Source: an uncultured Gammaproteobacteria bacterium
Lineage (GTDB): Bacteria > Patescibacteriota > Patescibacteriia > Magasanikbacterales > GWA2-37-8
Assembly (NCBI GenBank): GCA_964634875.1
Contig: CAZWKA010000006.1
Span: 12,173-76,172, forward strand
Length of the DNA stretch: 64,000 bases
Direction: 5' to 3'
Part shown: in pieces, positions 1 through 64,000 of the stretch
Numbering within the stretch: position 1 is the first letter of the stretch
How the letters are laid out: every line of letters starts with the position of its first letter
Notes under the pieces: model-generated
Databases searched by the model: none
Told to the model about the DNA's origin: nothing
Seen by the model: the letters and a program-made list of their open reading frames with translations, nothing else
Translations under genes and position numbers: made by a program

Positions 1-1
1 C

Positions 2-76
2 ATCACCACAGGGATATCAGCCGAGGAAATCATCAGACAAGGCAAAGAAGCCGCTGACAAAGCACAGGCCGCCTAA
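2..76 (+). CDS. 3' end of an unidentified CDS (partial, runs off window start)
   Basis: Frame 2 reads ...ITTGISAEEIIRQGKEAADKAQAA* and is followed immediately by a hairpin/T-tract terminator. Confidence 0.3.
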   Translation: MTTGISAEEIIRQGKEAADKAQAA

Positions 77-77
77 A

Positions 78-119
78 ACTAAAAAACAAGCCTCCGACAG
101 GCTTGTTTTTTAGTTTTTC
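78..119. terminator. Bidirectional intrinsic terminator between the convergent upstream gene and dnaN
   Basis: A-run, hairpin acaagcct...aggcttgt, then T-run. Confidence 0.55.
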
Positions 120-121
120 AC

Positions 122-1246
122 CTATTGCCTAACTGGCATTACGATATACAAAAAGCTTTCGTCTTTTTCCGGAAACAACACACAGGGACTGTCGCCATTT
201 ATTACCTTAAGCTGCACAGTATCGCTCGAGATGTTGTTAAGACCGTCTAGGAGGTAGCGGTGGCTTAAAAGCACCGTGCAGTCGTCTCCAGACACCTTCC
301 CTGCCACCTCCGCACTATGTTCGCCTGTCTGGGCGGAAGAAGAGGTAATTTTTACAGTACCCTCACTCGGCTTAAACTCCATAGTCACCGCGTTCACACC
401 GGTGGTTGTGAATAGCCCTGCTGCTTTGACGGCCTTACTAAGCTCAGTAACCCCCACCACACCGACGGTTTTAAATTCTTTAGGGATAATTTGAGTATAA
501 TCAGGATAAGCACCCTCGATCAGACGCGAGGTCATTTGAATATTATTAAAGTGCAGGGCTATTTGGTTGGCTGTTAATAAAAGACGGGCGTTTTCTTCTT
601 CGTCCATCGTATTAAGAGCCGATAAAACGTGAACCATTTCAATAGCCGTACGGCCAGGAATGACTGTCTTGAGGACTTCGTTGCCCTGGAGCAACCGAAT
701 TTTCTTCTCTGCCAATCGATAGCTGTCGGTTGCGGCGAGCACAACCTCACCTTCGTTTGCCACATTACACGAAAAGAACACCCCGGCTAACTCCGGTCGG
801 ATATCGTTTTTTGCAACCGCTGGCAAAACCTGCGACAAGCCACGTTTAAGGTCCTCGGCCTTAATAACAAAGCCTTGTCCGTCTTCAAGACTGGGAACCA
901 CAGGGAACTCGTCGGCTGGCGTACCCTTGATCTTTGTAAATGACTTTCCTGCTGAAATAAGCAGCTCGTTTTCCTGCAGCTCAACATCAACTTTTTCTTC
1001 AGCAATCAGAGTAATAAAATCAACCAGTGTCCGTGCGGGCACCGTGAACTGTCCTGGCGCCTCCACCTTTGCTCGAACGACAATAGTGATGGCGAGATCA
1101 AGGTTGGTGCCGACCACCTCTACCTTTTGAGCATCCGCCTTAAGCAAAATATTATTGAGAATTGGCAGGTTTACATTTTTTCCAGCCAAGCTACTGACCA
1201 GGGAAAGTGCTTGGAGGAAATTTTCTTTAGTACAGGAGAACTTCAT
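122..1246 (-). CDS. dnaN: DNA polymerase III beta sliding clamp
   Basis: 374 aa; N-terminus MKF..ENFLQALSLVSSLAGK..LPILNNILL is typical of DnaN; lies directly downstream of dnaA. Confidence 0.93.
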   Translation of the reverse strand: MKFSCTKENFLQALSLVSSLAGKNVNLPILNNILLKADAQKVEVVGTNLDLAITIVVRAKVEAPGQFTVPARTLVDFITLIAEEKVDVELQENELLISAGKSFTKIKGTPADEFPVVPSLEDGQGFVIKAEDLKRGLSQVLPAVAKNDIRPELAGVFFSCNVANEGEVVLAATDSYRLAEKKIRLLQGNEVLKTVIPGRTAIEMVHVLSALNTMDEEENARLLLTANQIALHFNNIQMTSRLIEGAYPDYTQIIPKEFKTVGVVGVTELSKAVKAAGLFTTTGVNAVTMEFKPSEGTVKITSSSAQTGEHSAEVAGKVSGDDCTVLLSHRYLLDGLNNISSDTVQLKVINGDSPCVLFPEKDESFLYIVMPVRQ

Positions 1247-1552
1247 ACACAGGTGTCGCTTATATAATTATTTTAAAAAATATATTTTTAGTATACTAGT
1301 AATAATAAGCACGGTGGACAGCGGGGATAAGTCGGAAATTAATCTCTGTTGAGGCAAAAACACCGGTGCATAGTTTCTTCTTGGAAGTGTAAACTTTTGG
1401 CGGTCATGTCGATAACTCTTGAAGGAGAACAAAGGCATGTGGGATAACTTTTTTTTCTGGGGATAGTCTGGTAGGTTTGTCCGCACCCCTAACCTGGGTT
1501 GTACACACGCCGTCCCCAGCTTATCCACTACTTTACTACACGTTATTCACAT
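1247..1552. promoter_or_regulatory. oriC part 2: AT-rich unwinding-element-like stretch (about 1255-1330) plus DnaA boxes at the dnaA/dnaN junction
   Basis: TTATCCACt at 1521-1529 and consensus TTATTCACA at 1543-1551; very AT-rich run ttatataattattttaaaaaatatattttt. Confidence 0.5.
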
Positions 1553-2933
1553 ACATGCGTTGTTTTAACGACTCAATCTCTTGTTTGAGTTTGAGATCGT
1601 TCTCGAGTTCGTTCTTGATTTTCTCGTGGGCATGCATCGCTGTGGTGTGGTCGCGGTTGCCAAGTCCTTCGCCAATCGCTGGATACGACATCTTGAGCTC
1701 CTCGCGCATGAGGTACATAATAATTTGGCGTGGAAAGGAAATCTTTTTCTCTCGGCTTTTACCGCGGAGGTCTTCGGTAGATATGTTGTAGACCTGGCTG
1801 ACCGTTTCAATCAGCTGGTCGGCGGTAAGCGAGCGGCGGGTAGACCCGGCTTCCAACCCAGATAAAAGCGACTTAATCGTTTCGGGGGTTGGTACCATGT
1901 TTTTGAGTTGATGGAAAACAATGATCTTGTTAAGGGCGCCCTCGAGTTCGCGAATGTTGCTCTGTACGACCGAAGCAATTGTTTGGATGATTTTTTGTTC
2001 TAGTATAAAAGATTTTTCAGCACATTTACGTTCTAAAATGGCTACACGGGTCTCAAAGTCAGGTGCTGAAACATCGGCGATCATTCCCCACTCAAAGCGC
2101 GACTTAAGACGGTCCTCGAGGGCAGGAATCGCTTTTGGCGGGCGGTCCGAGGTAATGACTACCTGTTTGTTTTGTTGGTGAAGCTCGTTAAAGGTATGAA
2201 AGAAAGATTCTTGAGTTCGGTCTTTGCCGGCAATGAACTGAATATCGTCAATGAGGAGCAGGTCGACGTGCCGGTAGCGGTTTTGGAAATCTTTGGCCGC
2301 ACCTTCTTTGATAGAAGAAATAAAGTCGTTAGAAAACTTTTCAGCACTGACGTACAGAATAACAATGCCTGGGTTTTTTTTAGTGAGTTCGTTGCCGATG
2401 GCTTGTAGTAAGTGTGTTTTACCAAGTCCTACTCCGCCGTAGATAAACAAAGGGTTATATGCGACACCAGGACGAGCAGCAACCGCCTGTGCGGCAGCGT
2501 ACGCAAGTTCGCTCCCCCCGCCCACTACAAAGTTATCGAAAGTATATTTAGGGTTGATAATAAACGCACCGCCTGTTTCGTTGTTGCCCTGGCGTTGTGC
2601 GGTTGGAGCTGTAAAAGGTAAGTTGTTAAACTCTGGGGGTTTGGGAACGGATTGAAAAACGACCGGTTGTTCAGTGATGTTTTTGATATTATCAATTTTG
2701 TATTCTAATTTTTTGATCGGCTTTTCTGTGATTCGTTCGAGCGACTTGATGACCGTCTGATGGTATTTTTTTTCAAGCCAGGCTTTGGTAAAGGCGTTTG
2801 GTACGCACAGGAGTACCTGCCCTTCTTGAACCGAGATGATGCCGGTGTTTTTGAACCAGGTAATGAAATTGGCTTTCGAGATGCTCAGTTCAAGCTCGGC
2901 GAGGACGGCCTGCCACAGTTCGCTGTTATTCAT
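1536..2933 (-). CDS. dnaA: Chromosomal replication initiator DnaA
   Basis: 465 aa; AAA+ Walker A GGVGLGKTHLL and a C-terminal DnaA DNA-binding region (..ISFPRQIIMYLMREELKMSYPAIGEGLG). Confidence 0.96.
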   Translation of the reverse strand: MNNSELWQAVLAELELSISKANFITWFKNTGIISVQEGQVLLCVPNAFTKAWLEKKYHQTVIKSLERITEKPIKKLEYKIDNIKNITEQPVVFQSVPKPPEFNNLPFTAPTAQRQGNNETGGAFIINPKYTFDNFVVGGGSELAYAAAQAVAARPGVAYNPLFIYGGVGLGKTHLLQAIGNELTKKNPGIVILYVSAEKFSNDFISSIKEGAAKDFQNRYRHVDLLLIDDIQFIAGKDRTQESFFHTFNELHQQNKQVVITSDRPPKAIPALEDRLKSRFEWGMIADVSAPDFETRVAILERKCAEKSFILEQKIIQTIASVVQSNIRELEGALNKIIVFHQLKNMVPTPETIKSLLSGLEAGSTRRSLTADQLIETVSQVYNISTEDLRGKSREKKISFPRQIIMYLMREELKMSYPAIGEGLGNRDHTTAMHAHEKIKNELENDLKLKQEIESLKQRMYVNNV

Positions 2934-3192
2934 AAAAAAGACGGTTTTTTAAGTAATTTTACCCATTCTAACACAAGGCTGGTTTTTAGGGAAAGGAAGC
3001 GTTTAAGGGGTGGTGGGGACAGACTGTTGATAACCTGTGGATAGATGTGACTAAACAATGAAACAGGGGGTTGTAAGCAGTTTTGGTGTACCCTTTCTAG
3101 GTATTGTTTCATTGTTTACCTAAAAAGGTTGACTAAATCAAAAAAAACTTGTATGCTAGGGGCGTTGCTTCCAGATTACCTTAATTTAAAAT
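2934..3192. promoter_or_regulatory. oriC part 1: divergent dnaA/rpmH intergenic region with DnaA boxes
   Basis: TGTTGATAA (rc TTATCAACA) at 3025-3033 and TGTGGATAG (rc CTATCCACA) at 3036-3044; classical rpmH<>dnaA arrangement. Confidence 0.55.
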
Positions 3193-3366
3193 ATGTCAAC
3201 GAAACGAACCTATCAACCAAAAAAGCGCAAACGCGCTAAAACCCACGGCTTCCGTGCCCGTATGGCGACTAAACAAGGCCGTACCGTACTTGCCCGTCGC
3301 CGCGCCCGTGGACGCAAAAAACTTACTGTGTCGGACGAAAAGAAAGGAAAACGCCTCCGCAAATAA
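3193..3366 (+). CDS. rpmH: 50S ribosomal protein L34 (below the ORF-track length cutoff)
   Basis: Translates [46 protein letters not shown].. matching the L34 consensus. Confidence 0.85.
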
Positions 3367-3390
3367 AAGGCGGCAGGTCTCCAAGGCACA

Positions 3391-3418
3391 ATCCGTCTCT
3401 AAAGACGGATTTTGTGTT
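3391..3418 (+). terminator. Hairpin plus T-rich attenuator/terminator between rpmH and rnpA
   Basis: atccgtct-ctaa-agacggat followed by ttttgtgtt. Confidence 0.4.
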
Positions 3419-3429
3419 ATAATCCCCAT

Positions 3430-3846
3430 ATGCTTCCTCTTGAAAACCGTCTCAAAAAAGTTCGCGACTTTAATTTGGTTACTAAATATGGCCGTTGGAT
3501 CAACGGCACATTTTTGGATTTAAAAGTTCTTGACCTGGAAAAAAACAAACAACAGGTGCCGGCCAAGGAAGATCTTGAAAGTTTTAAAAAGCAGCTAAAG
3601 TTAGCCTTTGCGGTGGGGTTAAAAATTTCTAAAAAGGCAGTGGTGCGTAATCGCCTTCGCCGCCAACTGCGCGAAGCTGTACGGCTCGCCTTTAAAGCCA
3701 GCCAGCCCGAACCAGGTTTTTTTGTCTTGGTAGTGGCAAAAAAAGAATCGCTCAACAGGGAGTATGGTGACCTTGAACGCGAAGTGACCGCCCTACTCCG
3801 ACGGGCTGGGCTCTGCAAAATGCCGCCCATGCCAAAGAGTAAATAG
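3430..3846 (+). CDS. rnpA: RNase P protein component
   Basis: RnpA-like basic protein (..RLRRQLREAVR..) directly after rpmH; the ORF-track start at 3412 is TTG, first ATG is at 3430. Confidence 0.85.
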   Translation: MLPLENRLKKVRDFNLVTKYGRWINGTFLDLKVLDLEKNKQQVPAKEDLESFKKQLKLAFAVGLKISKKAVVRNRLRRQLREAVRLAFKASQPEPGFFVLVVAKKESLNREYGDLEREVTALLRRAGLCKMPPMPKSK

Positions 3847-3856
3847 CGTTTTTTGT

Positions 3857-4138
3857 ATGGAAGCTCAGCCAAAAAAGACAACTATTTTCCGCCTTGTTTT
3901 TTTAATGCCCCGCTACTGCTTAATGTTTATTATTAAGCTGTACCAACTCACCTTTTCGCCCGATCACGGGCTCTTCAAACATCGTTTTCCGAATGGTTAT
4001 TGCCCTTTTTATCCTTCGTGCAGCTCCTATGCATATCAAACAATCGAAAAAAACGGCGCCATACGAGGCTCGCTCAAGAGTGTGTGGCGTATCGTACGGT
4101 GTCATCCGTGGACCCGGGGCGGAGTTGATATGCCCTAA
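3857..4138 (+). CDS. yidD: Membrane protein insertion efficiency factor YidD
   Basis: Contains CPFYPSCSSYAY....RCHPW.RGG.D.P, the YidD/DUF37 signature. Confidence 0.85.
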   Translation: MEAQPKKTTIFRLVFLMPRYCLMFIIKLYQLTFSPDHGLFKHRFPNGYCPFYPSCSSYAYQTIEKNGAIRGSLKSVWRIVRCHPWTRGGVDMP

Positions 4139-4172
4139 AAAAAGACAGCCCTCCGGCTGTTTTTTTGTTGTA
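4139..4172. terminator. Bidirectional terminator after yidD
   Basis: aaaaaaagacagcc-ctcc-ggctgttttttt. Confidence 0.55.
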
Positions 4173-4174
4173 AC

Positions 4175-4399
4175 TTAGTCAAAAATTTCAATTATTTTAT
4201 TTTTACTTTTGTGCCCGCTTTTTATTCTGAGTTTGCTCGTTGGCAATCCCAAGTGTTTGCCAAGAGTTGTGAGAGTTGCTTTGTTCGCCTTGTTCTCGGT
4301 TGGCGTGGCCGTAACCCGGATTGTAAGTGTACCACCTGCTTCCTGCTCGACAACTTCATTTTTGGAGGCGCGCGGCACTACGCGGACACTACGCAGCAT
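4175..4399 (-). CDS. DUF167 (YggU-like) family small protein
   Basis: 74 aa; ..RVVPRASKNEV....LTIRVTATPTENKANKA, a YggU-like pattern. Confidence 0.55.
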   Translation of the reverse strand: MLRSVRVVPRASKNEVVEQEAGGTLTIRVTATPTENKANKATLTTLGKHLGLPTSKLRIKSGHKSKNKIIEIFD

Positions 4400-4415
4400 A
4401 CTTTTGTTTTTAAGC

Positions 4416-4604
4416 TTAACGAAGGCTTTTTAAGAGCCTCAAATCTTCTACGATTTTGTCGTGTTCCGTCTCGGCGATGAAGGTTACGCCGGCTAATTTT
4501 TTGTTCGCAAACAAATTTTTAAAACCCTCAAGGCAAATATTAACAGCGTTGAGTGGGGCATTGGGGAGCCCGCCAGCGATCGAGACAGGGGTGCCGAAGA
4601 GCAT
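4416..4604 (-). CDS. Hypothetical small protein
   Basis: 62-aa ORF in an otherwise empty slot on the same strand as its neighbours; no recognisable motif. Confidence 0.25.
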   Translation of the reverse strand: MLFGTPVSIAGGLPNAPLNAVNICLEGFKNLFANKKLAGVTFIAETEHDKIVEDLRLLKSLR

Positions 4605-4651
4605 AGGTTTTAATTTAGGGGTAGTGTTAATGATAAATTAACACATGCCGC

Positions 4652-4690
4652 TTAAAAAAACCAACCTCCAGAAGAAGAGGTTGGGTTTAG
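4652..4690 (-). terminator. Intrinsic terminator downstream of tig
   Basis: Minus strand reads aaacccaacctc-ttcttctgg-aggttggttttttt. Confidence 0.55.
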
Positions 4691-4702
4691 ATGGAAAAAG
4701 TA

Positions 4703-5983
4703 TTATTTTTTTACCTGTTCTTTTACCCACTGCATCACCTTCTTGTTCTGCAGCGTGGTTGCAATCGTTTGAATGACCTCCTGCCGTTTGAGATTTTCTT
4801 CTACCTGAGGATTGTTTGGGTAAGCGGCGCGGATTGCATCAAGTTCTTTGTTCATTTCGTCAGGTTCAATTTTGATATTATTTTGAAGGGCGATTTGGCG
4901 GGAAATAAGCGCGGCCTTGGCTCGTTTATCGGCTTGGGCAGTAAAGTCAGCCAAGATTTCGGCTTCAGTTTTCTTCATGTCAGCTAAATATTTTTCAACC
5001 GGAATACCCTGTTCCTCTAGGTTGTGTTTGAGTTCATAGAACATTTTGTTCTTTTCCGCGTCAATAAGGACATCGGGGATGACCTCAAAGCTGCTTTTCT
5101 CAATGAGCTGCTCCAAGAGGGCGATCTCAAATCGTTCGTCTTCTTTGCGCTGTCCTTCGCGGGTCAAGTTAGTGGTCAGTAATTCCACCATCTTCTCGAG
5201 GCTCTGTTGGCCCAAGGCTTTGGCAAACTCGTCGTTCAGTTCGGGGTACGAAAGTTCGTAAACCTCGTTTACTTTTACTTTAAAATCAACATCTTTGCCG
5301 GCAAAGTGTTTTTGGTAGTGCTCTTTAGGGAATTTGAGGGTAAATTCTTTGGTATCATCTTTTTTAAGCCCAACTAGTTCTTCGGCAAACCCAGGAATGT
5401 AGTGCGGTTCACTAAGGTACACCTGATGGTTCGGGGCCTGCCCGCCTTCCATTGGGACTTTATCAATAAACATGTCCATGTTCACAACCACCTTGTCGTC
5501 CTTGGTGGCGCTGCCGGCTTTAATTACTTCTTTGCCCTGCATTTTACGCAGGTTTTCCATCGTTTCATCGATCTGCTCTTTGCTAACCGTTACGGGTTTG
5601 CCTTCAACGTTAATAGTTGTAAGGTCGGGTACGGTAACTTTGGGGAGCAAGGCTACTGAGGCTGTAAAAACAAGCTCGTTGCCGGGAGCAAATTTTTGCA
5701 AACTAATTTGAGGCATGCCAATGGTGTCGAGCTTCTCTTCGCTGACCGCCTTGAAAAAATTGCTTTCCACAATGGATTGCATGGCTTCTTCCAGAATGCG
5801 TATTTCGCCCATTTCTTGTTTAACCAGATCGTAAGGGGCTTTGCCTGGCCGGAAACCTTTGATAGCTGCGCGCTCGGACAGACGGACAGCGGCCACCTCC
5901 ATATTTTTTTTGTAATCAGCAGGAGCAACGGTAATGGTGAGTTCAGCGGTTGATTTGTCGGTTTTTTTGAGCGTGTAGGACAT
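4703..5983 (-). CDS. tig: Trigger factor
   Basis: 426 aa; N-terminal ribosome-binding region plus a PPIase region (..GFRPGKAPYDLV..). Confidence 0.92.
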   Translation of the reverse strand: MSYTLKKTDKSTAELTITVAPADYKKNMEVAAVRLSERAAIKGFRPGKAPYDLVKQEMGEIRILEEAMQSIVESNFFKAVSEEKLDTIGMPQISLQKFAPGNELVFTASVALLPKVTVPDLTTINVEGKPVTVSKEQIDETMENLRKMQGKEVIKAGSATKDDKVVVNMDMFIDKVPMEGGQAPNHQVYLSEPHYIPGFAEELVGLKKDDTKEFTLKFPKEHYQKHFAGKDVDFKVKVNEVYELSYPELNDEFAKALGQQSLEKMVELLTTNLTREGQRKEDERFEIALLEQLIEKSSFEVIPDVLIDAEKNKMFYELKHNLEEQGIPVEKYLADMKKTEAEILADFTAQADKRAKAALISRQIALQNNIKIEPDEMNKELDAIRAAYPNNPQVEENLKRQEVIQTIATTLQNKKVMQWVKEQVKK

Positions 5984-6061
5984 ACAGGAAATAGTTATTA
6001 AAACAGGCCTACTTTAGCGGAAAACAGCGTAAGTGTCAAATGTGTGGGGAAATAAAAAAAC

Positions 6062-6096
6062 TCGATGTACCATCGAGTTTTTTTAGGGGAGCCGCG
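6062..6096. terminator. Bidirectional terminator
   Basis: aaaaaaactcgatg-tacc-atcgagttttttt. Confidence 0.5.
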
Positions 6097-6122
6097 CATG
6101 CCTGGACCAAAAAGATGGTCTG

Positions 6123-6443
6123 CTAACCGGCGGCAGACAAAGGGGGTGGGGCAAAAGCAACGCCGTTCGCAATCAGGACAACCTCGGTGTCTTCGCCGTA
6201 GAACTCTTTTTCGACGGCCACGGCGGGAACGTTGAGGAGGAGGGCCAGTGCAGCAAGCTGAGAGCTGGAGATGAGGCTTGGATCTGTGTCTCCACAGAAG
6301 ATCTTGATGCGCTGTTCGTTGGGATCCTCAGAGACAATGCAGCCAGCTGCGAGCCAGGGTAGCAGTCTGCGGATGTCGTGTGCGAAGCTTGGTACTCTCA
6401 TGTCCACCGTACCCCTTTGTTGTGATATCGCGTATTTAGCCAC
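6123..6443 (-). CDS. Hypothetical protein in high-GC island 1
   Basis: 106-aa ORF preceded on the minus strand by TTGACA-18-TAAATA and an AAAGGGG Shine-Dalgarno. Confidence 0.4.
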   Translation of the reverse strand: MAKYAISQQRGTVDMRVPSFAHDIRRLLPWLAAGCIVSEDPNEQRIKIFCGDTDPSLISSSQLAALALLLNVPAVAVEKEFYGEDTEVVLIANGVAFAPPPLSAAG

Positions 6444-6573
6444 AAAAAAGGTGGTTTGTCAACCTTTTAGGCTATATTTGTGGCCCTCAAACAGCTTTTG
6501 TAATTATGCGTAGTGTCTAAAAATGAAAGCCCGGGCGCTCGAGGGAGCGCTCCGGGGAAGGGGTTGGTCGTGG

Positions 6574-7155
6574 TTATTGAGCCATGGAGCAGCTGTCGAG
6601 CGTGTGGAAGCTGGTTGCTCCCGGCCCGATTTCGATGAGGATCCGTTGTGTGCTCCGCGAATCCTTCATCCAAACAGTCTGGCTATTGCCGTGAACCATG
6701 ATGGCCGGGTGGCGGCAGGTAAAGAACCCGATCGGCACGTAGTCGTCGATGGGGTGCATGCTGTATTCGCTCTGCGGGCGCGGGGACTCTCCGCACTCAA
6801 CGACAAAAGACTCCTCTCCTGCATGCCGCGTCTGATCCAGGTCATACTGGATTCGCAGCTGGCCGCTGGGGCAGCTGTGCCAGTTGAAGAAGCTGTCGAC
6901 CTGCTTGCTCACGACCACCAGCTGCAGGGCGCCGACGAGCGTCTCGAGAGGGCGGATGGTGGCCGCACCAATGGCCGCTTCGGACGTATCGTGTGGGGCA
7001 AGCGCACGGAGCGTGGGGTGGCCCGGCGTCTCAACGGGTGCAGACACTTCTTCGGTTACCGGGCTCGCAACCTCGGTCTGTGCAGGTGGACGTGCCGGCG
7101 TCGTAGTGGCGCAGGCGGCCAACAAGGCGGAGCAAAGGATCAGACGTGTGTACAT
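6574..7155 (-). CDS. Predicted lipoprotein in high-GC island 1
   Basis: Signal peptide with lipobox LLAAC; GGAGG Shine-Dalgarno 5 nt before ATG; ~62% GC. Confidence 0.55.
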   Translation of the reverse strand: MYTRLILCSALLAACATTTPARPPAQTEVASPVTEEVSAPVETPGHPTLRALAPHDTSEAAIGAATIRPLETLVGALQLVVVSKQVDSFFNWHSCPSGQLRIQYDLDQTRHAGEESFVVECGESPRPQSEYSMHPIDDYVPIGFFTCRHPAIMVHGNSQTVWMKDSRSTQRILIEIGPGATSFHTLDSCSMAQ

Positions 7156-7230
7156 GACATCCTCCTAATCAGGACATTTGTGGCAGCAACCCTTTCACAA
7201 AAAACGTTTTTTGTCAAGGGTTTTAGCTAA

Positions 7231-7262
7231 AAAAAGAACGCCGAGAGGCGTTCTTTTGGGTG
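7231..7262. terminator. Terminator downstream of hppA
   Basis: aaaaaagaacgcc-gaga-ggcgttctttt. Confidence 0.55.
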
Positions 7263-7271
7263 CGAGGGGTT

Positions 7272-9263
7272 TTATTTTAAGAGCAGTCCGACAATGAGTA
7301 AGGCTACGATATTGGCAACTTTGATCATTGGGTTAATCGACGGGCCAGCTGTATCTTTGTATGGGTCGCCAACCGTGTCACCAGTAACCGCTGCTTGGTG
7401 AGCAAATGAGCCTTTGCCGCCGTAGTTACCTTTTTCAATGAATTTTTTAGCGTTGTCCCAAGCGGCACCTCCGGTAGTCATAGAAATAGCAAGGAAAATA
7501 CCAGTAATAATCGTGCCGACCAGGAGGCCGCCCAGCGCCGGGATGCCCAGAAAAACGCCAACCAAGATTGGGGCAGCGACCGGTAAGAGAGCAGGAAGGA
7601 TCATTTGTTGTAGAGCGCCTTTGGTAACGATGTCAGCGGCGCGGGCGTAATCTGGTTTATTGGTGCCCTCCATAATACCAGGAATTTCTTTGAACTGGCG
7701 GCGGACTTCTTCAACAACCTGGCCAGCAACCTTGCCGACTGATTCCATGAGCATGGAACCGAACAGGTATGGTAACAAGCCGCCGATAAAGAGGCCGACC
7801 AAAACTTTCGGATCATTGATTAAGAAAACTGTTGAAGCGGGAAGTTGGTGGGTAAAGTCAGCGAACAAAACGAGTGATGATAAGCCTGCTGCCGCAATCG
7901 CATAGCCTTTCGTAACGGCTTTGGTGGTGTTGCCAACGGCGTCCAGGGGGTCAGTAACAGCTCGCACGCTTTCTGAAAGTTCGGCCATTTCGGCAATACC
8001 GCCGGCATTGTCGGTGATGGGGCCATAGGCATCAATAGTGACGACGATCCCGGTCATCGAAAGCATGCTGACTGCAGCAATCGCAATTCCAAACAAGCCT
8101 GCCAACCAAAACGAACCGAGCATGGCAGCCAAAATGAGGAGTACGGGGACGGCGGTAGATTTCATGGAAACAGCGAGTCCAGCAATAATGTTCGTGCCAT
8201 GTCCGGTAGTACTTGCTTTAGCAATATGTTGGACTGGTGAGTATTCGGTAGAAGTGTAGTAGTCGGTAACAAATACCATGGCAAGCGTCAGGGCGAGACC
8301 GATAACCGCTGTGCCAAAAAGGTGCATAACCGAGAAGCCCGGTAGTCCGCTCAAGAGCCAGCGAGTGATGGGGTAAAAGGCAACTAAAGAAAGGACGCCT
8401 GCAGCGATGAGGCCTTTGTATAAAGCTCTCATGACATTCTTGTCTTTGCCGAGGCGAATGAAAAACGTGCCAATGATTGAAGCGATAATCGAGGCGCCGC
8501 CCAACATAAGCGGAAACACGACCGCCTTGGTGTTGCCAGGGAACAAAAGGCTGGCGAGGAGCATGGCGGCGATTGTTGTAATGGCATAAGTTTCAAAAAG
8601 ATCGGCAGCCATACCAGCACAGTCGCCAACATTATCACCCACATTATCAGCGATGACGGCTGGGTTACGTGGATCATCTTCGGGAATGCCTTTTTCAACT
8701 TTACCAACCAGATCAGCACCCACATCGGCTGCTTTGGTGAAGATGCCTCCGCCGATACGAGCAAAGACAGAAACCAGGCTGCCGCCAAACCCAAGGCCAA
8801 TGAGCGCTGCAAGGTCGCCGTTCGTAACCAGATAAAAGCCAGCAACCCCCAAGAGACCAAGACCGGCAACCAGGAGGCCGGTAACCGAACCGCCGCGTAC
8901 GGCGAGGTTAAGTGCTTCTTTAAAACCAAGTTTGGCTGCTTCGGCAGTACGGACATTGGCTTTGACCGAAATCATCATCCCAACATAGCCAGCCAAACAA
9001 GAAAAACCAGCCCCTACAATGAAGCCAAAGGCTGTGATCCAGTCTAGTCCGAGGCCGATGACAAGAAAGATGACCGCTGCTACCACCCCGATCGTTTTAT
9101 ATTGTCTGAAGAGATACGCTTTAGCACCGGTTTGGATGGCGCGAGCAATCATTTGCATTCGTTCGTCTCCGGCTGGTTGGCGCAGAACCCAGCGGATTAA
9201 GATAAGACCATAAAGGATGGCCAGAACTGCGGGAACGATTGCTCCCAAAACGATGATGAGCAT
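7272..9263 (-). CDS. hppA: Membrane-bound proton/sodium-translocating pyrophosphatase
   Basis: 663 aa polytopic protein with V-PPase motifs (..GDNVGDCAG.., [25 protein letters not shown]). Confidence 0.95.
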
Positions 9264-9299
9264 AAAAACAATGCTTAAATTAAAGGTAAAAATAGATTG

Positions 9300-9335
9300 A
9301 TTTGCCCCCTATACTATGGTAAACTCTCCAAATAG
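9300..9335 (+). promoter_or_regulatory. Putative sigma70-type promoter for the M23 peptidase gene
   Basis: TTGATT-17-TAAACT upstream of the ATG at 9347. Confidence 0.4.
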
Positions 9336-9346
9336 TCAAGCAAACT

Positions 9347-10666
9347 ATGAAATACGGAGTTTGGTTAAGATTTCTTAAAACCTTGGTTTACGGCAAGCGC
9401 CTGTTCTGGTTCTTTGGAGCTGGAATTTCTTTTGTTTTAGCCAAAACAATCGGTGGTATTGGTCGGACGCTTTTGTTTGTTCGCTACAAATTTTTCTATT
9501 TTCTTAAAAAATCAGGTCTTAATCGCGTTCGGGCACTCCTGCTTACGCGTGGCGTGCTCCAAGTAGTGGGTTTTGCAGGGCTTTTTTTGGTCGGCTTTCC
9601 CCAAAGCAAGTTGTATGCTGAAAAGGATTTGTTCTTGCCGGGCCAAAAGACTATCGCCTATGCCCTTACTGCTCCCCAGGAAATCCGTGGTATCGAGGAA
9701 GAAAACGCCGACGCGATAGTTTTTAATCCGTCTAATAGTTCGTGGCGTGAAGGCGTTATTGATGCCGAGACTTTGCCGAGTTTGGGTGTTAATTTTGTAG
9801 CCAACCAAGATTTTGCTGCTATTATGGCAGGTGGGACGGCACTGAGTAAGCCGTCTATTATGCCCGGTGTTACCCTGGCTGGCAGACGTAACCAGGTTGA
9901 AAACTATGCGGTTGAGCCTGGCGATTCCCTAAGCAGTATTGCGTATGATTTTGGTGTCAGTGTGGCTACGATTCTTTGGCAAAACAACCTGGGGGTTCGC
10001 TCGGTGCTGCGCCCAGGTGATGTGCTCAAAATTCCACCGACCACCGGTGTTATGCACACAGTAAAGCGCGGGGACACGATCAATAAAATCGCACTGCTCT
10101 ATGAAGCTAAAGAAGAGGATGTGGTAGGTTTTAACCGTCTACAAGCGGATGGAAGTGATCTGAAGGCCGGTGAATTAATCATGGTGCCTGACGGTATTAA
10201 GCCTGAAGCTCGTGCGGTCGCTACTGTCCCGCGCACTACAGGCACGATTGCCAAGGTTGCTGCGCCGCCGTCTTCACGTCAAGCGGCCGGTTCTTCGGGG
10301 TATATTTGGCCTTCTGGTGCCCACACAATCACACAGTACTTTGGCTATACGCACCACGCGCTTGATATCGCCGGTCCTTTTGCAACTCCAAACTACGCCG
10401 TGAAGGCGGGTAAAGTTGAAAAATCACAATGCGGCTGGAATAGCGGGTATGGTTGTGTAATTATTATTGACCATGGCGGGGGTGTCAAAACGCTGTATGG
10501 TCATCACTCTAAGCTCCTGGTCAGTGTCGGCGATCGGGTCGACGCCGGTCAAACCATCGGTCTCATGGGAAACACGGGCAATGTCCGTGGTGTTACCGGT
10601 ATCCATCTTCACTTTGAGATCATTATTAACGGTGTCCGGGTAAATCCGCTTGGCTACGTCAGATAG
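9347..10666 (+). CDS. LysM-domain peptidoglycan-binding M23 metallopeptidase (membrane anchored)
   Basis: N-terminal TM segment, two LysM repeats (..GDSLSSIAYDFGVSVATI.., ..GDTINKIALLYEAKEEDV..), C-terminal M23 motifs HALDIAG...HLHFEI. Confidence 0.9.
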   Translation: MKYGVWLRFLKTLVYGKRLFWFFGAGISFVLAKTIGGIGRTLLFVRYKFFYFLKKSGLNRVRALLLTRGVLQVVGFAGLFLVGFPQSKLYAEKDLFLPGQKTIAYALTAPQEIRGIEEENADAIVFNPSNSSWREGVIDAETLPSLGVNFVANQDFAAIMAGGTALSKPSIMPGVTLAGRRNQVENYAVEPGDSLSSIAYDFGVSVATILWQNNLGVRSVLRPGDVLKIPPTTGVMHTVKRGDTINKIALLYEAKEEDVVGFNRLQADGSDLKAGELIMVPDGIKPEARAVATVPRTTGTIAKVAAPPSSRQAAGSSGYIWPSGAHTITQYFGYTHHALDIAGPFATPNYAVKAGKVEKSQCGWNSGYGCVIIIDHGGGVKTLYGHHSKLLVSVGDRVDAGQTIGLMGNTGNVRGVTGIHLHFEIIINGVRVNPLGYVR

Positions 10667-10703
10667 CGTAAAGCTAAAAACGAAAAGTGCAAAATAAAAG
10701 AGT

Positions 10704-10735
10704 CCCGCCGTGCGGGACATCAAAATCTTTAGTTT
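10704..10735 (+). terminator. Intrinsic terminator after the M23 peptidase gene
   Basis: gtcccgc-cgt-gcgggac then atcaaaatcttt. Confidence 0.5.
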
Positions 10736-10762
10736 TGAGTTTTACATTTTAAGCTTCTATCG

Positions 10763-10834
10763 AGGCCTGGGCGGGAATCGCACCCGCGCATAAGAGTTTT
10801 GCAGACTCCTGCCTTACTACTTGGCTACCAGGCC
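10763..10834 (-). tRNA. tRNA-Cys (anticodon GCA)
   Basis: Hand-folded cloverleaf: acceptor GGCCTGG/CCAGGCC, anticodon stem GGAGT/ACTCT, loop CTGCAAA, T-arm GCGGG..CCCGC; no encoded CCA. Confidence 0.75.
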
Positions 10835-10928
10835 GGTACACCTTGAGTTGCGCACTTAGGATACCATAACGACCCTTTCATTTCAAGGCTCTCGCGTGCT
10901 AAGATGGGCACAGGCACATCCCAAGCAA

Positions 10929-10978
10929 ATTCAGCAGAGTAGGCAGAGTAAGTAAAATTACTCTGCCTACTCTGCTGA
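10929..10978. repeat. Perfect 21-bp inverted repeat (about 48-bp palindrome) in the polA 5' region
   Basis: tcagcagagtaggcagagtaa-gtaaaa-ttactctgcctactctgctga. Confidence 0.8.
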
Positions 10979-11004
10979 GTACTTACTCCGCTGTATTCAC
11001 TTTC

Positions 11005-13710
11005 ATGTCTAAATTTGTCCTCGTCGATGGTAATGCCATCGTTCACCGTGCGTATCACGCCATTCCACCTTTGACTACCAAGGAGGGTGTTTTAGTAAAT
11101 GCCGTCTACGGCTTCGTTTCCATGCTCTTAAAAGTTTGGAAAGATCTCAAGCCAGAATACCTGGCTGTAACGTTTGACGTGGCGGGTGGCACATTCCGAC
11201 ATGACAAGTTTGAAAAATATAAAGCGACTCGCGTCAAAGCCGACCAAGACCTCTACGACCAAATTCCACTCGTTCACCAAGTGGTCGAAGTCTTTGGTAT
11301 CCCTATTTTTGAAAAAAAGGGTTTCGAAGCTGACGATGTGATCGGTACGATCGCTACCCAATGCTTGGCTGAAACTAATAAAAAAACGGAAGTATATATT
11401 GTTACCGGGGATATGGATACGCTGCAGCTCGTGAACGAGCAGGTAAAAGTGTACACACTCAGGAAGGGATTAAACGATATTGTGGTTTACGACCCGGCCG
11501 AAGTCCGGTCCCGTTATGGCTTTGGTCCAGAAATGATTGTTGATTACAAGGCGCTGCGCGGCGACACCTCTGACAACATTTCGGGCGTTCCAGGTATTGG
11601 TGAAAAAACTGCCACTGAACTTATCCAAAAAATTGGCGGGATCCAGGAAATTTATCATGAACTAGGAAATCAAAAATCATCGATTTTTACCGACTTTAAA
11701 CCGGGTGTGATCAAAAAATTACAAGAAGGACAGGCAGCGGCGGATATGAGCCGCTATCTCGCGACGATTGATCTGGCCGTCCCGGATCTGGGTTTCACGC
11801 TGGAAACGTGTCGTATCAAACCATTTGATAAAGAAAAAATAATTGCCTTGTTCCAAAAGTTTGAATTCATTTCACTCCTTAAGCGGCTGCCTGATTTTGC
11901 GGGCAATCCAGCTGTGACCGAAGAAAAAAAAGCTACCCGTCCGTCTGCGCCGCGGGCAAAACAAACCAGGTCGCTCGAGTATGTTGAAGTCGCAACAGTC
12001 GCTGAGGTGCAAAATTTGGCTGATCACATCAAACAGCATGGTAGTTTTGCTGCGCGGTTGGTAACGAACGGTAATGACTTGTTTAGTGCCACGCTTAGCG
12101 GCGCCTTGTTTGTCGTTGAGCACCACGGTTACTTTGTCCCGCAGCGTCTCTTTAAAAATATCCAACACGTTTTTGCAGATCCCGTACTAACCCTTAACGG
12201 CCACGACCTTAAGCAGTTACTAAAAGTGGCCAGTGTCCATAAAATTGAGATTAAAAATAAGCTGTTTGACGTGATGGTCGCGTCGTATCTTTTGAACCCG
12301 GGCAGCCGCGCTCACGATCCGGCAAGCGTTGTCCTTAAAGTACTCGGAAAAGAATTGTTGGTCGGCGGTGGGCAAGAAAGCCTGTTCGGCGCTGATACCA
12401 AAACGTTGGCGCACGAATTATTTTTACTCAGCGAAACCGTGCCCGAATTAACCCGTGAGCTCAAAGCAATCGACGATTATGGATTGATTGAAAAAATCGA
12501 AATGCCTCTCAGCATTGTTCTTGCTGAAATGGAACTGAATGGTGTTGCTGTTGACCCTGCGAGGCTCGTGGAACTTTCCAAAAAAACAGCGAAAGCACTC
12601 GCTGCTTGCACCAAGAAAATTTACGCTCTCAGTGGTGAAGAGTTTAATATCGCTTCCCCCATCCAGCTGCGTGAAGTTTTGTTTGAGAAAATGAACATTC
12701 CGGTCGAAGGTATAAAAAAAGGAAAAACCGGGTTGTCAACATCCGCTGAGGAGCTTGAAAAACTGCGCGACCTCCATCCAATCATCAACGAGATCTCGGA
12801 ATTTCGCGAGCTTAGTAAGCTGCAAAACACCTATATTGATGTTCTACCAACCCTGGTAAATCCCACCACCCACCGTATTCATACGACGTACAACCAAGCT
12901 GTTGCTGCGACCGGCCGCCTGTCGAGTACTGACCCTAATTTACAAAACATTCCTGTCCGTACTGAGTTGGGGCGTGAAGTGCGTACTGCTTTTGTTGCCG
13001 AAAAAGGAAATATTCTTCTGAGTGCAGACTATTCCCAGATTGAGCTGCGTATCGTGGCATCGCTGGCCGAGGATCAGCGTATGATCGACATTTTTTCGGA
13101 AGGTCTCGACATCCATCAGGCAACCGCCGCTGCCATCAACAATGTGCCGCTTGAGAATGTTACCCGTGAAATGCGCTACGCTGCCAAAGAAGTTAACTTT
13201 GGGGTGTTGTACGGTATGGGCACGCACGGCTTGTCGTGGCGAGCCGGTATCCCCTACTTGCAAGCTAAAGAATTTATTGAAAAATACTTTGAACAATTCA
13301 GTGGGGTCAAGAAATATTTGGACCGCACGATTGCATTTGCCGCTAAGGACGGGTATTGCGAAACGCTTTTTGGTCGGCGCCGGTATATTCCCGAATTGGG
13401 TAGTAAAAATCACCAATTACGTGCGGCTGGTGAACGCATGGCTGTAAACCATCCCGTACAAGGTACGGCCGCCGACCTGATGAAAATGGGTATGATCGAC
13501 GTGTATAAAAAACTACATGCCTCAAAATTTGGTGCTGATGTAAAAATGATCCTTCAGGTGCACGACGAATTAGTCGTCGAAGTAGCAAAAGGATTAGAGA
13601 AAGATGTGGGCGCGCTCCTTAAGGCGACGCTCGAGAACGTCGTCAAGCTCAGGGTGCCTGTAAAAGTAGATCTTAAGACTGGGCAAAATTGGGGCGAAAT
13701 GGAGAAATAA
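11005..13710 (+). CDS. polA: DNA polymerase I
   Basis: 901 aa; 5'-3' exonuclease N-domain, and C-terminal polymerase motifs (..DYSQIELRI.., ..QVHDELV..). Confidence 0.96.
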   Translation: MSKFVLVDGNAIVHRAYHAIPPLTTKEGVLVNAVYGFVSMLLKVWKDLKPEYLAVTFDVAGGTFRHDKFEKYKATRVKADQDLYDQIPLVHQVVEVFGIPIFEKKGFEADDVIGTIATQCLAETNKKTEVYIVTGDMDTLQLVNEQVKVYTLRKGLNDIVVYDPAEVRSRYGFGPEMIVDYKALRGDTSDNISGVPGIGEKTATELIQKIGGIQEIYHELGNQKSSIFTDFKPGVIKKLQEGQAAADMSRYLATIDLAVPDLGFTLETCRIKPFDKEKIIALFQKFEFISLLKRLPDFAGNPAVTEEKKATRPSAPRAKQTRSLEYVEVATVAEVQNLADHIKQHGSFAARLVTNGNDLFSATLSGALFVVEHHGYFVPQRLFKNIQHVFADPVLTLNGHDLKQLLKVASVHKIEIKNKLFDVMVASYLLNPGSRAHDPASVVLKVLGKELLVGGGQESLFGADTKTLAHELFLLSETVPELTRELKAIDDYGLIEKIEMPLSIVLAEMELNGVAVDPARLVELSKKTAKALAACTKKIYALSGEEFNIASPIQLREVLFEKMNIPVEGIKKGKTGLSTSAEELEKLRDLHPIINEISEFRELSKLQNTYIDVLPTLVNPTTHRIHTTYNQAVAATGRLSSTDPNLQNIPVRTELGREVRTAFVAEKGNILLSADYSQIELRIVASLAEDQRMIDIFSEGLDIHQATAAAINNVPLENVTREMRYAAKEVNFGVLYGMGTHGLSWRAGIPYLQAKEFIEKYFEQFSGVKKYLDRTIAFAAKDGYCETLFGRRRYIPELGSKNHQLRAAGERMAVNHPVQGTAADLMKMGMIDVYKKLHASKFGADVKMILQVHDELVVEVAKGLEKDVGALLKATLENVVKLRVPVKVDLKTGQNWGEMEK

Positions 13711-13712
13711 AC

Positions 13713-13738
13713 CGCTAAAAAAGCGGTTTTTTCTTGTT
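13713..13738 (+). terminator. Intrinsic terminator after polA
   Basis: aaccgct-aaaaa-agcggtttttt. Confidence 0.6.
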
Positions 13739-13744
13739 TGTAGA

Positions 13745-13817
13745 CTTGACAAGTGGCTTGACAAGTTAATTTAATACTTGACAAGTGGCTTGACAAGTTA
13801 ATTTAATACTTGACAAG
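13745..13817. repeat. Array of five 9-bp palindromes CTTGACAAG in a 32-bp tandem repeat (putative operator array)
   Basis: Copies at 13745, 13757, 13777, 13789 and 13809; the last copy supplies the -35 TTGACA of the downstream promoter. Confidence 0.85.
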
Positions 13818-13838
13818 ATTCATTCTTTAGGATAATAT
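13810..13838 (+). promoter_or_regulatory. Near-consensus sigma70 promoter TTGACA-17-TAATAT
   Basis: TTGACA at 13810-15 and TAATAT at 13833-38, with the ATG at 13847. Confidence 0.6.
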
Positions 13839-13846
13839 AAAGACAT

Positions 13847-14890
13847 ATGAATCTTGAAGAACAGATTTTAAACAATATTAAAGAAAAAGGCTCTATTAGA
13901 GCTAAAGAAATAAGTCAACTGAGCGGTTTATCAAAACAGTCAGTTGTTGTGTCGCTGAAAAGGTTGATTGAAAGCAAGAAGATTGCTCGATTGGGCCAAA
14001 CTAACCATGTAAGATATGTTTTGTTTGATGATGCTGAGAGAATTACAAATGGCCCGGGTGAGAAGGTTTGGCATCGTCGAATAGAGAGGGTGGAAAATAA
14101 AAATGAATCAGCTGTTTTTGGAGAGCTTAAAGAATCTTTCTTTTTTAAACATGCAAGATTAAGTAAGGAGGTAACGAGAATTATTGAGCATGCTTTTACG
14201 GAAATGTTAAATAATGCAATAGAACATTCAGGCTCTGAGGTTATTGAGATTTGGGTTCGCGTAAATGAAAGAGCCTTCTCTTTTGAGATTGTTGATCGTG
14301 GTGTGGGTATCTTCAATAATATAAAACAAAAAAGAAAGCTAGAAAACGATGTTGAAGCTGCCCAAGATATCTTTAAGGGCAAGCAAACCACAATGCCCGC
14401 GACACACTCAGGTCAAGGTATTTTTTTCACCTCTAAAATGGCGGATAAATTCTGGATCATTAGTAACAAAACTGAAGTGCTTGTTGACAATACTATCCCA
14501 GATTTTTTTATTAAGCCGCACCGCCAACGCACAGGAACATTAGTGGGTTTTTTAATTGCTGTTTTGAGTCCTAAGAAGATTCAGGACGTTTTTAATCAGT
14601 TTACGGATGAAAATTTGCGATTTAATGAGACGAAATTTAATGTTAACCTCTATGCGATGGAAGACAGTTTCGTCTCCCGCTCCCAAGCCCGCCGCCTCTT
14701 GGCTGGACTCGATGAATTCAAACGCATTGTGCTTGATTTCAACCGTGTTGAATTTATCGGCCAAGGCTTTGCTGATGAAATTTTCCGGGTCTACAAAAAT
14801 TTCCATCCGGATGTGGAGATTACGTTTGTGAACACGACGCCCGAAGTGGAGGCGATGATTCGGCGTGCGATGGCTGAAGTTGAAAAATAA
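13847..14890 (+). CDS. wHTH - GHKL/HATPase (RsbW-like) - STAS (DUF4325-like) fusion regulator
   Basis: N-terminal wHTH (..ISQLSGLSKQSVVVSLKRLIESKKIARLG..); N-box EMLNNAIEHSG, DRGVGI, GQGIFF; C-terminal STAS-like region (..FNRVEFIGQGFADEIF..). Confidence 0.8.
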   Translation: MNLEEQILNNIKEKGSIRAKEISQLSGLSKQSVVVSLKRLIESKKIARLGQTNHVRYVLFDDAERITNGPGEKVWHRRIERVENKNESAVFGELKESFFFKHARLSKEVTRIIEHAFTEMLNNAIEHSGSEVIEIWVRVNERAFSFEIVDRGVGIFNNIKQKRKLENDVEAAQDIFKGKQTTMPATHSGQGIFFTSKMADKFWIISNKTEVLVDNTIPDFFIKPHRQRTGTLVGFLIAVLSPKKIQDVFNQFTDENLRFNETKFNVNLYAMEDSFVSRSQARRLLAGLDEFKRIVLDFNRVEFIGQGFADEIFRVYKNFHPDVEITFVNTTPEVEAMIRRAMAEVEK

Positions 14891-14905
14891 TATAATAATA
14901 AAAAA

Positions 14906-14935
14906 CCGTCCCAACAGCGGGGCGGTTTTTTATTT
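14906..14935. terminator. Bidirectional terminator
   Basis: aaaaaccgtccc-aacagc-ggggcggtttttt. Confidence 0.55.
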
Positions 14936-14974
14936 TCCTCACAACACAAAGAGTTGTAGTGTAGGGAAAGCGTG

Positions 14975-15010
14975 CCCGCGGGAACACAGGTTCCCGCGGG
15001 TGGGGGGGGG
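14975..15010 (-). repeat. GC hairpin plus G9 homopolymer (C9 in the sense of the downstream minus-strand gene)
   Basis: cccgcgggaac-acag-gttcccgcggg followed by g x9 at 15002-15010. Confidence 0.8.
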
Positions 15011-15031
15011 TAGATGTCTGCCGCGACGCGT

Positions 15032-15499
15032 TTAGTCGGGCTTGATCGTCGGGGGGTTGTGGTCGGTGACCACGATGGTGCAGTCGATGGGCGACTTCTT
15101 GGGATCGAGCAGTCGGCTTGTCCGCAGAGACCCCACGTTCGGCTCGTCCACGCCCATCGGGTCCCCGCACCGGAAGAGCTCGAAGGTGCTCTTCTTCCAG
15201 TCAGAGCCTGATCTGTCCGTCACGGGCGCGAAATAGAATTCGACCAACTGTCGGGCCGATTCCTGGACGCCGTAGTGCTCGACCGTGAACACCAGCTCCG
15301 TACCCGAGGCCTCGGTGTACTGCATGGCGACATCGGCAAAGTGGATGATCCGCCAGGGGTGCGGCGAGGTTGCGCTCAAAATGCCGAACGCGCTGGTCTT
15401 GGTTGAAGATCCTCGCTCGTCCAATTTGTTGGGCAGACCGCTGCTGCAACCAACAGTGAGTACGGCTGCAGCAAGACCAAATATCCGCAATTGTTTCAT
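15032..15499 (-). CDS. Predicted lipoprotein in high-GC island 2
   Basis: MKQLRIFGLAAAVLTVGCSS signal peptide with lipobox; the ORF-track start at 15544 lies upstream of the signal peptide. Confidence 0.55.
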   Translation of the reverse strand: MKQLRIFGLAAAVLTVGCSSGLPNKLDERGSSTKTSAFGILSATSPHPWRIIHFADVAMQYTEASGTELVFTVEHYGVQESARQLVEFYFAPVTDRSGSDWKKSTFELFRCGDPMGVDEPNVGSLRTSRLLDPKKSPIDCTIVVTDHNPPTIKPD

Positions 15500-15587
15500 C
15501 GTATTCTCCCCATGGCAAAGTGCCAGGCCAATACTGTCTAGCATGAAAAAGCCCGGTTGTCAACGGTAATTCAATAACAAAATTTTG

Positions 15588-15625
15588 CCTAAAGACTTGA
15601 CAAATAAGGGTGCGCAGGTAGGATG
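15588..15625 (+). promoter_or_regulatory. Putative promoter TTGACA-16-TAGGAT
   Basis: cTTGACAaataagggtgcgcaggTAGGAT, then an AAGGAG Shine-Dalgarno before the ATG at 15652. Confidence 0.4.
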
Positions 15626-15651
15626 GGTCAAACTATCACAAGGAGTCCGCC

Positions 15652-16089
15652 ATGAGAGCTTTATTTGCCGCTGCAGGTCTATTGGTTGCGTCCGGATGCA
15701 GTCTTGGTTGGGACTTTCTTTTCAGACAGAAGGAGGGCGTTGTCGATACTGAGCCTCTGCCCGCAGGTTCGCACGTCTATTGTACGGTCAAAGAAAATGC
15801 GGACGGAGGTAACCGCCCCTTCTTTATTAACAACGATCGGATCGCTTCTGGTCGGTGGCGGTACAGTGTTGAGGGCATGCTACTGTGTGAGTGTGAAGGT
15901 TGGCACCGTCTTAAGGTGTTTGCGTATGAGGACAGGCCGGTTGGCGAACGCAGCCGCATCGGCGACTATGTCTTCGTAGGCACCCGGAAACTTGAGGCAT
16001 TCAGTGTCGAGGTGCCGCCCGGCCTGAAGCCCGGCCAGTCATTCTGGCTCGAAGGCGAGTGTGTCGAAGACCTGCAGTCGACCAAATGA
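15652..16089 (+). CDS. Predicted lipoprotein in high-GC island 2
   Basis: MRALFAAAGLLVASGCS lipobox; AAGGAG Shine-Dalgarno. Confidence 0.55.
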   Translation: MRALFAAAGLLVASGCSLGWDFLFRQKEGVVDTEPLPAGSHVYCTVKENADGGNRPFFINNDRIASGRWRYSVEGMLLCECEGWHRLKVFAYEDRPVGERSRIGDYVFVGTRKLEAFSVEVPPGLKPGQSFWLEGECVEDLQSTK

Positions 16090-16099
16090 TTGATTAGAA

Positions 16100-16129
16100 A
16101 GCCGTCCGGTGATGCGACACCGGACGGCT
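16100..16129 (+). other. 12-bp perfect GC hairpin (HP1) in a 3' UTR
   Basis: agccgtccggtg-atgcga-caccggacggct. Confidence 0.8.
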
Positions 16130-16160
16130 ACCATCTCTCTACCCTTACAATTTTTTAAAT

Positions 16161-16194
16161 AAAAAACACCCTCGAATTTTCCGAGGGTGTTTTG
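16161..16194. terminator. A/T-flanked terminator (HP2)
   Basis: aaaaaacaccctcg-aatttt-ccgagggtgtttt. Confidence 0.6.
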
Positions 16195-16203
16195 TTACAA
16201 GTA

Positions 16204-16722
16204 TTATTTTTTCATTATTTCCTCTTTTTTCATGCCTCCTCCGCCGCAGCAAGCTCCTTTCATTCCCGCGCCGCAACATCCGTCCGCCATCGCACCTTCC
16301 ATTTTGTCGTTGCAAGTACCCTCCTTACCAGCAGCCAGGCATTTTGGGCAAACACATTCAGCGCGAACTAGACGATATTCTCCGGCCCCAACACCCATAA
16401 GCGCGAGACAGCTGCCCAGAAGTACTATCGGCATGAAAAAACCAGTAAAAGGACCGCTCCGATGGGCGGTAAGCATGGCTACAATCATGATGATGGCAAG
16501 CCAGCTACCAGCAATGCGGGCAAAGACACCGAGGAGCACCATAAGTCCGCCAACCACTTCGGCTGCCCCAACAAAATATGCCCAAAACATGGGTAGTGGA
16601 AAGCCAAGCCCGGTGAACATGCCAATTGTCATTTCAGGGTGGTCAAAAAGTTTTCCGTATCCTTGGTAAATGAAGACGATACCGACCGCGACGCGCAGGG
16701 CCAAAAGTCCCCACGATTCCAT
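16204..16722 (-). CDS. DoxX-family membrane protein with a Cys-rich C-terminal tail
   Basis: DoxX-like helices (LRVAVGIVFIYQGYGKL..); tail CVCPKC...GTCND...DGCCGAGMKGACCGGGG; likely ATG start at MESWG (the ORF-track start at 16758 is further upstream). Confidence 0.7.
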   Translation of the reverse strand: MESWGLLALRVAVGIVFIYQGYGKLFDHPEMTIGMFTGLGFPLPMFWAYFVGAAEVVGGLMVLLGVFARIAGSWLAIIMIVAMLTAHRSGPFTGFFMPIVLLGSCLALMGVGAGEYRLVRAECVCPKCLAAGKEGTCNDKMEGAMADGCCGAGMKGACCGGGGMKKEEIMKK

Positions 16723-16787
16723 TTTTGGGTTACACCGGAGCATGTGCTTGCACAGCATACTTTTTAGTTTAAAAATTAATGAATCTT

Positions 16788-18035
16788 TTAGTCCTTAGCT
16801 TTTTGTTTTTCGCTTTCGATGTCGATTATATAGCGGAAACTCAAAGAATGCAATGTCCAGTCAACAATTATCTTAAGTTTGCGCAGTAACCCGGGCATAA
16901 ACAGTAAATATGCTGTGCGCCTGATCCACCACGCCAGGGGGCCAAAGAGAATGAATGACCCGAGCACCATTACGCCGTACCAATCACCAACCGGAACCAA
17001 CATGCCGCGTGATTTAAAATAAAAAGGACGTAGTTTGCGTTTTTGGAGGCTGGCAACAATGTGCTTGGCGATGAAGCCGCCTTGTTTATGCGCGACTTCC
17101 CCAAGCTGCGGAGCAGGCAACGTACTCCCCTGGTTGCAAAAATGTGCAATATCCCCAACAGCGTACAATGTTGGGTCAATGATCGAATGCAGGAATTCGT
17201 TCGTTAGAATGCGGCCGTTTTCTTGGTACGGAGCGCTGAGATAGCGGTCTGCTTGGTTTTTGACGCCAGCACACCACACCGTAAAGTCACTCTCAATTTC
17301 TTGGCCGTCATTAAAGATGATAGATTTTTTTGTAACCGTTTTTACAGGGTGTTGCAAAAGAAGTTCTACTCCCTCACGGATCAGGTGTCGTTTGATACGG
17401 GTTTGTACCTTTTCAGGTAGGACACTCAAAATAGTCGGTCCGGCTTCAATGATACGCAGTGTGGTTTGTTGTTTGGGGTACAGTTTGGCGAGGTCGTGTT
17501 TAATGAGGTGTTGGAGTTGTCCTGCTGTTTCAATACCAGTATACCCTCCGCCAATGACATTGATAGTGATTGGTGCGCTTGCCCGCTCAAAAGCAGTTAT
17601 TAAATCTTGTCGGAGCTGCATCGCTTTGGGCAGCGTTCGTACGGTATAGCTGTAGTCGCTCGCCCCGGGTGTATTAAAATAGTTAACGCCACTCCCGAGA
17701 CCCACGACCAGATAGCTGTATTCAATTGCCCCGCTTTCCGTAAGGACGATTTTTTCAGCTGGTCTGATTTCGGTAACTCGCGTTTTGAGGAATGTGTGGG
17801 GTGTTCCATAGGTAAGCTCTCGAAGCGGTACGGTGCAGTGACTCGGTTCAATGGCGCCCGAAGCTACCTCGTGCAGCATGGGTGTAAAGGTAAAATAATT
17901 GTTGTGATCAACAATCGTAATTGTTTGGGGTAAACCACAGCGCTTCAAGAGCCGGGCAAGCGTACGAAACGTTTCATAGCCGCCAATACCAGCTCCAAGG
18001 ATAAGGATGTCGGTTTGCCAAGTTGCTTTTTCCAT
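16788..18035 (-). CDS. Type II NADH:quinone oxidoreductase-like FAD-dependent pyridine nucleotide-disulfide oxidoreductase
   Basis: ILILGAGIGG dinucleotide fold; second GG..G motif INVIGGGYTGIE; NDH-2-like length of 415 aa. Confidence 0.8.
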   Translation of the reverse strand: MEKATWQTDILILGAGIGGYETFRTLARLLKRCGLPQTITIVDHNNYFTFTPMLHEVASGAIEPSHCTVPLRELTYGTPHTFLKTRVTEIRPAEKIVLTESGAIEYSYLVVGLGSGVNYFNTPGASDYSYTVRTLPKAMQLRQDLITAFERASAPITINVIGGGYTGIETAGQLQHLIKHDLAKLYPKQQTTLRIIEAGPTILSVLPEKVQTRIKRHLIREGVELLLQHPVKTVTKKSIIFNDGQEIESDFTVWCAGVKNQADRYLSAPYQENGRILTNEFLHSIIDPTLYAVGDIAHFCNQGSTLPAPQLGEVAHKQGGFIAKHIVASLQKRKLRPFYFKSRGMLVPVGDWYGVMVLGSFILFGPLAWWIRRTAYLLFMPGLLRKLKIIVDWTLHSLSFRYIIDIESEKQKAKD

Positions 18036-18196
18036 AGCTAAAAACAGGGATGAACTGGCTAGAGTATAGCACGACCGTGTGAATTGTTAAATTGTTTCGT
18101 TGTTAGTGTACGGTTTTTTGATTACGAAACCGAGAAATAAAAACCACCATTGCCTTCTGCCCCACGTCAGTATATGATACGCGCCAGTAGTCGTTT

Positions 18197-19171
18197 TTGA
18201 GATTAAAAAGTATGATCATTTTTGTCCACGGAGAAGACACGTTCCGCAGTCACCACTATGCCGCGGAGCAGGTCGAAAAATTCAAAAAAGCTCGGGATCC
18301 AGCCGGGTATAATGTGGCGGTTATTGATGGTAAAAAAGAACCCTTAGGAAAAATACTGGAGACCATTATGGCGAGCCCTTTTTTGGCTGAAAAACGAATG
18401 GTGCGAGTTAATAATATACTTTCCAACTCAGACAAAGGATTGCTCGCTGACCTAGTCGGGCGCCTTTCCGGTCAAAAAATGCCTGAGTCTACGGCCATCC
18501 TTTTTTGGCAAGGTGAACCCCTCTCGAAAGTAAAAGAAGCTAAAGAGCTGCAGGCGTTGTTACTGAAAGAAAAATATGTCCAGGAATTTCCTACTTTAGT
18601 CGGGCCAAAACTACAGGCTTGGATTCAAGAGGAAAGTAAGAAAAAAGACGGCAGCATTTCCCCGTCTGCAGCCGCCTATCTCGCTGCGAACAGCGGTGCG
18701 GATATGTGGCTCCTCACTTCACTTCTTAACCAATTGGTTGCTTTTAAAAATGGTCAGCGTATTGAAACCGCTGATGTCGAGCTCTTTTTAGACGAACAAG
18801 GTTCTGAAACCATTTTTAATGCTATTGATGCTGTTGCTGAAGGAAATAGTAAAAAAGCGTTTCTACTTTTGAGTGCGCAGCGAACCTTGGGTGCAGAAGA
18901 GGGATTTATTTTCAACATGCTGCTGCGTCAATTCAAGATCTTGCTCCAAATGAAAGATCTTGCTGAGCGCGAGAACCCTTCGCCCGATACCATGGCTAAA
19001 CTTCTTGGCCTCCCACCGTTTGTGGCCAAAAAAAGCGCCGGAGTACTCCGTCGCTTTACACTCGCTCAGCTCGAAGCCCGTTATCGAGAACTCTTGAATA
19101 TTGATCTTTCGATGAAAACGGGTGCAGCCGATCAGGCTGTGTTGGTGGATCGTTTTATTGCCACCGTTTAA
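18197..19171 (+). CDS. holA: DNA polymerase III delta subunit
   Basis: HolA-like N-terminus (MIIFVHGEDTF..) and overall 324-aa pattern. Confidence 0.75.
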   Translation: MRLKSMIIFVHGEDTFRSHHYAAEQVEKFKKARDPAGYNVAVIDGKKEPLGKILETIMASPFLAEKRMVRVNNILSNSDKGLLADLVGRLSGQKMPESTAILFWQGEPLSKVKEAKELQALLLKEKYVQEFPTLVGPKLQAWIQEESKKKDGSISPSAAAYLAANSGADMWLLTSLLNQLVAFKNGQRIETADVELFLDEQGSETIFNAIDAVAEGNSKKAFLLLSAQRTLGAEEGFIFNMLLRQFKILLQMKDLAERENPSPDTMAKLLGLPPFVAKKSAGVLRRFTLAQLEARYRELLNIDLSMKTGAADQAVLVDRFIATV

Positions 19172-20046
19172 GCCCGTGCTTCGGAAAAATGTTTGTGTTT
19201 TACTTCTTCGGCCTCGCCTCGAGTAAGGGTTGGTTCAAAATGGCGAAATTCACCTTTGGCTAAATCTTCTCGATACTCATCAAAAACCCTCCCCAGGTCA
19301 GATTTTATTTCTTCAAAAACTAATCGTGTCGCTAGTTCTTCAACAAGCCTCTCGGGGAGGCCGTTAAAACGCGCTCGGTAGACGGGTAAACGAGCCTCGA
19401 TTGCAGACCGATCAAGCCGTTTGGAAAAAAGTTCGTATTTATGGGCGAGTTCACGTTCGATGCTGGGTGCTAACCCCTCTACTTTCCGTAGCACTTCACC
19501 AACTGAATGTGGAAAACGTTCGGCCAAGACTTGGAGTAAGCTTGTCTTGCCTTCGACCACATCCATCATGGTGCCCGAAAGGTGTGGGGGGAAAAGAGTT
19601 TCTAAAACTTTGATGCCGCTTACTTCTTTTACATTTCTGCCTTCAACTTTGCGCACCAGGACCGTTATATTTTTTTTACCTTCGTACGTGCTGATTTCTT
19701 TTACTCCCACTTTTTCATCAGTATCCTCGCGGAAACTAAGCATGGAAATAATTTTTTTGTTGTGGTCCAGTTGGTCTTTGGCTTCTTTGCGTCCATTTTT
19801 TTTACCGGGCTGTTCGAGTAGTCCAAAATGTTCTTCAAAAGAAACGGTTGGCGTACCGACAAAATTATGCGGAGAGTAACTTTTTTTATAAAAACCAGTA
19901 GCGTTCTCAGAAAGTATCTGGAGCTGCGCGTACAGGTTGCCTAATTTTTTGGAAACTTGTTGCGCCAGCCAATCTTGGACAATTGCCTTGGTACTGATTT
20001 GCCGAGCAACAAAACTCTCGATTTGCTTGGGATTGTTGAGGTCCAT
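19168..20046 (-). CDS. Hypothetical 292-aa protein; its stop overlaps the holA stop (shared TTAA)
   Basis: Long ORF with codon usage like the core genes; I recognise no motif. Confidence 0.55.
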   Translation of the reverse strand: MDLNNPKQIESFVARQISTKAIVQDWLAQQVSKKLGNLYAQLQILSENATGFYKKSYSPHNFVGTPTVSFEEHFGLLEQPGKKNGRKEAKDQLDHNKKIISMLSFREDTDEKVGVKEISTYEGKKNITVLVRKVEGRNVKEVSGIKVLETLFPPHLSGTMMDVVEGKTSLLQVLAERFPHSVGEVLRKVEGLAPSIERELAHKYELFSKRLDRSAIEARLPVYRARFNGLPERLVEELATRLVFEEIKSDLGRVFDEYREDLAKGEFRHFEPTLTRGEAEEVKHKHFSEARA

Positions 20047-20050
20047 AGTA

Positions 20051-20085
20051 AAAAAATCCTGGTCGCTTGAGGGCGACCAGGAGGA
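20051..20085 (-). terminator. Terminator downstream of rpsT
   Basis: Minus strand reads cctggtcgc-cctcaa-gcgaccagg then atttttttta. Confidence 0.55.
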
Positions 20086-20100
20086 AGTATACCAGGAAAA

Positions 20101-20358
20101 TTATTTTTTTGCCATCGCATTTACTTTCTTCATGAGACGGGAAAGTTTGCGAGCGGCCGTATTTTTTTTGATCACGCCGCGTTTAGCTGCTTTGTCGAGG
20201 GCTTGTTGGGCGGCGCGGGCCATTTTTTTCGCTTCGTCTCCGCTAGTTTTGAGTGTTTTTTTCACTGCTTCTTTGAAAGCGTCTTTGCGGGCTTTGTTAA
20301 GGGTCGCATGTTTGCGACTCTGGCGCAAAGCCTTTTTAGCATTTTGCTTATTTGGCAT
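20101..20358 (-). CDS. rpsT: 30S ribosomal protein S20
   Basis: 85 aa, MPNKQNAKKALRQSRKHATLNKARK.., the S20 signature. Confidence 0.9.
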   Translation of the reverse strand: MPNKQNAKKALRQSRKHATLNKARKDAFKEAVKKTLKTSGDEAKKMARAAQQALDKAAKRGVIKKNTAARKLSRLMKKVNAMAKK

Positions 20359-20542
20359 AGGTCAGTTTAGAAGTAAAAAATATTGAGAGCAATAGAACGA
20401 GTATAGCTGATGCGTGGCAAAACGTCAAGTTAGAGCCAAAAACCGTGTTCGCCTATTGACAAAACAGGCTTTTTCTGTTATGTACAAGATAAGAAAGTTC
20501 GCTTCCGTCCTGGATTCCCAACCACTTTTGTGAGGTCACGAA

Positions 20543-20905
20543 ATGAAACGTTCGCACGTCGCCCTCCTGGCCCTTTCTCTGCCTGCTTGCGTAGCCGGTC
20601 CTCTCTCGCTCCGCCCGGGCGTGGCGCCCGAGACCTGCTACCAGGCCAGCCAGCGCTTCGCCTGGGCGCCCGACTCCCGCAGGTGGGTCGCTTGCTTGCC
20701 GGACAATGGTGCGGTGACCAAACAGGGATACCGCCTGAAGATGGCCTTCGTCCCTGGCGACAACGGTTGTCGCCTCGAGGCTGCCCCGGACAACGGTCTT
20801 CACTCGCGGCTCTGGCCCAATGTTCCCACGGCTAACATCGATGACACCGGCGAGATGCCGTTCGCTGTCGATGGACAGCCCTACGTCTGCAAGATCGAGA
20901 ACTAG
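20543..20905 (+). CDS. Predicted lipoprotein in high-GC island 3
   Basis: MKRSHVALLALSLPACVAG lipobox; GAGG Shine-Dalgarno; promoter TTGACA-17-TATGTA at about 20454-20482. Confidence 0.55.
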   Translation: MKRSHVALLALSLPACVAGPLSLRPGVAPETCYQASQRFAWAPDSRRWVACLPDNGAVTKQGYRLKMAFVPGDNGCRLEAAPDNGLHSRLWPNVPTANIDDTGEMPFAVDGQPYVCKIEN

Positions 20906-20957
20906 CCCCCCCCACGACTCCTGGGTCAGCGCCGTTTTGGCTGCAGACCCAGGAGTT
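20906..20957 (+). repeat. C8 tract immediately after the stop codon, followed by an 11-bp-stem GC hairpin
   Basis: tag-cccccccc-acg-actcctgggtc...gacccaggagt. Confidence 0.8.
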
Positions 20958-21035
20958 GCTTTGTTTATGGAGGTAGCTTGACAAGACATCTTTTTTGCCG
21001 CTGTATAGGGGGTGCTTTTGAAAAGGAGTACCGCC

Positions 21036-21446
21036 ATGAAAGACAGTCGTTTACTCGGCAAAATTCTGTTCGTCCTCCTGTCTGCCTGTGCATCACAACC
21101 GCCGATCGTGTCTTCGCCTGTATCCAGCAGCCAACCCCAGGTGGAGCTTGCTTCAAACCAGTTGGTTGAGCCTCCAGATGGCTGTGCCGGTGATCGTGAG
21201 CGCCTTGGTACGTCGGTCGCTGGCGTGGGTACAATCTGTCGTTCCAGCCGGGATCAGTTCCCCCTCTTTATTAAGCTGACAGCCGAGGAAGATGGCTGCC
21301 GCCTTGTCACCAAGGTCTATCGCGGTGAAGAGGAGGTGCTTCATCTCAACACGCTGGCGAGCGAGATCGTGAAGAAGGGGTCGGCATACCATCTTTCAAC
21401 GAACCAAGAAAATTTTGTCTGCGAATCAGTGCGGTCGGAGGAATAA
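21036..21446 (+). CDS. Predicted lipoprotein in high-GC island 3
   Basis: MKDSRLLGKILFVLLSACAS lipobox; AAGGAG Shine-Dalgarno; a sixth CTTGACAAG copy at 20977-85 forms its -35. Confidence 0.55.
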   Translation: MKDSRLLGKILFVLLSACASQPPIVSSPVSSSQPQVELASNQLVEPPDGCAGDRERLGTSVAGVGTICRSSRDQFPLFIKLTAEEDGCRLVTKVYRGEEEVLHLNTLASEIVKKGSAYHLSTNQENFVCESVRSEE

Positions 21447-21553
21447 AAAATTCAGAGCCCACCACCTTGTTTTCTTGGTGTGCCTCAAGGCTCCGGACGA
21501 GCAGCGTATACTGCGCAGCCCCGGAGCCTTTTCATTTGTATTTGTTGTGGTCG

Positions 21554-22675
21554 TTAAAGCAGCTCGGCGTTTGGTTTGTCGATGAGGAGTGTCTCGATTT
21601 TTTTCTCGCTGCCGGTAATCTTCATGACATCTTTATCTATCTTGTTGAGTTCTTTGTACGCCGTGTTATACGAGTTTACGGTCGTGGCTAAATTATTTCC
21701 TAATTTTTTAAAGTAATCATCATAGGCTAAAATGTGACGGCCCAGTTCTTCGACGCGGCCCATAATTTCTTTGGCTGACTCTTCGATCTTGAGTGCGCGT
21801 AAACCTTGCATCACGGTTTGGAGGTAGGCAAGAAACGATGTTGGCGAAACAATAATAACGCGCTTTTCTTTGAAGGCGTATTCGATAAGTGCGGCTGAGT
21901 TAACTTTGAGTGCGCCAACTTTGTTGATGAGGAGGTCGTAATAAATCCCTTCGGCCGGAATAAACATAAACGCGAAATCCATTGTATTTTCCTTGGGTTT
22001 AATATACTTACTTGTTTCATCAATCCGTTTTTTTAAATCGTTTTTAAATAGCGCTTCTAGCTCGGCACGGCGCTCTGGATCTTTTTCTTCGATCGCTCGG
22101 TTATAATTTTCCAAACTAAATTTAGAATCAACCGGGATGATTTTATCTTTCACAAAAATAGCAGCGTCGACAATATCGCCATTCTCAAATTTGTACTGCA
22201 TCTGGTAGCTGCCCGGCGGCAACACGTTTTTTAAAACATTTTCTAAGTAATATTCGCCCAGGATGCCGCGCTGTTTTGGGTTCTGTAAAACATTTTCGAG
22301 CTGCTGCAACTGGTCGGCAAAACCCATTACCTGTTTGTTGGTTTCATCAAGCTTGGTTAATCGCTCTGTTACTTCGGTAATAATCTTTACGCTCTGCCCA
22401 AACTGGGTTTGGATGGTTTGGTGCATATTCTTTTGTGACTCGTTCATGTTGCGGTTGGTGTCATTCATTTTTTGATCAACCAAACGCCCCAGATCCTGGA
22501 TCTGATTTTGGAGCATGATGTAAATGTTCTGCTCCCCTTCTTTAGGCTGCTGGCCCGCTTGGATTTTTCGGTACAAAACAAAAATAAAACCCAGGATAAT
22601 TAAAAACAATAGTATGAGAATACCGATAAAAATTGAAGCGCCTTCCATAAAATAATAATTATGTAGAGCTTCCAT
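21554..22675 (-). CDS. rmuC: DNA recombination protein RmuC
   Basis: N-terminal TM segment, coiled coil, then RmuC core (..FAFMFIPAEGIYYDL..); the ORF-track start at 22810 is probably upstream of the true start. Confidence 0.8.
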   Translation of the reverse strand: MEALHNYYFMEGASIFIGILILLFLIILGFIFVLYRKIQAGQQPKEGEQNIYIMLQNQIQDLGRLVDQKMNDTNRNMNESQKNMHQTIQTQFGQSVKIITEVTERLTKLDETNKQVMGFADQLQQLENVLQNPKQRGILGEYYLENVLKNVLPPGSYQMQYKFENGDIVDAAIFVKDKIIPVDSKFSLENYNRAIEEKDPERRAELEALFKNDLKKRIDETSKYIKPKENTMDFAFMFIPAEGIYYDLLINKVGALKVNSAALIEYAFKEKRVIIVSPTSFLAYLQTVMQGLRALKIEESAKEIMGRVEELGRHILAYDDYFKKLGNNLATTVNSYNTAYKELNKIDKDVMKITGSEKKIETLLIDKPNAELL

Positions 22676-22815
22676 TGTAACCTGTTTTACCTGCAGCGAC
22701 AAGCAAAATAAGTAAAAAAAGCCGTATTTTAGCCAAATATTCCCAAAACACCCTTGACAAAGACCCTTTTTTATGCTAGGTTGGTTCGTCATGTGCGCTA
22801 TGCCGGACAAGCTCT

Positions 22816-22868
22816 TTTTAGCCTGTTAGCACGCTCAAACGCAAAAACAATTTTGTTTTAGGGTGTGC
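22816..22868. other. 11-bp inverted repeat with a 30-nt loop upstream of the 22902 gene
   Basis: cctgttagcac...gtgctaacagg. Confidence 0.7.
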
Positions 22869-22901
22869 TAACAGGAACCATATACAAGGGGGTCCACGGT
22901 C

Positions 22902-23489
22902 ATGTGTGATCGTAACAAACTGCCTTCGGGAAACACTGGTGAAGAACGAGACTTCTGGGACTGGGTGGGTGCTGCTTACGCCAACCTGCTCGTCGACCAC
23001 GACGAAGTTGTCTTTCCTGTCTCGTTCGAGTGGTTGGTGTGCGATGAGGGTGAGGTAATCTACGGGTTCGAGTTGCTCGCTGACGACACGCTCATTTCAA
23101 CGCCATCTTCCGGCAACCCGCTTGGCAAAACGTATGAAGAACGCCTCTTCTGGAGTTGGGTTCGAGATGTCTACTACGATGTTCTCGGCCAGGTCTTTTT
23201 TGATCGTTTTCGTGTGGAACGCTTGAAGCCCGTTTCGACTCCGGGAGTTGGAGAGGAGGAGTGGTTTTATGAGCTGCTAACCGGTACGTGGATCAAACCC
23301 GTACCCGTCGAGGAACTCCGTCTCGCTGAGGCGGTACCGTTGTCTACTGATGACGTAGTTACGGGCCCGAAGCAGATCTTCTACATCCAGAACCAGGCGC
23401 CTGCCAAGCCGGATGGACCGCCTGCCCCCTTCCACTTCGTAGGACGCATCGTCCTCATGGGCGATAAATACGTCCTTGCTCAGGAGTGA
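22902..23489 (+). CDS. Hypothetical protein with an internal duplication (moderately high GC)
   Basis: Repeated motif EERDFWDWVGAAYANLL / EERLFWSWVRDVYYDVL; no known domain recognised. Confidence 0.5.
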   Translation: MCDRNKLPSGNTGEERDFWDWVGAAYANLLVDHDEVVFPVSFEWLVCDEGEVIYGFELLADDTLISTPSSGNPLGKTYEERLFWSWVRDVYYDVLGQVFFDRFRVERLKPVSTPGVGEEEWFYELLTGTWIKPVPVEELRLAEAVPLSTDDVVTGPKQIFYIQNQAPAKPDGPPAPFHFVGRIVLMGDKYVLAQE

Positions 23490-23496
23490 ACAAAAC

Positions 23497-23533
23497 AAAA
23501 AATCGGCACCAGGTCCACCCTGGTGCTGTTCTG
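23497..23533 (+). terminator. Intrinsic terminator
   Basis: aaaaaatcggcaccagg-tccac-cctggtgctg then ttctgtttttt. Confidence 0.5.
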
Positions 23534-23643
23534 TTTTTTACCGTATTTTACAGTGTAAAAACAGAGTTACTACTGCGTTTTTAACTTGCCAAACCAAAAT
23601 TTTTACGTTATCATGACGCCCACAAGCATTCCAAAAGGTATTT

Positions 23644-23715
23644 GCCCCCGTAGTTCAACGGATCGAACAAACCCGTCCTAAGGGTGAGATAGAGGTTCAA
23701 TTCCTTTCGGGGGCA
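23644..23715 (+). tRNA. tRNA-Arg (anticodon CCT)
   Basis: Acceptor GCCCCCG/CGGGGGC, D-arm GTTC..GAAC, anticodon loop GTCCTAA, T-loop TTCAATT. Confidence 0.75.
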
Positions 23716-23951
23716 CGATAGGAATTGAAGGGGGAGGGTTTGGGAACCGGAAGGTTCCCACCGCTGCTGAGGAGAGCCCACGAGAGGGCGGAAGCCCTGT
23801 TCGTGAAGGATCCGCCGCGGCGGGGACGCGTGAAACTTCCTTTCGAGGGAACGAGCGAAGTTCAAAGTTAAAAGCGAAAAACTAAAAATAATTGAATCGC
23901 CTAGAGCGATACTTTAATTTTAAACTTTGCGTTTTTCACTTTTAGCTTTCC
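23716..23951 (+). other. GC-rich, hairpin-dense 236-nt spacer between two tRNAs (candidate structured RNA, unidentified)
   Basis: gggaaccggaaggttccc, gggcggaagccc and several other stems; no ORF; not a tRNA. Confidence 0.2.
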
Positions 23952-24022
23952 GGGCCTATGGTCTAGTGGTATGACACGGCATTCGCATTGCCGGAGCGGC
24001 AGTCCGATTCTGCCTAGGTCCA
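23952..24022 (+). tRNA. tRNA-Ala (anticodon CGC)
   Basis: G3:U70 identity pair, anticodon stem CGGCA/TGCCG, loop TTCGCAT, T-arm GGCAG-TCCGATT-CTGCC. Confidence 0.75.
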
Positions 24023-24042
24023 CACATTTGGTTGGTTTTTAT

Positions 24043-25539
24043 ATGGGCGAGCATTTTCTTCCACAGCACCCTCAAGAGGTCGAATCTTTAGATCGACCTA
24101 TTGCTGAGTTGCCTTTATCCGAAGCTCGGCAAAAAGTAGATGTTCCATTGTCTTTTTCTAATGAGGCAATGAATTTTTTGGGTAGCGAACATGTTACCGA
24201 GCTCGCCCGGATTATTGAGAGCGAAGAAGTGCGTACCATCGACCTTTTGTGCCTTGCGGGTGAAATGTCGGTAAAGGAAGCTGTTGAATACGCGATGCTT
24301 TTGCCCGAAGTTCGGGCTGCCTATCGCGTGATGGGTGAAAAAGTTGAAGCGCTTAATATCCGCCTGCGTGACAAAAAACTACCCCATTATATTTCGCGAA
24401 GTGTAAAAACAGCAGCGGGTAAAAAAACATATGATGCGCGCCCGATTGAAAATTTTTTTAACGGGGTCAATAATTTTTTTTCGGATGCGTCCAGAAAGAT
24501 CAGTGGGCGTTTGGTTGCCCAAACACTCCTGGGATATGCTGCACAGGAAGTGTACCGGACGCTCACCGTTGATGCATACCGATCACTCGATGCTTTTGAA
24601 GAGGGCGCACTAGATGGGGTTATGCAAGATATGGAACTGCGCGAAAGAAAAGGAGAATTTAAACCAACGGGCGAAGATGGAATTTCTAATCTCGATGCCC
24701 TCAAGGCAATACGTTTTTTTGAATCGTCTCGTTTTAAAACCGAACTTACATCGGCCGGACTATCGAGTAATCCCCCGGCCGAAGATGTTGTCGCGCTTTT
24801 TGAAGAAGTCGCTGATCTGTCGCTATATCGAAGCATTACTTTTACCCATGAAACTGAAAATATTCGGTTTAGCTTTCTGTCGGAAAATAATGATTCGGCA
24901 GTATATCAGCTCCAGAGCCGTTTGCCCGAAATTTGTAAGGTAGAGGTGGCGCTGAGGAAACCCGGGCATTATAAGGAAGCGTCGAAGTTTCCGTTGTCGA
25001 TCGATCGTTTTACGGGTGAACTTTCTACGGTTATGGTGACCAAGCTCTCGTCACATATTGGTAAGGTGGCTGAACTAGGGCTCCGTCATGTGTTGCTTGG
25101 GGAATTGCGCGAGTATTTACTTTCTAAAGAGGATGATATCGCGGAAGCGGAACCAATTGTTCGCCCGCGTAAGGAAGAGCAAAAAGAAACCGCCAGTCTT
25201 ATCGAAGATGGTGGTATGCGTGGCGGCCAGATGCAAAATGTTGAGGTTGCAACTGCAGAGACGGCTGTAGAAGAAACGGTGCCTTTGGTGAGAGTGGCCG
25301 GCGAAAAAGTTTCGTTAAAAAATTTAAAAGGCTTCAAAGGGGGCAGGATTAAAACTGCTTTAGTGAGCCTGCTAGGTGAAGCTAGGGTGCGAGGCTCTCA
25401 TCATATTTTTCGGTGTCGTGACGGTACGACCTATCCAATTAGTCTCCATGATGGGGAAGATGTCGGCACCGGCCTTCTCGGAAAGTGTTTAAAAAAATTT
25501 GGTATCCCGCCCGCAGAACTGCTCGAACAGCTTACCTAA
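24043..25539 (+). CDS. 498-aa hypothetical protein with a C-terminal HicA-like (YcfA) domain
   Basis: C-terminus RVRGSHHIFRCRDGTTYPISLHDGEDVGTGLLGKCLKKFGI matches the HicA pattern GSHH.....G...P.H........L..Q.GI; start moved to the first ATG after the tRNA. Confidence 0.7.
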   Translation: MGEHFLPQHPQEVESLDRPIAELPLSEARQKVDVPLSFSNEAMNFLGSEHVTELARIIESEEVRTIDLLCLAGEMSVKEAVEYAMLLPEVRAAYRVMGEKVEALNIRLRDKKLPHYISRSVKTAAGKKTYDARPIENFFNGVNNFFSDASRKISGRLVAQTLLGYAAQEVYRTLTVDAYRSLDAFEEGALDGVMQDMELRERKGEFKPTGEDGISNLDALKAIRFFESSRFKTELTSAGLSSNPPAEDVVALFEEVADLSLYRSITFTHETENIRFSFLSENNDSAVYQLQSRLPEICKVEVALRKPGHYKEASKFPLSIDRFTGELSTVMVTKLSSHIGKVAELGLRHVLLGELREYLLSKEDDIAEAEPIVRPRKEEQKETASLIEDGGMRGGQMQNVEVATAETAVEETVPLVRVAGEKVSLKNLKGFKGGRIKTALVSLLGEARVRGSHHIFRCRDGTTYPISLHDGEDVGTGLLGKCLKKFGIPPAELLEQLT

Positions 25540-25557
25540 ACACTAAGCTGTTTTTTG

Positions 25558-26334
25558 TTAAGTGCTTGTCTCCATAGCTCTCCCCAAACTCCACAGCAGC
25601 TGAAAGAGTTGTTCAAAAGTGCGGCGGATTACTTTGCTTTCCACTACCCACGCCAAGCCCTCTTCGCGGGTACTAAAAAAAGCCACACTGTCATCCCAGA
25701 AAAAAATCGAAGCTTGGAATGCTAAATCCCGTGGTAAAAACTTTGCCTCGCGCAATTCTCGAACATGAGTCATTCGGGAGTATTTTTTTATTTCCCGTGT
25801 TTCGACGCGCAAGCTTTTGAGAAAAATCTTTTTTTCGATCCGACGTTTCGTAAAATGGAACCGTTCCCCAAAAATATCTTGAATTTCTTTGGCGGCGACA
25901 ATTTCATACAGGGTTTTATTTTTTGCTTCAAGTGCTTCGAGAAAAATATCATTCATGCGTTCGCGGTAGTACAGGCGAATCTTGGCTTTACTTTCTCCCT
26001 GCACTTGGAGTGTCTTCAAAAATGGAAGTATCTCCGCCGCTTCTTCCACTTTGCGTTCCATGATCTGTTTGATGACGCCGGGTTCCCCCGCTTCGTAGAC
26101 GTGGCGAGACTTTCGTTTTGTAATATTCACCACCCCAAAATCTACGAGCCGACCAAGGACTGCCTGCACTGTGGTTACGGGTAGCCCAACGCTCCGAGCC
26201 AACGGAGTGAGTGTCGTTGGTTTAAGCGTTAGCAGTTTTAAGTATACTTGGCGTTCTTTATCGTTCAGCCCAAAGCGTCCGAGTACCTCGTTAATTTCTT
26301 TGCTGCGCAAGGCGGTAATTTTTGGTAAAGACAT
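25558..26334 (-). CDS. TrmB-like winged-helix transcriptional regulator (paralog 1 of 3)
   Basis: N-terminal wHTH (..ERQVYLKLLTLKPTTLTPLARSVGLPVTTVQAVLGRLVDFGVV..) plus a TrmB-like C-domain. Confidence 0.75.
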   Translation of the reverse strand: MSLPKITALRSKEINEVLGRFGLNDKERQVYLKLLTLKPTTLTPLARSVGLPVTTVQAVLGRLVDFGVVNITKRKSRHVYEAGEPGVIKQIMERKVEEAAEILPFLKTLQVQGESKAKIRLYYRERMNDIFLEALEAKNKTLYEIVAAKEIQDIFGERFHFTKRRIEKKIFLKSLRVETREIKKYSRMTHVRELREAKFLPRDLAFQASIFFWDDSVAFFSTREEGLAWVVESKVIRRTFEQLFQLLWSLGRAMETST

Positions 26335-26507
26335 AAACTACTAAATTTTTCGTAGTAATTATATATATGTATTTGCTTTAGTATAGAGTAATTATTTTAT
26401 TGAGTCAAAAAATATACTATAAATTATATAAATAAAAACCTATTTTAAGTAGAGTAGCTTTGTCAGTGAAGTGCTGATGCGACGCTCTTTCACAATGGAG
26501 AAAACAT

Positions 26508-26774
26508 ATGAAGATCCTTAAGGAAGGCCTCTGGAAGAATCCCTGGAGCCACGAGTACGTGTGCAGTGAAAAGGATTGCGCAGCGACGCTCCTCGTCGAG
26601 GAGGCGGATCTGTCCGCGCCCAGCCGATATGACAACGAGGCTGGTCGGTACGAATTCACGTGTCCTATTTGTAGCAAGAAGAACAATGTGGCGGCCAAGG
26701 AAATTCCCCTTCGGATTAAAGAGCTGCTCGACAAGAAGCGGACAGTCAACCGTTCTTGGACGAGTGATCGGTAA
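26508..26774 (+). CDS. Small zinc-ribbon-like protein
   Basis: CSEKDC....CPICSKKN four-Cys arrangement; 88 aa. Confidence 0.45.
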   Translation: MKILKEGLWKNPWSHEYVCSEKDCAATLLVEEADLSAPSRYDNEAGRYEFTCPICSKKNNVAAKEIPLRIKELLDKKRTVNRSWTSDR

Positions 26775-26963
26775 ACTATGTGTCCGCTGCAAAAAAAGTT
26801 TCTCCATCAACACGCTCCTTTTCCGGTCGAAGCCTTGTGCTCGACCGGATCATCTCCCGGGTCGGTTCAATGAACTGGTTCGAGAGATGGCTCCGCGCCA
26901 TCAGTCTGGTTCTTTGACAATAAAAGTACGTTACCTAGTGGGTTTGTGCTCCCAGATTTGAGT

Positions 26964-26998
26964 ATTGACAAACACTAGATTGCAGGCTATAGTTAGCT
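26964..26998 (+). promoter_or_regulatory. Consensus-like promoter TTGACA-17-TATAGT for the purine-salvage operon
   Basis: gtaTTGACAaacactagattgcaggcTATAGT. Confidence 0.55.
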
Positions 26999-27056
26999 GT
27001 TTTTCTGGCCTGCTTGAGCCGTAGTTTTGCTGACCGTTCGTTTACAACCAAACCGA

Positions 27057-27108
27057 TATGTAGTGGAACGGCAGCTTGAAAGATCGATCTGGTGTTCCAC
27101 TACATATC
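27057..27108 (+). other. 14-bp perfect inverted repeat with a 24-nt loop in the operon leader
   Basis: atatgtagtggaac...gttccactacatat, just before the Shine-Dalgarno and the ATG at 27122. Confidence 0.75.
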
Positions 27109-27121
27109 ACAAGGAAAACCT

Positions 27122-27634
27122 ATGAGCCTCTACACTGTCCAAGAAATCGTGATCGGTTCTGATGCTGTACCCAAAGTGATGGCCGGCAAGCTCGCCTGCC
27201 CCAAAGACATCATCGTTGGCCATCCAGCCAAATCGCTGGTGAATAGGCAGCCCTGCGGCTTGAGCGAAATCAGGCAGGGTGCCTGCAACCGGCGGAAGGC
27301 CGCCCGTAAGGGTCGCCCCAGCGGTGACATCTGGATCGGTATCGAGAATGGTGTGGTGTGGCAAGGTGGTAAGTGGTTTGACCTGGCCGCCGTTGCCGGA
27401 TGTAACCGAGCAGGCCGTGAAGTGCTCGTCTGGTCGCTGGCGATCGAGATCCCCACGTGGGTGGTGACCGCAGTTAGAAGACACGGTTTCGATACGACGA
27501 CCATCGGTCTCATGTATGCGGGAGCTGTTAAAGGTGTTGATCACCAGGACATCCACGCTCACCTCACCAACGGCGCCCTGAAACGTGAACAGATCCTGGC
27601 CCAGGCCATCGTAGTCGTGCGGGCTCAGCTGTAG
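27122..27634 (+). CDS. yjjX: Non-canonical purine NTP phosphatase (inosine/xanthosine triphosphatase, YjjX/DUF84-like)
   Basis: SLVNRQPCGLSEIRQGACNRRKAARK....DIWIGIENG parallels E. coli YjjX SxVxxQPxGxxETRxGAxNRxxxAR...DFWVAIEAG. Confidence 0.65.
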   Translation: MSLYTVQEIVIGSDAVPKVMAGKLACPKDIIVGHPAKSLVNRQPCGLSEIRQGACNRRKAARKGRPSGDIWIGIENGVVWQGGKWFDLAAVAGCNRAGREVLVWSLAIEIPTWVVTAVRRHGFDTTTIGLMYAGAVKGVDHQDIHAHLTNGALKREQILAQAIVVVRAQL

Positions 27635-27676
27635 AATTTAGAAAAGCTACGAATTGAAAGGATATAGGTAAAAAGC

Positions 27677-28717
27677 ATGCGTCGTAAGCAGAACATCATC
27701 CTCTACTTCCCGACGATGAAGAAGCTCGCCTACTCCATCGTTGCGAAGCTCCGCAGACTCAAGAACAATAAGTTCGTCGTGCGTGACCCCAAGATGTCTG
27801 AGTTCGCAGACGGGTCGCCGACGAGCGCGATCCCGAATGTCCGTGGCGCTGAGGTCACGGTGGTGGCAGACATGCAGGGTGAGCACCCCAGCATTGCCTT
27901 CATGCGGCTCGCCGAGATCCTCGACGCGCTTGAGCGGGCAGGTGTAGCTGCGGTCACGGTGGTGATGCCGTACCACAGTTTTTCTCGCTCCGATCGCAAG
28001 GCCAAGGGCCGCGAGTCGATCATGGTGGCTCGAATCGCGACTTTCCTCAAGACCTACAACACCCTCAAACGCATCATCACCATCGATCTCCACTCCGACC
28101 AAATCGAGGGGATGTACACTGGCATCAGTGTTACACACCTCTCCGGGTCGCTCATCTTCGCGCCGAAGTGCCGTCCCATGGCCAAGAAGTCCAAGGATCC
28201 GCTCGTCACGATCGCTGGGGACGTCGGTGGTGCTCGCCGGACGCGCAACACCGCTCGTCTTACTGGTGGTCACACAGTGATGATGATCATGGATAAGACT
28301 CGCCCCAAGAAGAACGAGGCCGAGATTATGGGAATTCTTTGTGACCGTAAGGTCGTCAAAGGACTTCAGGCGGTCATCTGCGATGATGTCGTTGATACCG
28401 CTGGCACTCTGGTTGGGGTCATCAAAGAGGCTAAGAAGATGCGGCTGCGGGCGACTACTGTCATGGCGACGCACGGTGTCCTATCACCAAGTAAGGGGAC
28501 GACAGCGATCAGCAAGCTGCGTGCGAGCGGTGTCACCAAGATCGTCCTCTCTGACACAATCCCCCTGTCGGCCGCGAAGAAGGCAGAGGCGGGCGCTTTG
28601 ATCGAAGTCGTCAGTTGCGCTGATCTGCTTGCCTCAACGTTGCATGCCATTACTACCCCGAATGGCAGCGTCAGCCGCCTCTACGACAATGCCCGCGCCG
28701 CCGCCAAGCGCGCCTAA
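27677..28717 (+). CDS. prs: Ribose-phosphate pyrophosphokinase (PRPP synthetase)
   Basis: DLHSDQIEGMY (cf. DLHA.QIQGFF), GDVGGARRTR, and the PRPP-binding loop ICDDVVDTAGTL. Confidence 0.8.
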   Translation: MRRKQNIILYFPTMKKLAYSIVAKLRRLKNNKFVVRDPKMSEFADGSPTSAIPNVRGAEVTVVADMQGEHPSIAFMRLAEILDALERAGVAAVTVVMPYHSFSRSDRKAKGRESIMVARIATFLKTYNTLKRIITIDLHSDQIEGMYTGISVTHLSGSLIFAPKCRPMAKKSKDPLVTIAGDVGGARRTRNTARLTGGHTVMMIMDKTRPKKNEAEIMGILCDRKVVKGLQAVICDDVVDTAGTLVGVIKEAKKMRLRATTVMATHGVLSPSKGTTAISKLRASGVTKIVLSDTIPLSAAKKAEAGALIEVVSCADLLASTLHAITTPNGSVSRLYDNARAAAKRA

Positions 28718-28740
28718 CACACATAAGGAGAACGTCAGTC

Positions 28741-29292
28741 ATGAGCAATATGATAGCTCACTACCTGTCCCAGTTTCTCGAACCTATCCTGGACTTTCCG
28801 CGGCCAGGCATCGTGTTCCGCGACATCAGCCCCCTGCTCCGCAACCCCGAGGCCAAGGAGACGTGCTTCCTCGAGATGGGCCGTCAGCTCGAGCAGGCGG
28901 GCATCGGCTTCGACCTGGTCGGGATGATCGACGCCCGCGGCTACATCTTCGGCGAGCCCATCGCCCAGCGGCATCGTCGCGGCTCCATCATGGTGCGGAA
29001 AGCCGGTATGATGCCGGTGCGCAAGGGCGCCAAGCTCGTGCGGAAGTCGTATGGTCTTGAGTATGGCACGAGCACCATCGAGATGCAGGACTACGCCGTC
29101 GAGAAGGCTCAGCGGGTCCTCATTGTCGACGACGGCCTCGCGACCGGCGGCACGGCCAAGGCAACGGCTGAGCTCGTCGAGGAACTTGGTGGTATCGTCG
29201 CCGGCTTCCTCTTCGTCTTCGAGATTGAGTCCTGTGGTGGACGACAGATGCTTGACGGCTACCAGGTCGTCAGCATCGTCAAGTTCCCGTAG
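28741..29292 (+). CDS. apt: Adenine phosphoribosyltransferase
   Basis: ILDFPRPGIVFRDISPLL.., VLIVDDGLATGGT PRTase motif; 183 aa. Confidence 0.85.
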   Translation: MSNMIAHYLSQFLEPILDFPRPGIVFRDISPLLRNPEAKETCFLEMGRQLEQAGIGFDLVGMIDARGYIFGEPIAQRHRRGSIMVRKAGMMPVRKGAKLVRKSYGLEYGTSTIEMQDYAVEKAQRVLIVDDGLATGGTAKATAELVEELGGIVAGFLFVFEIESCGGRQMLDGYQVVSIVKFP

Positions 29293-29295
29293 TTA

Positions 29296-29305
29296 CCCCC
29301 CCCCC
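29296..29305 (+). repeat. C10 homopolymer 3 nt after the apt stop codon
   Basis: tag-tta-cccccccccc. Confidence 0.9.
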
Positions 29306-29315
29306 GCTTCGTTCC

Positions 29316-29391
29316 CCCTGGCCGCAGGCGTTCTTCTATAGAGCGCCTCGGCCAACACTAAAAACACCCCAATATACTGGGGTGTTTTTAG
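29316..29391 (+). repeat. Repeat unit A (HP1 GC hairpin plus HP2 terminator), a roughly 80%-identical copy of 29909-29986
   Basis: ggccgcaggcg-ttcttctatagag-cgcctcggcc ... aaaacacccca-atatac-tggggtgttttt. Confidence 0.8.
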
Positions 29392-29460
29392 TTTCTACCC
29401 TTGACGCATGCCCAATTTTCTGCTACCACTATTCGGTGCCGCTGTAAGGCGAGGGGGAAC

Positions 29461-29847
29461 ATGCGAAGACTGTTTGTTTCGTTGTTGGCTCTGATGCTCG
29501 TTACTGCTCAGGGCCATGCTGATGGCGGATCGGGCGAGGCCAAAGTCGTTTTCGAGGATCACACCTTTCTGTGTACACCTCGGTACGACGATCGGCCTGG
29601 CTATCCCGACTATTGGATTGTGTTTGTGCCAGTTGCTCCAGACCGGGACACGGGTAGTTCAACTGAAGGGGTGCTCACTGGTTGTGAGGAGACTAACTAC
29701 CAAGTCCATTGCGTTGATGATGTGCCCCACTTCATTTTCGGTCCTGCTGATGGCGTTGAATACCAAGGAGGCAGGGTTCGTACCTGGTCCTTCGAAGATG
29801 GGCGGAAGCGCAAAATGATCCTGCGTTGCGTTGGGCGCGTCAGTTAA
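29461..29847 (+). CDS. Secreted hypothetical protein flanked by repeat units A and B
   Basis: MRRLFVSLLALMLVTAQGHA signal peptide; GAGGGGG Shine-Dalgarno; high GC. Confidence 0.5.
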   Translation: MRRLFVSLLALMLVTAQGHADGGSGEAKVVFEDHTFLCTPRYDDRPGYPDYWIVFVPVAPDRDTGSSTEGVLTGCEETNYQVHCVDDVPHFIFGPADGVEYQGGRVRTWSFEDGRKRKMILRCVGRVS

Positions 29848-29908
29848 ATTCGCAAGCTCAGTTTGTCTCGTCGGCCTACCCGCTATCAGCTGCGGTTAAC
29901 GTACGCTC

Positions 29909-29986
29909 TTTCGGCCGCAGGTTCTCTTCATAAGAGTGCCTCGGCCACTTCTAAAAACACCTCGATACTATCGGGGTGTTTTTATT
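29909..29986 (+). repeat. Repeat unit B (HP1 plus HP2), paralogous to 29316-29391
   Basis: ggccgcagg-ttctcttcataagagtg-cctcggcc ... aaaaacacctcgata-cta-tcggggtgttttt. Confidence 0.8.
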
Positions 29987-30105
29987 TTGCTTACCAAACC
30001 TTATATTACGTAGGTATATTTAATAGTAGTTTATAAGTATCGTTTCCCTTGTCTAGTTTTATCTCTAGTCGGTTTTCCCTTTACATCGTTGCATTAAAAT
30101 TAATT

Positions 30106-30852
30106 CTATAGTTCCACGCTAGTCATCTTTTCACGCGTCCAAATAAGTTCAAACAAGATCCGAAATGTTTCGGAAAGAAGGACGTTTGTCAAAATTGTTC
30201 CAAAGATAGGTTCGTGTAGAGTTATTAAGGCAATATTGTCATCCCATATAAGAATATCTGTTGGTTGATCTTGATGCTCTGGTGGTAAAAGTTTAACTTC
30301 ATAGAACCCTTTAAGTAAGGTTTTGCTTTGCTCGGCGAGCGGCTTGGAGCGTGCACTTAAAATATCTTGAAAAATAATTCCTCGTTTTTTTACTTCAGCA
30401 AAATATCGCCCCAGAAACCCGGGCATTAATTTTTCAATATTATTCGTTGAACCAATAGCAATTATTTTTTGAGACTGAAGTGACGCTGCATATATTTCCT
30501 TAATCTGATCAATTCCTTCATAAAACCGAATTTTTGGTTTATTTTTTTGTGTCGTATACAGGCCGCGCAGATCAGGTAGTACCTGTTGAATTGCCTCTTT
30601 TCTTTTTTCGAGCGCACGTATCAACGATTCCGGATCATTAGCCAAGTAGGCTTTACGTTTGTTGCGTGCGCGCTCTTCAATTAAACCTTTATCTTGGAGT
30701 GAGGCTAGCACGTTATAACAGTTGGTGCGGGCAATTGCTGTGCCTCGTGCCACCTGTGGCGGGCTCGAAGCGCCGTTTTCGAGTAAATACAAATACACCA
30801 GTATTTCAGAATGGTTGAGTCCAGCTAGCTTTAGTTGATCGTGTAAGCTCAT
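30106..30852 (-). CDS. TrmB-like transcriptional regulator (paralog 2)
   Basis: wHTH (..SEILVYLYLLENGASSPPQVARGTAIARTNCYNVLASLQDKGLI..); ATG start at MSLHDQ (the ORF-track start at 30894 is TTG). Confidence 0.75.
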   Translation of the reverse strand: MSLHDQLKLAGLNHSEILVYLYLLENGASSPPQVARGTAIARTNCYNVLASLQDKGLIEERARNKRKAYLANDPESLIRALEKRKEAIQQVLPDLRGLYTTQKNKPKIRFYEGIDQIKEIYAASLQSQKIIAIGSTNNIEKLMPGFLGRYFAEVKKRGIIFQDILSARSKPLAEQSKTLLKGFYEVKLLPPEHQDQPTDILIWDDNIALITLHEPIFGTILTNVLLSETFRILFELIWTREKMTSVEL

Positions 30853-30941
30853 AATGTCAAAATTATATATATCATTTATAATCAATTTAGTCAAGCGATT
30901 ATTAAAAATGTAAAAATAATAGTAGTTATATTATTGACAAT

Positions 30942-31583
30942 ATGGCGATTTTACGGTATGATGAGGAGTTCAAGATTGAGAATGTCTCAATAGTGAACAG
31001 TCGTTCTTTCAAGGAGCAGTGTATGAGCTATAGTGTCAGTCAAGTTGCCGACCCGAGTGATATTGATCTCAAAGAAATACAGGAGAAGATAAAAGGTCTT
31101 GCTCGTGAGTTCGAATGGCTTGCCGGTGAAGGGGCGGAGATTCTGTCTCGCAATGAGCCACTCCCTTACGCTGTGTGGAGTGCTGTTTTTGCGAGAGTCA
31201 GCGATCTCGGACATGAGACGTGCTGGAGCTGCCCACTCCATATCGCGTATTTCGTGAAGGTCGTTGAACGCGGCATCAATGATTTACGCGCTCATCTTCT
31301 CAAACAAGGTCCTGGTGAGGAGCTGAACAGTGACTTCCAGCACCAGTGGTTCTGCAAGCTTTTGCGCCAGTTTGGCGGGGGCAACCTTGGTATCGGCTGT
31401 AGTCGTTTGGTGCCGAGCGAGCTTGCCGCCAACATGCTTGAGCTCCTGCGTACCCGGCTGGTCGAGGTCGTCCAGTGTAAGGACTGGCTTGTGAGCTTGT
31501 CGGTCGAGCGGTTTCGTGCGTTCGACCAGGAGGCGCGGGATATGTACGTAAAAAAGTACAGCGCACACTGGCCGACGAGGTAG
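30942..31583 (+). CDS. Hypothetical protein divergent from TrmB paralog 2
   Basis: 213-aa ORF with its own promoter-like TTGACA immediately upstream; I recognise no motif. Confidence 0.5.
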   Translation: MAILRYDEEFKIENVSIVNSRSFKEQCMSYSVSQVADPSDIDLKEIQEKIKGLAREFEWLAGEGAEILSRNEPLPYAVWSAVFARVSDLGHETCWSCPLHIAYFVKVVERGINDLRAHLLKQGPGEELNSDFQHQWFCKLLRQFGGGNLGIGCSRLVPSELAANMLELLRTRLVEVVQCKDWLVSLSVERFRAFDQEARDMYVKKYSAHWPTR

Positions 31584-32377
31584 TGTTCATTGGTACTGGC
31601 GCTGTTCGCCAATCGCATTTCGCCCACACCCGGTAAGCGAAATGTATCGATCAATTAAGGAGAATAAACCGGGCTCCAATTCTCGCTACAAACATTTGCA
31701 TCGAGTGAGGAGAACATGGGCTATAAGGAAATTGATTGGAAGGCAGAAGCCAGCTGCTACCTAACGTTGCGTGACGAATTGGCTGTGGCAGAGGATCAGC
31801 TGCACTCCGTACGCCATGCGCTATTTACCAATCCTCAAATACCATAAGTATTTAGAGAATAAGCTTAAACAGCTTTTTAAGGAATCATCAGGTTATAGGG
31901 CAGCAGCAAGCTCTCACCTTAATCAAGTAGTTCTTCTTTTATATGGTCTGGAGCGGTGGTTAGTTGAGTGGGGTCTTTAATAAAGTTTGTTCTCTAGTGA
32001 ACTCGGCCGGCCTTCAAAAGCCGGTCTGCTATTTTTTAGTTTTTGTTGTAGGTTGTCCCAAGCTATCCCACAATCCTTCAAACCATAAAGTAAACCAATG
32101 ATGTATTGCCCCATTCTCAACGATTACTCCTGCCAAAAACAGGATGACTGGTTTCTGTAGGCTATTTTAAGTGGAGGTAAGAGCGATGGCAAAGGATTTT
32201 TGTTTGCCGGCGACGCCTTAATTGGCACTTGCTTTGTCAAAGAACAAAAGGAAATTCGATCCTAAGGCTGGTTTTTTGTTTGGAGTAATTATCAAAAGGG
32301 GACAAAACTGTGGATAAGCCAGTGTATAAGTCGCTATTAAGTGGATAAATGTATACACTATTGTATACAAACATATA

Positions 32378-32408
32378 AAACAATGGCTAACATTAGCCAT
32401 TGTTTTAT
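32378..32408. repeat. 13-bp perfect inverted repeat with a 4-nt loop
   Basis: aaaacaatggcta-acat-tagccattgtttt. Confidence 0.85.
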
Positions 32409-32439
32409 ATTTCAGTAAAAAGCTGCTTATCACATACTA

Positions 32440-32472
32440 ATTGTTTCATGTGAAACAATTAGTATGCACCTG
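32440..32472. repeat. 15-bp-arm palindrome containing TGTTTCA-tg-TGAAACA
   Basis: atactaattgtttca-tg-tgaaacaattagtat. Confidence 0.85.
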
Positions 32473-32523
32473 CGCTTTGAATAAGAGACTTATATCTCCT
32501 CTCTGTTTAATTTACAGAAAGGA

Positions 32524-32543
32524 TGTTTCACATGAAACATTTT
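32524..32543. repeat. Third TGTTTCAC-ATGAAACA-type palindrome overlapping the TrmB-3 stop codon; a fourth, perfect copy ttgtttcacgtgaaacaa lies inside the gene near 32690-32712
   Basis: tgtttcacatgaaaca. Confidence 0.8.
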
Positions 32544-33264
32544 AGTTTTTTATCGATTCCCACGCAAGATTAAACAAAGATCGATAGGTCTCAGCGACGT
32601 CACTGCTTTCAATTACTGTGGCGAGCGGTACATCTTTGTATGAGAATATAGCCAAACTATTTCCAAAAATAATGTTATCCGTTGGTAGTTTTGTTTCACG
32701 TGAAACAATTTTGATCTGATGAAATTGGGAGTTGTGTTCTTTGGCAAATTGCAGTGAGGCTTCGTCATAGGGCACTAAATCGCGCACGTGCATTTTTCGA
32801 TCTTCGATAATCTGTAAATATGGCCAAATTTTTTCAAGAACTTCGGGGTGAATGGCGTTAATTGATCCAAAAATATCGAGCTCATTCCAAGTGAAAATTT
32901 CACGGTAAAGGGCTGTAAGGCTTTCAACTCCTTGATAATAACGAATTTTTGGTTTCTCCTTTTTTGAGTTATACAAAGCAGCTAATTCAGGAATAGCCTC
33001 CTTGAGCAGGTGGCTGCGTTGTCGTTCCTCTTCGACCAGTCGTTCTGGTGATTCGGCAGCGTAGATCATGCGACGACCAGGTGTAATGCTTGCCAGCCCC
33101 CGCTCACGAAGTTCTTCCAAAATCAAATAGGTGGTTGGTCTTTTAGTTCCGGCCCGTTTTGACAATTGAGCAACCGAAGCACTGCCGGCCTGAAGAAGTG
33201 CAAGATAGACTTCTGCCTGTTTAGGATGCAGACCGAGTGTGGCAAGGGTTTTTGAGAGTTCCAT
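32542..33264 (-). CDS. TrmB-like transcriptional regulator (paralog 3)
   Basis: wHTH (..AEVYLALLQAGSASVAQLSKRAGTKRPTTYLILEELRERGL..); C-domain closely related to paralog 2 (KPKIRYYQGVESL.. vs KPKIRFYEGIDQI..). Confidence 0.75.
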   Translation of the reverse strand: MELSKTLATLGLHPKQAEVYLALLQAGSASVAQLSKRAGTKRPTTYLILEELRERGLASITPGRRMIYAAESPERLVEEERQRSHLLKEAIPELAALYNSKKEKPKIRYYQGVESLTALYREIFTWNELDIFGSINAIHPEVLEKIWPYLQIIEDRKMHVRDLVPYDEASLQFAKEHNSQFHQIKIVSRETKLPTDNIIFGNSLAIFSYKDVPLATVIESSDVAETYRSLFNLAWESIKN

Positions 33265-33914
33265 AGCAGTATTTTTAATAGCCTATCATTCACTCTAAAA
33301 TATGTCAATAATTCTGACAATAAAATAATAATTTAGCTAATATTAAATAAAATAATGCTTAATTAATGCGGTAGTATTACTGACAAAATGGGTAATTCAG
33401 AGTATGATAGCGCGTTTAGAATTGAGATGGATGAAGTCTGGAAATTGACTTAAGGCTACTTTGGGATTTCATTCCAAAACGCTTTTTTACAAAACTGGCG
33501 CAAAAGCGTCTTGGGGCTTCATCGCGACTTTTCCGTTAGGTAAGATCGTGGTGTTCATCTCTCGCAACAACGATTTTTGTGGGGTTGGTTAGGAAGCATG
33601 ACCATCTTCGGGCTGTAATTGGAGTTGTGAAAGAAAAACCCGATACACCTTCCTTCCTGAGCGCTTATCTACTCACGCTCGGGAATGAATGTCGGATGCC
33701 GCTTGGGTAGATGTGGTGGCGCTTACGCTGTTCCTAATTTTTTGCTGGCTCGCTGCGTCAAAATAACTTCCCGAATAGCCTGACTAAATCCCGTTTCATA
33801 CAGCGGCTTTTTTGTTATTTTTTATGCACTGTTGTAATCCCGCAAAATCATTCAAAAGTGCGTAAAACTGTGCTATACTAGTGAGGTACGATTTACTCTT
33901 CTATATAGAGCCTT
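33265..33914. other. 650-bp region with no ORF of 60 aa or more; possible ncRNA or gene remnant
   Basis: No ORF of 60 aa or more; AT-rich 5' half and a structured GC-richer 3' half. Confidence 0.2.
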
Positions 33915-36206
33915 ATGGTGACGCAACATCGCCTTCTGGGGTGGCTTCAATACGCCCTGTTTTTTATCGTTTTATTAAGTGTGGTGGTGGTGCCACTTGC
34001 GATTGACACGCGCCTTGTAAATTTTTATATTTTGCCGAAGACGATTTTACTTTTTTGCCTGGTACTCGTCAGCCTTTTGGTTGTTGCTGTAAAAGCAATC
34101 ATTACCAAACAGCTCGAGTTTCGTCGTTCACCCTTGGATGTGCCGCTGATTGCGCTCGCGTTAAGCGGTCTTATCTCTGGAATTTTTTCAGGCATGCTCC
34201 GCGAGAGTTTCTTGGGACGTAGTGATTTTTTCGGGCTCAGCGTGCTCTACATTGTTTTCCTCGTTTTATTTTATTTTTTAATCGTACAGGTTCTCACGAG
34301 CCCACGCCGCTGGATGCTTGTGTTCAACGTGCTTGTGGCTGTTGGCGCCGCGAGTAGTGCTTTGTTTGTTCTTAAGGCAGTTTTCAATATTGACGCGCTC
34401 AACTTGTTAACGGGGTATGGTTCGCTGTCAAACACCATCGAAGGATTTAATGGTACTTTTGGCGTGTGGCTGGTTGCTATGTTTGTGCTTTCAGCCGGAC
34501 AGCTTATCAAAAAGGACCACGGTCTTGTTTCTGGTGTTTTGTACGGAGCAGGGGCGGTGCTCGCGTTCATTGCTCTTATCCTTCTCAGCTTCAAGGTCAT
34601 CTGGTGGATAATGCTTGCCGCCGTTATTCTGTTGCTCTTACTTGGTATCGGTTTTATCCGTGAAGCCCGTCTAAGCGTGTTGTCGATTTTATTTGCAGTG
34701 TTAATTCTGGTAATTATATTTATTTTCTTCGACACGCCGCGGTCGTTCCAATATGTTTTGCCGGTGGAAACAATTTTAAGTTTCAAATCGTCATGGGTCA
34801 TTACTTCGCAAACACTCGTCTCGGGGGCAAAAAATTTATTTTTGGGCTCAGGTCTCGGTACGTTTGTTGCTGATTTTTCTCAGTTCCGGACGCGCGAATT
34901 CAACACCGATGCGCTGGCCTGGACAATCCGTTTTAACGCTCCATTCTCAACACTCTTGTCGCTCCTAGCCGAGGGCGGTCTCTTGTTTGCGGTCACGTTT
35001 GTTTTTGTCGGCGTTAGTTTTGTTGGTCAGGCACTTTCTGGTTGGCTCCGCATCCGTCTTGAAGGCGGCTTGTCACCTCTGGTTGCACTGGTTGAAAAAA
35101 AACGGGCTTTGATCGTGCACTGGGAAACTTTCTTAGTGATTATTGCCTGGATCACCCTTCTCATTGGATCAGCAGTTATTTTTTACGGCGCAGTGTTGTG
35201 GTGGTTGTGGTTTTTGTTACTTGCGTTGTCGATGACTGGTCTCTTGTTCATCCAGCCGAGACTGGCGAGTGTGAAAAAAATTGTTATTGCTAACACGCCA
35301 GAGTACAATCTTTCATTTTCTTTTGTGGTTATCGTGCTCATGGCTGCGGTTGCGGTTGTGGGGGTGTGGGGTGCACGTCTCTATGTAGCCGAAGTGTACT
35401 ATGCCCAGGCGCTGACCAACACGCGTTATGCTGACGCCGAAGAGGGTATGAAAAAAGCGCTTGCACTTCAAGATGGTTCGGCAACGTATCATACGGGTCT
35501 TGCGCAAGTCTATTTGCTCGAAGCAGTTGCTGAAAGCCGGGCTGCCAACCCAGATGTTTCCAAAATCAGCACGCTTATGGCCAGTGCAGTTAATGAGGCG
35601 CGACGTGCCACTGACCTCAATCCTAAATCGGTAGCGACGTGGGAAAATTTGGCGACTATGTACGAAAATGCTGCTACCCTAATTCCCGAAGCGCGGGAAT
35701 GGGTAATTAAGTCGCTTAATGAGGCTATAAAACTTGAGCCGACTAATCCGGTTTTAGTTTGGCGCTTGGCCAATAATTATGCGCAGAGCGGTAAGTTTGA
35801 TGAAGCTGCTAAGCACTATGCTGACGCATTGTATTTGAAGCCCGACTATATTGGTGCGTTGACTCAGCTGGCTAACGTCTACGAACAATCACAAAAAACT
35901 GACAAAGCTGTAGAAGCTTACCAGTCTGCTTTAGCGCTCAATCCGACGAACGTTGAAATTATTTTTAACTATGGCCGGATGCTCTATAACCGCAACCAAT
36001 CGACCGACCGAGAGGAAGCGGAGCGATTGTGGCTTGAAGCTGTCCGTTTACAGCCGAATTATTCTAACGCTTTGTACAGTCTCGGACTTGCTTCAGAAAC
36101 AAAAGGTGATAAGACATTGGCTTTGCAATATTATTACCGTGTTAAAGATCTTAACCCCGAGAATCAAGACGTGGCAGCAAAAATTACGGCGCTGCTTAAA
36201 AAGTAA
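33915..36206 (+). CDS. Polytopic membrane protein (O-antigen ligase/Wzy-like) with a C-terminal TPR repeat domain
   Basis: About 12 predicted TM helices, then several TPR-like repeats (..AKHYADALYLKPDYIGALTQLANVYEQSQKTDKAVEAYQSALALNP..). Confidence 0.8.
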   Translation: MVTQHRLLGWLQYALFFIVLLSVVVVPLAIDTRLVNFYILPKTILLFCLVLVSLLVVAVKAIITKQLEFRRSPLDVPLIALALSGLISGIFSGMLRESFLGRSDFFGLSVLYIVFLVLFYFLIVQVLTSPRRWMLVFNVLVAVGAASSALFVLKAVFNIDALNLLTGYGSLSNTIEGFNGTFGVWLVAMFVLSAGQLIKKDHGLVSGVLYGAGAVLAFIALILLSFKVIWWIMLAAVILLLLLGIGFIREARLSVLSILFAVLILVIIFIFFDTPRSFQYVLPVETILSFKSSWVITSQTLVSGAKNLFLGSGLGTFVADFSQFRTREFNTDALAWTIRFNAPFSTLLSLLAEGGLLFAVTFVFVGVSFVGQALSGWLRIRLEGGLSPLVALVEKKRALIVHWETFLVIIAWITLLIGSAVIFYGAVLWWLWFLLLALSMTGLLFIQPRLASVKKIVIANTPEYNLSFSFVVIVLMAAVAVVGVWGARLYVAEVYYAQALTNTRYADAEEGMKKALALQDGSATYHTGLAQVYLLEAVAESRAANPDVSKISTLMASAVNEARRATDLNPKSVATWENLATMYENAATLIPEAREWVIKSLNEAIKLEPTNPVLVWRLANNYAQSGKFDEAAKHYADALYLKPDYIGALTQLANVYEQSQKTDKAVEAYQSALALNPTNVEIIFNYGRMLYNRNQSTDREEAERLWLEAVRLQPNYSNALYSLGLASETKGDKTLALQYYYRVKDLNPENQDVAAKITALLKK

Positions 36207-36221
36207 ACTTGTTTGTTGTGT

Positions 36222-36851
36222 ATGCTTAAAAGAATTTTTGGTAGTCTCCTCGCCGTGCTGCTTCTCGGTTTTCCCGTGGCATCGCTGGCTTTTATGTCGT
36301 CGACTAATTTCCAAATTATTTCTGACACAATTGGAGTCGGCGGCGGTCTTAGTACGAGCACGTCGTATGGTTTGCAAGATACGCTTGGCACTATCTCGAT
36401 TGGCATTGTCAGCAGCACAAGCTATCGGATCATTGGGGGGTTCCAAACAAGTGAATCAAACGGTATTACCCTTCAAGTCAACAATACCTCACTCAATCTG
36501 GGTACCCTAAGTTCGAGCATGGTGAGTTCGGCCAATACCACGGCCACTGTCACGACGGACGCCCCAACGGGGTATACCTTATCTGTCGGGGCTGTTACCG
36601 GTACGAGCGTCACCCCGGTAGCTGATGGCTCTATTACTGCCGGGTCTGAAGAGTATGGTCTTACTACTACTGGCGCCGAGAGTTTGGTTTCGACTGATGT
36701 GGCAGTTACCAATGGTTTAAATTTAGCCAGTTCCGCAGCGGCAATTACCGGTAGCGCAACAATGATTGTTTTTAAAGCCTCTATTTCGAGTGCATCTGCG
36801 CAGGCGACATATAGTCAGAATATTACACTGACTGCGGCCAGTAACCCTTAA
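36222..36851 (+). CDS. Secreted Ser/Thr-rich surface protein, possibly a divergent WxL-like domain protein
   Basis: Signal peptide; C-terminus ..ATYSQNITLTAASNP resembles the terminal WxL motif pattern (Y..[IV]T[WL]TL...P); ATG at 36222 (the ORF-track start is TTG). Confidence 0.45.
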   Translation: MLKRIFGSLLAVLLLGFPVASLAFMSSTNFQIISDTIGVGGGLSTSTSYGLQDTLGTISIGIVSSTSYRIIGGFQTSESNGITLQVNNTSLNLGTLSSSMVSSANTTATVTTDAPTGYTLSVGAVTGTSVTPVADGSITAGSEEYGLTTTGAESLVSTDVAVTNGLNLASSAAAITGSATMIVFKASISSASAQATYSQNITLTAASNP

Positions 36852-36857
36852 AATGGT

Positions 36858-37790
36858 ATGCGTGCATTTTTTTTAAAAATTATCGGAATCAGCTTCCTTC
36901 TTGGAGGTTTTGTTGTGCAAGAAGCGCAGGCGCTTTCACTCAGCCCGTCCCGAGGGGTTATTACGGTTGACCCAGGTGTGACCGGCGACGTGGTTGTCAA
37001 CTTTACGAATGATGAGGAGGCAAAAGTAATTTTGCAATTAGGTGTTACGGGCCTTAAGCAGGATCAAGCCGGTCGGCCTATTTTTGGGGCAGGTTTTGAC
37101 GCTGCCGAATCTTGGGTTGTGCCGGAAAAGAGCGATATTGAACTTGGCCCGGGCGAACGACAAGCTATAATTTTTAAAGTAACTGTCCCTCCCGGTGCCA
37201 CACCTGGCTCACATTGGGTAGCCTTGGCTGCCGAAACCCGTCCAGGAGTTGGCGGGAGTGCTGTTGTGAACAGTCGCTTAGTAAGCCTTTTGGCAATCCA
37301 AGTTGCTGGTGTGGTGACGGAAGACCTTTCCCTCGACGCCAAACTTGAGGAGCATGTTGCTGTTGGTGGCGAAACTTTGCCGCTCTCTGTGCAGTTGCTT
37401 AATAATGGCAATATTGAAGTACCGCTTGTCGGTAAAGTAACTTTCCGTTCACTGTCTGGTCGGGAACTAAAAACCACTCCATTTATTGTCGGCAATCAAT
37501 TACTGCCTCAGGCTGAACGTACGGTTGAATATGCTGTCGTCGCGGGTAGGAATAAACAGTGTGCTGCAGAATCGAACACGTCTCTTTGTGCTGAGCTGTT
37601 TTGGCCAGGTTTGTATAAAATGACCACGAGCATTACCTATGGAAAAACTCAGCAAGTAGTGGTGGGCGAAGAATCTTTTTGGTATCTGCCACTCTGGAGT
37701 TTGGGTGGCGGCATTGTTCTTGTTGGGCTTGTTGTCTTTAGTGTCCGTAAGGTGCGCCGTCGTAGCATGTTTCAAAAGTATGTTTCGTAA
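36858..37790 (+). CDS. CscA/DUF916-DUF3324-like cell-surface protein with a C-terminal TM anchor and basic tail
   Basis: Signal peptide, beta-rich ectodomain, C-terminal ..LGGGIVLVGLVVFSVRKVRRRS. Confidence 0.55.
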   Translation: MRAFFLKIIGISFLLGGFVVQEAQALSLSPSRGVITVDPGVTGDVVVNFTNDEEAKVILQLGVTGLKQDQAGRPIFGAGFDAAESWVVPEKSDIELGPGERQAIIFKVTVPPGATPGSHWVALAAETRPGVGGSAVVNSRLVSLLAIQVAGVVTEDLSLDAKLEEHVAVGGETLPLSVQLLNNGNIEVPLVGKVTFRSLSGRELKTTPFIVGNQLLPQAERTVEYAVVAGRNKQCAAESNTSLCAELFWPGLYKMTTSITYGKTQQVVVGEESFWYLPLWSLGGGIVLVGLVVFSVRKVRRRSMFQKYVS

Positions 37791-40749
37791 ATTTTTAAGT
37801 TTTATCCTCATCTGTAGTTTGTTCGCCACCGGCGCAATTTTTCAGGTTGCTCAGGCTCAGACTGATACTGAGGGTATTACTGTTGGTGCAACTGTACCTG
37901 CTGCGCCAACAGACGGCGGGGGCGGGGGCGGTGGAGGAGGTGGAGGAGGTACGACCGACCCTACACCAACCCCAGAGCCGGTCGACACTGCTCCGGTTAT
38001 TACCAATGTTGTCTCAGTCCCTGATTTTAGGGATGCGCTCATAAGTTGGTCGGCTACGGATGACAAGGGTATCAGCATGAGTTCGTTTGTGTATGGTACA
38101 ACCATGGCCTACGGCAGTGCCGGCAGTATTACAGGTACATACCAAGTGATGTTATCGGGTCTCGCTACTGACACGCTTTATTTTTTTAAAATCACTGTTA
38201 CCGATACAGGTAATCATACTACTGAATCAACCGGTTCTTTCAAAACTAAATCAGAAACCGACACGAGCGCCCCTACGATTAGCAATGTTCAAGTCGTCAG
38301 CGGAGTAACGAGCGCCACAATTACTTGGGATACCAATGAAGTTTCCGACAGCCAAGTGCAATACGGCACCACAGCTGCTTACGGAAGCCGTGCGACCGAC
38401 ACCAACGCAGTCACGGCACACAGTGTGGTAATCCTTGGTCTTGATCCTAATACGACATACCACTTTCGGGTGATCTCAACCGATGCAAACGGTAATAGTG
38501 GTTCGAGTACTGACGATACCTTTAAAACGCTTAAAAAAACAGTTCCTCCGCCTGATGTCAGTAATGTAAGTGTTGCGCCAGTTAACGAAGCGCTGGTCGT
38601 GCGCTGGGAAAACCCGGGCGACATCGCTGCCCCTGATTTTGCTGGCGTCAGGATTATTCGTAAAATTGGCAGCCGCCCCGTGAATTTGGCAGATGGTGTC
38701 GAAGTCTACCGTGGCAGTGGGCAAATGTTTACGGATAACGGTGTCACGACTAACGTGCGCTATTTTTACACGCTTTTTTCTTTTGATACATCAGATAATT
38801 TTAGTGCTGGTGTTTTTGGGGATGGTGAGGTACCGGCCCGGCCTGGTCAAGAAGTCTGTGATAATGGACAAGATGATGATGCTAATGGGCAAGTTGATTG
38901 TGCTGACGCCACGTGTTCACTGGCGACTGCCTGTGTTGCTCCCCCAACCCCGGGTGAGCCGACGACACCAACAACTACCCCAAGCGAGCCCGGCACTGAG
39001 CCTCCAGTTGTTGTCCCGTCGTCCACTGTTCCGGTTTTTTTGAAAATTGGTTTAGAAACGTTGCGTTTTTCGGCTGCCAGCCGCACTCTCGTGCTTGAGC
39101 GAAAGAACGAGTACATATCTAATTTGGCTGGTTTTAACTTCACGGTGTCGCTCCCAAGAAACGTTTTATCGAAAGATCCGGAAGGAATAACAGTAGTTGT
39201 TGATGGGAGCGATCAGCACCAAATGTCGTATAACCCAGCGGATGGTTTGTATTATACGGATTTTGTTTTTCCGCCAGCAGGGCCACATCAATCCTATCTT
39301 CAAATTGATTACGGTGCTGGTGAGATCGACACCGTACCGTTTATTTTAGACAGCCGTTCTATCGGGCACGTGTTTGGCGATAAAAATGTCCCCGTGCGTG
39401 GAGCCAAGATAACCTTGCTCCTCGAAAACGGCACACCTTTTTCACTGCAGCCGTACCAACAAAACAACCCGCTAACCACCGGCGAGGAAGGAGCATTTGG
39501 TTGGGTGGTTCCCAACGGTCGGTATTATGCCAAAATCTCTGCTGCGGGGCGGTATGACTATAGCGTACCGCTGCAAAATATTACTAATAATGTTTTTGCT
39601 TTGAACGTCACGCTCATTACTATACCACCGACCCTCGCAGAAGTGATTGATTTTAATAAGCCGCTCGGTGAAAACATTAAAAATGTCGGAAAAAACCTAG
39701 CTGCCAAAACACAGGCAGCAGCTCAGGTGCTGAATAATTTAACTAATAACCCACAGATCGAGAAAGCTGCTAGCGACATTATCGCTCCGACAGCTGTTGG
39801 TATTATCGCAGTGAGTGTCGCGCCGCTTATCTCCTGGCTTGACCTATTGCCGCTGCTCCGATTGGTTTTTTTGCAACCCGTCCTTCTTATCGGCCGCAAG
39901 AAACGCCAAGGTTGGGGGCAAGTGTATAACTCGCTCAGTAAGCTTCCAGTTGATTTGGCGATCATCCGTCTGGTTGATTTTAAGACGGGCAAAGTAGTGC
40001 AATCGCGTGTTACGGATAAAAACGGTCGCTACTATTTTACGGTCAACCCCGGTAACTATCGCTTAGAAGTTTTGAAAGAAAAGATGATTTTCCCTTCGGT
40101 TTTATTGCGCGGGTTTGCGACTGACGGCACCAAGGCTGATATTTACCATGGTGAACAGGTATCCATTAAAGAAAAGGATCCCATCATCACCGCTAACATT
40201 CCACTCGATCCGAGTGGTGATAATAAAACGCCGCGCCGGTTGGTGTGGGAAAAAATTGGTAAAAAAGTGCAGGTTATTTTGTCCTGGTTTGGTTTGGCCG
40301 TAACGGCTGTTTCGCTGTACATTTCACCTAAATGGTACGTTGCCGCCCTGTTGGTTGGACATGTGGCAATGTTTTTTATCTTCCGACGCCTGGCGTTGCC
40401 ACCCAAGCCCAAGAGTTGGGGTATTGTCTATGATGCCAAGACCAAAACACCGGTCACGCGCGCGGTGGCCCGACTATTTAGCTCACAGTTCAACAAGCTG
40501 GTTTCTACTCAGATTACTGATGCCCGTGGCCGTTATTATTTCCTGGCTGGGGATAATCGATATTATGTCACTTATGATCACAAAGAGTATGAGCCCGCTA
40601 AAACTAATTTAATTGATTTAAGTGGAAAGGAAGTCGCGACAATCGGTTCGAATGTAGGATTGGTTAAGAAAGGTTTGCAGTCAACGTCTCAGCAAAATAC
40701 AGAAAAACCTAATGATACTGTGTCTATGAAAAAATACACTAGTCCTTAA
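37780..40749 (+). CDS. Large surface protein: signal peptide, poly-Gly linker, FN3-like domains, carboxypeptidase-regulatory-like domains, C-terminal TM helices
   Basis: Start at the MFRKF ATG (11-nt overlap with the upstream gene); GGGGGGGGGGGG run; FN3-like ..TWDTNEVSDSQVQYGTTAAYG..YHFRV..; ..TDKNGRYYFTVNPGNYRLEV.. Confidence 0.75.
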   Translation: MFRKFLSFILICSLFATGAIFQVAQAQTDTEGITVGATVPAAPTDGGGGGGGGGGGGTTDPTPTPEPVDTAPVITNVVSVPDFRDALISWSATDDKGISMSSFVYGTTMAYGSAGSITGTYQVMLSGLATDTLYFFKITVTDTGNHTTESTGSFKTKSETDTSAPTISNVQVVSGVTSATITWDTNEVSDSQVQYGTTAAYGSRATDTNAVTAHSVVILGLDPNTTYHFRVISTDANGNSGSSTDDTFKTLKKTVPPPDVSNVSVAPVNEALVVRWENPGDIAAPDFAGVRIIRKIGSRPVNLADGVEVYRGSGQMFTDNGVTTNVRYFYTLFSFDTSDNFSAGVFGDGEVPARPGQEVCDNGQDDDANGQVDCADATCSLATACVAPPTPGEPTTPTTTPSEPGTEPPVVVPSSTVPVFLKIGLETLRFSAASRTLVLERKNEYISNLAGFNFTVSLPRNVLSKDPEGITVVVDGSDQHQMSYNPADGLYYTDFVFPPAGPHQSYLQIDYGAGEIDTVPFILDSRSIGHVFGDKNVPVRGAKITLLLENGTPFSLQPYQQNNPLTTGEEGAFGWVVPNGRYYAKISAAGRYDYSVPLQNITNNVFALNVTLITIPPTLAEVIDFNKPLGENIKNVGKNLAAKTQAAAQVLNNLTNNPQIEKAASDIIAPTAVGIIAVSVAPLISWLDLLPLLRLVFLQPVLLIGRKKRQGWGQVYNSLSKLPVDLAIIRLVDFKTGKVVQSRVTDKNGRYYFTVNPGNYRLEVLKEKMIFPSVLLRGFATDGTKADIYHGEQVSIKEKDPIITANIPLDPSGDNKTPRRLVWEKIGKKVQVILSWFGLAVTAVSLYISPKWYVAALLVGHVAMFFIFRRLALPPKPKSWGIVYDAKTKTPVTRAVARLFSSQFNKLVSTQITDARGRYYFLAGDNRYYVTYDHKEYEPAKTNLIDLSGKEVATIGSNVGLVKKGLQSTSQQNTEKPNDTVSMKKYTSP
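37918..37953 (+). repeat. GGN codon repeat encoding 12 consecutive Gly
   Basis: gacggcgggggcgggggcggtggaggaggtggaggaggt. Confidence 0.8.
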
Positions 40750-40754
40750 ACCAC

Positions 40755-43700
40755 ATGTTTCGTTTAAGACAAAAACATTTCAAGTCAAAACTTTTCCAAG
40801 CCCTTATGGGTCTCGGAGTGTTTTTGTTTTTTACAACCGCTTTCATTTTTTCTTACAGTCCAGCTGAGGCCGCTCCGACGGGTCCAAGCATTTTTACGTA
40901 CCAAGGCAAACTCTTAAGCAGTGCTAATGCGCCGATCAGTACGGCCGTCATGATGAAATTTGTTTTGTACGATTCGCTGACTGACGGTGCCGCTTTGTAT
41001 AGTGCTGCGGGGACACCGGGGGCACCAACCGCCGTAAGTATTACCCCCTCAAGCGGTATTTTCAGTGTTAATTTGGGTGGGACTGATACTAATCCAGTTG
41101 ATTCGGGTATTTTTAGAGATAATCCGGCTGTGTATCTGGAAGTTACGGTTGGTGCAGAAACTCTGACGCCGCGCAAACAGATTACAGCAAGCCCCTATGC
41201 CTTTAATGCTTTGTACCTCGATGGACAGAGTCTGGATACGAATTCGACCACTGCCTACATTCCACTCTCCGACGACCAAGGAAACTTTCGGTTTAATAAT
41301 ATAACTAGTACCGCCTTTTTCGTTACTGGTACAAGTACGTTAGCCACGACAACGATTAATAGTTCAACTATTACCAATGCAAATGTTACTAACCTCACGG
41401 TTAATGGCACCGTTTCATTTCTGAGTAATTCGTTGTCGGATGCCATGATTCCAGACACGATTACCGCGAGTAATTATTTGTTACTTGCTGGTGGTACCCT
41501 TGGTGGCGATCTGGCCTTTGGAGGCAATGATATCACGGGGCTCAATGATTTGAGTTTGAACGGCACCTTGACGAACAGTGGTCTAACACTGCTCGCGGGC
41601 GGTTTTATCGCCTCCGCTTCGTCAACCGTCAACGCCCAGCTCAATGTTCAAGGGCCGCTCAGCGCCTCTTCAACTCTTGTTGTAGCGGCCACTTCAACGT
41701 TCGCAACAGGGGTTGGTATCGCTACTTCGTCGCCGTTGGCTGCCCTTACTATCCAAGACGGTAGCATTTTAGCTGTCGGGAGCGCCGGTGGCACACCGTA
41801 CCAAGGGCCTGGTACACGACTAATGTGGGTTCCTAATAAAGCCGCTTTCAGAGCCGGATACGTTAATGGCTCACAGTGGGATGCTGCAAACATTGGTATT
41901 TACTCCACAGCATTCGGTGAAAATAATCAGGTGTCAGGTGACCGCGCGTTTGCGGGCGGTGCTGGCAATACTGTGAGTCAAACGGCCTCGGTTGCCTTTG
42001 GTGGTAGTAATACGGTAAGTGTTACTTATTCGGGCGCATTTGGTTTAAGTAATATAATTAACGGCGGCGGTGGCGGTTTCGCCTTTGGTATGAACAACAC
42101 GGTGAGTGGAGCGAGTTCTGCAATTGCCCTGGGTACAGGTAACAGTTCTGCTGGGGGCAGCGGTTCAACTGCTATTGGAAGTGCCAACAGCGCAGGTGGA
42201 ACAACAGCGATTGCTCTGGGTTCAAATATGTCGGTCAGTGGAAATAATTCAGTTGGTATCGGGCTTGATACAAATAATCGAACTCTGTCTCGAAACAATA
42301 CATTGGCGATTATGGGTGGCAATGTTGGTATTGGCACGTTGACCCCAGGTTATTTACTTTCGGTAAGCGGAACGCTGGCAGTCAGTGCTACCTCCACATT
42401 TGTCACTACAACTGCGGTGAGTTCTACAATTGAAACAGCTAATATCGCTTCGTTGTTTGCTAATACAGCAACAATTACCTCGCTCACTGTTACCAATTGT
42501 ACCGGGTGCGGTGGAGGGGTTTCGCTGGCTGCTAATCAGACTTTTACTGGTTTAAATACTTTTGCGGCAACCACAACGCTTGCAACTACTACGATTGGGG
42601 GAAGTCTTACTCCTTCAACCACTAACTTTTACGACTTAGGCACTTCTTCCACGCAGTGGAGATATTTAAATGTTTACGGAGGTGTTTTTCAGGCGGATGG
42701 TGTCACCACGTCTTCTTTAGAACAGCATCAACTCATTCTTGGTCAAGCTGTGGGGTATGATAAAGGTAAATTCTATATTGATGCCAGCGGCAATATTAGT
42801 GCTTCTGGCTCACTTCGGCTTGCCGGCAATGTTTTGCCATCTGCGCGGCCATCGTTTACAGTGACAGCGCGTACTACAAGTACGCTGAGTTCGGTTTTTG
42901 ATGCGGGTGGTGGAGGAGACAGAAATATTTCAATGGTAATTAATGCTGACGGTTTTCCTATAGTAGCTTTTACTGCCAATGCCAATGATTTACGGGTAGT
43001 AAAATGTGGAAACGCTGATTGCTCGGCAGGGAATATAGACACGGTTGTTGCTGTAAATGATGTAATCGGTCAGTCAAATTCTATGGCACTTGGATCCGAT
43101 GGCTTGCCAGTTATTGCGTATCAAGGCGCTGGCAGTGGAAGCGTGCACGTTATTCACTGTGGTAATTTGGCGTGTAGTAGTGGAAATACCACCACTGATG
43201 TTAACGGATCAAATCAAGGAACATACTTATCGTTGGCGATTGGTATTGATGGAATGCCTGGAATTGCTGTTTTTGACGTGAATAATGATGTTCGGTATAT
43301 CAAGTGTCTCAATTTGACCTGTTCGGCCAGTCAAGACAATCCAGTGGATGTTTCCGCAACTATTTCAACAGGTCATTATATTTCGTTGGCCATCGCCAAT
43401 AACGGTTATCCAATGATGGCATATTATAATCCAGATAAAACATCTTTGGACTACGCGCTTTGTGGCGATCCTGCTTGCAGCGATCGAGCCAAAATTACCA
43501 CAACTACAGTAGATAACACTGCTGACCAAGGGCAGTATGTTTCTTTGGCTGTTGGTTCAGATGGTCTTCCGGTTATGTCGTACCGCGACCCAACCTTTAA
43601 TCGTCTTATCGTGACGCGTTGCTTTAGCATGCTGTGCAATGGCGCAACAGATGGGGCAGTTTTGTCTAGTGGCGACTATGCAGGAGCAGGTATATACAGT

Positions 43701-46013
43701 TCAATTGAAATTGGTGTGGATGGTTTTCCGCTGGTGGCGCATCGCGCAAGCGGAATTGCTGGTTTGATGATGTTTAAATGTAATAGTGTTGGGTGTCTTA
43801 GCCCTACGTCAACTGTTCTCGATACACAAAATAGTCAAGCGGGATGGTATCCAAGTTTAGCAATTGGCGCAGACGGAGTGCCTATTGTTGCCTATTTTAC
43901 AGATGTTGGTAACGGCGAGCTTCATTTTTTAAAGTGTGCCGGGTATGATTGTGGAGCAACAACAACCCCAATTTTTACGGGCGGCTCAAATCTGGGTACT
44001 ACCGAAAATTATTTTAACAATGTGTATGCCAACCAGTTTTGGGGAAAAAAGTTTAAGGTTGCTGCTTTTGATGTGGCCGAAGAATATCCCACACTCGACG
44101 CCACGCTTGTAGCGGGTGAAGTTGTTGCGTTTGACGAAAATGCTCCCGGGTATGTAAAGCGAGCGACAGACAGCAACAAAGTGATTGGTATCATTTCAAC
44201 AAAACCAGGTTTATTGTTATCGGAATGGGAAAATGATGCTTCGAATGCAATGCAGGTGCCGGTCGCGCTTTCTGGTCGGGTGCCGCTACGTGTGCGGGCG
44301 GACAATGGTGCTATTTATGTTGGCGATTATTTACAGCTATCTGCAATACCCGGTGTGGCTGAAAAATCATCAGGCGATAAACCAACAATTGGTATTGCTA
44401 TGGATGTGTTTGAAGGTGTTGGAACTGGATCAGTAATGACGTTTGTAAATCTTGACGCCAGTGGAAGTGGTAGTGTCTATAATTCACTTACCGCAAGCGG
44501 TCAAAACGATAAAGTTATCATTGGTACAACGAGTACTCCTTATTCTCTTGAACTTAATGGTAACTTTTCAGTCGTCGATCCGTCGCTTGCCCGCCTGACG
44601 TTCTCGACCACAACACTTCTGACAATTAATGTCCCTGATTTCGAAAATGCAAAAGCGCTTATTTTAAACGCACCAAACTTCACACCGAACAGTGCGCCTG
44701 ATCGCATACTCTTTTCACTTCGTTCTCAAGATATTCCAGTATTTTCAGTCAGCGCCAACGGAGACGTTAATGCCCTAGGTAATTATTATGGCCAAAGCGC
44801 TACGTTTGGTTCGTCGACTAATCCCGGCGACTTAGCTGAACGAGTGGATATTGCCGGGGACGACCAAGTTGAAGCGGGGGATGTCATGATTGTTGATCCT
44901 AATAGTCCAGACACTTACAGGCGCAGCAATAGCTCATACGACCAAGCGGTCGCAGGTGTGATTTCAAGTAACCCGACCATTGTGGTCGGCCGCGGTAAGA
45001 CTGATTACACCGCCAATCTTGCTATGGTCGGACGAGTGCCAGTAAAGGTAAACAACCAAAATGGTTCAATTGCCCGCGGTGACTTGCTTGTTGCTTCCGC
45101 AAAAACAGGTGAGGCAATGAAGTATGACCCGGCACTTGATGTTAGTTCCAAAATGGTTGGTGTTATTGGTATCGCACTCGATCCGCTTACAGCAGAACAA
45201 GGTAAAGTAATGGCTCTTATTCGCACAGGTTGGGCTTACAGCCAGACCAAAACCTTGGCAGATCTGCAAACGACAATTGAAAGTGTGCTGGCAAGCAGTG
45301 GTGAAGGTCTGGGCGCTGACCTTGAAAAAATAGGTGTAGAAAGTTCGGCCGGTAATCTTGGGTATAGTAACGGAGACCTAAACCTTGGCGGCAATTCGTT
45401 GCTTGGAGTAAGTGTTGTCCGCAGTAAAAATAATACCTGGGAAATTGACGGTGAAGGTCGGATGCGAGCCAAGAGTATCACGGTTGAACAGGTTATTACC
45501 GGCGAATTGGTGGTTACACCAGGTGCTGACCCTAAAAAAACGACTATTGGTGAAGCAATGGTTGCTAAAGGTCAAACGAGCGTAGTGGTAGAGAATGCTG
45601 TGTTTACAACCACTACTAAAATTTTTATCACCTTTGTTGATAATCCGAAGCACTTTTGGTGGGTCTCCAAAAAGGAAGCAGGAGCATTTACAGTTTCATT
45701 TGATGCTGCCGCAGCGGATGATGCAGTTTTTGACTACTGGCTTATTCCCACTACGGCTGTTGATAACTTAACGGTGCCACCTTCAACCGCGGTACCGGCT
45801 CCGGAAGCTCCTCCAGATATTCCGCCAGCTGAAAGTGAGGGTGGTATCACAACCTCCACCCTCGAGGAAGATGAGAATAATGCTGGGTTAAGCGTTAATT
45901 CGACCACGAGCACTGTTATTGATCTGCCTGCCGAACCAAGCCCAGACTCCGGGCCCACATCGAGTTCAAATGATTTTGAAGGATCTGAATCGGAACCAGC
46001 TCAAGACCCTTAA
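40755..46013 (+). CDS. Giant secreted adhesin-like protein 1 (1752 aa) with YadA-head (Hep/Hag)-like repeats and six paired-Cys blade repeats
   Basis: Signal peptide; ..SVAFGGSNTVS..AIALGTGNSS..STAIGSANSAGG..; repeats like DGLPVIAYQGAGSGSVHVIHCGNLACSSGN; acidic Ser/Thr-rich tail. Confidence 0.85.
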   Translation: MFRLRQKHFKSKLFQALMGLGVFLFFTTAFIFSYSPAEAAPTGPSIFTYQGKLLSSANAPISTAVMMKFVLYDSLTDGAALYSAAGTPGAPTAVSITPSSGIFSVNLGGTDTNPVDSGIFRDNPAVYLEVTVGAETLTPRKQITASPYAFNALYLDGQSLDTNSTTAYIPLSDDQGNFRFNNITSTAFFVTGTSTLATTTINSSTITNANVTNLTVNGTVSFLSNSLSDAMIPDTITASNYLLLAGGTLGGDLAFGGNDITGLNDLSLNGTLTNSGLTLLAGGFIASASSTVNAQLNVQGPLSASSTLVVAATSTFATGVGIATSSPLAALTIQDGSILAVGSAGGTPYQGPGTRLMWVPNKAAFRAGYVNGSQWDAANIGIYSTAFGENNQVSGDRAFAGGAGNTVSQTASVAFGGSNTVSVTYSGAFGLSNIINGGGGGFAFGMNNTVSGASSAIALGTGNSSAGGSGSTAIGSANSAGGTTAIALGSNMSVSGNNSVGIGLDTNNRTLSRNNTLAIMGGNVGIGTLTPGYLLSVSGTLAVSATSTFVTTTAVSSTIETANIASLFANTATITSLTVTNCTGCGGGVSLAANQTFTGLNTFAATTTLATTTIGGSLTPSTTNFYDLGTSSTQWRYLNVYGGVFQADGVTTSSLEQHQLILGQAVGYDKGKFYIDASGNISASGSLRLAGNVLPSARPSFTVTARTTSTLSSVFDAGGGGDRNISMVINADGFPIVAFTANANDLRVVKCGNADCSAGNIDTVVAVNDVIGQSNSMALGSDGLPVIAYQGAGSGSVHVIHCGNLACSSGNTTTDVNGSNQGTYLSLAIGIDGMPGIAVFDVNNDVRYIKCLNLTCSASQDNPVDVSATISTGHYISLAIANNGYPMMAYYNPDKTSLDYALCGDPACSDRAKITTTTVDNTADQGQYVSLAVGSDGLPVMSYRDPTFNRLIVTRCFSMLCNGATDGAVLSSGDYAGAGIYSSIEIGVDGFPLVAHRASGIAGLMMFKCNSVGCLSPTSTVLDTQNSQAGWYPSLAIGADGVPIVAYFTDVGNGELHFLKCAGYDCGATTTPIFTGGSNLGTTENYFNNVYANQFWGKKFKVAAFDVAEEYPTLDATLVAGEVVAFDENAPGYVKRATDSNKVIGIISTKPGLLLSEWENDASNAMQVPVALSGRVPLRVRADNGAIYVGDYLQLSAIPGVAEKSSGDKPTIGIAMDVFEGVGTGSVMTFVNLDASGSGSVYNSLTASGQNDKVIIGTTSTPYSLELNGNFSVVDPSLARLTFSTTTLLTINVPDFENAKALILNAPNFTPNSAPDRILFSLRSQDIPVFSVSANGDVNALGNYYGQSATFGSSTNPGDLAERVDIAGDDQVEAGDVMIVDPNSPDTYRRSNSSYDQAVAGVISSNPTIVVGRGKTDYTANLAMVGRVPVKVNNQNGSIARGDLLVASAKTGEAMKYDPALDVSSKMVGVIGIALDPLTAEQGKVMALIRTGWAYSQTKTLADLQTTIESVLASSGEGLGADLEKIGVESSAGNLGYSNGDLNLGGNSLLGVSVVRSKNNTWEIDGEGRMRAKSITVEQVITGELVVTPGADPKKTTIGEAMVAKGQTSVVVENAVFTTTTKIFITFVDNPKHFWWVSKKEAGAFTVSFDAAAADDAVFDYWLIPTTAVDNLTVPPSTAVPAPEAPPDIPPAESEGGITTSTLEEDENNAGLSVNSTTSTVIDLPAEPSPDSGPTSSSNDFEGSESEPAQDP
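44540..45250 (+). repeat. About 0.7-kb block nearly identical at nucleotide level to 50260-50970 in the second giant gene
   Basis: For example ggccaaagcgctacgtttggttcgtcgactaatcccggcgacttagctgaacgagtggatattgc vs 50511-50575. Confidence 0.8.
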
Positions 46014-46094
46014 AGTTTCTGCTTTTCTGTGGTATAGTCCCCAAGTCTAGATGACTGACAGCTACTCTAAGCTGCCAGAATTTAGGCTTAGTGT

Positions 46095-49000
46095 ATGGGT
46101 CAAAAAAATATATTTCAAAACTCCGCTATATTGAGCCGGGTATTTTTACCCATCGGCTTATTTTTGTTTTTTTTGGGAGCGCTTTTTTACTCGCAAATAG
46201 CCGTACAAGCGGCTCCTGCAGCACCGCCGTCCATAGTCAGTTATCAGGGTAAAATCCTGGATGATACCAACAGTCCGATCTCGACGGCTTTAAATATCAA
46301 GTTTTTACTCTACGATGCCCAAACTGCCGGAAATGTGCTCTATACTGCAGCGGGTACCCTTGCTACCCCAACGGCTCTGAGTATTACCCCCTCAAGCGGT
46401 ATTTTTGTGGTTAATTTAGGGGATGCCGACACTAATCCGATCGAGCCTTCTATTTTTAAGAATAATACTAACGTCTACCTTGAAGTTGTGGTGGGTGCCG
46501 AAACCTTGTCGCCACGTCGGCAAATTACCGCCGCTCCTTATGCCCTCAATGCGCTTGCCCTGAATGGATATAGTTTAGAAACTGTCTCGAGCTCCGCCTA
46601 TATTCCGCTCAGCGATGCTCAAGGAAGGTTCCAGTTTAATGGTGTTACTAGCACCAACCTTGTAGCAACGGGCACAAGTACGCTCGCCACCACTACTATT
46701 GTTAGCACTACGATTGCTCAGGCAAATATCACTAACCTGGCGATCAACGGCACTGTAACAGGCCTTTCGCTTGGGTCACTGAGCGGCACAGGCGTCTTAG
46801 CGTTTATTGCTAATTCACAAACGTTTAGCGGTGCCAATACTTTTAGCGCCACTACTACTTTTACCACTTCGACCATAGCTTCAAGCACGCTGACCCAGGC
46901 CAACATCATGGCGCTCACGGTTAACGGCACACTTTCGCTCCCGGCCAACAGTGTCACCGACTTTATGATTCCGGACACGATCACAGCCGCTAATTATTTA
47001 CTCCTAACCGGCGGCACTCTGGCTGGCAACTTGGCTTTGGGAAATAACAATATTAGCGGGATCAACGATCTCAGTCTTGGTGGTACCCTAACCAACAGCG
47101 GGGTTAGTATTTTTACCAGTGGTTTTATTGCTCCAGCTTCGAGCACTGTTGGTGGCCAGCTCCATGCAAATGGCCCTGTGTACGCTTCGTCAACGCTTGA
47201 CGTCGACGGCCGCGCCCTCTTTTCAAGCGGCTTTATCGCCAACAGCGCTTCAACCATTAATGCTGGACTGGCGATTGGTGACACTTTAAGTGTTGGGGCT
47301 ACCTCAACGTTCACCACCACCACCATGGCAAGTTCTTCGATTGCCAATGCCAATATTGGAAATCTGGTGGTCAACGGTACGTGTAGTGGCTGTTTATCGG
47401 GGGCGGCACTGCTCGCAGCCAACCAAACATTCACAGGTACAAATATTTTTTCAGTCACAACAACCTTTAGTGCCACATCTTCTTTTTCACAGGCGCTAGG
47501 CATAGCAACGACAACGCCGTCAGCACAGTTGACCTTAAATGGTGGAAACATTTTAGCAATTGGAACCTATGTGGGTTCAGGGGCGGTTCCGTATAGTGGA
47601 GTTGGTACGCGGCTCATGTGGATACCAAGCCGAGCGGCATTCCGGGCTGGCTATGTGAACGGTTCGCAGTGGGATGCCGCTAATGTGGGCGTCTATTCAG
47701 CTGCTTTTGGTGAAAATAATACAGTGTCGGGTGATCGTGCATTCGCAGCTGGAACCGGTAATACGGTCAGCCAGACAGGCTCGGTTGCTTTTGGTGGAAG
47801 TAATACCGTTTCAGTTACGTATTCAGCAGCTTTTGGTGCTAGTAATATTATTAATGCGGGCGGAGGTGGCTTTGCTGTCGGTCTAAGCAATACGGTCAGT
47901 GGAGCAAGTTCGGCAGCAGCTATTGGTACTGGTAATACATCGGCGGGTGGAACTGGCTCGACTGCTATTGGTGCAAATAATAGCGCAGGTGGAACTTCCG
48001 CCATTGCTTTGGGTTCAAGAATTTCAGTAAGTGGAAACAATTCGGTTGGTATTGGTCTTGATACAAACTCTCGCACACTCTCACAAAACAATACGCTGGC
48101 TATTATGGGCGGAAACGTTGGTATTGGCACGTTGGCACCTGGGTATACGCTTGCGGTAACCGGTACGCTCGCAGTAAGTGCAACGTCTACGTTTGCGACC
48201 ACCACCATGGCGAGTTCAACGATTGTTAGCCTTAATGCAACCAATGGATATATTGGTACTTTGACAGTTGGTTCGTGTACTGGTTGCGGAGCAGCTGCGG
48301 CCGGCGCTTCTTTGACCGACAATCAGAATTTTACTGGTTTCAATACTTTTTCAGCAACCACTACTTTTACCAATAGATCGGGTATAGTTATTAATACCAG
48401 CACTGCGTATGCTCTGGGCAGGCTTCATATTGATCCTTCAGGAAATATTTTTACTTCCGGCACTATTCAGCTTGCAGGGAACCTCATGCCGCTACGCGGT
48501 GTCGCTACTTCAACGGCAATTGCCGCCTCAGCAACGAGTACCAGCAGCACCCTGGCTTCAGTAGGGGACACAGGCCAGAACCCGGCCGCAATGGTTGGTG
48601 GCGACGGTTTTCCAATCATAGCCTATTATTCTTCTTCAACACACGGCTTAATGATACTTCACTGCACCAGTGTTAATTGTAGTTCGTCGGATGCACCCAT
48701 CCAGATTGATGGGCTCGATGAAGATGTTGGGGTGCAGCCTTCGATTGCTTTGGGTCAAGACGGTTTTCCGGTAATGACCTATTACAGTGTAACGAGTACG
48801 AACCTTCGTTTTGCTAAATGTTATAATTTTAGTTGTTCTCAGGTTACTACGACGACGATTGATGCAACCGCTAACACCGGCTACTATTCATCGGTCGTTA
48901 TTGGTGTTGATGGTAATCCGATTGTTGCGTATCAACGAACGGGTCAGCTCTATGTGCTACAATGCTTTACCGCAGACTGTTCAAGTGTAAGTACTCCAGC

Positions 49001-51731
49001 TTTTGTTAATAATGGGGGGTATTACGTAAAAATGGTTCAGGCCCCCGATGGTTTGCCTGTTATGGTTCACTACGATCCCAGCTTTGGAAATTTTTATGGC
49101 GGGAAATGTCGGGGTACCGGTTGCGCTACTTCATCTGAGTATCCTAGTTTTGGAACAATTGCTTTCATGAATAATGCGCAGGCGTATAATGGTTTTGCGG
49201 GTTTAGCTATGGGTACAAATGGTGTGGCGGTCGCTAGTTATTATGATCGTTTTAATCATACAGTATATGTCGCTCGATGTAGCGCGTCCAATAACTGTAG
49301 TTCATGGTCAAATACAACCATTGATTCTGATGTAGGGTTTCACGCCCTGCCACCCGATGGCGGAGCTTGGACTTCGATGACTATCGGAGCAGATGGAAAT
49401 CCTGTGGTCTTCTATCATCGGTTTGTTGGTACCGACGCTAGCCCCTTTATATACCGCTGCGTAGATAACAACTGTGTACAAACGAGCGCTAAACCAATCT
49501 CCGCTGGCTCATATGATGGTTTTAATTATGTCCGTGGCACATCTTTGATAAAAGCCCAGAACGGTGAGCTCATTGCTTTTATGTACAAACAAGATACGGG
49601 CGATTTGGTCTTGTGGCGGGGGTGTGCCCAGAATAGCGATGTGTTTGGGACGGGTGGGTGTACGCAAGTCGTCGCGTATTCAGGTTCTTCACTGGGTTCG
49701 CGCGGCCAATATTTTTATCAAATTTATTCCCGAGAGATCTACGCACAACAGGCGTATCTCTCTGGGTTTGACCTTGCAGAATCATATTTAACCGATGATG
49801 CGACTTTGGTGCCGGGTGAAGTTGTGGCGCTCGATCAAAATAATCCTAACAAAGTAATTAAAGCCGATAGTGTTAACTATCCATTAGCTATCGGTATAGT
49901 TTCAACTAAACCCGGTCTTTTGTTGACTGAATGGTCGGATGATGACCCGATATTTACCAGTACTACGCGAAAAGTTTCTTTGGCGCTCGCAGGTCGTGTG
50001 CCGCTCAAGGTGTCAGGCAGTAATGGTCCGATCGTGATTGGTGATAAACTTTCCGCCTCGACAATTCCTGGTGTTGCCGTCAAGGCATTGCCCGGAAGCA
50101 TAACGATTGGTGTGGCTATGGAAAACTTTGCCGGAGGCATGGGTACGATCACAACATTTGTTAATGTTGATTCGTCTGGTGCGAATGGCTCGCAGGTAAA
50201 AGGAGCATTAACCATCGATACAACCCAGAAAAATATTATTGTTGGCTCAACTACTACCCCGTACAGTTTTTCTTTGAACGGTAATCTGTCTTTGCTCTCA
50301 ACTTCGATGAACACGCTTTCTTTTGCAACGACGACGCTGCTCACGACTAGTATTCCTGACTTTGAAAACGCAAAAGCCTTTATTTTAAATGCCCAGAATT
50401 TTTCACCAACCAGCACTCCTGACCGTATTCTTTTTTCACTTCGTTCACATGATACACCGGTATTTTCAGTTAGTGCTAATGGTGATGTTAACGCAGCCGG
50501 TAATTATTATGGCCAAAGTGCTACGTTTGGTTCGTCGACTAACCCTGGTGACTTAGCTGAACGAGTGGATATTGCTGCAGACGATGTTGTAGAAGCGGGA
50601 GATGTCATGATTGTTGACCCGTATAGTCCAGACACCTATCGAAGAAGCGCTGAAGCGTATGATGGGCGGGTCGCCGGGGTTATCTCGAGTAATCCGACAA
50701 TCGTAGTCGGCAGGGGAAAAACTGACCATACAGCCAACCTGGCAATGGTGGGCCGTGTTCCGATTAAGGTGGTAAACGAAAATGGTTCAGTTAACCGAGG
50801 CGACCTGCTCGTCGCTTCATCAAAGCCGGGATATGCCATGAAATATGATCCTACGCTTGATAACAGTCAGAAGATGGTCGGGGTTATTGGTGTCGCGCTC
50901 GATCCACTTATGGCAGAACAGGGAAAAGTCATGGCGCTTATCAGGACTGGTTGGGCGTATAGCCAAACTAAAAATATTAGTTCGTTGCAAACCACAATAG
51001 AACAACTTGTTTCTGTTCAAGGAATTAATCTGGATGAAAATACCGAGGATCTTAAAGTTTCACAAAAAGACGGCTCGCTGGTGTATGAAGGAGGAAATCT
51101 AGATCTACGTGGTAATAAAATTTTAAACGTGGCTTCGATTGGAGGAAAAGAAAATGCGTGGTCAATTGATGAAGGAGGGCGCTTTATCACCCAATTAATC
51201 ACATCGGTCGGAACGCAAAGTATGTATGCACTACAGTCGCCTGCTTCGGAATTTGTTTTCTCAAGCTCGTCGCAGCTAGTTGCTGGCGAAGCGCGAATAA
51301 TTTTTGATCAAGCGGTACAAGAAATAATTGATCCGACGACGCCGCTTAAAGTGAGTGTTACCCTGACATCCTCGGGTGTCGGTGGTGTCTATGTCAGTGA
51401 AAAAACAGCCCAAGGGTTTGTGGTTATGCAGCTCGGTGGAACGGGCGGTGCAGCGACGTTTGACTGGGTTGTGGTAGCGAAACGACGCGAAGAGAATGCG
51501 ATAGCTCCACCTACAGATTCAGAGGCTCAGAAGGTCGACGCTCTTCTTGAGAAAGATGAAGAAACAGGTGCGCCGCCGGAACAAGCTGCTACCAGCTCAG
51601 CGAGTGTTGAAGAAGCGCTGGGTATGAGTGAAGCGGGGCTTACTACCACCTCTTCGACGGAGCTCGGCACTGAATCTAGCACAGCGACCTCTTCAATTCC
51701 CGCAAATGAAATTCAGACGCAAGCGCAATAA
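46095..51731 (+). CDS. Giant secreted adhesin-like protein 2 (1878 aa), mosaic paralog of the preceding gene
   Basis: N-terminal, Hep/Hag and C-terminal blocks about 85% identical to gene 1; different central paired-Cys repeat region. Confidence 0.85.
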   Translation: MGQKNIFQNSAILSRVFLPIGLFLFFLGALFYSQIAVQAAPAAPPSIVSYQGKILDDTNSPISTALNIKFLLYDAQTAGNVLYTAAGTLATPTALSITPSSGIFVVNLGDADTNPIEPSIFKNNTNVYLEVVVGAETLSPRRQITAAPYALNALALNGYSLETVSSSAYIPLSDAQGRFQFNGVTSTNLVATGTSTLATTTIVSTTIAQANITNLAINGTVTGLSLGSLSGTGVLAFIANSQTFSGANTFSATTTFTTSTIASSTLTQANIMALTVNGTLSLPANSVTDFMIPDTITAANYLLLTGGTLAGNLALGNNNISGINDLSLGGTLTNSGVSIFTSGFIAPASSTVGGQLHANGPVYASSTLDVDGRALFSSGFIANSASTINAGLAIGDTLSVGATSTFTTTTMASSSIANANIGNLVVNGTCSGCLSGAALLAANQTFTGTNIFSVTTTFSATSSFSQALGIATTTPSAQLTLNGGNILAIGTYVGSGAVPYSGVGTRLMWIPSRAAFRAGYVNGSQWDAANVGVYSAAFGENNTVSGDRAFAAGTGNTVSQTGSVAFGGSNTVSVTYSAAFGASNIINAGGGGFAVGLSNTVSGASSAAAIGTGNTSAGGTGSTAIGANNSAGGTSAIALGSRISVSGNNSVGIGLDTNSRTLSQNNTLAIMGGNVGIGTLAPGYTLAVTGTLAVSATSTFATTTMASSTIVSLNATNGYIGTLTVGSCTGCGAAAAGASLTDNQNFTGFNTFSATTTFTNRSGIVINTSTAYALGRLHIDPSGNIFTSGTIQLAGNLMPLRGVATSTAIAASATSTSSTLASVGDTGQNPAAMVGGDGFPIIAYYSSSTHGLMILHCTSVNCSSSDAPIQIDGLDEDVGVQPSIALGQDGFPVMTYYSVTSTNLRFAKCYNFSCSQVTTTTIDATANTGYYSSVVIGVDGNPIVAYQRTGQLYVLQCFTADCSSVSTPAFVNNGGYYVKMVQAPDGLPVMVHYDPSFGNFYGGKCRGTGCATSSEYPSFGTIAFMNNAQAYNGFAGLAMGTNGVAVASYYDRFNHTVYVARCSASNNCSSWSNTTIDSDVGFHALPPDGGAWTSMTIGADGNPVVFYHRFVGTDASPFIYRCVDNNCVQTSAKPISAGSYDGFNYVRGTSLIKAQNGELIAFMYKQDTGDLVLWRGCAQNSDVFGTGGCTQVVAYSGSSLGSRGQYFYQIYSREIYAQQAYLSGFDLAESYLTDDATLVPGEVVALDQNNPNKVIKADSVNYPLAIGIVSTKPGLLLTEWSDDDPIFTSTTRKVSLALAGRVPLKVSGSNGPIVIGDKLSASTIPGVAVKALPGSITIGVAMENFAGGMGTITTFVNVDSSGANGSQVKGALTIDTTQKNIIVGSTTTPYSFSLNGNLSLLSTSMNTLSFATTTLLTTSIPDFENAKAFILNAQNFSPTSTPDRILFSLRSHDTPVFSVSANGDVNAAGNYYGQSATFGSSTNPGDLAERVDIAADDVVEAGDVMIVDPYSPDTYRRSAEAYDGRVAGVISSNPTIVVGRGKTDHTANLAMVGRVPIKVVNENGSVNRGDLLVASSKPGYAMKYDPTLDNSQKMVGVIGVALDPLMAEQGKVMALIRTGWAYSQTKNISSLQTTIEQLVSVQGINLDENTEDLKVSQKDGSLVYEGGNLDLRGNKILNVASIGGKENAWSIDEGGRFITQLITSVGTQSMYALQSPASEFVFSSSSQLVAGEARIIFDQAVQEIIDPTTPLKVSVTLTSSGVGGVYVSEKTAQGFVVMQLGGTGGAATFDWVVVAKRREENAIAPPTDSEAQKVDALLEKDEETGAPPEQAATSSASVEEALGMSEAGLTTTSSTELGTESSTATSSIPANEIQTQAQ

Positions 51732-51734
51732 AAA

Positions 51735-51768
51735 ACAGTTCCTGAGAGGAACTGTTTTTTCTAATCAA
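51735..51768 (+). terminator. Intrinsic terminator after the surface-protein operon
   Basis: aaaaaacagttcc-tgaga-ggaactgtttttt. Confidence 0.65.
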
Positions 51769-51823
51769 CATTGCTTGCAAAACCAGTGTTCATTAGAACG
51801 GTGCAGGGATGCACCGGAGAAGA

Positions 51824-52744
51824 TTAGGGACATGATTTAGTCCCAATCGTGAAGTCGACAGGAGGAAGCGTCTGTGCCACACCTGTTTCATCAAGGTATT
51901 CAACCTGCCAGAAGTAGCGAATACACCGTCCGGGATAGGCGTTCGACTTCGACGGCGGAAGAGCCTTGCGTGGAATCGTGAAGTAAGTGTGGATCACACC
52001 CGTTTTGGCGTATGTATCACACTTGTCTTCGATGTAGTTGCGGATTGGCTTTCCGTTCTCGTCAGCGTAGCTAACGGTGCCATTCTCGAACGTAGTCTCG
52101 GCCCAGAGCAGCGTGTGGAGGAGCTCTCGAGCCTGCCAGCCAAGCGATACACGTAGGGTGAAGCCTGTCGGCAGTTCGTAGCCGCAATCTACAGCTGGAT
52201 CCTGGGGTACCTCGACCACATTGTGTTCAAGTTCTGGTAGCCACCCGCCTTTGATTGGAACGGTGCGAGGCCACTCCACATCAACGAGGTCGAGGCGTTT
52301 ACCGCTTTTGAAGTCGAGTGTCCAGACGCCGCGTCGAGGACTGGCGTTCGTTGCGCTGCCAATCCCCACGCTCACGGCGAGCGGGTCGAAGATGTCGAGG
52401 CCGTGGTAGCCGTAGGCCAGATTGTTCAGAGCCCCTTCTGCATTGCAGTCAGAGCTCCAGCCGCAAAAGAACACGACGCCATTCTTGCCGGCTTGTTCCC
52501 CTTCCGGTGTATAGCCGGGCTGCCCCATCTTCTCTTTGTGCAAGGTGAGAGGGTCGGCAGTATCGATGCCGTTTACAGCCAGATACAAGGCATGGCTCCG
52601 TGTGCTGTTGCTAAGCTTTAGATCCAAAGGAAGTGGCTGTTGCCCCGCGGCATTCACTCGCAGCTCGTTAAGCAGCTCATGCATGGCTGATTCGTCTAGG
52701 GTGCAACCTGTCAGCGTAAGAAGAATCACGATAGATGCTTTCAT
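51824..52744 (-). CDS. Predicted lipoprotein (306 aa) in high-GC island 6
   Basis: MKASIVILLTLTGCT lipobox; GACGGAG Shine-Dalgarno; about 60% GC. Confidence 0.55.
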   Translation of the reverse strand: MKASIVILLTLTGCTLDESAMHELLNELRVNAAGQQPLPLDLKLSNSTRSHALYLAVNGIDTADPLTLHKEKMGQPGYTPEGEQAGKNGVVFFCGWSSDCNAEGALNNLAYGYHGLDIFDPLAVSVGIGSATNASPRRGVWTLDFKSGKRLDLVDVEWPRTVPIKGGWLPELEHNVVEVPQDPAVDCGYELPTGFTLRVSLGWQARELLHTLLWAETTFENGTVSYADENGKPIRNYIEDKCDTYAKTGVIHTYFTIPRKALPPSKSNAYPGRCIRYFWQVEYLDETGVAQTLPPVDFTIGTKSCP

Positions 52745-52993
52745 GACAATACTCCGTCAGAAAGTTGTTTTTATCCTTAAATCTATTAATTAAGGGCAAA
52801 AAAACTTTCTTACGAAGATGACTTGTAAAAAGAACGAACCGCTTATACTACACTATAATCGTCAAAAAGTCAAGGTTAAAGGCTTTCTCCATCGCTACCA
52901 ACCCATACGCTGAGTTGTTTGGGATGAGGCCGTTCGAACAAGGGGCTCCTTGTGCTGCCCGAAAGTATCGGGCAGCGAACGGCGGTTTCAGCA

Positions 52994-53437
52994 CTACTTG
53001 CGGAGTTGTGCTGTGGTGTGAAGGTCTGCGCTGAGAGAGTTGCCGCAGTTGGCCTGCAAAAACACGACAGAGCCGGGGATGACGCGATAAGCGCCGGCGG
53101 CCAAACTGAGCTCGAGCGTGGCACCGGGATCCGGGTTCGACCACGATGCGTGAGCGTGGTGGATGGCTTTCCCGGGCTTACTGCCGCGGTCCTCGTAGGC
53201 TTGGATCGATATCTGCTTACCGGAACACGATAGGTATCCAGCAATAGCATCTCCGGTAAGAACGGCATAGTGAAGGCCTTTGCCGGTCAAGGTAGGCCGG
53301 AGCTTCACTGTCTGATCGAGCACCACCAGAACTGCCACCGTATGAGCATCAATCTGGCGAGAGGCTGTGATCAAACACTGGTGGGCGCAGCCTGTGAATA
53401 GTCCGCTGAGAACAAGAGAGATCAACGGTTTGCGCAT
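52994..53437 (-). CDS. Predicted lipoprotein (147 aa) in high-GC island 6
   Basis: MRKPLISLVLSGLFTGCA lipobox; GGGAGG Shine-Dalgarno. Confidence 0.5.
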   Translation of the reverse strand: MRKPLISLVLSGLFTGCAHQCLITASRQIDAHTVAVLVVLDQTVKLRPTLTGKGLHYAVLTGDAIAGYLSCSGKQISIQAYEDRGSKPGKAIHHAHASWSNPDPGATLELSLAAGAYRVIPGSVVFLQANCGNSLSADLHTTAQLRK

Positions 53438-53684
53438 GTAATCCTCCCTGTGGCTATCGCCGAATGGCTGTTAAAATAGTGACAGGTTTAGATCCGAGTG
53501 TCAAACAAAATAAACTCGTAGTGAGGTTGGCTTTTTAGTGATCTAAAGTAAAATAAAGTCCAACATCCACGGCTGTAATAGTCAGTTTTGATTAGGCTTG
53601 TTGAAAGGGGTTGACTTTTTGACCAAAAGTGTTCTATCCTATATCGGACAGAAAACAGGTCTAAGTCCTTTCCAAGGAGGGGTG

Positions 53685-53990
53685 ATGCGATTTTTTTGTA
53701 GCGCGCTGATTCTGATGTCTTTAGCGCTGCCTGCGGATGCGAGGCAGCGAAGGAGGCAGACGAAACAAACGCAAACGAATTTGATCACTTGTCCGGACGG
53801 CTATCAGTTGGCCACGCATCGAGATCAGCAGATCGACATGATGCTGGGTTGCCGTCCGAATGATGGAAGTGAGTTGCAGGAGGGCAACAGCGTTACCATC
53901 AACTGTCCCGCAGGTCAGGAGGGGCATCTGCAAGAGACAATTCCCCGGCAACAGGGCTACCTCTACTGTCTGCCCGCATCCTCGCACTAA
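53685..53990 (+). CDS. Small secreted Cys-containing protein in high-GC island 6
   Basis: MRFFCSALILMSLALPADA signal peptide; GGAGG Shine-Dalgarno; promoter TTGACT-17-TATCCT. Confidence 0.45.
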   Translation: MRFFCSALILMSLALPADARQRRRQTKQTQTNLITCPDGYQLATHRDQQIDMMLGCRPNDGSELQEGNSVTINCPAGQEGHLQETIPRQQGYLYCLPASSH

Positions 53991-54002
53991 TCTGTGCGCC
54001 TT

Positions 54003-54033
54003 CGTTGAGGTCGGCGACTGTCCGACCTCAACG
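54003..54033 (+). other. 12-bp perfect GC hairpin (HP1)
   Basis: cgttgaggtcgg-cgactgt-ccgacctcaacg. Confidence 0.8.
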
Positions 54034-54052
54034 CTCTTAAAAATATTAAACT

Positions 54053-54082
54053 AAAACCGCTCTGTACTAACAGAGCGGTTTT
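54053..54082. terminator. A/T-flanked terminator (HP2)
   Basis: aaaaccgctctgt-acta-acagagcggtttt. Confidence 0.6.
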
Positions 54083-54091
54083 AGTTGTGTG

Positions 54092-54165
54092 TGGACCGTA
54101 CCGGGATCGAACCGGTGACCTCTTCCATGCCATGGAAGCGCGCTACCAGCTGCGCTAACGGCCCG
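54092..54165 (-). tRNA. tRNA-Ala (anticodon GGC)
   Basis: Minus strand reads GGGCCGTTAGCGCAGCTGGTAGCGCGCTTCCATGGCATGGAAGAGGTCACCGGTTCGATCCCGGTACGGTCCA; G3:U70 pair; anticodon loop ATGGCAT. Confidence 0.8.
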
Positions 54166-54457
54166 ATATTTTTAACGTTATTAGTATAGCATTTTTTAAA
54201 TCAAAGTCAATAATTGAGGGGTACGCCGCTAGTGGCTACAACAAACTGGGTGGTGTGGCCCAGATACCTTCCTGCAACCGTGCCGTTAGCTGTCCTTGGG
54301 TTGTTCGAAGTAAACAGATGAGGTAAAGACGAAACTTTTTCTTTTTTATATAGAATTCCTCTATGTCTAGAGTACTAGCACGGCGGCAAAACACCCAAGC
54401 TCTTGCCGTATTAGGGTGCTTTAGGTATAGTGTGGGAGTTTACTCCATATTATTGTT

Positions 54458-55528
54458 ATGTCATTTTCAATCGGTATCGTCGGTCTCCCTAACGTCGGCA
54501 AGTCAACACTTTTTAATGCCCTCACCCGCACCAAACAGGCTAATGTCCAAAATTATCCATTCTGTACTATCGACCCCAATGTTGGTGTAGTGGAAGTTCC
54601 GGATGTTCGTTTGCAAAAATTAAGCGATATTTCTGGTTCTAAAAAAATAATTCCTACCACGATCGAGTTTGTGGATATTGCTGGTCTGGTTAAAGGCGCC
54701 AGTGAAGGTGAGGGGCTTGGCAATAAATTTTTATCCCATATCCGCGAAGTTGATGCGATTGCCCATGTCGTGCGTAATTTTGAAGACAACAATATTACCC
54801 ATGTCCATAATCGCGTGAATCCGCTTGAAGATGCTGAGATCATTAATACAGAATTAGTGCTGGCTGATTTGCAAGTAGTGGGGAAGCGTCTTGAAACTAC
54901 TAAGAAGTCTGCCAAAGGTACCGCATTAAAAGAGTTGCAGCCGGAAATTGACCTTCTCCAAAAAATATACGACCAGCTCCAACAAAATAAAGCCGCCCGG
55001 GGGCTAGAATATACTGAGGACGAAACCGTGCTTCTAAAAACACTTCAGCTTATCACGATGAAGCCGATGATGTATGTAGTCAACGTCGCTGAAAGCGGTG
55101 GTGCCGCTGCAACGGTTGAAGCTGGTGTTGCTCAAATTGAAATTTGTGCTCGTCTCGAAGCAGAACTTGCCGACCTCTCACCCGAAGAAGGTAAAGAATA
55201 CTTAAAAAGTTTAGGGGTTGAAAAAACTGGTCTTGATAAACTGATTACCGCAGGGTACCAACTGCTTAATTTGATTACCTACTTTACTTCCGGAGAACCG
55301 GAAACGCGTGCTTGGACGGTGAATGTGGGTACAAAAGCGCCCCATGCTGCCGGAGTCATCCATACCGATTTTATCAAAGGCTTTATTAAAGCGGACGTTG
55401 TCGGTTGGGAAGACTTTGTTGCGCTCGGTGGTTGGGGTAAGTTAAAAGAAAGTGGTAAGCTCCGGTTGGAAGGAAAAGAATATATTGTGAAAGACGGGGA
55501 TGTTTGTTACTTCCACGTGAATACCTAA
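54458..55528 (+). CDS. ychF: Ribosome-binding ATPase YchF (Obg-family GTPase)
   Basis: MSFSIGIVGLPNVGKSTLFNALT.. G1 motif; C-terminal TGS domain; 356 aa. Confidence 0.92.
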   Translation: MSFSIGIVGLPNVGKSTLFNALTRTKQANVQNYPFCTIDPNVGVVEVPDVRLQKLSDISGSKKIIPTTIEFVDIAGLVKGASEGEGLGNKFLSHIREVDAIAHVVRNFEDNNITHVHNRVNPLEDAEIINTELVLADLQVVGKRLETTKKSAKGTALKELQPEIDLLQKIYDQLQQNKAARGLEYTEDETVLLKTLQLITMKPMMYVVNVAESGGAAATVEAGVAQIEICARLEAELADLSPEEGKEYLKSLGVEKTGLDKLITAGYQLLNLITYFTSGEPETRAWTVNVGTKAPHAAGVIHTDFIKGFIKADVVGWEDFVALGGWGKLKESGKLRLEGKEYIVKDGDVCYFHVNT

Positions 55529-55583
55529 CGGCATCCTAGATTAAAAATCAATGTTTAAACATTGATTTTTTATTACCTCGAAA

Positions 55584-55612
55584 GCTTGACAAAAGAGTGT
55601 TTTTGTGCTATA
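55584..55612 (+). promoter_or_regulatory. Perfect consensus sigma70 promoter TTGACA-17-TATAAT
   Basis: gcTTGACAaaagagtgtttttgtgcTATAATgc. Confidence 0.65.
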
Positions 55613-55676
55613 ATGCTTTGTTTAGTCTATATCAAAATGGCTAATTTTAGCCACAAGGTTAACCTAAATCACGTTC

Positions 55677-55725
55677 AAAAGCTGGTTTTTGTGTGTATGT
55701 AGCGTACCTATAAAAACCAGCTTTT
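55677..55725 (+). other. 13-14-bp inverted repeat with a 21-nt loop in the leader of the 55758 ORF
   Basis: aaaagctggttttt...aaaaaccagctttt. Confidence 0.75.
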
Positions 55726-55757
55726 ACCCGGCGCAAGCCATTACCCAGGAGTCGTGT

Positions 55758-56084
55758 ATGCTCGTTTGTTCGTTGCGTAATCCTCCGCCCCAGTCCCTGA
55801 GCCCCTTCGGTGGTGGGCTCGTGACCCTCATCGGAGCAAAGCTCGAGTTCGAGTACCAGAGCAAGGGGTCGCGGCTGAAGGTCAGCTTGGCGAAGTACGG
55901 CCTCGCCCCCTACCGGCGCAAGGGGCCGCCGAGATCGAAGCTGATCGTCACGGTCAGCGAGATCATCGCCGACCAGTACGGCACCCGCGTCACAGGCACG
56001 TTTCAGCGTTGCCCTGGCGCCCTCCCAACGGTGGTGAGCGCTCGCCTGCCGACCGGCAGCAGCGTGCTCTGGAACATCGAGTAG
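55758..56084 (+). CDS. Small hypothetical protein in high-GC island 7
   Basis: AGGAG Shine-Dalgarno 7 nt before the ATG; followed by a C10-A8 tract and a hairpin plus T-run; overlaps an antisense ORF, so the strand call is tentative. Confidence 0.35.
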   Translation: MLVCSLRNPPPQSLSPFGGGLVTLIGAKLEFEYQSKGSRLKVSLAKYGLAPYRRKGPPRSKLIVTVSEIIADQYGTRVTGTFQRCPGALPTVVSARLPTGSSVLWNIE

Positions 56085-56093
56085 CGCTGCTCG

Positions 56094-56160
56094 CCCCCCC
56101 CCCAAAAAAAACGTGTTCTAACGACCCCTGCGGCTTCTGCCTGGGGGTCGCTCTTCTTTT
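56094..56160 (+). repeat. C10 then A8 homopolymer pair, then a GC hairpin and T-run
   Basis: cccccccccc-aaaaaaaa ... cgacccc-tgcggcttctgcct-gggggtcg-ctcttctttttt. Confidence 0.85.
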
Positions 56161-56243
56161 TTATATAGATTTTAAAACATCAAATTTTACAACCTGCTTG
56201 TTGACCTGATTAAGTTTTAAGTGATGTGCCTCTACAGTCGGTT

Positions 56244-58004
56244 TTAATTTTGTTTTTCGGCTATCGCTAACCACGCTGCTTCAGCAGTTTCCAGTTCACG
56301 AATAACTCGGCTCAGAACTTCATAATCTGCCGCCAAAAATTTTTCAGGCCGTTTTGCTTGGCGAGCAAGTAAACGATCGCGCTCGCTTGTGAGGCGTACC
56401 ACTTCTTTTTCCAATGATTGGCTTCTTTTCTTAAGTTGCTTTAGGGCTTCGTGTTTTTGTCTGGCCATTTCTTTAGTGGGTGCATCTGTATGAGCACTTA
56501 CAGATTCTGGTGAAGCTGGCGCGCTCCCCATTTCAAGCGAATGAATGTAGTTTTCGTAAGCATCAGGATAGCGTCTTATTTTTCCGTCTTTGACCTCGAT
56601 GATACTGGTGGCCAACGAATTTACAAACGTACGATTATGACTGATGAAAAAAACCGTTCCAGCATAATCACTGAGGGCTGTAGCGAGCGCTTCAACAGTT
56701 TCAAAATCAAGATGGTTAGTCGGTTCGTCCAAAATAAGGACATTGCTTTTGGTAAGTAAAAGGCTGGCGAGGCACAGGCGTGCTCGTTCACCGCCGCTGA
56801 GGACGCCAATCTTTTTTTCCAGTGCCGCTTCTCTGAATAAAAAATTTCCAGCCATCTCCAAGACTGTTTCATCCGAGAGGGTGCTCTCTGCATGTGTACG
56901 CAAATAATTCCACACCAGTTCATTGTTCGGTAGTCGGCTCGCAATGTGCTGGGCGTAGTAAGCGCTGGTAGTACCGTGTCCCCAGCGAAAGGTTCCACCG
57001 AGGGGTGGCAGTTCGCCAACTAACGTCTTAAGTAATGTGGTTTTGCCCTGGCCGTTAGCACCAACAATTGCTACTTTTGCACCGCGGTCAATATCAAAGG
57101 TGCTGCCGCTGGCGATAGTTTTTTCCGTGTAGCCGATCGTAAGTTTGTTGCAAGAAAAAGCGACTCCCTTTTTTGCTTCAACTCCGGGAATGGCAATACG
57201 GACGCGGGCGAGCGGATCGGCGATATCTAGTTTTTTTAGTTTTGCCAAGGCTTTAAGTTTTGATTGTGCCTGACTGGCCTTGCTTGCTTTAAACCTAAAG
57301 CGGTCGACAAAGCTTTGCAAATGCTTTTGTTCACGATCAATTTTCTTGTTGTACGCCTCTTTCATCATGATTTGTTCCCGTTTGTAGTCGAAGTACTCAG
57401 TTACATTTCCTGGGTACAAAAGTAATTTTCCGTTTTCAACTTCCAGTGTACTATCACAGGTACGTTCCAAAAATTCGCGGTCGTGCGAAATAATTAAAAA
57501 AGCTCCTGAATATGAAATGAGTGCTTGTTCCAAGAGGAGTTGGGTTTGGACATCAAGATAGTTAGTAGGTTCATCAAGCAAAAAAAGGTTGGGATCCTTG
57601 AGCAGTAATGCAATAAGTTTGATGCGCATCTGGAATCCGCCCGAAAAAGTTTCAATAGGTTGTTCGAGCATTACGGGTGTAAAATCAAAATCAGCACCCC
57701 TTTTGGCGCATTCCCACGGCTGTCTATGCGTAGTTTTTTCAAGGTACGCGATGACTGGCTGGTGTATATCGAGTACATCGTGTTGTTCGATGTAGCCCAG
57801 GCGTGCTCGATCATGGAGTATAACCGAGCCGCTATCCGCTTCCTCTTCTCCAAGCAGTATTTTAAATAAGGTTGATTTTCCAGCACCATTTCGCCCGATA
57901 ACACCAATTTTCTGCCCAGCATTAATTGAAAGTGAGGCTTCTGAAAAAAGCGGTTGTTGAAAATACGATTTAGATACGTTCTTGATTTCAATAAGGGTAG
58001 ACAT
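56244..58004 (-). CDS. ABC-F family ATPase (tandem ABC domains, EttA/Uup-like translation factor)
   Basis: Two Walker A sites (GRNGAGKST, GANGQGKTT), two LSGGE signatures, no TM domain. Confidence 0.9.
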   Translation of the reverse strand: MSTLIEIKNVSKSYFQQPLFSEASLSINAGQKIGVIGRNGAGKSTLFKILLGEEEADSGSVILHDRARLGYIEQHDVLDIHQPVIAYLEKTTHRQPWECAKRGADFDFTPVMLEQPIETFSGGFQMRIKLIALLLKDPNLFLLDEPTNYLDVQTQLLLEQALISYSGAFLIISHDREFLERTCDSTLEVENGKLLLYPGNVTEYFDYKREQIMMKEAYNKKIDREQKHLQSFVDRFRFKASKASQAQSKLKALAKLKKLDIADPLARVRIAIPGVEAKKGVAFSCNKLTIGYTEKTIASGSTFDIDRGAKVAIVGANGQGKTTLLKTLVGELPPLGGTFRWGHGTTSAYYAQHIASRLPNNELVWNYLRTHAESTLSDETVLEMAGNFLFREAALEKKIGVLSGGERARLCLASLLLTKSNVLILDEPTNHLDFETVEALATALSDYAGTVFFISHNRTFVNSLATSIIEVKDGKIRRYPDAYENYIHSLEMGSAPASPESVSAHTDAPTKEMARQKHEALKQLKKRSQSLEKEVVRLTSERDRLLARQAKRPEKFLAADYEVLSRVIRELETAEAAWLAIAEKQN

Positions 58005-58053
58005 ACAAGCAGCTCTTGAAGGGCAGGGTTCTTTCTTGGTTCAGCTATAATAA

Positions 58054-59307
58054 TTAAGTTTTCTTAAACCGCCAAACTTCGCGCCCCACACGCTGGTTAG
58101 GGCGAGCATACAAAACATGTTCGGCATCTGGAAGTAGCGGAAGTGTGGTAAAACCACATTTTATTATTTCTTTAGTGCAGGCAATACGTAGCCAGGTGCT
58201 TTGAAATTTAAAACAAGGAATGATAAAAACAACTATTGCGCCAGGCTTTACGACTTTGGCGAATGCTTTGAAGGCATTAACATATATTTTTTTGAGTTCT
58301 TGTGTTTGTGCTTCCAACATAGCCCGCGTTTCACTTCCGCGCAAAGGTTTGCCCAAGTACGGTTCAGTGGCGATTGCATCGATTGATTGGGAGGGTAGCT
58401 TGCCAGCTAGCTCATCCGCATCGCTTTGGAAAATTTTTATTTTATTTAGGGTGTCTTTGGCCAAAGTGTCTTCCTGCCACGCGACATTTTTTCTGGTATC
58501 CTCAACCGCCTTGTCTGAAATATCGCTGCCGATTATATTCTTAAATCCGAGGAGCATCGCTTCGGTTAAAATAGTTCCTGATCCGCAAAAAGGGTCGAGC
58601 AGTGTTTGGTTGGTGGTGGCTCCAGTCAGGTTAATAAGCATGAGTGCTAGTTTGGGTGGGAGCATTCCGCTGGTGTCGTCGCGTCCTGGTCGGCCAAAAT
58701 CCCGTTCACCGAGCGCCTCAAATGGTTGTACGGCTAATGTTGTCCCAAGAGCAAAAATTCCGGGCGCTTCTTCATAAATAATAAATTCCCGTCCACGCGT
58801 GGTCAGGTTATTTTTCTCTACCGTTACCGACGAAAGAATGGGTTCACGGCTTTCAACATAACGCGCCGCACTACCTTTTTGTTTTAAAGCCGCCTTTATT
58901 GTTTTGCCCCACCGTTCAAGGGCAAGGAGTGTTTCGGGTGTCTTTTCAATCGGTGTGCCATACCAGCTCAAACCAAATACGGCCTTACCCGCAACGGTTT
59001 CAAGATTGTGGGTAATGGCATCAAGGAGGGCAGTTTCGGAAAGCCCGCGGCCACCTTCGGAGGCAATTTTGACTATGCCGCCGAGCCGTTTGATGAGTTT
59101 CGTTGGAGAAAAGGCTGGTTCGCCAGTAAACTCGGCGCGGAGTACTGGGCCAGCCAGCCCGAGGTGCGCTGCGGGGCAAACACTGGCAATTTCAGCTTGG
59201 GATAATTCGGGATTGCGTCCGAGAATAAACCACCAGACATTAGGGGGTGGAAGATGTGGGGTTGGGGGTCGGGTCATACAGGATGGGGCTAGAGCTGGTG
59301 TAAACAA
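58054..59307 (-). CDS. THUMP-domain RNA methyltransferase (UPF0020/Trm11/RlmL-like, SAM-dependent)
   Basis: DPFCGSGTIL SAM motif; N-terminal ..WWFILGRNPELSQAEI typical of this family; the true start may be the internal Met at about 59277. Confidence 0.75.
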   Translation of the reverse strand: MFTPALAPSCMTRPPTPHLPPPNVWWFILGRNPELSQAEIASVCPAAHLGLAGPVLRAEFTGEPAFSPTKLIKRLGGIVKIASEGGRGLSETALLDAITHNLETVAGKAVFGLSWYGTPIEKTPETLLALERWGKTIKAALKQKGSAARYVESREPILSSVTVEKNNLTTRGREFIIYEEAPGIFALGTTLAVQPFEALGERDFGRPGRDDTSGMLPPKLALMLINLTGATTNQTLLDPFCGSGTILTEAMLLGFKNIIGSDISDKAVEDTRKNVAWQEDTLAKDTLNKIKIFQSDADELAGKLPSQSIDAIATEPYLGKPLRGSETRAMLEAQTQELKKIYVNAFKAFAKVVKPGAIVVFIIPCFKFQSTWLRIACTKEIIKCGFTTLPLLPDAEHVLYARPNQRVGREVWRFKKT

Positions 59308-59587
59308 AGATATTACGAAGCGAAGTAAAGGGGGTTGGGGTTGCGTTTTTTAAGGCGATTGCTGCTTCAGCTTTCAGGAGTCCGGGCGAATCAATGGCCG
59401 TTATGTTAGGCTCTGCATTCAGCCGGGCAATTTCTCCTTGGTTTTCAATAGTATCAAAGACCTTGTGGTAAATGCAATAAAAGGTGACGATAGTGGCTAC
59501 GGTCAAAATACCTACCACGAGGATACTGGCAATTTTCCATAACGTATAGGGGCGTACCGGGGCAGCGGTTTTTTTAAGGGTTGACAT
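59240..59587 (-). CDS. Small bitopic membrane protein at the distal end of the pilus operon (function unknown, PilP-analog candidate)
   Basis: Single TM (IASILVVGILTVATIVTFY); overlaps the upstream gene by 14 nt. Confidence 0.45.
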   Translation of the reverse strand: MSTLKKTAAPVRPYTLWKIASILVVGILTVATIVTFYCIYHKVFDTIENQGEIARLNAEPNITAIDSPGLLKAEAAIALKNATPTPFTSLRNIFVYTSSSPILYDPTPNPTSSTP

Positions 59588-60116
59588 ACAAAGATAAGAC
59601 TAAATGGAGTGATGCATTCGCGACTGGCTGGCTTGGGTTGCTCGACTCGGCTGGAGACAGTGTGATTTGTTCGGGAGTGATAAAGTAAGGCATGCCCTCC
59701 ACATCTGTTAGGTAGCGCATGATTGCGGTGTATGAGCCGTTAACTGTCACCGAGATGCTAGCCTTTTGGTTGTTAACAGCATCAAAATTAGCCGTCTCGA
59801 TTTTTTGGCTCACCTGGTGTTGGGTCGCGATTTTTTCAAGCGCAGTAATGAGGGTTAGTTCGTCGCCGGCTCTAAAAAGATGTTCTGGGTAGACAGCGGT
59901 CGTCGTTTTAAGTGTGCGGATAGTTTGGATAATCTCGCGCAGGTTAATCGGTGTAGTATGTTCTGCGGCCAGTGTTTCGCGTCGCTCGCTACTTTCGCGG
60001 TTAACGGTGGTGATCCGTCGGGTCATAGGGAAAATAACCAAAATAACAACCAAAAGAATTCCGGTTGCAAATAGCCCTAAGGTCAAAAAAATCTTTTTTT
60101 CTAAGCTGAGCTTCAT
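59574..60116 (-). CDS. pilO: PilO-like type IV pilus assembly protein
   Basis: N-terminal TM, coiled-coil and periplasmic-type domain; position after pilM-pilN. Confidence 0.55.
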   Translation of the reverse strand: MKLSLEKKIFLTLGLFATGILLVVILVIFPMTRRITTVNRESSERRETLAAEHTTPINLREIIQTIRTLKTTTAVYPEHLFRAGDELTLITALEKIATQHQVSQKIETANFDAVNNQKASISVTVNGSYTAIMRYLTDVEGMPYFITPEQITLSPAESSNPSQPVANASLHLVLSLYVNP

Positions 60117-60127
60117 ACTGTAGTAAA

Positions 60128-60706
60128 TTATTCGATCTTCGTCGGCTGTTTCGGTGTGGTAGGTGCATCTGGCCGGAGTGGTGGAAAGCCTTGGAGCGTG
60201 GATTTAATCTCAAAAACAACATCGGTTGCTGTGAAAAGTTGGCTCGTGGGGGCGGAACTTTTTTCGATCCAAGGGATGGCGCGCAGAACTTCTTGTAAAC
60301 GCAAGAGGGCGCTTCTGGTTTTTGCTGTGCCGGACAAGGTAAGTGTATTGGCTCGCCGGTCAAAATTAAGGCTGCTCAGTTTAATGTCTCCAGGGATTTG
60401 TTCAATCAGCCCAAGTAGTTTGGGGGTGGTGGTCGTGTAGCCCGTGCTCGCGAGCGCTGTACTCCGGATGAGCCGGTTAATTTCTTTAACATCATTATTG
60501 TAGGCGAGGTATTCAGTATTTGTTACTGCGCCTTGGCTAGTGGTGTTTGACTGGTCAACCAGGGTTAGCCACGCCAAGGCCAAGGCCAGCCCAACAAGCG
60601 TCGAAAACAATAAGACGATTTCTAAAATATTTTTAGTAAATAAAAACTTGACCAACTGTTCAAGCTTGGTGCGTTTGGTGACAGAAAGTAAATTAAGGTG
60701 CAGCAT
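60128..60706 (-). CDS. pilN: PilN-like type IV pilus assembly protein
   Basis: Short cytoplasmic N-terminus, one TM, position directly after pilM. Confidence 0.55.
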   Translation of the reverse strand: MLHLNLLSVTKRTKLEQLVKFLFTKNILEIVLLFSTLVGLALALAWLTLVDQSNTTSQGAVTNTEYLAYNNDVKEINRLIRSTALASTGYTTTTPKLLGLIEQIPGDIKLSSLNFDRRANTLTLSGTAKTRSALLRLQEVLRAIPWIEKSSAPTSQLFTATDVVFEIKSTLQGFPPLRPDAPTTPKQPTKIE

Positions 60707-60714
60707 GCCGGTAA

Positions 60715-61809
60715 TTAATATTCTTCTAAAGGATTGCGGGCTGCCCGGAGTGCAAGTCCGATTGCGGATGCAAAGGTCAGACCGTCGTCATGCTCATAGT
60801 CCTCAACCGGGCGATCAAAAATATTTTTCCACGGATGTCCGAGTGCGGCCGAAACTTTAAGTTCTTTACCCAGTGTCGCCTCTAGGTTTTTGAGGCGGGC
60901 GAGGCCGCCGCAAAGAGTGATGTGGGTTACCGGGTTAGCGCCCGGGAAGTGTTCCGCGTAAAAAACTAAGGCTCGTTGTATTTCGGTAAGTAGGTGACCG
61001 GTAAGCGAGGAAATAACCTTGAGGTATCGTGGATTACGTTTGTCGTAGGTGATGCCAACTTCGTTTTTAAGTTTTTCGGCTGCCTCAGGATCAATCTTCA
61101 GTTCCCGGGCAATTGCATCACGCATCAATTCGCTTGAAAAGGGCAGGCTGGTGCTAAATTGCGGTGTTTCATGATCAAATACCACCAAGTTAGAACGCGT
61201 TGCCCCCAGGTCGATTATAGCACGGGCTTCGCCATCGTAGTCTTTGCTAGCTGTCACCATGCTGCGACAGAGGGCAATAGCCTGAATCTCGAGCGCCAGC
61301 GGTTTAAGCCCCAGGCTTTCAAGCAGATAGGTGTAGGAGTCGGCAATAGTTTTTTGTACGGCACCGATTAGTACTTGGGCGTGCTTTCCTCTGCCGTTTT
61401 CGCTAACTACCTGCCAATCAATATAGGCGTCATCCGCCTCAAAAGGCAGGTGTTTTTTTGCTTGGAATAAAACGTCTTCTGTAGTGAGTTCGGCGCCCGG
61501 TACCGACAGTTCGATGAGTTTTAAAAACGTTTTTGGTTCCGGCAGGTCAGCCACCACCCAAGGGCTGCCAATATCCGGAAAAGTCCCCTCCTTGCCCAGG
61601 AGAAGTGCTAGTTTTTTACGCACCATTTCGGGTTGTTGAATTTCCCCTTCAACAATATACCCTGGTGGTAGCGCTAATTCACGGACATCTTTAATAACAA
61701 AAGAGCCTTGTTTGAGGGTGATTTTGCGTCGTTTTAGTTGCACTAGTTTAATTGAGCGGTCGCCGATATCAAGGCCGAATGCCCCTGTGATCGGATTGTG
61801 GAGAAACAT
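60715..61809 (-). CDS. pilM: Type IV pilus assembly protein PilM (actin-like ATPase fold)
   Basis: ..FGLDIGDRSIKLVQL.. and ..IDLGATRSNLVVF.. actin/FtsA-fold motifs. Confidence 0.8.
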   Translation of the reverse strand: MFLHNPITGAFGLDIGDRSIKLVQLKRRKITLKQGSFVIKDVRELALPPGYIVEGEIQQPEMVRKKLALLLGKEGTFPDIGSPWVVADLPEPKTFLKLIELSVPGAELTTEDVLFQAKKHLPFEADDAYIDWQVVSENGRGKHAQVLIGAVQKTIADSYTYLLESLGLKPLALEIQAIALCRSMVTASKDYDGEARAIIDLGATRSNLVVFDHETPQFSTSLPFSSELMRDAIARELKIDPEAAEKLKNEVGITYDKRNPRYLKVISSLTGHLLTEIQRALVFYAEHFPGANPVTHITLCGGLARLKNLEATLGKELKVSAALGHPWKNIFDRPVEDYEHDDGLTFASAIGLALRAARNPLEEY

Positions 61810-61892
61810 AGTTCATTAAAACATGAAAACACGAGAGCATTAAAACAAGTGGTACAATGTTTTAATGTTTTTATGTTTTTATACTTTCATGA

Positions 61893-63008
61893 TCAAAACG
61901 CTTGAGCTAAGCTATACATCGGCATGATCACTGACACAGCCATACCGGCGACTCCCAGACCCATAACCAAAATGATGACCGGTTCAATAATGGTAGCAAA
62001 ATTTTTCATGGTGGTATCAACTTCATTACCGTAGTAGTCGGCGAGTTCCTTAAGCATTTTTTCAACTTGGCCGGATTCTTCGCCGACACCCAGCATGCCG
62101 GTAACCATCGGGGGGAATAAGTTGGGTTGCTCAAGGAGTATCGTGGATAACGGTTGCCCTTTTTTAAGTCGTTCGGCCGCCTCAAGAAGCGCTGCGCGAT
62201 ATATGACATTGCTTTCGACTTGGGCGGCAATTTTCATGGAATCAACGATCGGCAGGCTGCTTTGGAGCAGTGACGAGAGAGTGAGGGTAAAGCGCGCTAA
62301 GTTGATTTTCTTGATGATCATACCAGCGATGGGAAGGTGCAAGTTTACTCGGTGCACAACATGCTTTACTGAAGGAATCCGAAGGAGCCAGGCGCAGATA
62401 ATTACAAATAAGATAAGGCCGATGCCAAGGAAAATACCATTTTTTTCCATGAATCGGACCAGTGCGATCATGATCCGGGTCGGCAAAGGAAGTTCGCCGC
62501 CAAAGTCGTCAAACATGACAATGATCTTTGGTAAAACGAAGACAACCATCTGGATCGCAATACCGATCATTGCCGTAAAAACAACCGCCGGGTAGATCAG
62601 CGCGCCTTTGATCCGACTGGTCAGTTCGTGACTTTTTTGCATTTGTGTGGTTACTTGACTGAGGGCTTCTTCCATTTTACCAGACGCTTCGCCCGAGGCG
62701 ATCATGCTCACGTAGAGCGGAGGAAAAATAGCGGGGTACTCCGCTAACACCTCGCTGAACTGACGGCCCTTTTCCACTTGAACACCAATTTCCGTAACGA
62801 TTTTTTGGAGCGAGCGTCCATCGACTTGTTGAGCTAAAATTTTGAGCGCGGCCACGATCGAAAGTCCGGCCTTGATCATGATCTCAAGATTATGCACAAA
62901 CAAAATCTTTTGCATCATGGGGACACGAAGCAGGTGGCGACTGACAAAGTCATTCATTTTTTCCTCAAACGGTGATAATTGTCTCTCCTTCTCCTTTTTG
63001 GGAGCCAT
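61893..63008 (-). CDS. pilC: Type IV pilus/type II secretion platform protein PilC (GspF family)
   Basis: 371 aa; two GspF repeats; about three TM segments. Confidence 0.88.
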   Translation of the reverse strand: MAPKKEKERQLSPFEEKMNDFVSRHLLRVPMMQKILFVHNLEIMIKAGLSIVAALKILAQQVDGRSLQKIVTEIGVQVEKGRQFSEVLAEYPAIFPPLYVSMIASGEASGKMEEALSQVTTQMQKSHELTSRIKGALIYPAVVFTAMIGIAIQMVVFVLPKIIVMFDDFGGELPLPTRIMIALVRFMEKNGIFLGIGLILFVIICAWLLRIPSVKHVVHRVNLHLPIAGMIIKKINLARFTLTLSSLLQSSLPIVDSMKIAAQVESNVIYRAALLEAAERLKKGQPLSTILLEQPNLFPPMVTGMLGVGEESGQVEKMLKELADYYGNEVDTTMKNFATIIEPVIILVMGLGVAGMAVSVIMPMYSLAQAF

Positions 63009-63046
63009 AGGTTAAGGGTTTCTGCTCTTACGCTTTGTAAGGGTAA

Positions 63047-64000
63047 TTATTCTTTGGTAACACGCAATATTTCGCTGATTGTGGTAGTGCCCATCTTTGC
63101 CTTAATAAGTCCGTCTTCGAGCATAGTTAACATGCCGTGCGTCCGGGCAAATTGTTTGATCTGGTTGGCATCAGCATTTTCAGTGATTTTTTTACTTAAT
63201 TCATCAGTCACTTCCAGGATCTCGTAGATACCCATACGCCCTTTATATCCGGTGTCACCGCAGCGACGGCACCCTGCGCCTTGAAAAAAAGTCATTTTTT
63301 CAAGATGCTTTTCCGCCGTTGTCAGTTTGACATGCTTACTCAGCAAGGGAAAAACTTTTTTTAAGTCAAACATACGCCCTAGCTCGGTGATGGTATCTTT
63401 TTCCAAATGATATTCCTTGCGGCAAAAGGTGCAGATTTTTCTGACTAAACGCTGGGCAACAATGATGTTCGCTGTGTAAGCCACCAAAAACGGTGGGACA
63501 CCCATATCAATTAAGCGGGGCAGTGTTGTTGGAGCGTCATTTGTGTGCAAGGTTGAGAGCACCAAGTGTCCGGTCATGGCAGCATTAATGGCAATTTCAG
63601 CCGTTTCTTGGTCACGGATCTCACCAACCATAATAATGTTGGGGTCTTGGCGTAGCAGTGCACGTAAGCCGCCAGCAAAGGTAAAGCCTGCTTTAGGGTT
63701 AACTTGGCTCTGGTTAACCCCGGCGACTCGGTATTCGATCGGGTCTTCAACTGTTGAAATATTAACCCCTGGTTGGTTCAAAATGCCTAGTACCGAATAA
63801 AGTGTGGTTGTCTTGCCGCTTCCGGTTGGACCTGTTACTAAAATCATCCCGTGGGGCTTTTTAATAGCCGCTTCAACGATGGCGCGCTGTTCGTCCAAAA
63901 AGCCTAATTGGTCGAGGCTGAGTGGTTTGGTGCCTTCGTGGAGTAAGCGCATAACGACTTTTTCGCCGTCATATACCGGCAAGATCGAGACGCGGAAGGC
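63047..64000 (-). CDS. pilB: Type IV pilus assembly ATPase PilB/GspE (partial; N-terminus lies beyond the window end)
   Basis: Walker A VTGPTGSGKTTTLYS, His box and a tetracysteine motif (CTFCRKEY...CRRCGDTGY). Confidence 0.9.
   Translation of the reverse strand, partial: AFRVSILPVYDGEKVVMRLLHEGTKPLSLDQLGFLDEQRAIVEAAIKKPHGMILVTGPTGSGKTTTLYSVLGILNQPGVNISTVEDPIEYRVAGVNQSQVNPKAGFTFAGGLRALLRQDPNIIMVGEIRDQETAEIAINAAMTGHLVLSTLHTNDAPTTLPRLIDMGVPPFLVAYTANIIVAQRLVRKICTFCRKEYHLEKDTITELGRMFDLKKVFPLLSKHVKLTTAEKHLEKMTFFQGAGCRRCGDTGYKGRMGIYEILEVTDELSKKITENADANQIKQFARTHGMLTMLEDGLIKAKMGTTTISEILRVTKE

Follow-up and report, generated by a model that had tools for sequence, protein, structure and literature searches.

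The locus and its coding sequence

The stretch of DNA analysed here (64 kb, hereafter the window) is chromosomal and lies near oriC in a Magasanikbacteria-like CPR genome. Core genes in the region encode DnaA, PolA, the Pol III delta subunit, RmuC and PRPP synthetase. A sequence-only reading of the locus had described a 498-aa protein just 3' of a tRNA-Arg, a structured spacer and a tRNA-Ala, and the ORF at 24043-25539 (P0001) confirms this arrangement. The features identified are as follows.

23586-23614, + strand: sigma-70-like promoter match, TTGCCA-17-TATCAT (consensus match alone)
23644-23716, + strand: tRNA-Arg, anticodon CCT (ARAGORN; Rfam RF00005, 53.7 bits)
23717-23862, + strand: GC-rich, multi-hairpin half of the spacer (fold -60.1 kcal/mol, z -2.3)
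23860-23951, + strand: AT-rich part of the spacer, a 92-nt long hairpin (z -4.3 on the + strand, -3.6 on the - strand)
23952-24023, + strand: tRNA-Ala, anticodon CGC (ARAGORN; Rfam RF00005, 56.8 bits)
24043-25539, + strand: CDS of the 498-aa single-chain HicA-family protein P0001 (ORF call, homologue alignments)
24070-24822, + strand: all-helical N-terminal subdomain, aa 10-260 (AlphaFold, pLDDT mostly above 90)
24838-25122, + strand: alpha/beta subdomain, aa 266-360, beta-beta-alpha-beta-beta-alpha (AlphaFold, column conservation)
25123-25311, + strand: disordered acidic, Pro-rich linker, aa 361-423 (pLDDT about 50, composition)
25312-25536, + strand: HicA RNase domain, aa 424-498, dsRBD-like, alpha-beta-beta-beta-alpha (Pfam, hhalign, PDB profile match, AlphaFold)

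The P0001 ORF runs from an ATG at 24043 to a stop codon at 25537-25539, and the start is supported by the positions of the homologues in two alignments (A1 and A2). A longer ORF from 23971 was rejected, because its start would fall within tRNA-Ala and the NCBI product for this gene likewise has 498 aa. Positions 23994-28567 of the window recur with 100 % identity in an independently made Logan assembly (L049), and the gene is therefore not an assembly artefact. Its G+C content (0.46) matches that of the window.

ARAGORN and Rfam agree on both tRNA genes, and the spacer between them was correctly recognized as structured in the sequence-only reading, but it is 235 nt long (23717-23951) rather than 236 nt. 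Its predicted fold (-86.8 kcal/mol) has a z of -4.0 relative to dinucleotide shuffles, and no Rfam family matched it even at E <= 10. The AT-rich hairpin consists of 24-nt imperfect inverted arms (inverted repeat I1) with an inner hairpin, and ends 1 nt before tRNA-Ala. A 29-nt stretch at the tRNA-Arg 3' end is imperfectly repeated (23701-23729 and 23837-23865, 76 % identical), and the two copies flank the GC-rich half. When relatives of the spacer were sought in a metagenome scan using a 21-mer from the hairpin, all 20 matches were to one unrelated high-GC terminator and were thus attributed to chance.

The gap between tRNA-Ala and the P0001 start is 19 nt, and no terminator-like site was found within it. 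The promoter match, 30 nt upstream of tRNA-Arg, is a possible promoter of a tRNA-tRNA-CDS unit, though the number of such matches in the region is not above that in shuffles. The two tRNA genes are probably mere neighbours of P0001, with which they perhaps share a transcript. The sequence TGCGTTTTTMACTT is found upstream of both tRNAs and has 7 matches in the window versus 2.3 expected; as a tRNA-linked motif it was rejected, its placement relative to the tRNAs being inconsistent.

The C-terminal HicA domain

On profile and model evidence, the last 75 residues of P0001 are a genuine, complete HicA domain. The Pfam profile PF07927 (HicA_toxin; gathering score 27) scored 30.8 bits (E 3.3e-7) when only the last 69 aa were searched and 26.4 bits with full-length P0001, and individual matches to it were found in 72 of 89 members of the family described below. 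Comparison of the C-terminal alignment of the family with 11 canonical HicAs using hhalign gave a probability of 99.15 % (E 3.7e-19) over 68 columns, helix alpha1 included, and the family profile also matched PDB entry 1WHZ (E 2.2e-4). In the AlphaFold model the domain is made up of helices at 433-444 and 476-486 and strands at 448-450, 453-457 and 463-467, with a pLDDT of about 95. A BFVD entry named 'HICA protein' superimposes on the domain (TM 0.63, rmsd 3.1 A, 67 columns) with a non-significant E-value, and a Foldseek search of the PDB with this small domain found no significant match.

The GSHH sequence occupies aa 451-454 (nt 25393-25404). Within it, the translation places the catalytic G451-S452-H453 at nt 25393-25401, with a conserved H469 further on. 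Mutagenesis has shown that HicA needs its Gly-x-His residues both to be toxic and to act as an RNase, and in complexes HicB covers them; the catalytic pair in the Burkholderia pseudomallei HicA is Gly22/His24 (PMC11594946). G451 is kept in 85 of the 89 family members, S452 in 84/89, H453 in 87/89 and H469 in 80/86. Alignment of the family shows strong purifying selection on the catalytic Gly-x-His across about 100 clusters, and the HicA domain of P0001 is predicted to be a catalytically competent endoribonuclease. The sequence-only reading had proposed a C-terminal HicA-like domain, to stand or fall on profile comparison and on conservation of the catalytic His in homologues, and the hhalign result and the retention of H453 both came out in its favour.

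The N-terminal module and linker

The N-terminal approximately 360 aa are modelled as the helical and alpha/beta subdomains (AlphaFold pLDDT 87). Conserved columns in the helical subdomain include D67, G73, E79, Y83 and L87-P88-E89, and an Arg that is conserved in the family aligns with A159 and is lacking in P0001. The alpha/beta subdomain carries C298 and the family motif [LI]DRxTGEL (aa 320-327). The linker that follows is 42-128 aa long, depending on the family member, is rich in E (15.7 %) and P (8.5 %), and has a mean pairwise identity of 15 %.

As previously noted from the sequence, this part of the protein contains no recognizable domain. It has no match in Pfam, NCBIfam, PADLOC, PHROGs or the PDB sequences, and the helical subdomain has neither a family match nor a fold match. 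No HicB similarity, in sequence or fold, was detected in the module; no HTH or RHH DNA-binding family was detected in any member, and none of the PADLOC models matches P0001.

The mean pairwise identity is 35 % for the HicA domain versus 17-18 % for the N-terminal subdomains, and by the alignments the rate of evolution of the module is several times that of the HicA domain. The tandem paralogues found at one locus (L050) illustrate this; their HicA domains are 81 % identical (dN 0.17) and their N-termini 34 % (dN 0.71). As dS is saturated in both regions, the similarity of the HicA domains is not due to recent gene conversion.

A family found in CPR/Patescibacteria

An exhaustive HMMER scan of 1.84 billion representatives recovered 106 matches, nearly all of 430-630 aa and with one layout. 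P0001 is thus not an orphan. It belongs to a previously uncharacterized family of approximately 500-residue proteins, comprising about 100 clusters with the same architecture and confined, as far as seen, to ultra-small CPR/Patescibacteria. A family with a conserved architecture could not have been recognized in the sequence-only reading.

Family membership derives solely from the exhaustive scan. A word-indexed homologue search returned the query alone, both with P0001 and with the 89-sequence alignment, and one scan of GTDB genomes gave no match. A GTDB scan with the pattern R[VI][RS]GSHHIF yielded, among the matches listed, only canonical short HicAs, for example one paired with HicB in a Peribacteria MAG (L004). 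Scanning viral and metagenome sequences for the N-terminal motif LDRSTGE revealed no relative. Viral contigs, phage genomes and plasmids yielded no family member either, and there is therefore no sign of mobility.

Two proteins, P0012 and P0049, retain the N-terminal module and have a different C-terminal region, which was examined as a candidate degenerate HicA; its hhalign probability of a match to HicA is 0.3 % and its AlphaFold confidence is low. The cluster that includes P0001 has 1 member, and that of DnaA from the same genome has 7.

Genomic context

P0001 is flanked by the two tRNAs and a 195-aa orphan upstream, and by a convergent TrmB-like gene downstream. The observation that no HicB-like gene is adjacent was upheld and extended; a low-power HMM search detected no HicB-like ORF next to P0001 or anywhere in the 64-kb window, and at ten independent loci the Pfam annotations precomputed for the genes called nearby include no HicB. 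The neighbourhoods of the family gene in nine other genomes are unrelated, and a tRNA adjoins it in only one (L016, where tRNA-Phe is 74 nt downstream), and the spacer and tRNAs of P0001 are absent from the other family loci. An all-vs-all BLAST of seven loci found no shared neighbour. The family gene is shown by these comparisons to be chromosomal in CPR/Patescibacteria genomes and to have neither HicB nor another conserved partner gene.

Seven or eight of the ten loci are plain housekeeping neighbourhoods in genomes of about 1 Mb, and the contigs that carry the family gene are 0.36-0.92 Mb. An RluA-type pseudouridine synthase gene is 12 nt 3' of the family gene in L012, tRNA_edit genes are 1-2 kb away in L016 and L050, and small or unknown unannotated ORFs flank several loci. 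Two of the ten loci adjoin restriction-modification (R-M) or toxin-antitoxin (TA) genes. In L052 the family gene separates genes for an MmeI-like MTase, an SNF2-PLD protein and an HNH protein from a PemK TA pair, and its neighbours in L022 are Arr, DUF3644 and a type I R-M system. The contigs of a relative with a 92 %-identical DnaA probably stop short of the locus orthologous to P0001.

Comparison with known HicA systems and fused toxins

To our knowledge, fused HicA proteins have been catalogued bioinformatically and none has been characterized. With its approximately 100 clusters, the present family is a clearly bounded addition to them. Its N-terminal module, modelled with confidence, has no detectable relative in Pfam or the PDB.

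The closest described group is among the monocistronic fused HicA proteins that Gerdes (mBio 2024) placed in classes 11-13, suggesting CapRel-like regulation (PMC10865869). In Class 13, fused HicBA (exemplar WP_067334119.1), HicA is fused to a large N-terminal domain (PMC10865869). Class 13 and the P0001 family are both monocistronic, with a mainly helical N-terminal region, a canonical HicA at the C-terminus and no separate hicB, and the functions of both are predicted only. However, Class 13 proteins are 340-440 aa long whereas the P0001 family spans 430-630 aa (498 here) and has, in addition, an alpha/beta subdomain and a long disordered acidic linker. The exhaustive search did not recover a group of full-length 340-440-aa members, and the shorter matches look like fragments. 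Class 14 SMC-HicA fusions of the same author also have a large helical N-terminus and a C-terminal HicA, but include an SMC/ABC ATPase and a long coiled coil, neither of which was found in the P0001 family (Pfam, 89 members; no structural match).

The toxin domain is homologous to that of the canonical type II HicAB systems (for example Escherichia coli HicAB, Yersinia pestis HicA3B3 and B. pseudomallei HicAB) and shares with canonical HicAs the catalytic Gly-x-His and the conserved second His. P0001 differs in that it is 8 times longer than a HicA toxin and lacks a hicB gene and an HTH/RHH domain, and in that no partial RNase H domain like that of HicB was detected by sequence. CapRelSJ46 and EzeT are experimentally characterized single-chain fused toxin-antitoxins, and the regulatory domain of CapRel doubles as a phage sensor (PMC10865869). 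The logic proposed by analogy for P0001 is the same, a single polypeptide combining a toxin domain with a regulatory domain that acts in cis, but the domains are unrelated (a pyrophosphokinase or kinase toxin in CapRelSJ46/EzeT, a HicA RNase domain in P0001), and the order differs in that the toxin domain of P0001 is C-terminal.

A possible cis-restrained RNase and the alternatives

The best available reading, already among those offered by the sequence-only reading as a fused toxin-antitoxin or HicA-armed protein, is that P0001 is a monocistronic, single-chain, cis-regulated HicA-type RNase acting as a fused toxin-antitoxin or sensor-effector switch, and we put its chances at about even. The HicA domain (aa 424-498), tethered by the 42-128-aa disordered acidic linker to a lineage-specific module of approximately 360 aa, would be held off by docking of that module onto it in cis. 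The docked module would thereby fill the role that HicB has in trans, where it is HicB that masks the catalytic His. A signal would free the RNase to cut cellular and/or invader RNA, leading to translation arrest. The candidate signal is a foreign (phage) or cellular ligand bound by the variable N-terminal module, or alternatively proteolysis of the linker. The AlphaFold model of P0001 has a pTM of 0.84 despite about 75 disordered residues, which would be roughly expected only if the HicA domain were confidently placed relative to the N-terminal module; the P0012 variant, with its C-terminus unmodelled, has a pTM of 0.70. From this pTM arithmetic we infer that the module may contact, and could inhibit, the HicA domain. 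The contexts of L052 and L022, and the different C-terminal regions of P0012 and P0049, lend a conflict-system flavour.

A more specific version, which we offer only tentatively, is that the module has a new fold and senses phage or host molecules, releasing the tethered RNase in a one-gene abortive-infection or growth-arrest switch. In the CPR/Patescibacteria, which are ultra-small bacteria, CRISPR is largely absent, and an arms race would explain the fast-diverging N-terminus, tandem paralogues included. Should the module prove to inhibit in cis or to act as a sensor, the family would provide a simple single-protein system for studying restraint and release of an RNase toxin, and would join the small number of candidate immune or stress switches from bacteria whose genomes are approximately 1 Mb. 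Counting against a cis-regulated switch, no likeness to HicB was detected in the module, P0001 has no PADLOC match, the family shows no sign of mobility, the housekeeping contexts of seven or eight of the ten loci also fit a role in cellular RNA metabolism, and a domain that is merely less constrained would likewise evolve faster.

Such a cellular role is the reading that we consider rather unlikely but would weigh most seriously against the switch. The module would be a substrate-targeting or ribosome/RNA-binding platform that brings the HicA nuclease to defined RNAs of the cell, such as precursors of tRNA or rRNA or certain mRNAs, and P0001 would be a CPR-specific processing enzyme, not a toxin, supplying a missing piece of CPR RNA metabolism, of which little is known. 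The core chromosomal neighbourhoods in tiny genomes, the lack of any mobility signal, the start of P0001 19 nt after tRNA-Ala with no terminator between them, and the tRNA-Phe, pseudouridine synthase and tRNA_edit genes near the family gene in L016, L012 and L050 are all consistent with this. However, the loci have no conserved neighbour, and in any CPR genome it is common for a gene to have RNA-related neighbours. A housekeeping enzyme would not usually have tandem paralogues whose N-termini have diverged so strongly, nor R-M and TA neighbourhoods, known HicA domains cleave RNA with little specificity (PMC11594946), and the cluster sizes of P0001 (1) and DnaA (7) are a weak hint that the gene is not core in the population. 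An enzymatic role of either kind is also favoured over a non-catalytic, double-stranded-RNA-binding C-terminal domain that leaves the real work to the N-terminal module. The HicA fold is dsRBD-like (PMC10865869), and the module does have conserved polar positions (D67, E79, Y83, [LI]DRxTGEL and C298), but the Gly-Ser-His is nearly invariant, which binding alone does not require, and HicA is the most conserved part of the protein; we consider this alternative improbable.

Since unrestrained HicA is normally toxic, something must neutralize it, and P0001 might instead be the toxin of a conventional two-component system whose antitoxin is encoded elsewhere or is a small protein or an RNA overlooked in the vicinity, such as one made from the unusually structured spacer or from the small or unknown ORFs that flank several loci. 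We give this little credence, as TA partners are almost always adjacent, yet the low-power HMM found no HicB-like segment in the window, the seven loci share no neighbour, and the spacer and tRNAs are missing elsewhere. The suggestion that the tRNA locus served as an integration hotspot, making P0001 the cargo of a mobile element, fared worst, and we regard it as very improbable. It could draw on the two adjoining tRNAs, on the repeat of the tRNA-Arg 3' end (29 nt, 76 % identical) 136 nt downstream, and on the break in the L049 assembly within tRNA-Ala. However, integrase, recombinase and phage genes are absent within about 10 kb, relatives elsewhere are not tRNA-linked and none is in the viral, phage and plasmid collections. 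The surroundings are core chromosome, with a G+C content that the gene matches, and the repeat brackets 136 nt of the spacer, with the P0001 gene lying outside it.

The HicA domain

The C-terminus of P0001, the 498-aa HicA-family protein encoded in the window, is a genuine and complete HicA domain. Pfam HicA_toxin matched its last 69 aa with 30.8 bits (E 3.3e-7) and the whole protein with 26.4 bits, and a PHROGs 'toxin' family matched the same residues. The profile built from P0001 and its homologues (the family) also matches 1WHZ, a Thermus HicA-like structure (E 2.2e-4). An HHpred-type check, suggested in the sequence-only reading, was significant: hhalign of 16 family C-termini against 11 canonical HicAs gave a probability of 99.15% (E 3.7e-19, 68 columns), with GSHH paired to GSHH and helix alpha1 included. 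AlphaFold places aa 433-486 in an alpha-beta-beta-beta-alpha arrangement (pLDDT about 95), for which the best BFVD small-domain structural match was a phage 'HICA protein' (TM 0.63, rmsd 3.1 A), at an E-value that was not significant.

Mutagenesis has shown that HicA depends on Gly-x-His both for toxicity and for RNase activity; in complexes, HicB masks this motif (PMC11594946). Its counterpart in P0001 is G451-S452-H453. In the 89-member alignment, G451 is conserved in 85/89, S452 in 84/89 and H469 in 80/86; H453, the catalytic His of GSHH whose conservation had been in question, is retained in 87/89.

The family and its N-terminal module

Word-indexed searches for homologues of P0001 returned the query alone. 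When 1.84 billion representatives were scanned exhaustively with HMMER, 106 proteins passed E <= 1e-3; almost all measure 430-630 aa and align over both N- and C-terminal parts. PF07927 was matched individually by 72 of the 89 aligned members, and no second Pfam family recurred. Source names include 'hypothetical protein [Candidatus Peregrinibacteria bacterium]' (KKU79282.1) and 'predicted RNA binding protein YcfA (HicA-like mRNA interferase family)'.

As had been read from the sequence, the N-terminal part of P0001 contains no recognisable domain, with no match in Pfam, NCBIfam, PADLOC, PHROGs or PDB sequences. At the sensitivity of the scans, IMG/VR and the phage and plasmid collections likewise contained no N-terminal homologue. 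Conserved N-terminal positions in the family alignment are D67, G73, E79, Y83, LPE 87-89 and C298, together with the motif [LI]DRxTGEL at 320-327 and an Arg in the column of residue 159, where P0001 has Ala. Between this module and HicA runs an acidic, Pro-rich linker of 42 to 128 aa, depending on the member. Across the family, pairwise identity averages 35% for HicA, 17-18% for the two N-terminal subdomains and 15% for the linker.

One locus, L050, carries tandem paralogues (5858-7423 and 7451-8935, 28 nt apart) that are 81% identical in HicA (dN 0.17) and 34% identical in the N-terminal module (dN 0.71). As dS is saturated in both, the likeness of their HicA domains reflects purifying selection rather than recent gene conversion. 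In two family proteins, P0012 and P0049, the N-terminal module and linker are retained, and HicA is replaced by a different C-terminal region of ~110 aa. This region had no Pfam or PDB match and no detectable HicA signal (hhalign 0.3%), and was modelled by AlphaFold with low confidence. A canonical overlapping hicB-hicA pair was seen in a Candidatus Peribacteria MAG (L004, 2124-2655), hence ordinary two-gene HicAB modules also occur in CPR bacteria.

The tRNA locus and the P0001 gene

Features of the locus, in window positions:
23504-23528, strong bidirectional terminator-like hairpin closing the upstream orphan gene
23586-23614, promoter-like site preceding tRNA-Arg
23644-23716 (+), tRNA-Arg(CCT), ARAGORN and Rfam in agreement
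23717-23862 (+), GC-rich multi-hairpin half of the spacer, fold z -2.3
23860-23951, AT-rich 92-nt long hairpin with 24-nt imperfect inverted arms, ending 1 nt before tRNA-Ala, z -4.3 on + and -3.6 on -
23952-24023 (+), tRNA-Ala(CGC), ARAGORN and Rfam in agreement
24043-25539 (+), P0001 CDS, 498 codons from ATG, 19 nt after tRNA-Ala

The 235 nt spacer between the tRNAs, made up of these two halves, folds at -86.8 kcal/mol (z -4.0 against dinucleotide shuffles), and for both halves the opposite strand gives similar z values. The initial description of a HicA-like C-terminus beside two tRNAs with a structured spacer was borne out by ARAGORN, Rfam, Pfam, hhalign and the fold z. No Rfam family matched the spacer, at a threshold as loose as E <= 10, or the 92-nt hairpin, and a metagenome scan with a spacer 21-mer found no relatives for a covariation test. 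The 3' end of tRNA-Arg recurs 136 nt downstream as a 29-nt imperfect direct repeat (23701-23729 and 23837-23865, 76% identical), the two copies bracketing the GC-rich half. The first 14 nt of the spacer (23716-23729) are 93% complementary to the T-arm and acceptor of tRNA-Arg (23696-23709). These features could be the relic of an insertion or of a partly duplicated tRNA, or else a structure used in processing.

A longer ORF from 23971 was set aside, as its start would fall inside tRNA-Ala and the NCBI product is the 498-aa form; homologues begin at the position equivalent to the P0001 start. A Logan assembly from another run (L049, SRR12762304) is 100% identical to window 23994-28567. Since a terminator scan found no terminator-like site between tRNA-Ala and the CDS, it is plausible that the tRNA genes and the CDS share one transcript.

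The family gene in other genomes

Another nine independent loci were examined (L012, L016, L017, L020, L022, L024, L050, L051 and L052), on contigs reaching 0.36-0.92 Mb, as would suit small CPR genomes. The surroundings of the family gene differed in every locus, and when ORFs within 6 kb were compared by all-against-all BLAST for seven loci, no neighbour proved to be shared.

Gene neighbourhood by locus:
L012, AstE/AspA-like gene, RluA-type pseudouridine synthase, ATP synthase operon
L016, SNase gene, tRNA-Phe
L017, SLH protein, Ldh
L022 (9712-17566), Arr, DUF3644, type I R-M genes HsdR, HsdS and HsdM
L024, T4SS pilins
L051, SOR_SNZ, CPSase
L052 (1-10405), MmeI-like methyltransferase, SNF2-PLD and HNH proteins on one side, PemK TA pair on the other

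Settings are defence-flavoured in two loci, L022 and L052. The lack of an adjacent HicB, remarked on from the window alone, extends to all ten loci. Because L016 alone among the other loci has an adjoining tRNA, the proximity of tRNA genes to the P0001 gene is most likely incidental.

Proposed control of the HicA domain

A partnerless HicA that is predicted to be catalytically intact must be under control of some kind. On the simplest reading, the N-terminal module would act in cis as HicB does in trans, and the RNase might be released by a ligand or by cleavage of the exposed linker. The AlphaFold pTM is 0.84 for P0001 despite ~75 disordered residues, and 0.70 for a variant with the C-terminus not modelled; the high value is what would be expected if HicA were confidently docked on the N-terminal module. 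Such cis-control was proposed by Gerdes for fused HicA classes 11-13 (PMC10865869), and CapRelSJ46 and EzeT are cited there as demonstrated cases of the same logic. HicA fusion is a known kind; neither this family nor its N-terminal module has been described. Among described categories the family comes nearest to Class 13, in which monocistronic proteins of 340-440 aa combine a helical N-terminus with a HicA domain at the C-terminus (PMC10865869). However, the family was set against Class 13 by description only, and as size and sub-architecture differ we do not file it there.

The main rival explanation is a lineage-specific RNA-processing RNase, which would suit the mostly housekeeping neighbourhoods and the absence of any mobility signal. 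However, diverged tandem paralogues, occasional defence-island settings and the lack of a conserved RNA-metabolism neighbour argue against it. The sequence-only reading had also raised a fused toxin-antitoxin, a HicA-armed effector or part of an integrated element. A fused or self-contained HicA agrees with the present results, whereas a gene within a tRNA-integrated element has little support: no integrase was found in its window neighbourhood, its G+C (0.46) is ordinary for the window, and the sole tRNA-derived repeat encloses 136 nt of spacer, not the gene.

The surrounding window

The window lies in the core chromosome beside oriC, with genes for DnaA, trigger factor, H+-PPase, PolA, Pol III delta subunit, RmuC, PRPP synthetase and YchF; the closest named DnaA relatives are from Candidatus Magasanikbacteria / Patescibacteria (70-75% identity). 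L049, an independent assembly of the same strain, breaks off inside tRNA-Ala, and for a relative whose DnaA is 92% identical, two contigs (L045 and L046) would end near window ~22.3 kb if collinear. The 90% cluster of P0001 has one member, versus seven in the DnaA cluster. Together these could hint at strain variability around the locus, or merely at assembly breaks.

Upstream of the tRNAs, a 195-aa orphan ORF (22902-23489, +) matched no family and has, by eye, an internal repeat (ERDFWDWVGAAY... and ERLFWSWVRDVY...). A stretch of 8 kb holds three winged-helix regulators of the TrmB family (25558-26334, 30106-30894 and 32542-33264, all -); the first is convergent with the P0001 gene, and the stop codons of these two lie 19 nt apart. 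G+C shifts sharply across 27000-33000 (0.56-0.59 at 27-30 kb; 0.37 at 30-31 kb and 32-33 kb), and two consecutive giant ORFs follow on the + strand, at 40755-46013 (1752 aa) and 46095-51731 (1878 aa).

Follow-up and report, generated by a model that had tools for sequence, protein, structure and literature searches.

A GC-rich purine-salvage operon whose enzyme genes were probably replaced in situ behind inherited control elements

Introduction

Mosaic operons, in which genes have undergone xenologous displacement in situ, were reportedly described by Omelchenko and colleagues in Genome Biology in 2003. In the 5' UTR, stem-loops can stabilise the mRNA or serve RNase III, and in fourU RNA thermometers a U-tract pairs with the Shine-Dalgarno site. 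Riboswitches typically sit ahead of purine-salvage genes, and their aptamers usually have junctions or internal loops. Typical operator half-sites are much shorter than about 24 nt. For yjjX of E. coli, we know of no operon shared with prs or apt.

Organisms that are unable to make nucleotides rely on salvage. How such organisms retain, control and exchange the genes for it is thus of direct relevance to their dependence on hosts. Here we describe a yjjX-prs-apt operon in a stretch of 64,000 nucleotides of DNA (the window), compared with loci from about five or six lineages, all of them on metagenome-derived contigs. The comparison points to a long-resident, GC-rich purine-salvage operon in which the control elements and the regulator have been inherited, and in which the enzymes have probably been replaced in situ time and again.

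Results

Setting and genes of the operon

The operon consists of three co-oriented genes (Table 1) and is situated in a variable island, immediately downstream of the genes for tRNA-Arg and tRNA-Ala. Both tRNA genes are also found directly upstream in the related loci L018 and L016, and the short L102 locus shows tRNA-Ala only. The window further carries dnaA, dnaN, polA and type IV pilus genes. No rRNA was found in it by an Rfam scan, and it contains no integrase or transposase gene, the sole mobility-type gene being a LAGLIDADG gene in L018. The operon appears to form one half of a conserved module, of which the other half would be a divergent TrmB-family regulator, usually accompanied by a small zinc-ribbon gene. 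The module with its divergent TrmB recurs in at least four other lineages (loci L018, L019, L020, L102, L106, L107 and L108), and L016 has prs at the corresponding locus.

Table 1 Features of the module in the window, with positions counted from the first nucleotide of the window.
Feature	Position	Strand	Basis or remark
TrmB-family winged-helix regulator TrmB1	25558..26334	-	Pfam TrmB, E 2.7e-13
Control region between TrmB1 and zinc-ribbon gene	26335..26507	.	holds motif copy GCTCTTTCACAA
Small CxxC...CxxC zinc-ribbon-like protein, part of conserved module	26508..26774	+	ORF, 88 aa
Two tandem hairpins after small gene	26823..26889	+	26823-26848 (CCGGTCGA...TCGACCGG) and 26851-26889; fold
Motif copy GTTCTTTGACAA, general form GYTCNTTNACAA	26909..26920	+	motif search of window
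Sigma-70-type promoter TTGACA-17-TATAGT	26965..26993	+	11 of 12 consensus positions
Putative 5' UTR	26999..27121	+	about 123 nt; start placed from -10 position
Leader stem-loop	27055..27108	+	arms 27055-27079 and 27084-27108; about 24 bp in total
YjjX-family (NTPase_I-T/DUF84) protein, putative ITP/XTP triphosphatase	27122..27634	+	170 aa; Pfam PF01931
PRPP synthetase (class-I-like ribose-phosphate diphosphokinase), allele class A	27677..28717	+	346 aa; TIGR01251
Adenine phosphoribosyltransferase (Apt)	28741..29292	+	183 aa; NF002636 equivalog
C10 homopolymer	29296..29305	+	in 3' UTR; probably incidental
Conserved 3' hairpin GGCCG...CGGCC	29319..29354	+	fold; 3' UTR z = -9.9
Terminator-like palindrome AAAAACACCCC...GGGGTGTTTTT	29357..29392	+	fold; kept in L018 and L102

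Pfam and NCBIfam scores confirm the gene identities that an earlier note on this DNA had put forward, and the three-gene operon proposed there holds as well. The YjjX-like protein matches PF01931 with an E value of 2e-19 and 70.3 bits (cut-off 25) over profile positions 24-156 of 162. It stays below the equivalog cut-offs, with 44.6 bits against 117 for TIGR00258 and 41.6 against 175 for NF003459, and is therefore a divergent family member whose substrate is not to be assumed. The family assignment of the earlier note thus holds, but the term pyrophosphatase does not, since NCBIfam names the family a triphosphatase. Prs clearly exceeds the cut-off of TIGR01251 (181.7 bits against 113; 188-198 bits for the alleles of L018, L102 and L107), shows the Pfam matches Pribosyltran_N, Pribosyl_synth and Pribosyltran, and finds Prs structures in the PDB at an E value of about 5e-36. 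The catalytic motifs R-x-D-R-K, D-x-H..Q..G, K-x-R...N-E, DD..DT and ATHG are unchanged among the five module alleles aligned. In an alignment to Prs of the E. coli type, the flexible loop K-x-R...N-E, the ribose-5-phosphate loop DD..DT.G and R-x-D-R-K are kept, and their residues presumably have the roles that they play in the B. subtilis and E. coli structures. Apt passes the cut-off of NF002636 (170.9 bits against 125) and misses the stricter TIGR01090 (151.8 against 185.85).

The genes are separated by 42 nt (yjjX-prs) and 23 nt (prs-apt). A terminator scan found none in either gap, and weak terminator-like sites occur inside genes only. We read the three genes as a promoter-driven, tricistronic operon for purine salvage and nucleotide house-cleaning, which would be transcribed as a unit. 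Judging from the enzyme families, PRPP synthetase would form PRPP from ribose-5-phosphate and ATP, Apt would use PRPP to convert scavenged adenine into AMP, and the YjjX-family NTPase probably clears the deaminated purine triphosphates ITP and XTP.

The C10 tract with which the operon had been said to end lies in the 3' UTR and is absent from the homologous place in L018, L102 and L107; it is no conserved end signal. Termination most likely takes place at two tandem hairpins farther downstream. A GGCCG...CGGCC hairpin follows apt in L018, L102, L107 and L108 as well, with differing inner stems, and the palindrome behind it is the likely operon terminator, possibly a bidirectional one.

As the earlier note had observed, the operon genes are GC-rich. 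The GC content of yjjX, prs and apt is 0.59, 0.585 and 0.62, compared to 0.477 for the window, and their GC3 is 0.68, 0.735 and 0.83, compared to about 0.40-0.53 in core genes. No GC3 enrichment is seen in TrmB1, the flanking genes or ribosomal protein S20. The excess of the module genes is found in the window, L018, L102, L107 and L108; as the module is GC3-rich in each of at least four other lineages, the composition is persistent, and a high GC3 goes with these coding sequences whichever lineage they come from. Several further small genes in the window are also GC3-rich, so that the operon is the strongest case and not the sole one.

Regulator, promoter and leader

TrmB1 is transcribed divergently from the operon side, and its ortholog is found in the same divergent position beside yjjX-prs-apt in L018, L102, L107 and L108. 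The identities among the orthologs form a clean hierarchy (93, 86-87, 71-73 and 51-55%), and a low-confidence AF2 model of TrmB1 best matches TrmBL2 and TrmB over the full length. TrmB1 is a candidate dedicated regulator of the module. Its intergenic region towards the zinc-ribbon gene is 75-85% identical to L018 at the nucleotide level, although the synonymous sites of the adjoining genes are saturated. At 26484-26495, just before the Shine-Dalgarno site of the zinc-ribbon gene, it contains one copy of the recurrent motif. This motif has four matches in the window, where 0.39 are expected and none of 100 shuffles reaches four; it is located at homologous positions in L018, L102 and L107, and one copy is also present in the L108 leader. 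The zinc-ribbon-like protein, which gave only weak, sub-threshold matches in a Pfam search, is 77% identical in L018 and 68% in L102, with a paralogous type (71% identical) in L102 and L107. Of the two hairpins that follow it, the first keeps its stem in L018 and L102 with a variable loop, and L107 has CCGGACAAGA...TCTTGTCCGG at that place.

The promoter proposed in the earlier note is well supported: its hexamers are kept in L018 (TATAGT) and L102 (TATACT), while several spacer positions differ. The 5' UTR opens with a U-rich tract, GUUUUUCU, that is predicted to pair with the Shine-Dalgarno region (AAGGA, 27111-27115). In the consensus fold, a conserved unpaired segment holds another copy of the motif (GTTCGTTTACAA, 27036-27047). 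The leader is 78-83% identical to those of L018 and L102 at the nucleotide level although the synonymous sites of neighbouring genes are saturated, and the identity falls abruptly at the start codon (ATG at 27122).

A perfect stem does lie just upstream of the Shine-Dalgarno site, ending 2 nt before it, but its outer part comprises 15 Watson-Crick pairs, or 16 with a G.U, and not the 14 previously claimed. The leader folds with z = -3.9, and the stem-loop sequence occurs once in the window. In the consensus fold, which also has G.U pairs, L018 shows two compensatory changes, one from G-C to C-G and the other from A-U to G-C. One G.U pair is the same in the window, L018 and L102, which favours a sense-strand RNA. 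Over these three sequences only, the two compensatory pairs, with 95% of cells paired, are matched by 73 of 500 shuffles, and the covariation is not significant. The leaders of L016 and L107 are unrelated in sequence, yet they contain long perfect hairpins ahead of the first gene; that of L108 has no obvious long hairpin, which means that the hairpin is not universal to the module.

The suggestion that this hairpin is a regulatory attenuator or an RNA switch found no support. The sequence after the hairpin is ACAAGGAAAACC, with no U-tract, and the terminator scan called nothing at the site; a leader of this kind is no classical attenuator. A covariance-model scan with Rfam 15 returned only tRNAs at the gathering threshold and matched no known riboswitch family, and a scan of positions 26750-27200 at E values up to 10 gave two chance miRNA matches only.

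Divergence of the enzymes among close relatives

Between the window and L018, the flanking proteins show 69-89% identity; between L018 and L102, they show 87-93%. In these close relatives, conservation extends to the promoter, the leader and the 3' hairpin, while the enzymes are 31-46% identical in most comparisons. For YjjX, each of the three pairs formed by the window, L018 and L102 has an identity of 43-44%, and the identity to more distant lineages is 36-43%. For Prs, the identity is 33% between the window and L018 and 31% between L018 and L102, yet it reaches 63% between L018 and L107 and 65% between L102 and L016. Apt of the window is 79% identical to the L018 allele and at most 50% to anything else, and both alleles are 38-40% identical to that of L102. 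At the nucleotide level, the window and L018 are about 80% identical up to the yjjX start, exactly where the identity falls to about 45-55%, and it recovers at the apt start; between L018 and L102 it recovers after the apt stop.

Gene phylogenies were obtained as simple neighbour-joining trees on long branches, with the best matches to the window proteins as outgroups. Prs falls into class A (window, L102, L016) and class B (L018, L107, L108), each recovered in 200 of 200 bootstraps, and the species-like pair of L018 and L102 appears in 0 of 200. The module Prs form a clade of their own apart from 30 generic Prs (200/200), and the module Apt alleles are not monophyletic. The YjjX proteins of the window, L018 and L102 are each other's best matches among 1.8 billion representatives, a result that is also compatible with very fast divergence in place. 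Independent assemblies agree with one another (L019 with L018, 100%; L020 with L018, 98.5%; L021 with the window, 100%; L106 with L107, 99.8%), so the mosaic is no assembly artefact. The operon thus combines a conserved context with mutually discordant gene phylogenies, as a mosaic operon does, and the pattern fits in-situ displacement of alleles, for which recombination would be the mechanism.

Discussion

The composition is atypical, and the position in a variable island beside tRNA genes and the conflict between gene trees and flanking genes are signs of horizontal exchange; to this extent the acquisition proposed in the earlier note stands. A stronger form, in which a complete salvage operon arrived recently from a high-GC organism beyond the lineage and still shows the un-ameliorated composition of that donor, is very unlikely in our view. 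Composition and tRNA adjacency are indeed those of a recent genomic island, Apt of the window and L018 is nearer to Apt of other phyla (47-50%) than to that of the related L102, and no CPR organism is among the named top Apt matches. However, the module is present at the same locus in L018 and L102 (prs also in L016) with the same GC3 excess, which largely refutes a recent, un-ameliorated import. This excess persists though synonymous sites of the flanking genes are saturated, in five lineages the module is accompanied by a TrmB that evolves vertically, and promoter and leader are lineage-conserved. Module Prs stands in its own clade, and no protein beyond these lineages exceeds 50% identity, which leaves no candidate donor. 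A different explanation holds that the enzyme genes were never replaced but diverged extremely fast in place, through diversifying selection or local hypermutation, down to a functional floor of about 35-45% identity, and that slower episodes or rare exchange account for the few pairs of higher similarity. The star-like identities and mutual best matches of YjjX, the single clade of all module Prs and the hyper-divergence of other positional orthologs nearby (28% and 49%) lend weight to this explanation, which we nevertheless consider unlikely. L018 Prs is closer to that of the distant L107 than to that of the close L102, which in turn is closer to the outgroup L016; the fully supported Prs classes contradict the flanking genes; and Apt, at 79% between the window and L018 and 38% between L018 and L102, reverses the relatedness of the flanks. 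Moreover, the breakpoints are located at gene borders while the adjoining non-coding DNA stays about 80% identical. These breakpoints leave the reading frames intact, and the same junctions occur in independent assemblies from different sequencing runs (98.5-100% identical). A chimera of metagenome-assembled genomes, formed during assembly or binning, is hence hardly conceivable as the source of the mosaic; the concern arises from the metagenomic origin of every sequence compared.

The role of the leader calls for a similar weighing. A metabolite-sensing riboswitch or a transcription attenuator, answering to purine, PRPP or a related ligand, would suit its place ahead of purine-salvage genes, its strongly conserved unpaired segment and its conservation of about 80% in three genomes with exchanged coding sequences downstream. 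We regard this as quite unlikely, given the Rfam and terminator scans, a main element that is a long near-perfect helix and lacks junctions and internal loops such as aptamers usually have, the different leaders of L107, L016 and L108, and the occurrence of like long hairpins ahead of unrelated genes, e.g. polA. The inverted repeat might instead be a palindromic DNA operator for the TrmB-family regulator, whose gene is always adjacent, and the identity of the outer arms in three genomes fits sequence-specific recognition as well as pairing. The chances of such an operator are nonetheless slim: arms of about 24 nt are far longer than a typical half-site, the inner helix changes its sequence with pairing kept, the shared G.U and further G.U variants pair only as sense-strand RNA, and the GYTCNTTNACAA motif, which recurs, would make a better operator. 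We prefer a leader that most likely acts at the RNA level and that would affect how stable the mRNA is or how it is processed, as well as how ribosomes reach it; ligand-dependent termination is not part of this reading.

For the operon as a whole, we favour in-situ displacement. The non-coding control elements and the TrmB regulator are conserved and, in this reading, inherited, and the enzyme reading frames would be swapped repeatedly for very divergent functional alleles by recombination, for which the conserved UTRs and the borders of the genes would provide the anchors. Saccharibacteria combine natural competence with a lack of de novo nucleotide synthesis (PMC10633639), which is relevant only if this genome belongs to a patescibacterium; in that case, natural competence would be a plausible route of exchange. 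A more far-reaching version, which we put forward tentatively and think improbable, postulates a dedicated locus for cassette exchange, at which a shared pool of 55-70% divergent alleles is swapped between lineages by natural transformation. The pool would comprise functional alleles of Prs, Apt and the YjjX-like NTPase. Recombination would be anchored at the conserved 5' leader, at the gene borders and at the GGCCG...CGGCC hairpin of the 3' end; these elements would double as lineage-specific regulatory RNAs, among them a new leader element and the motif beside Shine-Dalgarno sites. Diversifying or frequency-dependent selection, for instance by phage- or host-encoded inhibitors of salvage enzymes, could drive the exchange, and GC-biased gene conversion at such a hotspot could explain the lasting GC3 excess.

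The suggested pattern is unexpected. Even close relatives would carry deeply divergent replacement alleles of the 'housekeeping' enzymes, behind a regulator and regulatory DNA whose inheritance is stable. The genes of these enzymes also retain a distinct GC-rich codon signature. If confirmed with more genomes, the locus would illustrate in-situ gene displacement in a clean natural case, would caution against taking atypical GC as proof of recent foreign origin, and would contribute a leader RNA and an operator motif as new candidates in the control of nucleotide salvage in reduced genomes.

Comparison with described systems

The window YjjX-like protein has a length like that of E. coli YjjX, whose structure is solved (PDB 1U5W), and has the motifs QP.G..E...GA.NR and IE.G in common with it. 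Both belong to PF01931, the window protein with a score above threshold, but the two align at an E value of 1e-5 only, and the window protein remains under the equivalog cut-off. Compared to class I Prs (E. coli 4S2U/6ASV; B. subtilis 1DKU), the window Prs keeps the catalytic loop, the ribose-5-phosphate loop and the C-terminal S-x-S, and Prs and Apt both exceed the cut-offs of the curated families for class I Prs and bacterial Apt (NF002636). In contrast, the window Prs is about 35-38% identical to any ordinary Prs and belongs to a lineage-specific clade with two deep classes. The TrmB1 model resembles archaeal TrmB and TrmBL2 (PDB 3QPH, 5BOX) in its N-terminal winged helix, long helix and C-terminal alpha/beta part, a match that comes from a low-confidence model (pLDDT 62, TM about 0.3). 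Unlike these proteins, TrmB1 is bacterial and is linked to a nucleotide-salvage operon, not to sugar genes.

Similar to 5'-UTR stem-loops that stabilise mRNA or form RNase III sites, the window leader has a long near-perfect helix beside the Shine-Dalgarno site near the 5' end. As in fourU thermometers, its U-rich tract is complementary to the Shine-Dalgarno site, and A-to-G changes there retain U.G pairs; the pairing differs in being predicted, long-range and weak, and the leader has no sequence similarity to any of the described elements. With purine and PRPP riboswitches and with PyrR/PurR leader control it has in common a conserved structured leader before nucleotide-metabolism genes, but it has no Rfam match, terminator/antiterminator pair or PyrR-like binding loop.

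The closest likeness in overall organization is to the mosaic operons of Omelchenko and colleagues. Here, too, gene order, flanks and regulatory DNA are kept, the genes appear replaced by distant homologs of the same function, and the gene trees conflict with each other and with the species tree. What sets this operon apart is that all three enzyme genes seem to be affected independently, with flanking proteins as close as 87-93%, that the replacing Prs alleles would come from a lineage-specific pool and no obvious foreign phylum, and that all alleles have the GC3 excess in common.

Gene content and annotation

The window (64 kb) belongs to a bacterial chromosome, close to the replication origin, and carries dnaN, dnaA, tig, H+-pyrophosphatase, polA, holA, rmuC, ychF and type IV pilus genes together with four tRNAs; no rRNA was found in it. 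The earlier note had read three of its genes as yjjX, prs and apt, and Pfam and NCBIfam matches as well as structure alignments bear this out. Prs scores 182 bits on NCBIfam TIGR01251 (cut-off 113) and aligns over its full length with solved class I PRPP synthetases, with the catalytic motifs kept, while Apt reaches 171 bits on the NF002636 equivalog (cut-off 125). The YjjX-like protein is alignable with E. coli YjjX (PDB 1U5W), sharing its conserved motifs, and falls below the NCBIfam inosine/xanthosine triphosphatase equivalog cut-off (44.6 vs 117). The three ORFs are co-oriented and separated by 42 and 23 nt. A defence-system reading was dropped, as PADLOC on the operon and its neighbours returned only a weak generic phosphoribosyltransferase match to ShosT. 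The adjacent giant ORFs of the window follow a 1014-aa ORF.

Features of the window and of the comparison loci
Sequence	Feature	Position	Strand	Remark
window	YjjX-like	27122-27634	+	Pfam NTPase_I-T/DUF84 (YjjX family), E 2e-19
window	Prs	27677-28717	+	all three PRPP-synthetase domains matched
window	Apt	28741-29292	+	type I phosphoribosyltransferase
window	promoter	26965-26993		TTGACA-17-TATAGT
window	leader inverted repeat	27055-27108
window	Shine-Dalgarno	27111-27115		AAGGA
window	C10 tract	29296-29305
window	first 3' hairpin	29319-29354		GGCCG...CGGCC
window	second 3' hairpin	29357-29392		terminator-like
L018	3' hairpin	~10580-10625		GGCCG...CGGCC
L102	3' hairpin	~4195-4235		GGCCG...CGGCC
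L107	3' hairpin	~5580-5605		GGCCG...CGGCC
L108	3' hairpin	~4485-4510		GGCCG...CGGCC
window	GYTCNTTNACAA	26484-26495	+
window	GYTCNTTNACAA	26909-26920	+
window	GYTCNTTNACAA	27036-27047	+
window	GYTCNTTNACAA	32234-32245	-
L016	GYTCNTTNACAA	8207-8218	-
window	TrmB1	25558-26334	-	TrmB family
window	TrmB paralog	30106-30894	-	TrmB family
window	TrmB paralog	32542-33264	-	TrmB family
window	522-aa ORF	23971-25539	+
window	hairpin	10931-10978		21 perfect pairs, 27 nt ahead of polA
window	hairpin	22822-22875		between rmuC and ORF at 22902
window	small ORF	6523-7230		GC3-rich
window	small ORF	15032-15544		GC3-rich
window	small ORF	20453-21061		GC3-rich, no counterpart in L018
window	small ORF	22902-23489		GC3-rich, no counterpart in L018
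window	small ORF	51824-52744		GC3-rich
window	divergent gene	19168-20046	-	28% identical to L018 positional counterpart, not GC3-rich
window	divergent gene	36858-37790	+	49% identical to L018 positional counterpart, not GC3-rich
window	giant ORF	40755-46013	+	1752 aa
window	giant ORF	46095-51731	+	1878 aa
L018	LAGLIDADG gene	10759-11118	-	free-standing, right after apt
L102	spurious ORFs	2558-4169		162 and 250 aa, opposite strand, called over the prs-apt region given here

Relatives and comparison loci

Protein searches found one Prs relative at 46% identity and one Apt relative at 79%, all others lying at ≤38% and ≤50%, respectively. For the YjjX-like protein this search gave no word-level relative, and an exhaustive HMMER search yielded only relatives of ~35-44%. 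A metagenome scan with the Apt alignment gave only generic Apt loci (≤47% identity) and no further relatives; a genome-collection scan with Prs gave only ordinary Prs at 32-33% (Streptococcus, a gammaproteobacterial MAG) and no close relatives.

The contigs behind the protein-search matches served as comparison loci. L018 (GCA_964540825.1, with L019 and L020 as two independent Logan assemblies) matches the window in its order of holA, S20, rmuC, tRNA-Arg, tRNA-Ala, TrmB (minus strand), an 88-aa gene, yjjX-prs-apt, TrmB and TPR. L102 (GCA_964510495.1) has the same locus, with prs and apt missed by the gene caller and their ORFs intact; public calls replace the two with spurious ORFs, an artefact typical of genes with high GC3. 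L016 (GCA_023246715.1) carries prs only, right after the two tRNAs found at the L018 locus. A divergent TrmB gene adjoins yjjX-prs-apt in L107 (GCA_964594675.1), in a differing chromosomal context, in the Logan assembly L106 (99.8% identical to L107), and in L108 (Logan run SRR22388280), where the context differs again. Chimeric assembly is ruled out, since independent assemblies repeat these locus structures at 98.5-100% identity. All enzyme alleles of the module (TrmB plus yjjX-prs-apt) look functional, because family scores and catalytic motifs are retained in every one compared.

Probable mosaic evolution of the enzyme genes

Flanking proteins are 87-93% identical between L018 and L102 and 69-89% between the window and these two, L016 being more distant, and orthologs of the divergently transcribed regulator TrmB1 follow a clean identity hierarchy (93, 86-87, 71-73 and 51-55%). 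The enzyme identities depart from the relatedness order given by the flanking proteins. YjjX stands at 43-44% in all three close pairs of window, L018 and L102. Prs is 33% identical between window and L018 and 31% between L018 and L102, yet 63% between L018 and L107 and 65% between L102 and L016. Apt reaches 79% between window and L018, and just 38-40% to L102.

The nucleotide profiles place the change at the gene borders. Between window and L018, identity is ~80% across TrmB1, the 88-aa gene and the leader, falls to 42-65% between the start of yjjX and the stop of prs, and rises again over apt to 75-92%; between L018 and L102 it is near random over the whole coding block, beginning at the start of yjjX and ending at the stop of apt, with leader and 3' UTR at 82-90%.

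Neighbour-joining (200 bootstraps) sets the six Prs proteins of the module apart from 30 ordinary Prs and divides the six into two fully supported classes, A with window, L102 and L016 and B with L018, L107 and L108; the species-like pair of L018 and L102 is recovered in no bootstrap. The module Apt alleles are non-monophyletic, and except for the window-L018 pair they resemble Apt of other phyla at least as much as other module alleles.

Judged from these alignments and trees, the pattern appears to be one of in-situ displacement within a mosaic operon. Very fast divergence in place is the less likely reading; it applies mainly to YjjX, as the window, L018 and L102 alleles of this gene are still mutual best matches. 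Synonymous sites between window and L018 are at or near saturation in TrmB1, the 88-aa gene and, further out, PyrRedox and TrmB3. Their identity in apt is 0.70 (0.42 by chance), the top value in the neighbourhood; this is not taken to mean that apt was transferred recently on its own, as the synonymous sites of rmuC and holA exceed chance too.

The LAGLIDADG homing-endonuclease gene after apt in L018 is also present in L019 and L020 and missing from window and L102; such an enzyme could promote local gene conversion. Hyper-divergent genes extend beyond the salvage operon, since two further window genes (Table) are far less similar to their L018 counterparts than their neighbours, at 70-89%.

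Base composition

The operon has a GC content of 0.59-0.62 in a window of 0.477, and GC3 values of 0.68 (yjjX), 0.735 (prs) and 0.83 (apt) against ~0.40-0.53 in core genes. The corresponding values are 0.69, 0.77 and 0.84 in L018, 0.68, 0.84 and 0.85 in L102, 0.70, 0.78 and 0.72 in L108, and 0.43, 0.63 and 0.71 in L107, where the flanks lie at 0.30-0.39. The GC3 excess thus recurs in the enzyme genes of every lineage compared, with no enrichment in TrmB1, the flanking genes or the L018 gene for ribosomal protein S20. GC3 climbs along the operon from yjjX through prs to apt in four of five lineages, L108 being the exception.

The earlier note took the operon for foreign. Discordant Prs and Apt trees speak for horizontal exchange; the excess cannot, however, be the un-ameliorated trace of one recent import, because this composition is common to all lineages and allele classes. 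A codon bias due to high expression was rejected as its source as far as one highly expressed gene can tell, the S20 gene of L018 having a GC3 of only 0.44. The explanation would be either a GC-rich pool in which the alleles circulate or a local process that upholds GC3; for the latter, selection on mRNA and GC-biased gene conversion at a hotspot of recombination are candidates. Other small ORFs of the window have a GC3 of 0.60-0.75, and a high GC content may be a mark of genes in the flexible portion of the genome.

Promoter, leader and 3' hairpins

Promoter, leader hairpin, Shine-Dalgarno position, C10 tract and high GC are all present as first described, with small corrections. The promoter agrees with the consensus at 11 of 12 positions. 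The perfect hairpin comprises 15 pairs rather than 14 (16 with G.U), its helix extends to ~24 pairs, and 2 nt separate its end from the Shine-Dalgarno sequence; the leader fold is more stable than shuffled sequences (z = -3.9). As its arm occurs just once in the window, a dispersed repeat or MITE was rejected. Two strong tandem hairpins lie 3' of the operon (z = -9.9). A GGCCG...CGGCC hairpin follows apt directly in all five lineages, where inner stem sequences vary and the apt allele may differ.

In window, L018 and L102 both promoter hexamers are conserved, as are the stem-loop and the initial ~55 nt of the leader, with the downstream coding sequences swapped. A consensus fold of the three leaders has a ~24-bp hairpin, in which L018 shows two compensatory pairs and one G.U is invariant, and an 8-bp helix pairing the predicted 5' end (GUUUUUCU) with the Shine-Dalgarno region, in which A-to-G changes maintain U.G pairs. 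The segment between these helices is strongly conserved, with only 5- and 3-bp helices predicted. Covariation is not significant in these three sequences, 73 of 500 shuffles matching the observed value.

An attenuator or RNA switch had been suggested for this element. Its conserved, structured nature holds; against a classical attenuator or known riboswitch, Rfam gives no relevant family (window at the gathering threshold, leader at E up to 10) and no U-tract follows the stem. The leaders of L016 and L107 are unrelated in sequence, yet long perfect hairpins precede their first gene; that of L108 has no obvious hairpin. Long hairpins also lie a short way upstream of other start codons of the window, and hairpins adjoining the Shine-Dalgarno sequence may be a general trait of this genome. 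The hairpins of the unrelated L016 and L107 leaders and of the polA and rmuC sites would fit a role general in kind, be it in stabilising or processing the mRNA or in controlling how ribosomes reach it.

A recurrent motif and the TrmB regulators

The motif GYTCNTTNACAA matches the window four times, with 0.39 expected and none of 100 shuffles reaching four. Three of these copies cluster in the module's control region, inside 560 bp. Homologous places in L018, L102 and L107 carry it, and further copies occur in the L108 leader and in L016. In several cases it stands immediately 5' of the Shine-Dalgarno sequence, and the U-rich half of the motif is able to pair with that sequence. As an operator of the module, or as an element that controls translation in it, GYTCNTTNACAA is, we infer, the strongest candidate.

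The three TrmB-family paralogs of the window lie within 8 kb at 24-26% mutual identity; L016 likewise has three consecutive genes of this kind at the matching position. An AlphaFold2 model of TrmB1 from these paralogs is of low confidence (pLDDT 62); it confirms, at that level, a TrmB/TrmBL2-like architecture, with a C-terminal domain that is not interpretable. Between tRNA-Ala and TrmB1, the window has a 522-aa ORF inserted relative to L018 and L102, whose C-terminus gives a weak HicA-toxin-like match slightly below threshold. Its true start probably lies further downstream, because the annotated start overlaps tRNA-Ala.

Discussion

As judged from sequence comparison, a conserved regulatory scaffold of TrmB, promoter, leader and 3' hairpins seems to enclose exchanged, deeply divergent, GC3-rich enzyme alleles. 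This pattern, absent from the earlier note, is the most informative result. Saccharibacteria are without de novo nucleotide synthesis and are naturally transformable (PMC10633639); if the present genome is CPR, these traits fit both the proposed function and the exchange mechanism. Salvage operons and mosaic operons are both known phenomena, and the locus is a variation on them.

Follow-up and report, generated by a model that had tools for sequence, protein, structure and literature searches.

Little is known of how ultrasmall CPR bacteria locate and attach to their hosts, and one non-type-IV pilus of these bacteria, Pam, has been solved so far. The Pam pilus of Candidatus Mycosynbacter amalyticus (Troman et al., bioRxiv 10.64898/2026.03.03.709456; NCBIfam NF058579, PamT, and NF058581, Pam_pilin_C) is described as having PapD-like chaperones anchored in the membrane, an anchor of FnIII type and, as a conserved neighbour, a 'tail fibre-like protein', and is reported mainly in Saccharimonadia and Microgenomatia. 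The WxLIP proteins of the WxL/Csc clusters of Firmicutes combine DUF916, DUF3324 and a TM helix (Hassan et al., 2023, PMC10599100; PDB 9i1y, 9i25). Within the window, which is the whole stretch of 64,000 nucleotides analysed here, the cluster at 33915-51731 probably encodes a surface fibre and adhesin system specific to Patescibacteria, assisted by a chaperone but lacking an usher, that is a divergent relative of the Pam pilus; confidence in this reading is moderate. The source organism is a CPR bacterium and its giant proteins are adhesin-like, as the preliminary description of this DNA had it.

Organization and conservation of the gene cluster

Five co-directional ORFs on the + strand, of 209, 310, 989, 1752 and 1878 aa (A, B, C, D and E), follow one another at intergenic distances of 6, -11, 5 and 81 nt (A-B, B-C, C-D and D-E), in agreement with their earlier description as tightly packed or overlapping. 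The operon had been placed at 36222-51731; the five genes stand, but the start does not: the conserved cluster begins one gene upstream, at 33915, with U, which adjoins A-B in 16 of 16 related genomes. The U-A spacing is 15 nt.

33915..36206, + strand: U, polytopic membrane protein of 763 aa that opens the conserved cluster
36222..36851, + strand: A, 209-aa secreted Pam-family pilin-like subunit
36858..37790, + strand: B, 310-aa WxLIP/DUF916-like protein, PapD-type two-domain chaperone candidate
37780..40749, + strand: C, 989-aa anchor protein
40755..46013, + strand: D, 1752-aa giant tail-fibre-like adhesin, secreted or N-terminally anchored
46095..51731, + strand: E, 1878-aa paralog of D, with module order as in D and a longer N-terminal stalk

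The synteny sample comprised 16 species-level Patescibacteria genomes, mostly named Magasanikbacteria, and U, A and B are adjacent in all 16. At least 11 of these 16 genomes also have C and at least 12 have giants, the usual order being C followed by one or two giants. The relative order of C and giants differs between genomes, and in three of them there is no giant within the 2-6 kb of sequence available 3' of C. The 11-nt overlap at the start of C is also present in orthologs, and it recurs at a distant locus (L007) in which a small protein, a B-like protein and an SdrD_B-like protein again follow one another; at locus L005 the order of small protein and B-like protein is kept, with a Big_6/dockerin protein downstream. 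D and E are tied to A, B and C by gene neighbourhood only, an observation that counts against a fibre reading.

The product of U has ~12 TM segments (TM scan), C-terminal repeats that match TPR families at 1e-19 and a weak, below-threshold match to Wzy_C (O-antigen ligase-like, 0.0026; both Pfam). U might contribute glycosylation or other assembly help for the Ser/Thr-rich cluster proteins, which is the least certain step of the scheme proposed below.

Candidate subunit, chaperone and anchor

A consists of a signal peptide (residues 1-24), an N-terminal extension (25-78) holding three S-(S/T)-x-(Y/F)-x-(I/L) strand motifs, and an incomplete-Ig-like beta domain (80-209). Sequence conservation across relatives extends over the N-terminal ~50 residues, which are of low confidence in the structural model. 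The modelled fold lies near those of chaperone-usher and other donor-strand pilins, with donor-strand filament subunits dominating the top neighbours listed. A matches NCBIfam PamT at 3e-14 (53 bits, against an equivalog cut-off of 240 bits) and the NCBIfam Pam-pilin model below its cut-off, and within the A family PamT is matched by 18 of 20 members and Pam_pilin_C by 16 of 20. Judged by its sequence, A belongs with the CPR Pam pilins, as a homolog and not an ortholog because it scores below the equivalog cut-off. The preliminary description had taken A for a WxL-like protein; this is not supported, as the WxL models (Pfam, E<=1) match none of A and its 19 relatives (0/20). No WxL chain is among the top 50-60 fold matches listed per search with A, and the C-terminus, ITLTAASNP, is devoid of Trp.

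The AlphaFold model of B (pLDDT 88.6) has two Ig-like domains behind a signal peptide and ends in a membrane helix (279-309), and its best Foldseek matches are the WxLIP structures 9i1y and 9i25 (E~2e-12), followed by CsuC, CfaA, YadV and FimC. The B family profile finds among PDB sequences E. faecium EfmWxLIP1 only (E=4e-4) and scores 70 bits against an annotated actinobacterial DUF916 protein. Pfam WxLIP_PGBD (PF06030) is matched by 16 of 20 family members, best 6e-7, with B alone below the cut-off. B is remotely homologous to DUF916/WxLIP (CscA-type) proteins, having, with a remote match, the DUF916, DUF3324 and C-terminal TM helix by which WxLIP is defined; the earlier CscA/DUF916 assignment of B is borne out at a remote level, unlike the WxL assignment of A. 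The model and the fold search also agree with PamC and PamD by description, as a PapD/FimC-like protein with a C-terminal TM helix. None of the Pam families of NCBIfam matched B, C, D or E.

These matches bear on a non-filamentous complex of the Csc/WxL type, suggested in the preliminary description, in which B would hold A, with D and E, on the envelope without polymerisation, on the model put forward for Firmicutes. WxLIP provides both the best structural matches and the only PDB sequence match of B, and insertion of a WxLIP strand into WxL has been predicted (Hassan et al., 2023, PMC10599100). On a Clavibacter plasmid, moreover, a small protein is followed by a WxLIP-like protein adjoining an annotated DUF916 gene, and the C-terminus of the small protein, ...YSSTITLSLFE, resembles the ...YSQNITLTAASNP of A. 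However, the published definition requires two WxL-domain proteins (dual Trp-x-Leu motif, PMC10599100), and no WxL domain is found in A, its 19 relatives, C, D or E; the A family matches Pam pilin models and pilin folds, and the long conserved N-terminal extension of A is typical of polymerising subunits. A complex of this kind is considered quite unlikely.

C runs from a signal peptide through an N-terminal strand (GITVGATVP), Gly12 and Pro/Thr linkers and FN3 domains to an acidic double-disulfide repeat, and its four TM helices (667-705, 830-872) are interleaved with CarboxypepD_reg/SdrD_B-like domains (Pfam, NCBIfam, TM scan). The strand is donor-strand-like and conserved among the orthologs inspected. 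With its FN3 domains, conserved N-terminal strand and TM helices, C resembles PamR as published and is a candidate counterpart of it, but it is far larger (~3x), with four TM helices and extra domains.

The two giant paralogs

The modules of the giants are as follows.

40884..41309, + strand: D N-terminal constant module, residues 44-185, common to every giant in related loci
41793..42392, + strand: D YadA-head-like beta-roll block, residues 347-546, 83% identical to E498-697
42873..43952, + strand: D central module, seven repeats, residues 707-1066
43962..44447, + strand: D first tail-fibre-like beta domain, about residues 1070-1231
44772..45224, + strand: D second tail-fibre-like domain copy, about residues 1340-1490, within block D1314-1513
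48531..49661, + strand: E central module, seven paired-Cys repeats, residues 813-1189
49770..51011, + strand: E tail-fibre-like beta domain pair, residues 1226-1382 and 1486-1639

D and E are mosaic paralogs with 45% identity overall and 20-30% in the centre. The ~85%-identical shared blocks claimed earlier are borne out for D347-546 and D1314-1513, each 83% identical to its E counterpart, but not for the termini: the N-terminal block is ~65% identical, and the conserved 'C-terminal' block is the penultimate domain, the last ~240 residues being 27% identical and not conserved. The nucleotide stretches 44540-45250 and 50260-50970, called near-identical, are 73-74% identical. No exact DNA match shared by the two genes exceeds 26 nt, and saturation of synonymous sites (pS ~0.72) extends even to the 83%-identical blocks, so that no recent gene conversion is indicated and the suggested gene conversion or cassette swapping is not supported. 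By their N-termini, moreover, D and E fall in with their respective orthologs from two other species; D orthologs at loci L001 and L003 have 1820 and 1828 aa, and the N-termini of the E orthologs there score higher to E than to D. On this sequence evidence D and E are old paralogs.

The constant module, aligned from 15 sequences, has 42 invariant columns. That of D has no relative in PDB or Pfam, and no pilin-like profile signal was obtained for the N-terminal module of the giants (hhalign probability 2%). D has one hydrophobic segment, at its N-terminus (TM scan). D and E might be independent of A, B and C, as fibrillar adhesins that an uncleaved N-terminal signal-anchor keeps in the membrane and whose constant module forms the cell-proximal base; linkage to the A-B-C genes would then reflect co-regulation only. 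The length of the N-terminal hydrophobic segment (~20-22 residues), the constant module directly after it and the lack of a detectable pilin-like signal in D or E are consistent with such an arrangement, as are the genomes having U-A-B-C without an adjacent giant and the variable order of C and giants. A conserved A-x-A-like motif before the invariant PSIITYQGK nevertheless suggests signal-peptide cleavage, at least 12 of the 16 genomes have module-bearing giants after the cluster, and the pam operon of Saccharimonadia likewise has a tail-fibre-like gene as a conserved neighbour. Independence of the giants is judged unlikely.

The paired-Cys repeat is real, although each giant has seven copies of ~48-62 aa and not six of ~45 aa. 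The repeats end in C-x4-C, the last Cys pair of E being C-x11-C, and each ~50-aa repeat contains four hydrophobic strand-like segments; the seven-repeat module of D may be pictured as a putative seven-bladed beta-propeller. The repeat had been described as unplaceable in a known family, and it has no sequence match in Pfam, NCBIfam or PDB, but it is far from unique: its 7,711 related clusters form a very large, uncurated family that merits definition.

The YadA-head-like character of the giants is confirmed by a match of D378-505 to the head of the trimeric adhesin CbpF (PDB 9u93) at E=3e-6, the match of the same residues to Pfam YadA_head (0.002) being below cut-off. YadA_anchor, the C-terminal beta-barrel anchor, is matched neither by D and E nor by their C-terminal pieces (Pfam), and no S74 intramolecular chaperone domain was detected in D or E. 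D residues 1070-1216 match PHROG 19602 'tail fiber protein' at 1.4e-7, and this first domain is paralogous to residues 1369-1489 (33% identity, E=3e-12); the two E domains are 27% identical to each other (E=1e-11), and E matches PHROG tail-fibre family 22593. A prophage or tailocin remnant with D and E as phage tail fibres is highly improbable: the match of D to a PHROG tail-fibre family at 1e-7 and the weak matches of C to phage tail protein families (PHROG) would fit it, but the cluster-flanking genes scanned (PRPP synthetase, TrmB regulators, YchF, ABC ATPase) are housekeeping or regulatory and none is phage, synteny is conserved over 16 species, and the cluster products all have an N-terminal signal-like hydrophobic segment (TM scan).

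Proposed assembly and comparison with known systems

In the fibre and adhesin system favoured here, the cluster products would be exported by Sec. A would be the pilin, small in size, incomplete in its Ig-like fold and extended at length at the N-terminus. B would sit in the cytoplasmic membrane via its C-terminal helix and hold A by strand donation into its open fold, as PapD-type chaperones do with pilins; this putative activity is read from the fold and homology of B and modelled on the WxLIP strand predicted for WxL. The A subunits would be linked by donor-strand exchange, and C would tether the fibre to the membrane, its N-terminal strand, on a poly-Gly leash ahead of the FN3 stalk and four helices, plugging the cell-proximal subunit as proposed for PamR. 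The invariant N-terminal module may dock D and E to the cell or the fibre, and their divergent seven-repeat Cys-stapled modules and C-terminal tails may bind different host-cell ligands. Points that weigh against this scheme are the low PamT score of A, the lack of a two-domain PamA/PamB-type pilin among the window ORFs scanned, the lack of NCBIfam Pam matches for B, C, D and E, the lack of a pilin-like signal in the N-terminal module of the giants, the below-threshold Wzy_C match of U and the three genomes with no giant close to C.

The locus extends the Pam-like pair of chaperone and pilin, in simpler form, to a Magasanikbacteria-like lineage, and couples the system with giant adhesins that carry a constant module, for which docking is the proposed role, and divergent modules proposed for binding. 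The homology of B to Gram-positive WxLIP/DUF916 proteins is a link absent from the Pam preprint (10.64898/2026.03.03.709456). The oddity of a Csc/WxL complex in a CPR organism, remarked on earlier, is now largely explained by the description of the Pam pilus in that preprint.

Like the Pam pilus, the system is CPR-restricted, without usher and, by prediction, Sec-exported. It shares with Pam a truncated Ig-like, putatively donor-strand-accepting pilin domain homologous to Pam pilins (A), a PapD/FimC-like chaperone candidate with a C-terminal membrane helix (B) and a neighbouring tail-fibre-like gene; C, with its FN3 domains and extra N-terminal strand, may correspond to the FnIII membrane anchor. 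Unlike Pam, it has a single 209-aa pilin in place of the two-domain, 39-55 kDa PamA, PamB and PamE, and the two-domain major pilin arrangement (N-terminal beta-sandwich, linker strand, C-terminal domain) is not seen, no PamA/PamB-type pilin being found in the cluster or among the 17 window proteins scanned (NCBIfam). A also falls well short of the PamT cut-off and differs from PamT as described in its ~50-residue N-terminal extension. The first gene of the cluster is of Wzy_C/TPR type, and the host is Magasanikbacteria-like, not of the Saccharimonadia or Microgenomatia. ATP synthase genes, a further point of difference from Pam, were not identified among the window ORFs scanned.

B shares its three-part layout with the WxLIP of the WxL/Csc clusters of Firmicutes, a pair of Ig-like domains lying between a signal peptide and a C-terminal TM helix. 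As in those clusters, a small secreted partner adjoins the WxLIP-like gene and large surface proteins lie nearby; in contrast to them, none of the partners has a detectable WxL domain, and the envelope is that of a CPR bacterium and not of a Firmicute. With chaperone-usher pili (Csu, CFA/I, type 1 and P pili) the system shares the incomplete Ig fold of A, the boomerang-chaperone-like fold of B and N-terminal strands with alternating hydrophobic residues in A and C. It differs from them in having no outer membrane or usher, a membrane-tethered chaperone and a sequence identity of 8-19%; no usher family matched the cluster proteins (Pfam, NCBIfam). CPR bacteria are not known to have an outer membrane. 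D and E resemble YadA/UspA1/CbpF trimeric autotransporter adhesins and phage tail fibres in their ~200-residue YadA-head-like repeat block, their long Ser/Thr/Gly-rich stalk-like segments and their C-terminal domains that match PHROG tail-fibre families; they depart from the trimeric autotransporters in giving no YadA_anchor match and in having the seven-repeat Cys-stapled module that those adhesins lack.

It is conceivable, if doubtful, that CPR Pam pili, actinobacterial DUF916 pairs and Firmicute WxL/WxLIP (Csc) clusters represent one ancient family of surface systems, with a membrane-tethered chaperone and no usher, in bacteria that lack an outer membrane; such a family would be akin to the chaperone-usher pili of Gram-negatives and coupled here to giant modular adhesins whose conserved N-terminal module would be a fibre-loading adaptor. 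WxL domains would in that case have to be regarded as acceptor domains of a pilin-like, degenerate kind, and the Csc 'complexes' as short fibres.

Layout, conservation and surroundings of the gene cluster

The cluster comprises six consecutive genes, of which A to E are separated by intergenic distances of 6, -11, 5 and 81 nt.

Genes of the cluster (window positions)
33915-36206, forward strand: U, 763 aa, ending 15 nt upstream of A
36222-36851, forward strand: A, 209 aa
36858-37790, forward strand: B, 310 aa
37780-40749, forward strand: C, 989 aa
40755-46013, forward strand: D, 1752 aa
46095-51731, forward strand: E, 1878 aa

The five tightly packed open reading frames A to E agree in position and strand with the preliminary description, which took them for an operon beginning at 36222. 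A scan with the B family over one genome per species yielded 16 loci, and the six window proteins were compared by phmmer with the ORFs of all fetched loci. Because U, A and B adjoin co-directionally in 16/16 genomes, the conserved unit begins one gene earlier, with U, a protein with about 12 predicted transmembrane (TM) segments, strong C-terminal TPR repeats and a weak Pfam match to Wzy_C (0.0026). C comes next in at least 11 of these genomes. D/E-like giants, of 900 to more than 3,200 aa, follow in at least 12, one or more per genome; C and the giants do not always stand in the same order, and in three genomes no giant was found within the 2-6 kb available after C. A distant locus, L007, encodes a small secreted protein, a B-like protein and an SdrD_B-like downstream protein with the same 11-nt overlap, and another, L005, keeps the order of the triad with a Big_6/dockerin protein downstream instead. 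The core of the cluster is U-A-B(-C). Promoter and terminator scans were uninformative, terminator-like sites occurring at chance level. A putative lipoprotein of 306 aa with several Cys residues and a weak CAP/SCP-family match (0.0065) is encoded convergently with the end of E (51824-52744, reverse strand).

The surroundings of the cluster are ordinary chromosome, and include genes for trigger factor, pyrophosphatase and polA as well as a YchF gene downstream.

Features around the cluster (window positions)
1536-2933, reverse strand: dnaA (TIGR00362, 2e-157)
30106-30894 and 32542-33264, reverse strand: two TrmB-family regulators, upstream of the cluster
59574-60116, reverse strand: GspM/PilO-like protein of the type IV pilus set
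60715-61809, reverse strand: PilM (Pfam, 5e-33)
61893-63008, reverse strand: PilC/T2SSF (7e-52)

The position of dnaA near the start of the window places the region close to the chromosomal origin; cumulative GC skew climbs steadily along the window. A spacer of 650 nt separates U from the nearer TrmB-family gene, which runs divergently, and since the pair also precedes the cluster in the most closely related genomes (loci L001-L003), both proteins are candidate regulators. A type IV pilus gene set (59574-63982, reverse strand) lies about 8 kb downstream of the cluster, and the organism therefore has a second pilus system, unrelated to the cluster. GC content rises locally to 0.57, from about 0.47 elsewhere, at 28001-30000 around phosphoribosyltransferase genes; Rfam found no RNA family in this stretch and only four tRNAs over the window. 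Informative titles among the 16 loci name Candidatus Magasanikbacteria, the Parcubacteria group and the Patescibacteria group, and the CPR attribution of the window organism is supported. The window belongs to an 81.9-kb MAG contig, which has been assembled from run SRR12762304 as well. Third-party MAGs carrying the cluster (L009-L013, L015 and L024) are titled "uncultured Gammaproteobacteria bacterium", titles that look like placeholders or errors because in gene content these MAGs agree with genomes of Magasanikbacteria and Patescibacteria.

Pilin-like subunit, chaperone candidate and proposed anchor protein

Protein A, previously described as WxL-like, has no Pfam match and matches the NCBIfam model "CPR-type pilus protein PamT" with E=3e-14 (53 bits against a cut-off of 240). 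The same model is matched by 18 of 20 A-family members (best 9e-17) and the model "Pam pilus system pilin subunit" by 16 of 20 (best 1.5e-6). A profile search recovered 121 relatives of about 205 aa, the few named ones coming from Patescibacteria-type bacteria. In an AlphaFold model built from an 80-sequence alignment, residues 80-209 are very confident (pLDDT >93), whereas residues 23-70 have low confidence despite being conserved in sequence and hold three S-(S/T)-x-(Y/F)-x-(I/L) motifs. The matches are weak but one-sided. Assignment of A to the WxL proteins is rejected: none of the 20 family members matches a WxL HMM, the family profile has no match among PDB sequences, and no WxL chain occurs among the best 50-60 fold matches listed per search. 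The best description of A is that of a pilin-like subunit of the Pam family, extended at its N-terminus.

B was earlier called CscA/DUF916-like, and this proves correct, albeit remotely. By itself B gives weak Ig-like Pfam matches only, but PF06030 (WxLIP_PGBD, formerly DUF916) is matched by 16 of 20 B relatives (best 6e-7), with PapD_N matched by one. The B-family profile finds a Cellulomonas protein annotated DUF916 (5e-7), scores 70 bits with the Clavibacter DUF916 protein over both domains and the TM helix, and among all PDB sequences matches EfmWxLIP1 alone (E=4e-4). The AlphaFold model of B (pLDDT 88.6) consists of two beta-sandwiches followed by a helix at the C-terminus (279-309); its best Foldseek matches are E. 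faecium WxLIP structures 9i1y and 9i25 ("bound to long WxL"), with E about 2e-12, followed by the pilus chaperones CsuC, CfaA, YadV and FimC. B is a remote CscA/DUF916/WxLIP protein. WxLIP comprises DUF916, DUF3324 and a TM helix, and a hairpin strand of it is predicted to insert into WxL (Hassan et al., 2023, PMC10599100), while PamC and PamD are FimC/PapD-like chaperones with a C-terminal TM helix (bioRxiv 10.64898/2026.03.03.709456); B fits both descriptions.

A plasmid of Clavibacter phaseoli (NZ_CP040796, 5170-6984; locus L026) carries a gene for a secreted hypothetical protein of 208 aa immediately before one annotated as DUF916, a pair that mirrors A-B in size and order. The C-terminus of the small protein, ...AGDYSSTITLSLFE, resembles that of A, ...ATYSQNITLTAASNP. 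A relationship of this protein to A or WxL was considered and set aside, since neither link is significant, the comparison with the A profiles included.

C begins with a signal peptide, the strand GITVGATVP, and a Gly12 and Pro/Thr linker, followed by FN3 domains (Pur_ac_phosph_N, 7e-12; fn3, 2e-7) and, farther on, by an acidic double-disulfide repeat and four TM helices alternating with CarboxypepD_reg/SdrD_B-like domains. An alternating-hydrophobic N-terminal strand (AITVGATVP, DINVQFTVP, SVSVEMTVP and similar) with a Gly/Pro linker is kept in 10 of 11 C-like ORFs inspected, that of L024 being the exception without the strand. In L005 (9333-11929), the mature N-terminus of the A-like protein, STVTVSATVA, nearly equals QSVSVTAKVP, the N-terminal strand of the product of the gene that follows the B-like one, a likeness expected if both are donor strands competing for one acceptor groove. 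PamR has FnIII domains and a TM helix as well as an additional strand at its N-terminus, and its proposed role is to plug the terminal pilin and tether the fibre (bioRxiv 10.64898/2026.03.03.709456). The strand, FN3 domains and TM helices of C resemble PamR as described in that preprint, and by the same scheme the N-terminal strand of C would play that part.

The giant proteins D and E

Overall identity between D and E is 45%, and its profile along the proteins is a mosaic.

Identity of D to E by region of D
Residues 47-196: 65%
Residues 347-546: 83%
Residues 1314-1513: 83%
Centre: 20-30%
Last ~240 residues: 27%

Each giant begins with a single hydrophobic segment. A constant module of about 140 residues occurs in each giant from all related loci, with 42 columns invariant across 15 sequences; it was considered as a relative of the A family or of PDB entries, and both options were dropped as it matches neither. 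Ser/Thr-rich stalk repeats follow, then a YadA-head-like block (3e-6 to the CbpF head, 9u93), a central repeat module, two paralogous beta domains of about 130 aa, the first matching a PHROG tail-fibre family (1e-7), and a variable acidic Ser/Thr/Pro tail with neither a sortase motif nor a C-terminal TM helix. Inside both genes lie antisense ORFs (e.g., 47693-48322, reverse strand) that reach 209 aa and have an Ala-, Pro- and Val-rich composition; rather than genes, they are most likely side effects of the Ser/Thr/Gly-rich sense frame.

The central module contains seven repeats of about 50 aa per giant, not six as first counted, each closing with C-x4-C. Since there are seven repeats, each with four strand-like segments, the sequences suggest a seven-bladed propeller with one disulfide staple per blade. 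As originally noted, the repeat could not be placed in a known family: neither it nor ten other members match Pfam or NCBIfam (for the repeat itself at E<=10), and its profile finds no relative among PDB sequences. It is nevertheless very common, an exhaustive HMMER search giving 7,711 clusters at E<=1e-3, of which 1,577 reach E<=1e-30. The proteins carrying it range from 386 to 7,237 aa, and their sources, where given (few), are Gracilibacteria, other Patescibacteria and Actinomycetota. Of ten examined, eight are unnamed or labelled "hypothetical" or "unannotated", and a single one is named after a domain.

A swapping of cassettes or gene conversion between the giants had been proposed from conserved scaffolds around variable cores, the N-terminal, YadA-head-like and C-terminal blocks being put at about 85% identity and some of their nucleotide stretches at near identity. 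The N-terminal block (D 47-196) reaches only the 65% listed, and both 83%-identical blocks are 72-73% identical in nucleotides, and no exact match between the two genes is longer than 26 nt. In these blocks the synonymous differences amount to a proportion of 0.71-0.73, and dS therefore exceeds 2. Furthermore, in two other species the N-terminus of the D-like gene groups with D and that of the E-like gene with E. Taken together, the dS, the short longest match and the kept N-terminal orthology leave recent conversion or swapping unsupported. A diversity-generating retroelement is likewise rejected, no ORF with a YxDD reverse-transcriptase motif occurring in the window. As to strain variation, the only second database copy of D is an identical sequence with a later start codon. 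Compared with its orthologs, D is least conserved at residues 701-1000 (27-50%) and in the tail (31-35%), and most conserved at residues 1301-1500 (82-86%). The pattern of a constant scaffold around a diverged centre and tail is thus real, and it reflects old paralogy under purifying selection and not recent exchange.

Relation to the Pam pilus

The observations in the preliminary description are largely right once start, repeat count and identities are corrected; its interpretation is half right, standing for B and falling for A as WxL and for cassette swapping. The most interesting by-product is a CPR pilus chaperone type homologous to Gram-positive WxLIP/DUF916, neither of which is mentioned in the Pam preprint (bioRxiv 10.64898/2026.03.03.709456). 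Among known systems the Pam pilus, as defined by that 2026 preprint and the NCBIfam models, comes closest. The present cluster differs from it in having only one pilin, which is short and extended at its N-terminus, an anchor protein (C) of much greater size, a leading Wzy_C/TPR gene (U) and two giant adhesins (D and E), and in belonging to a different CPR lineage.
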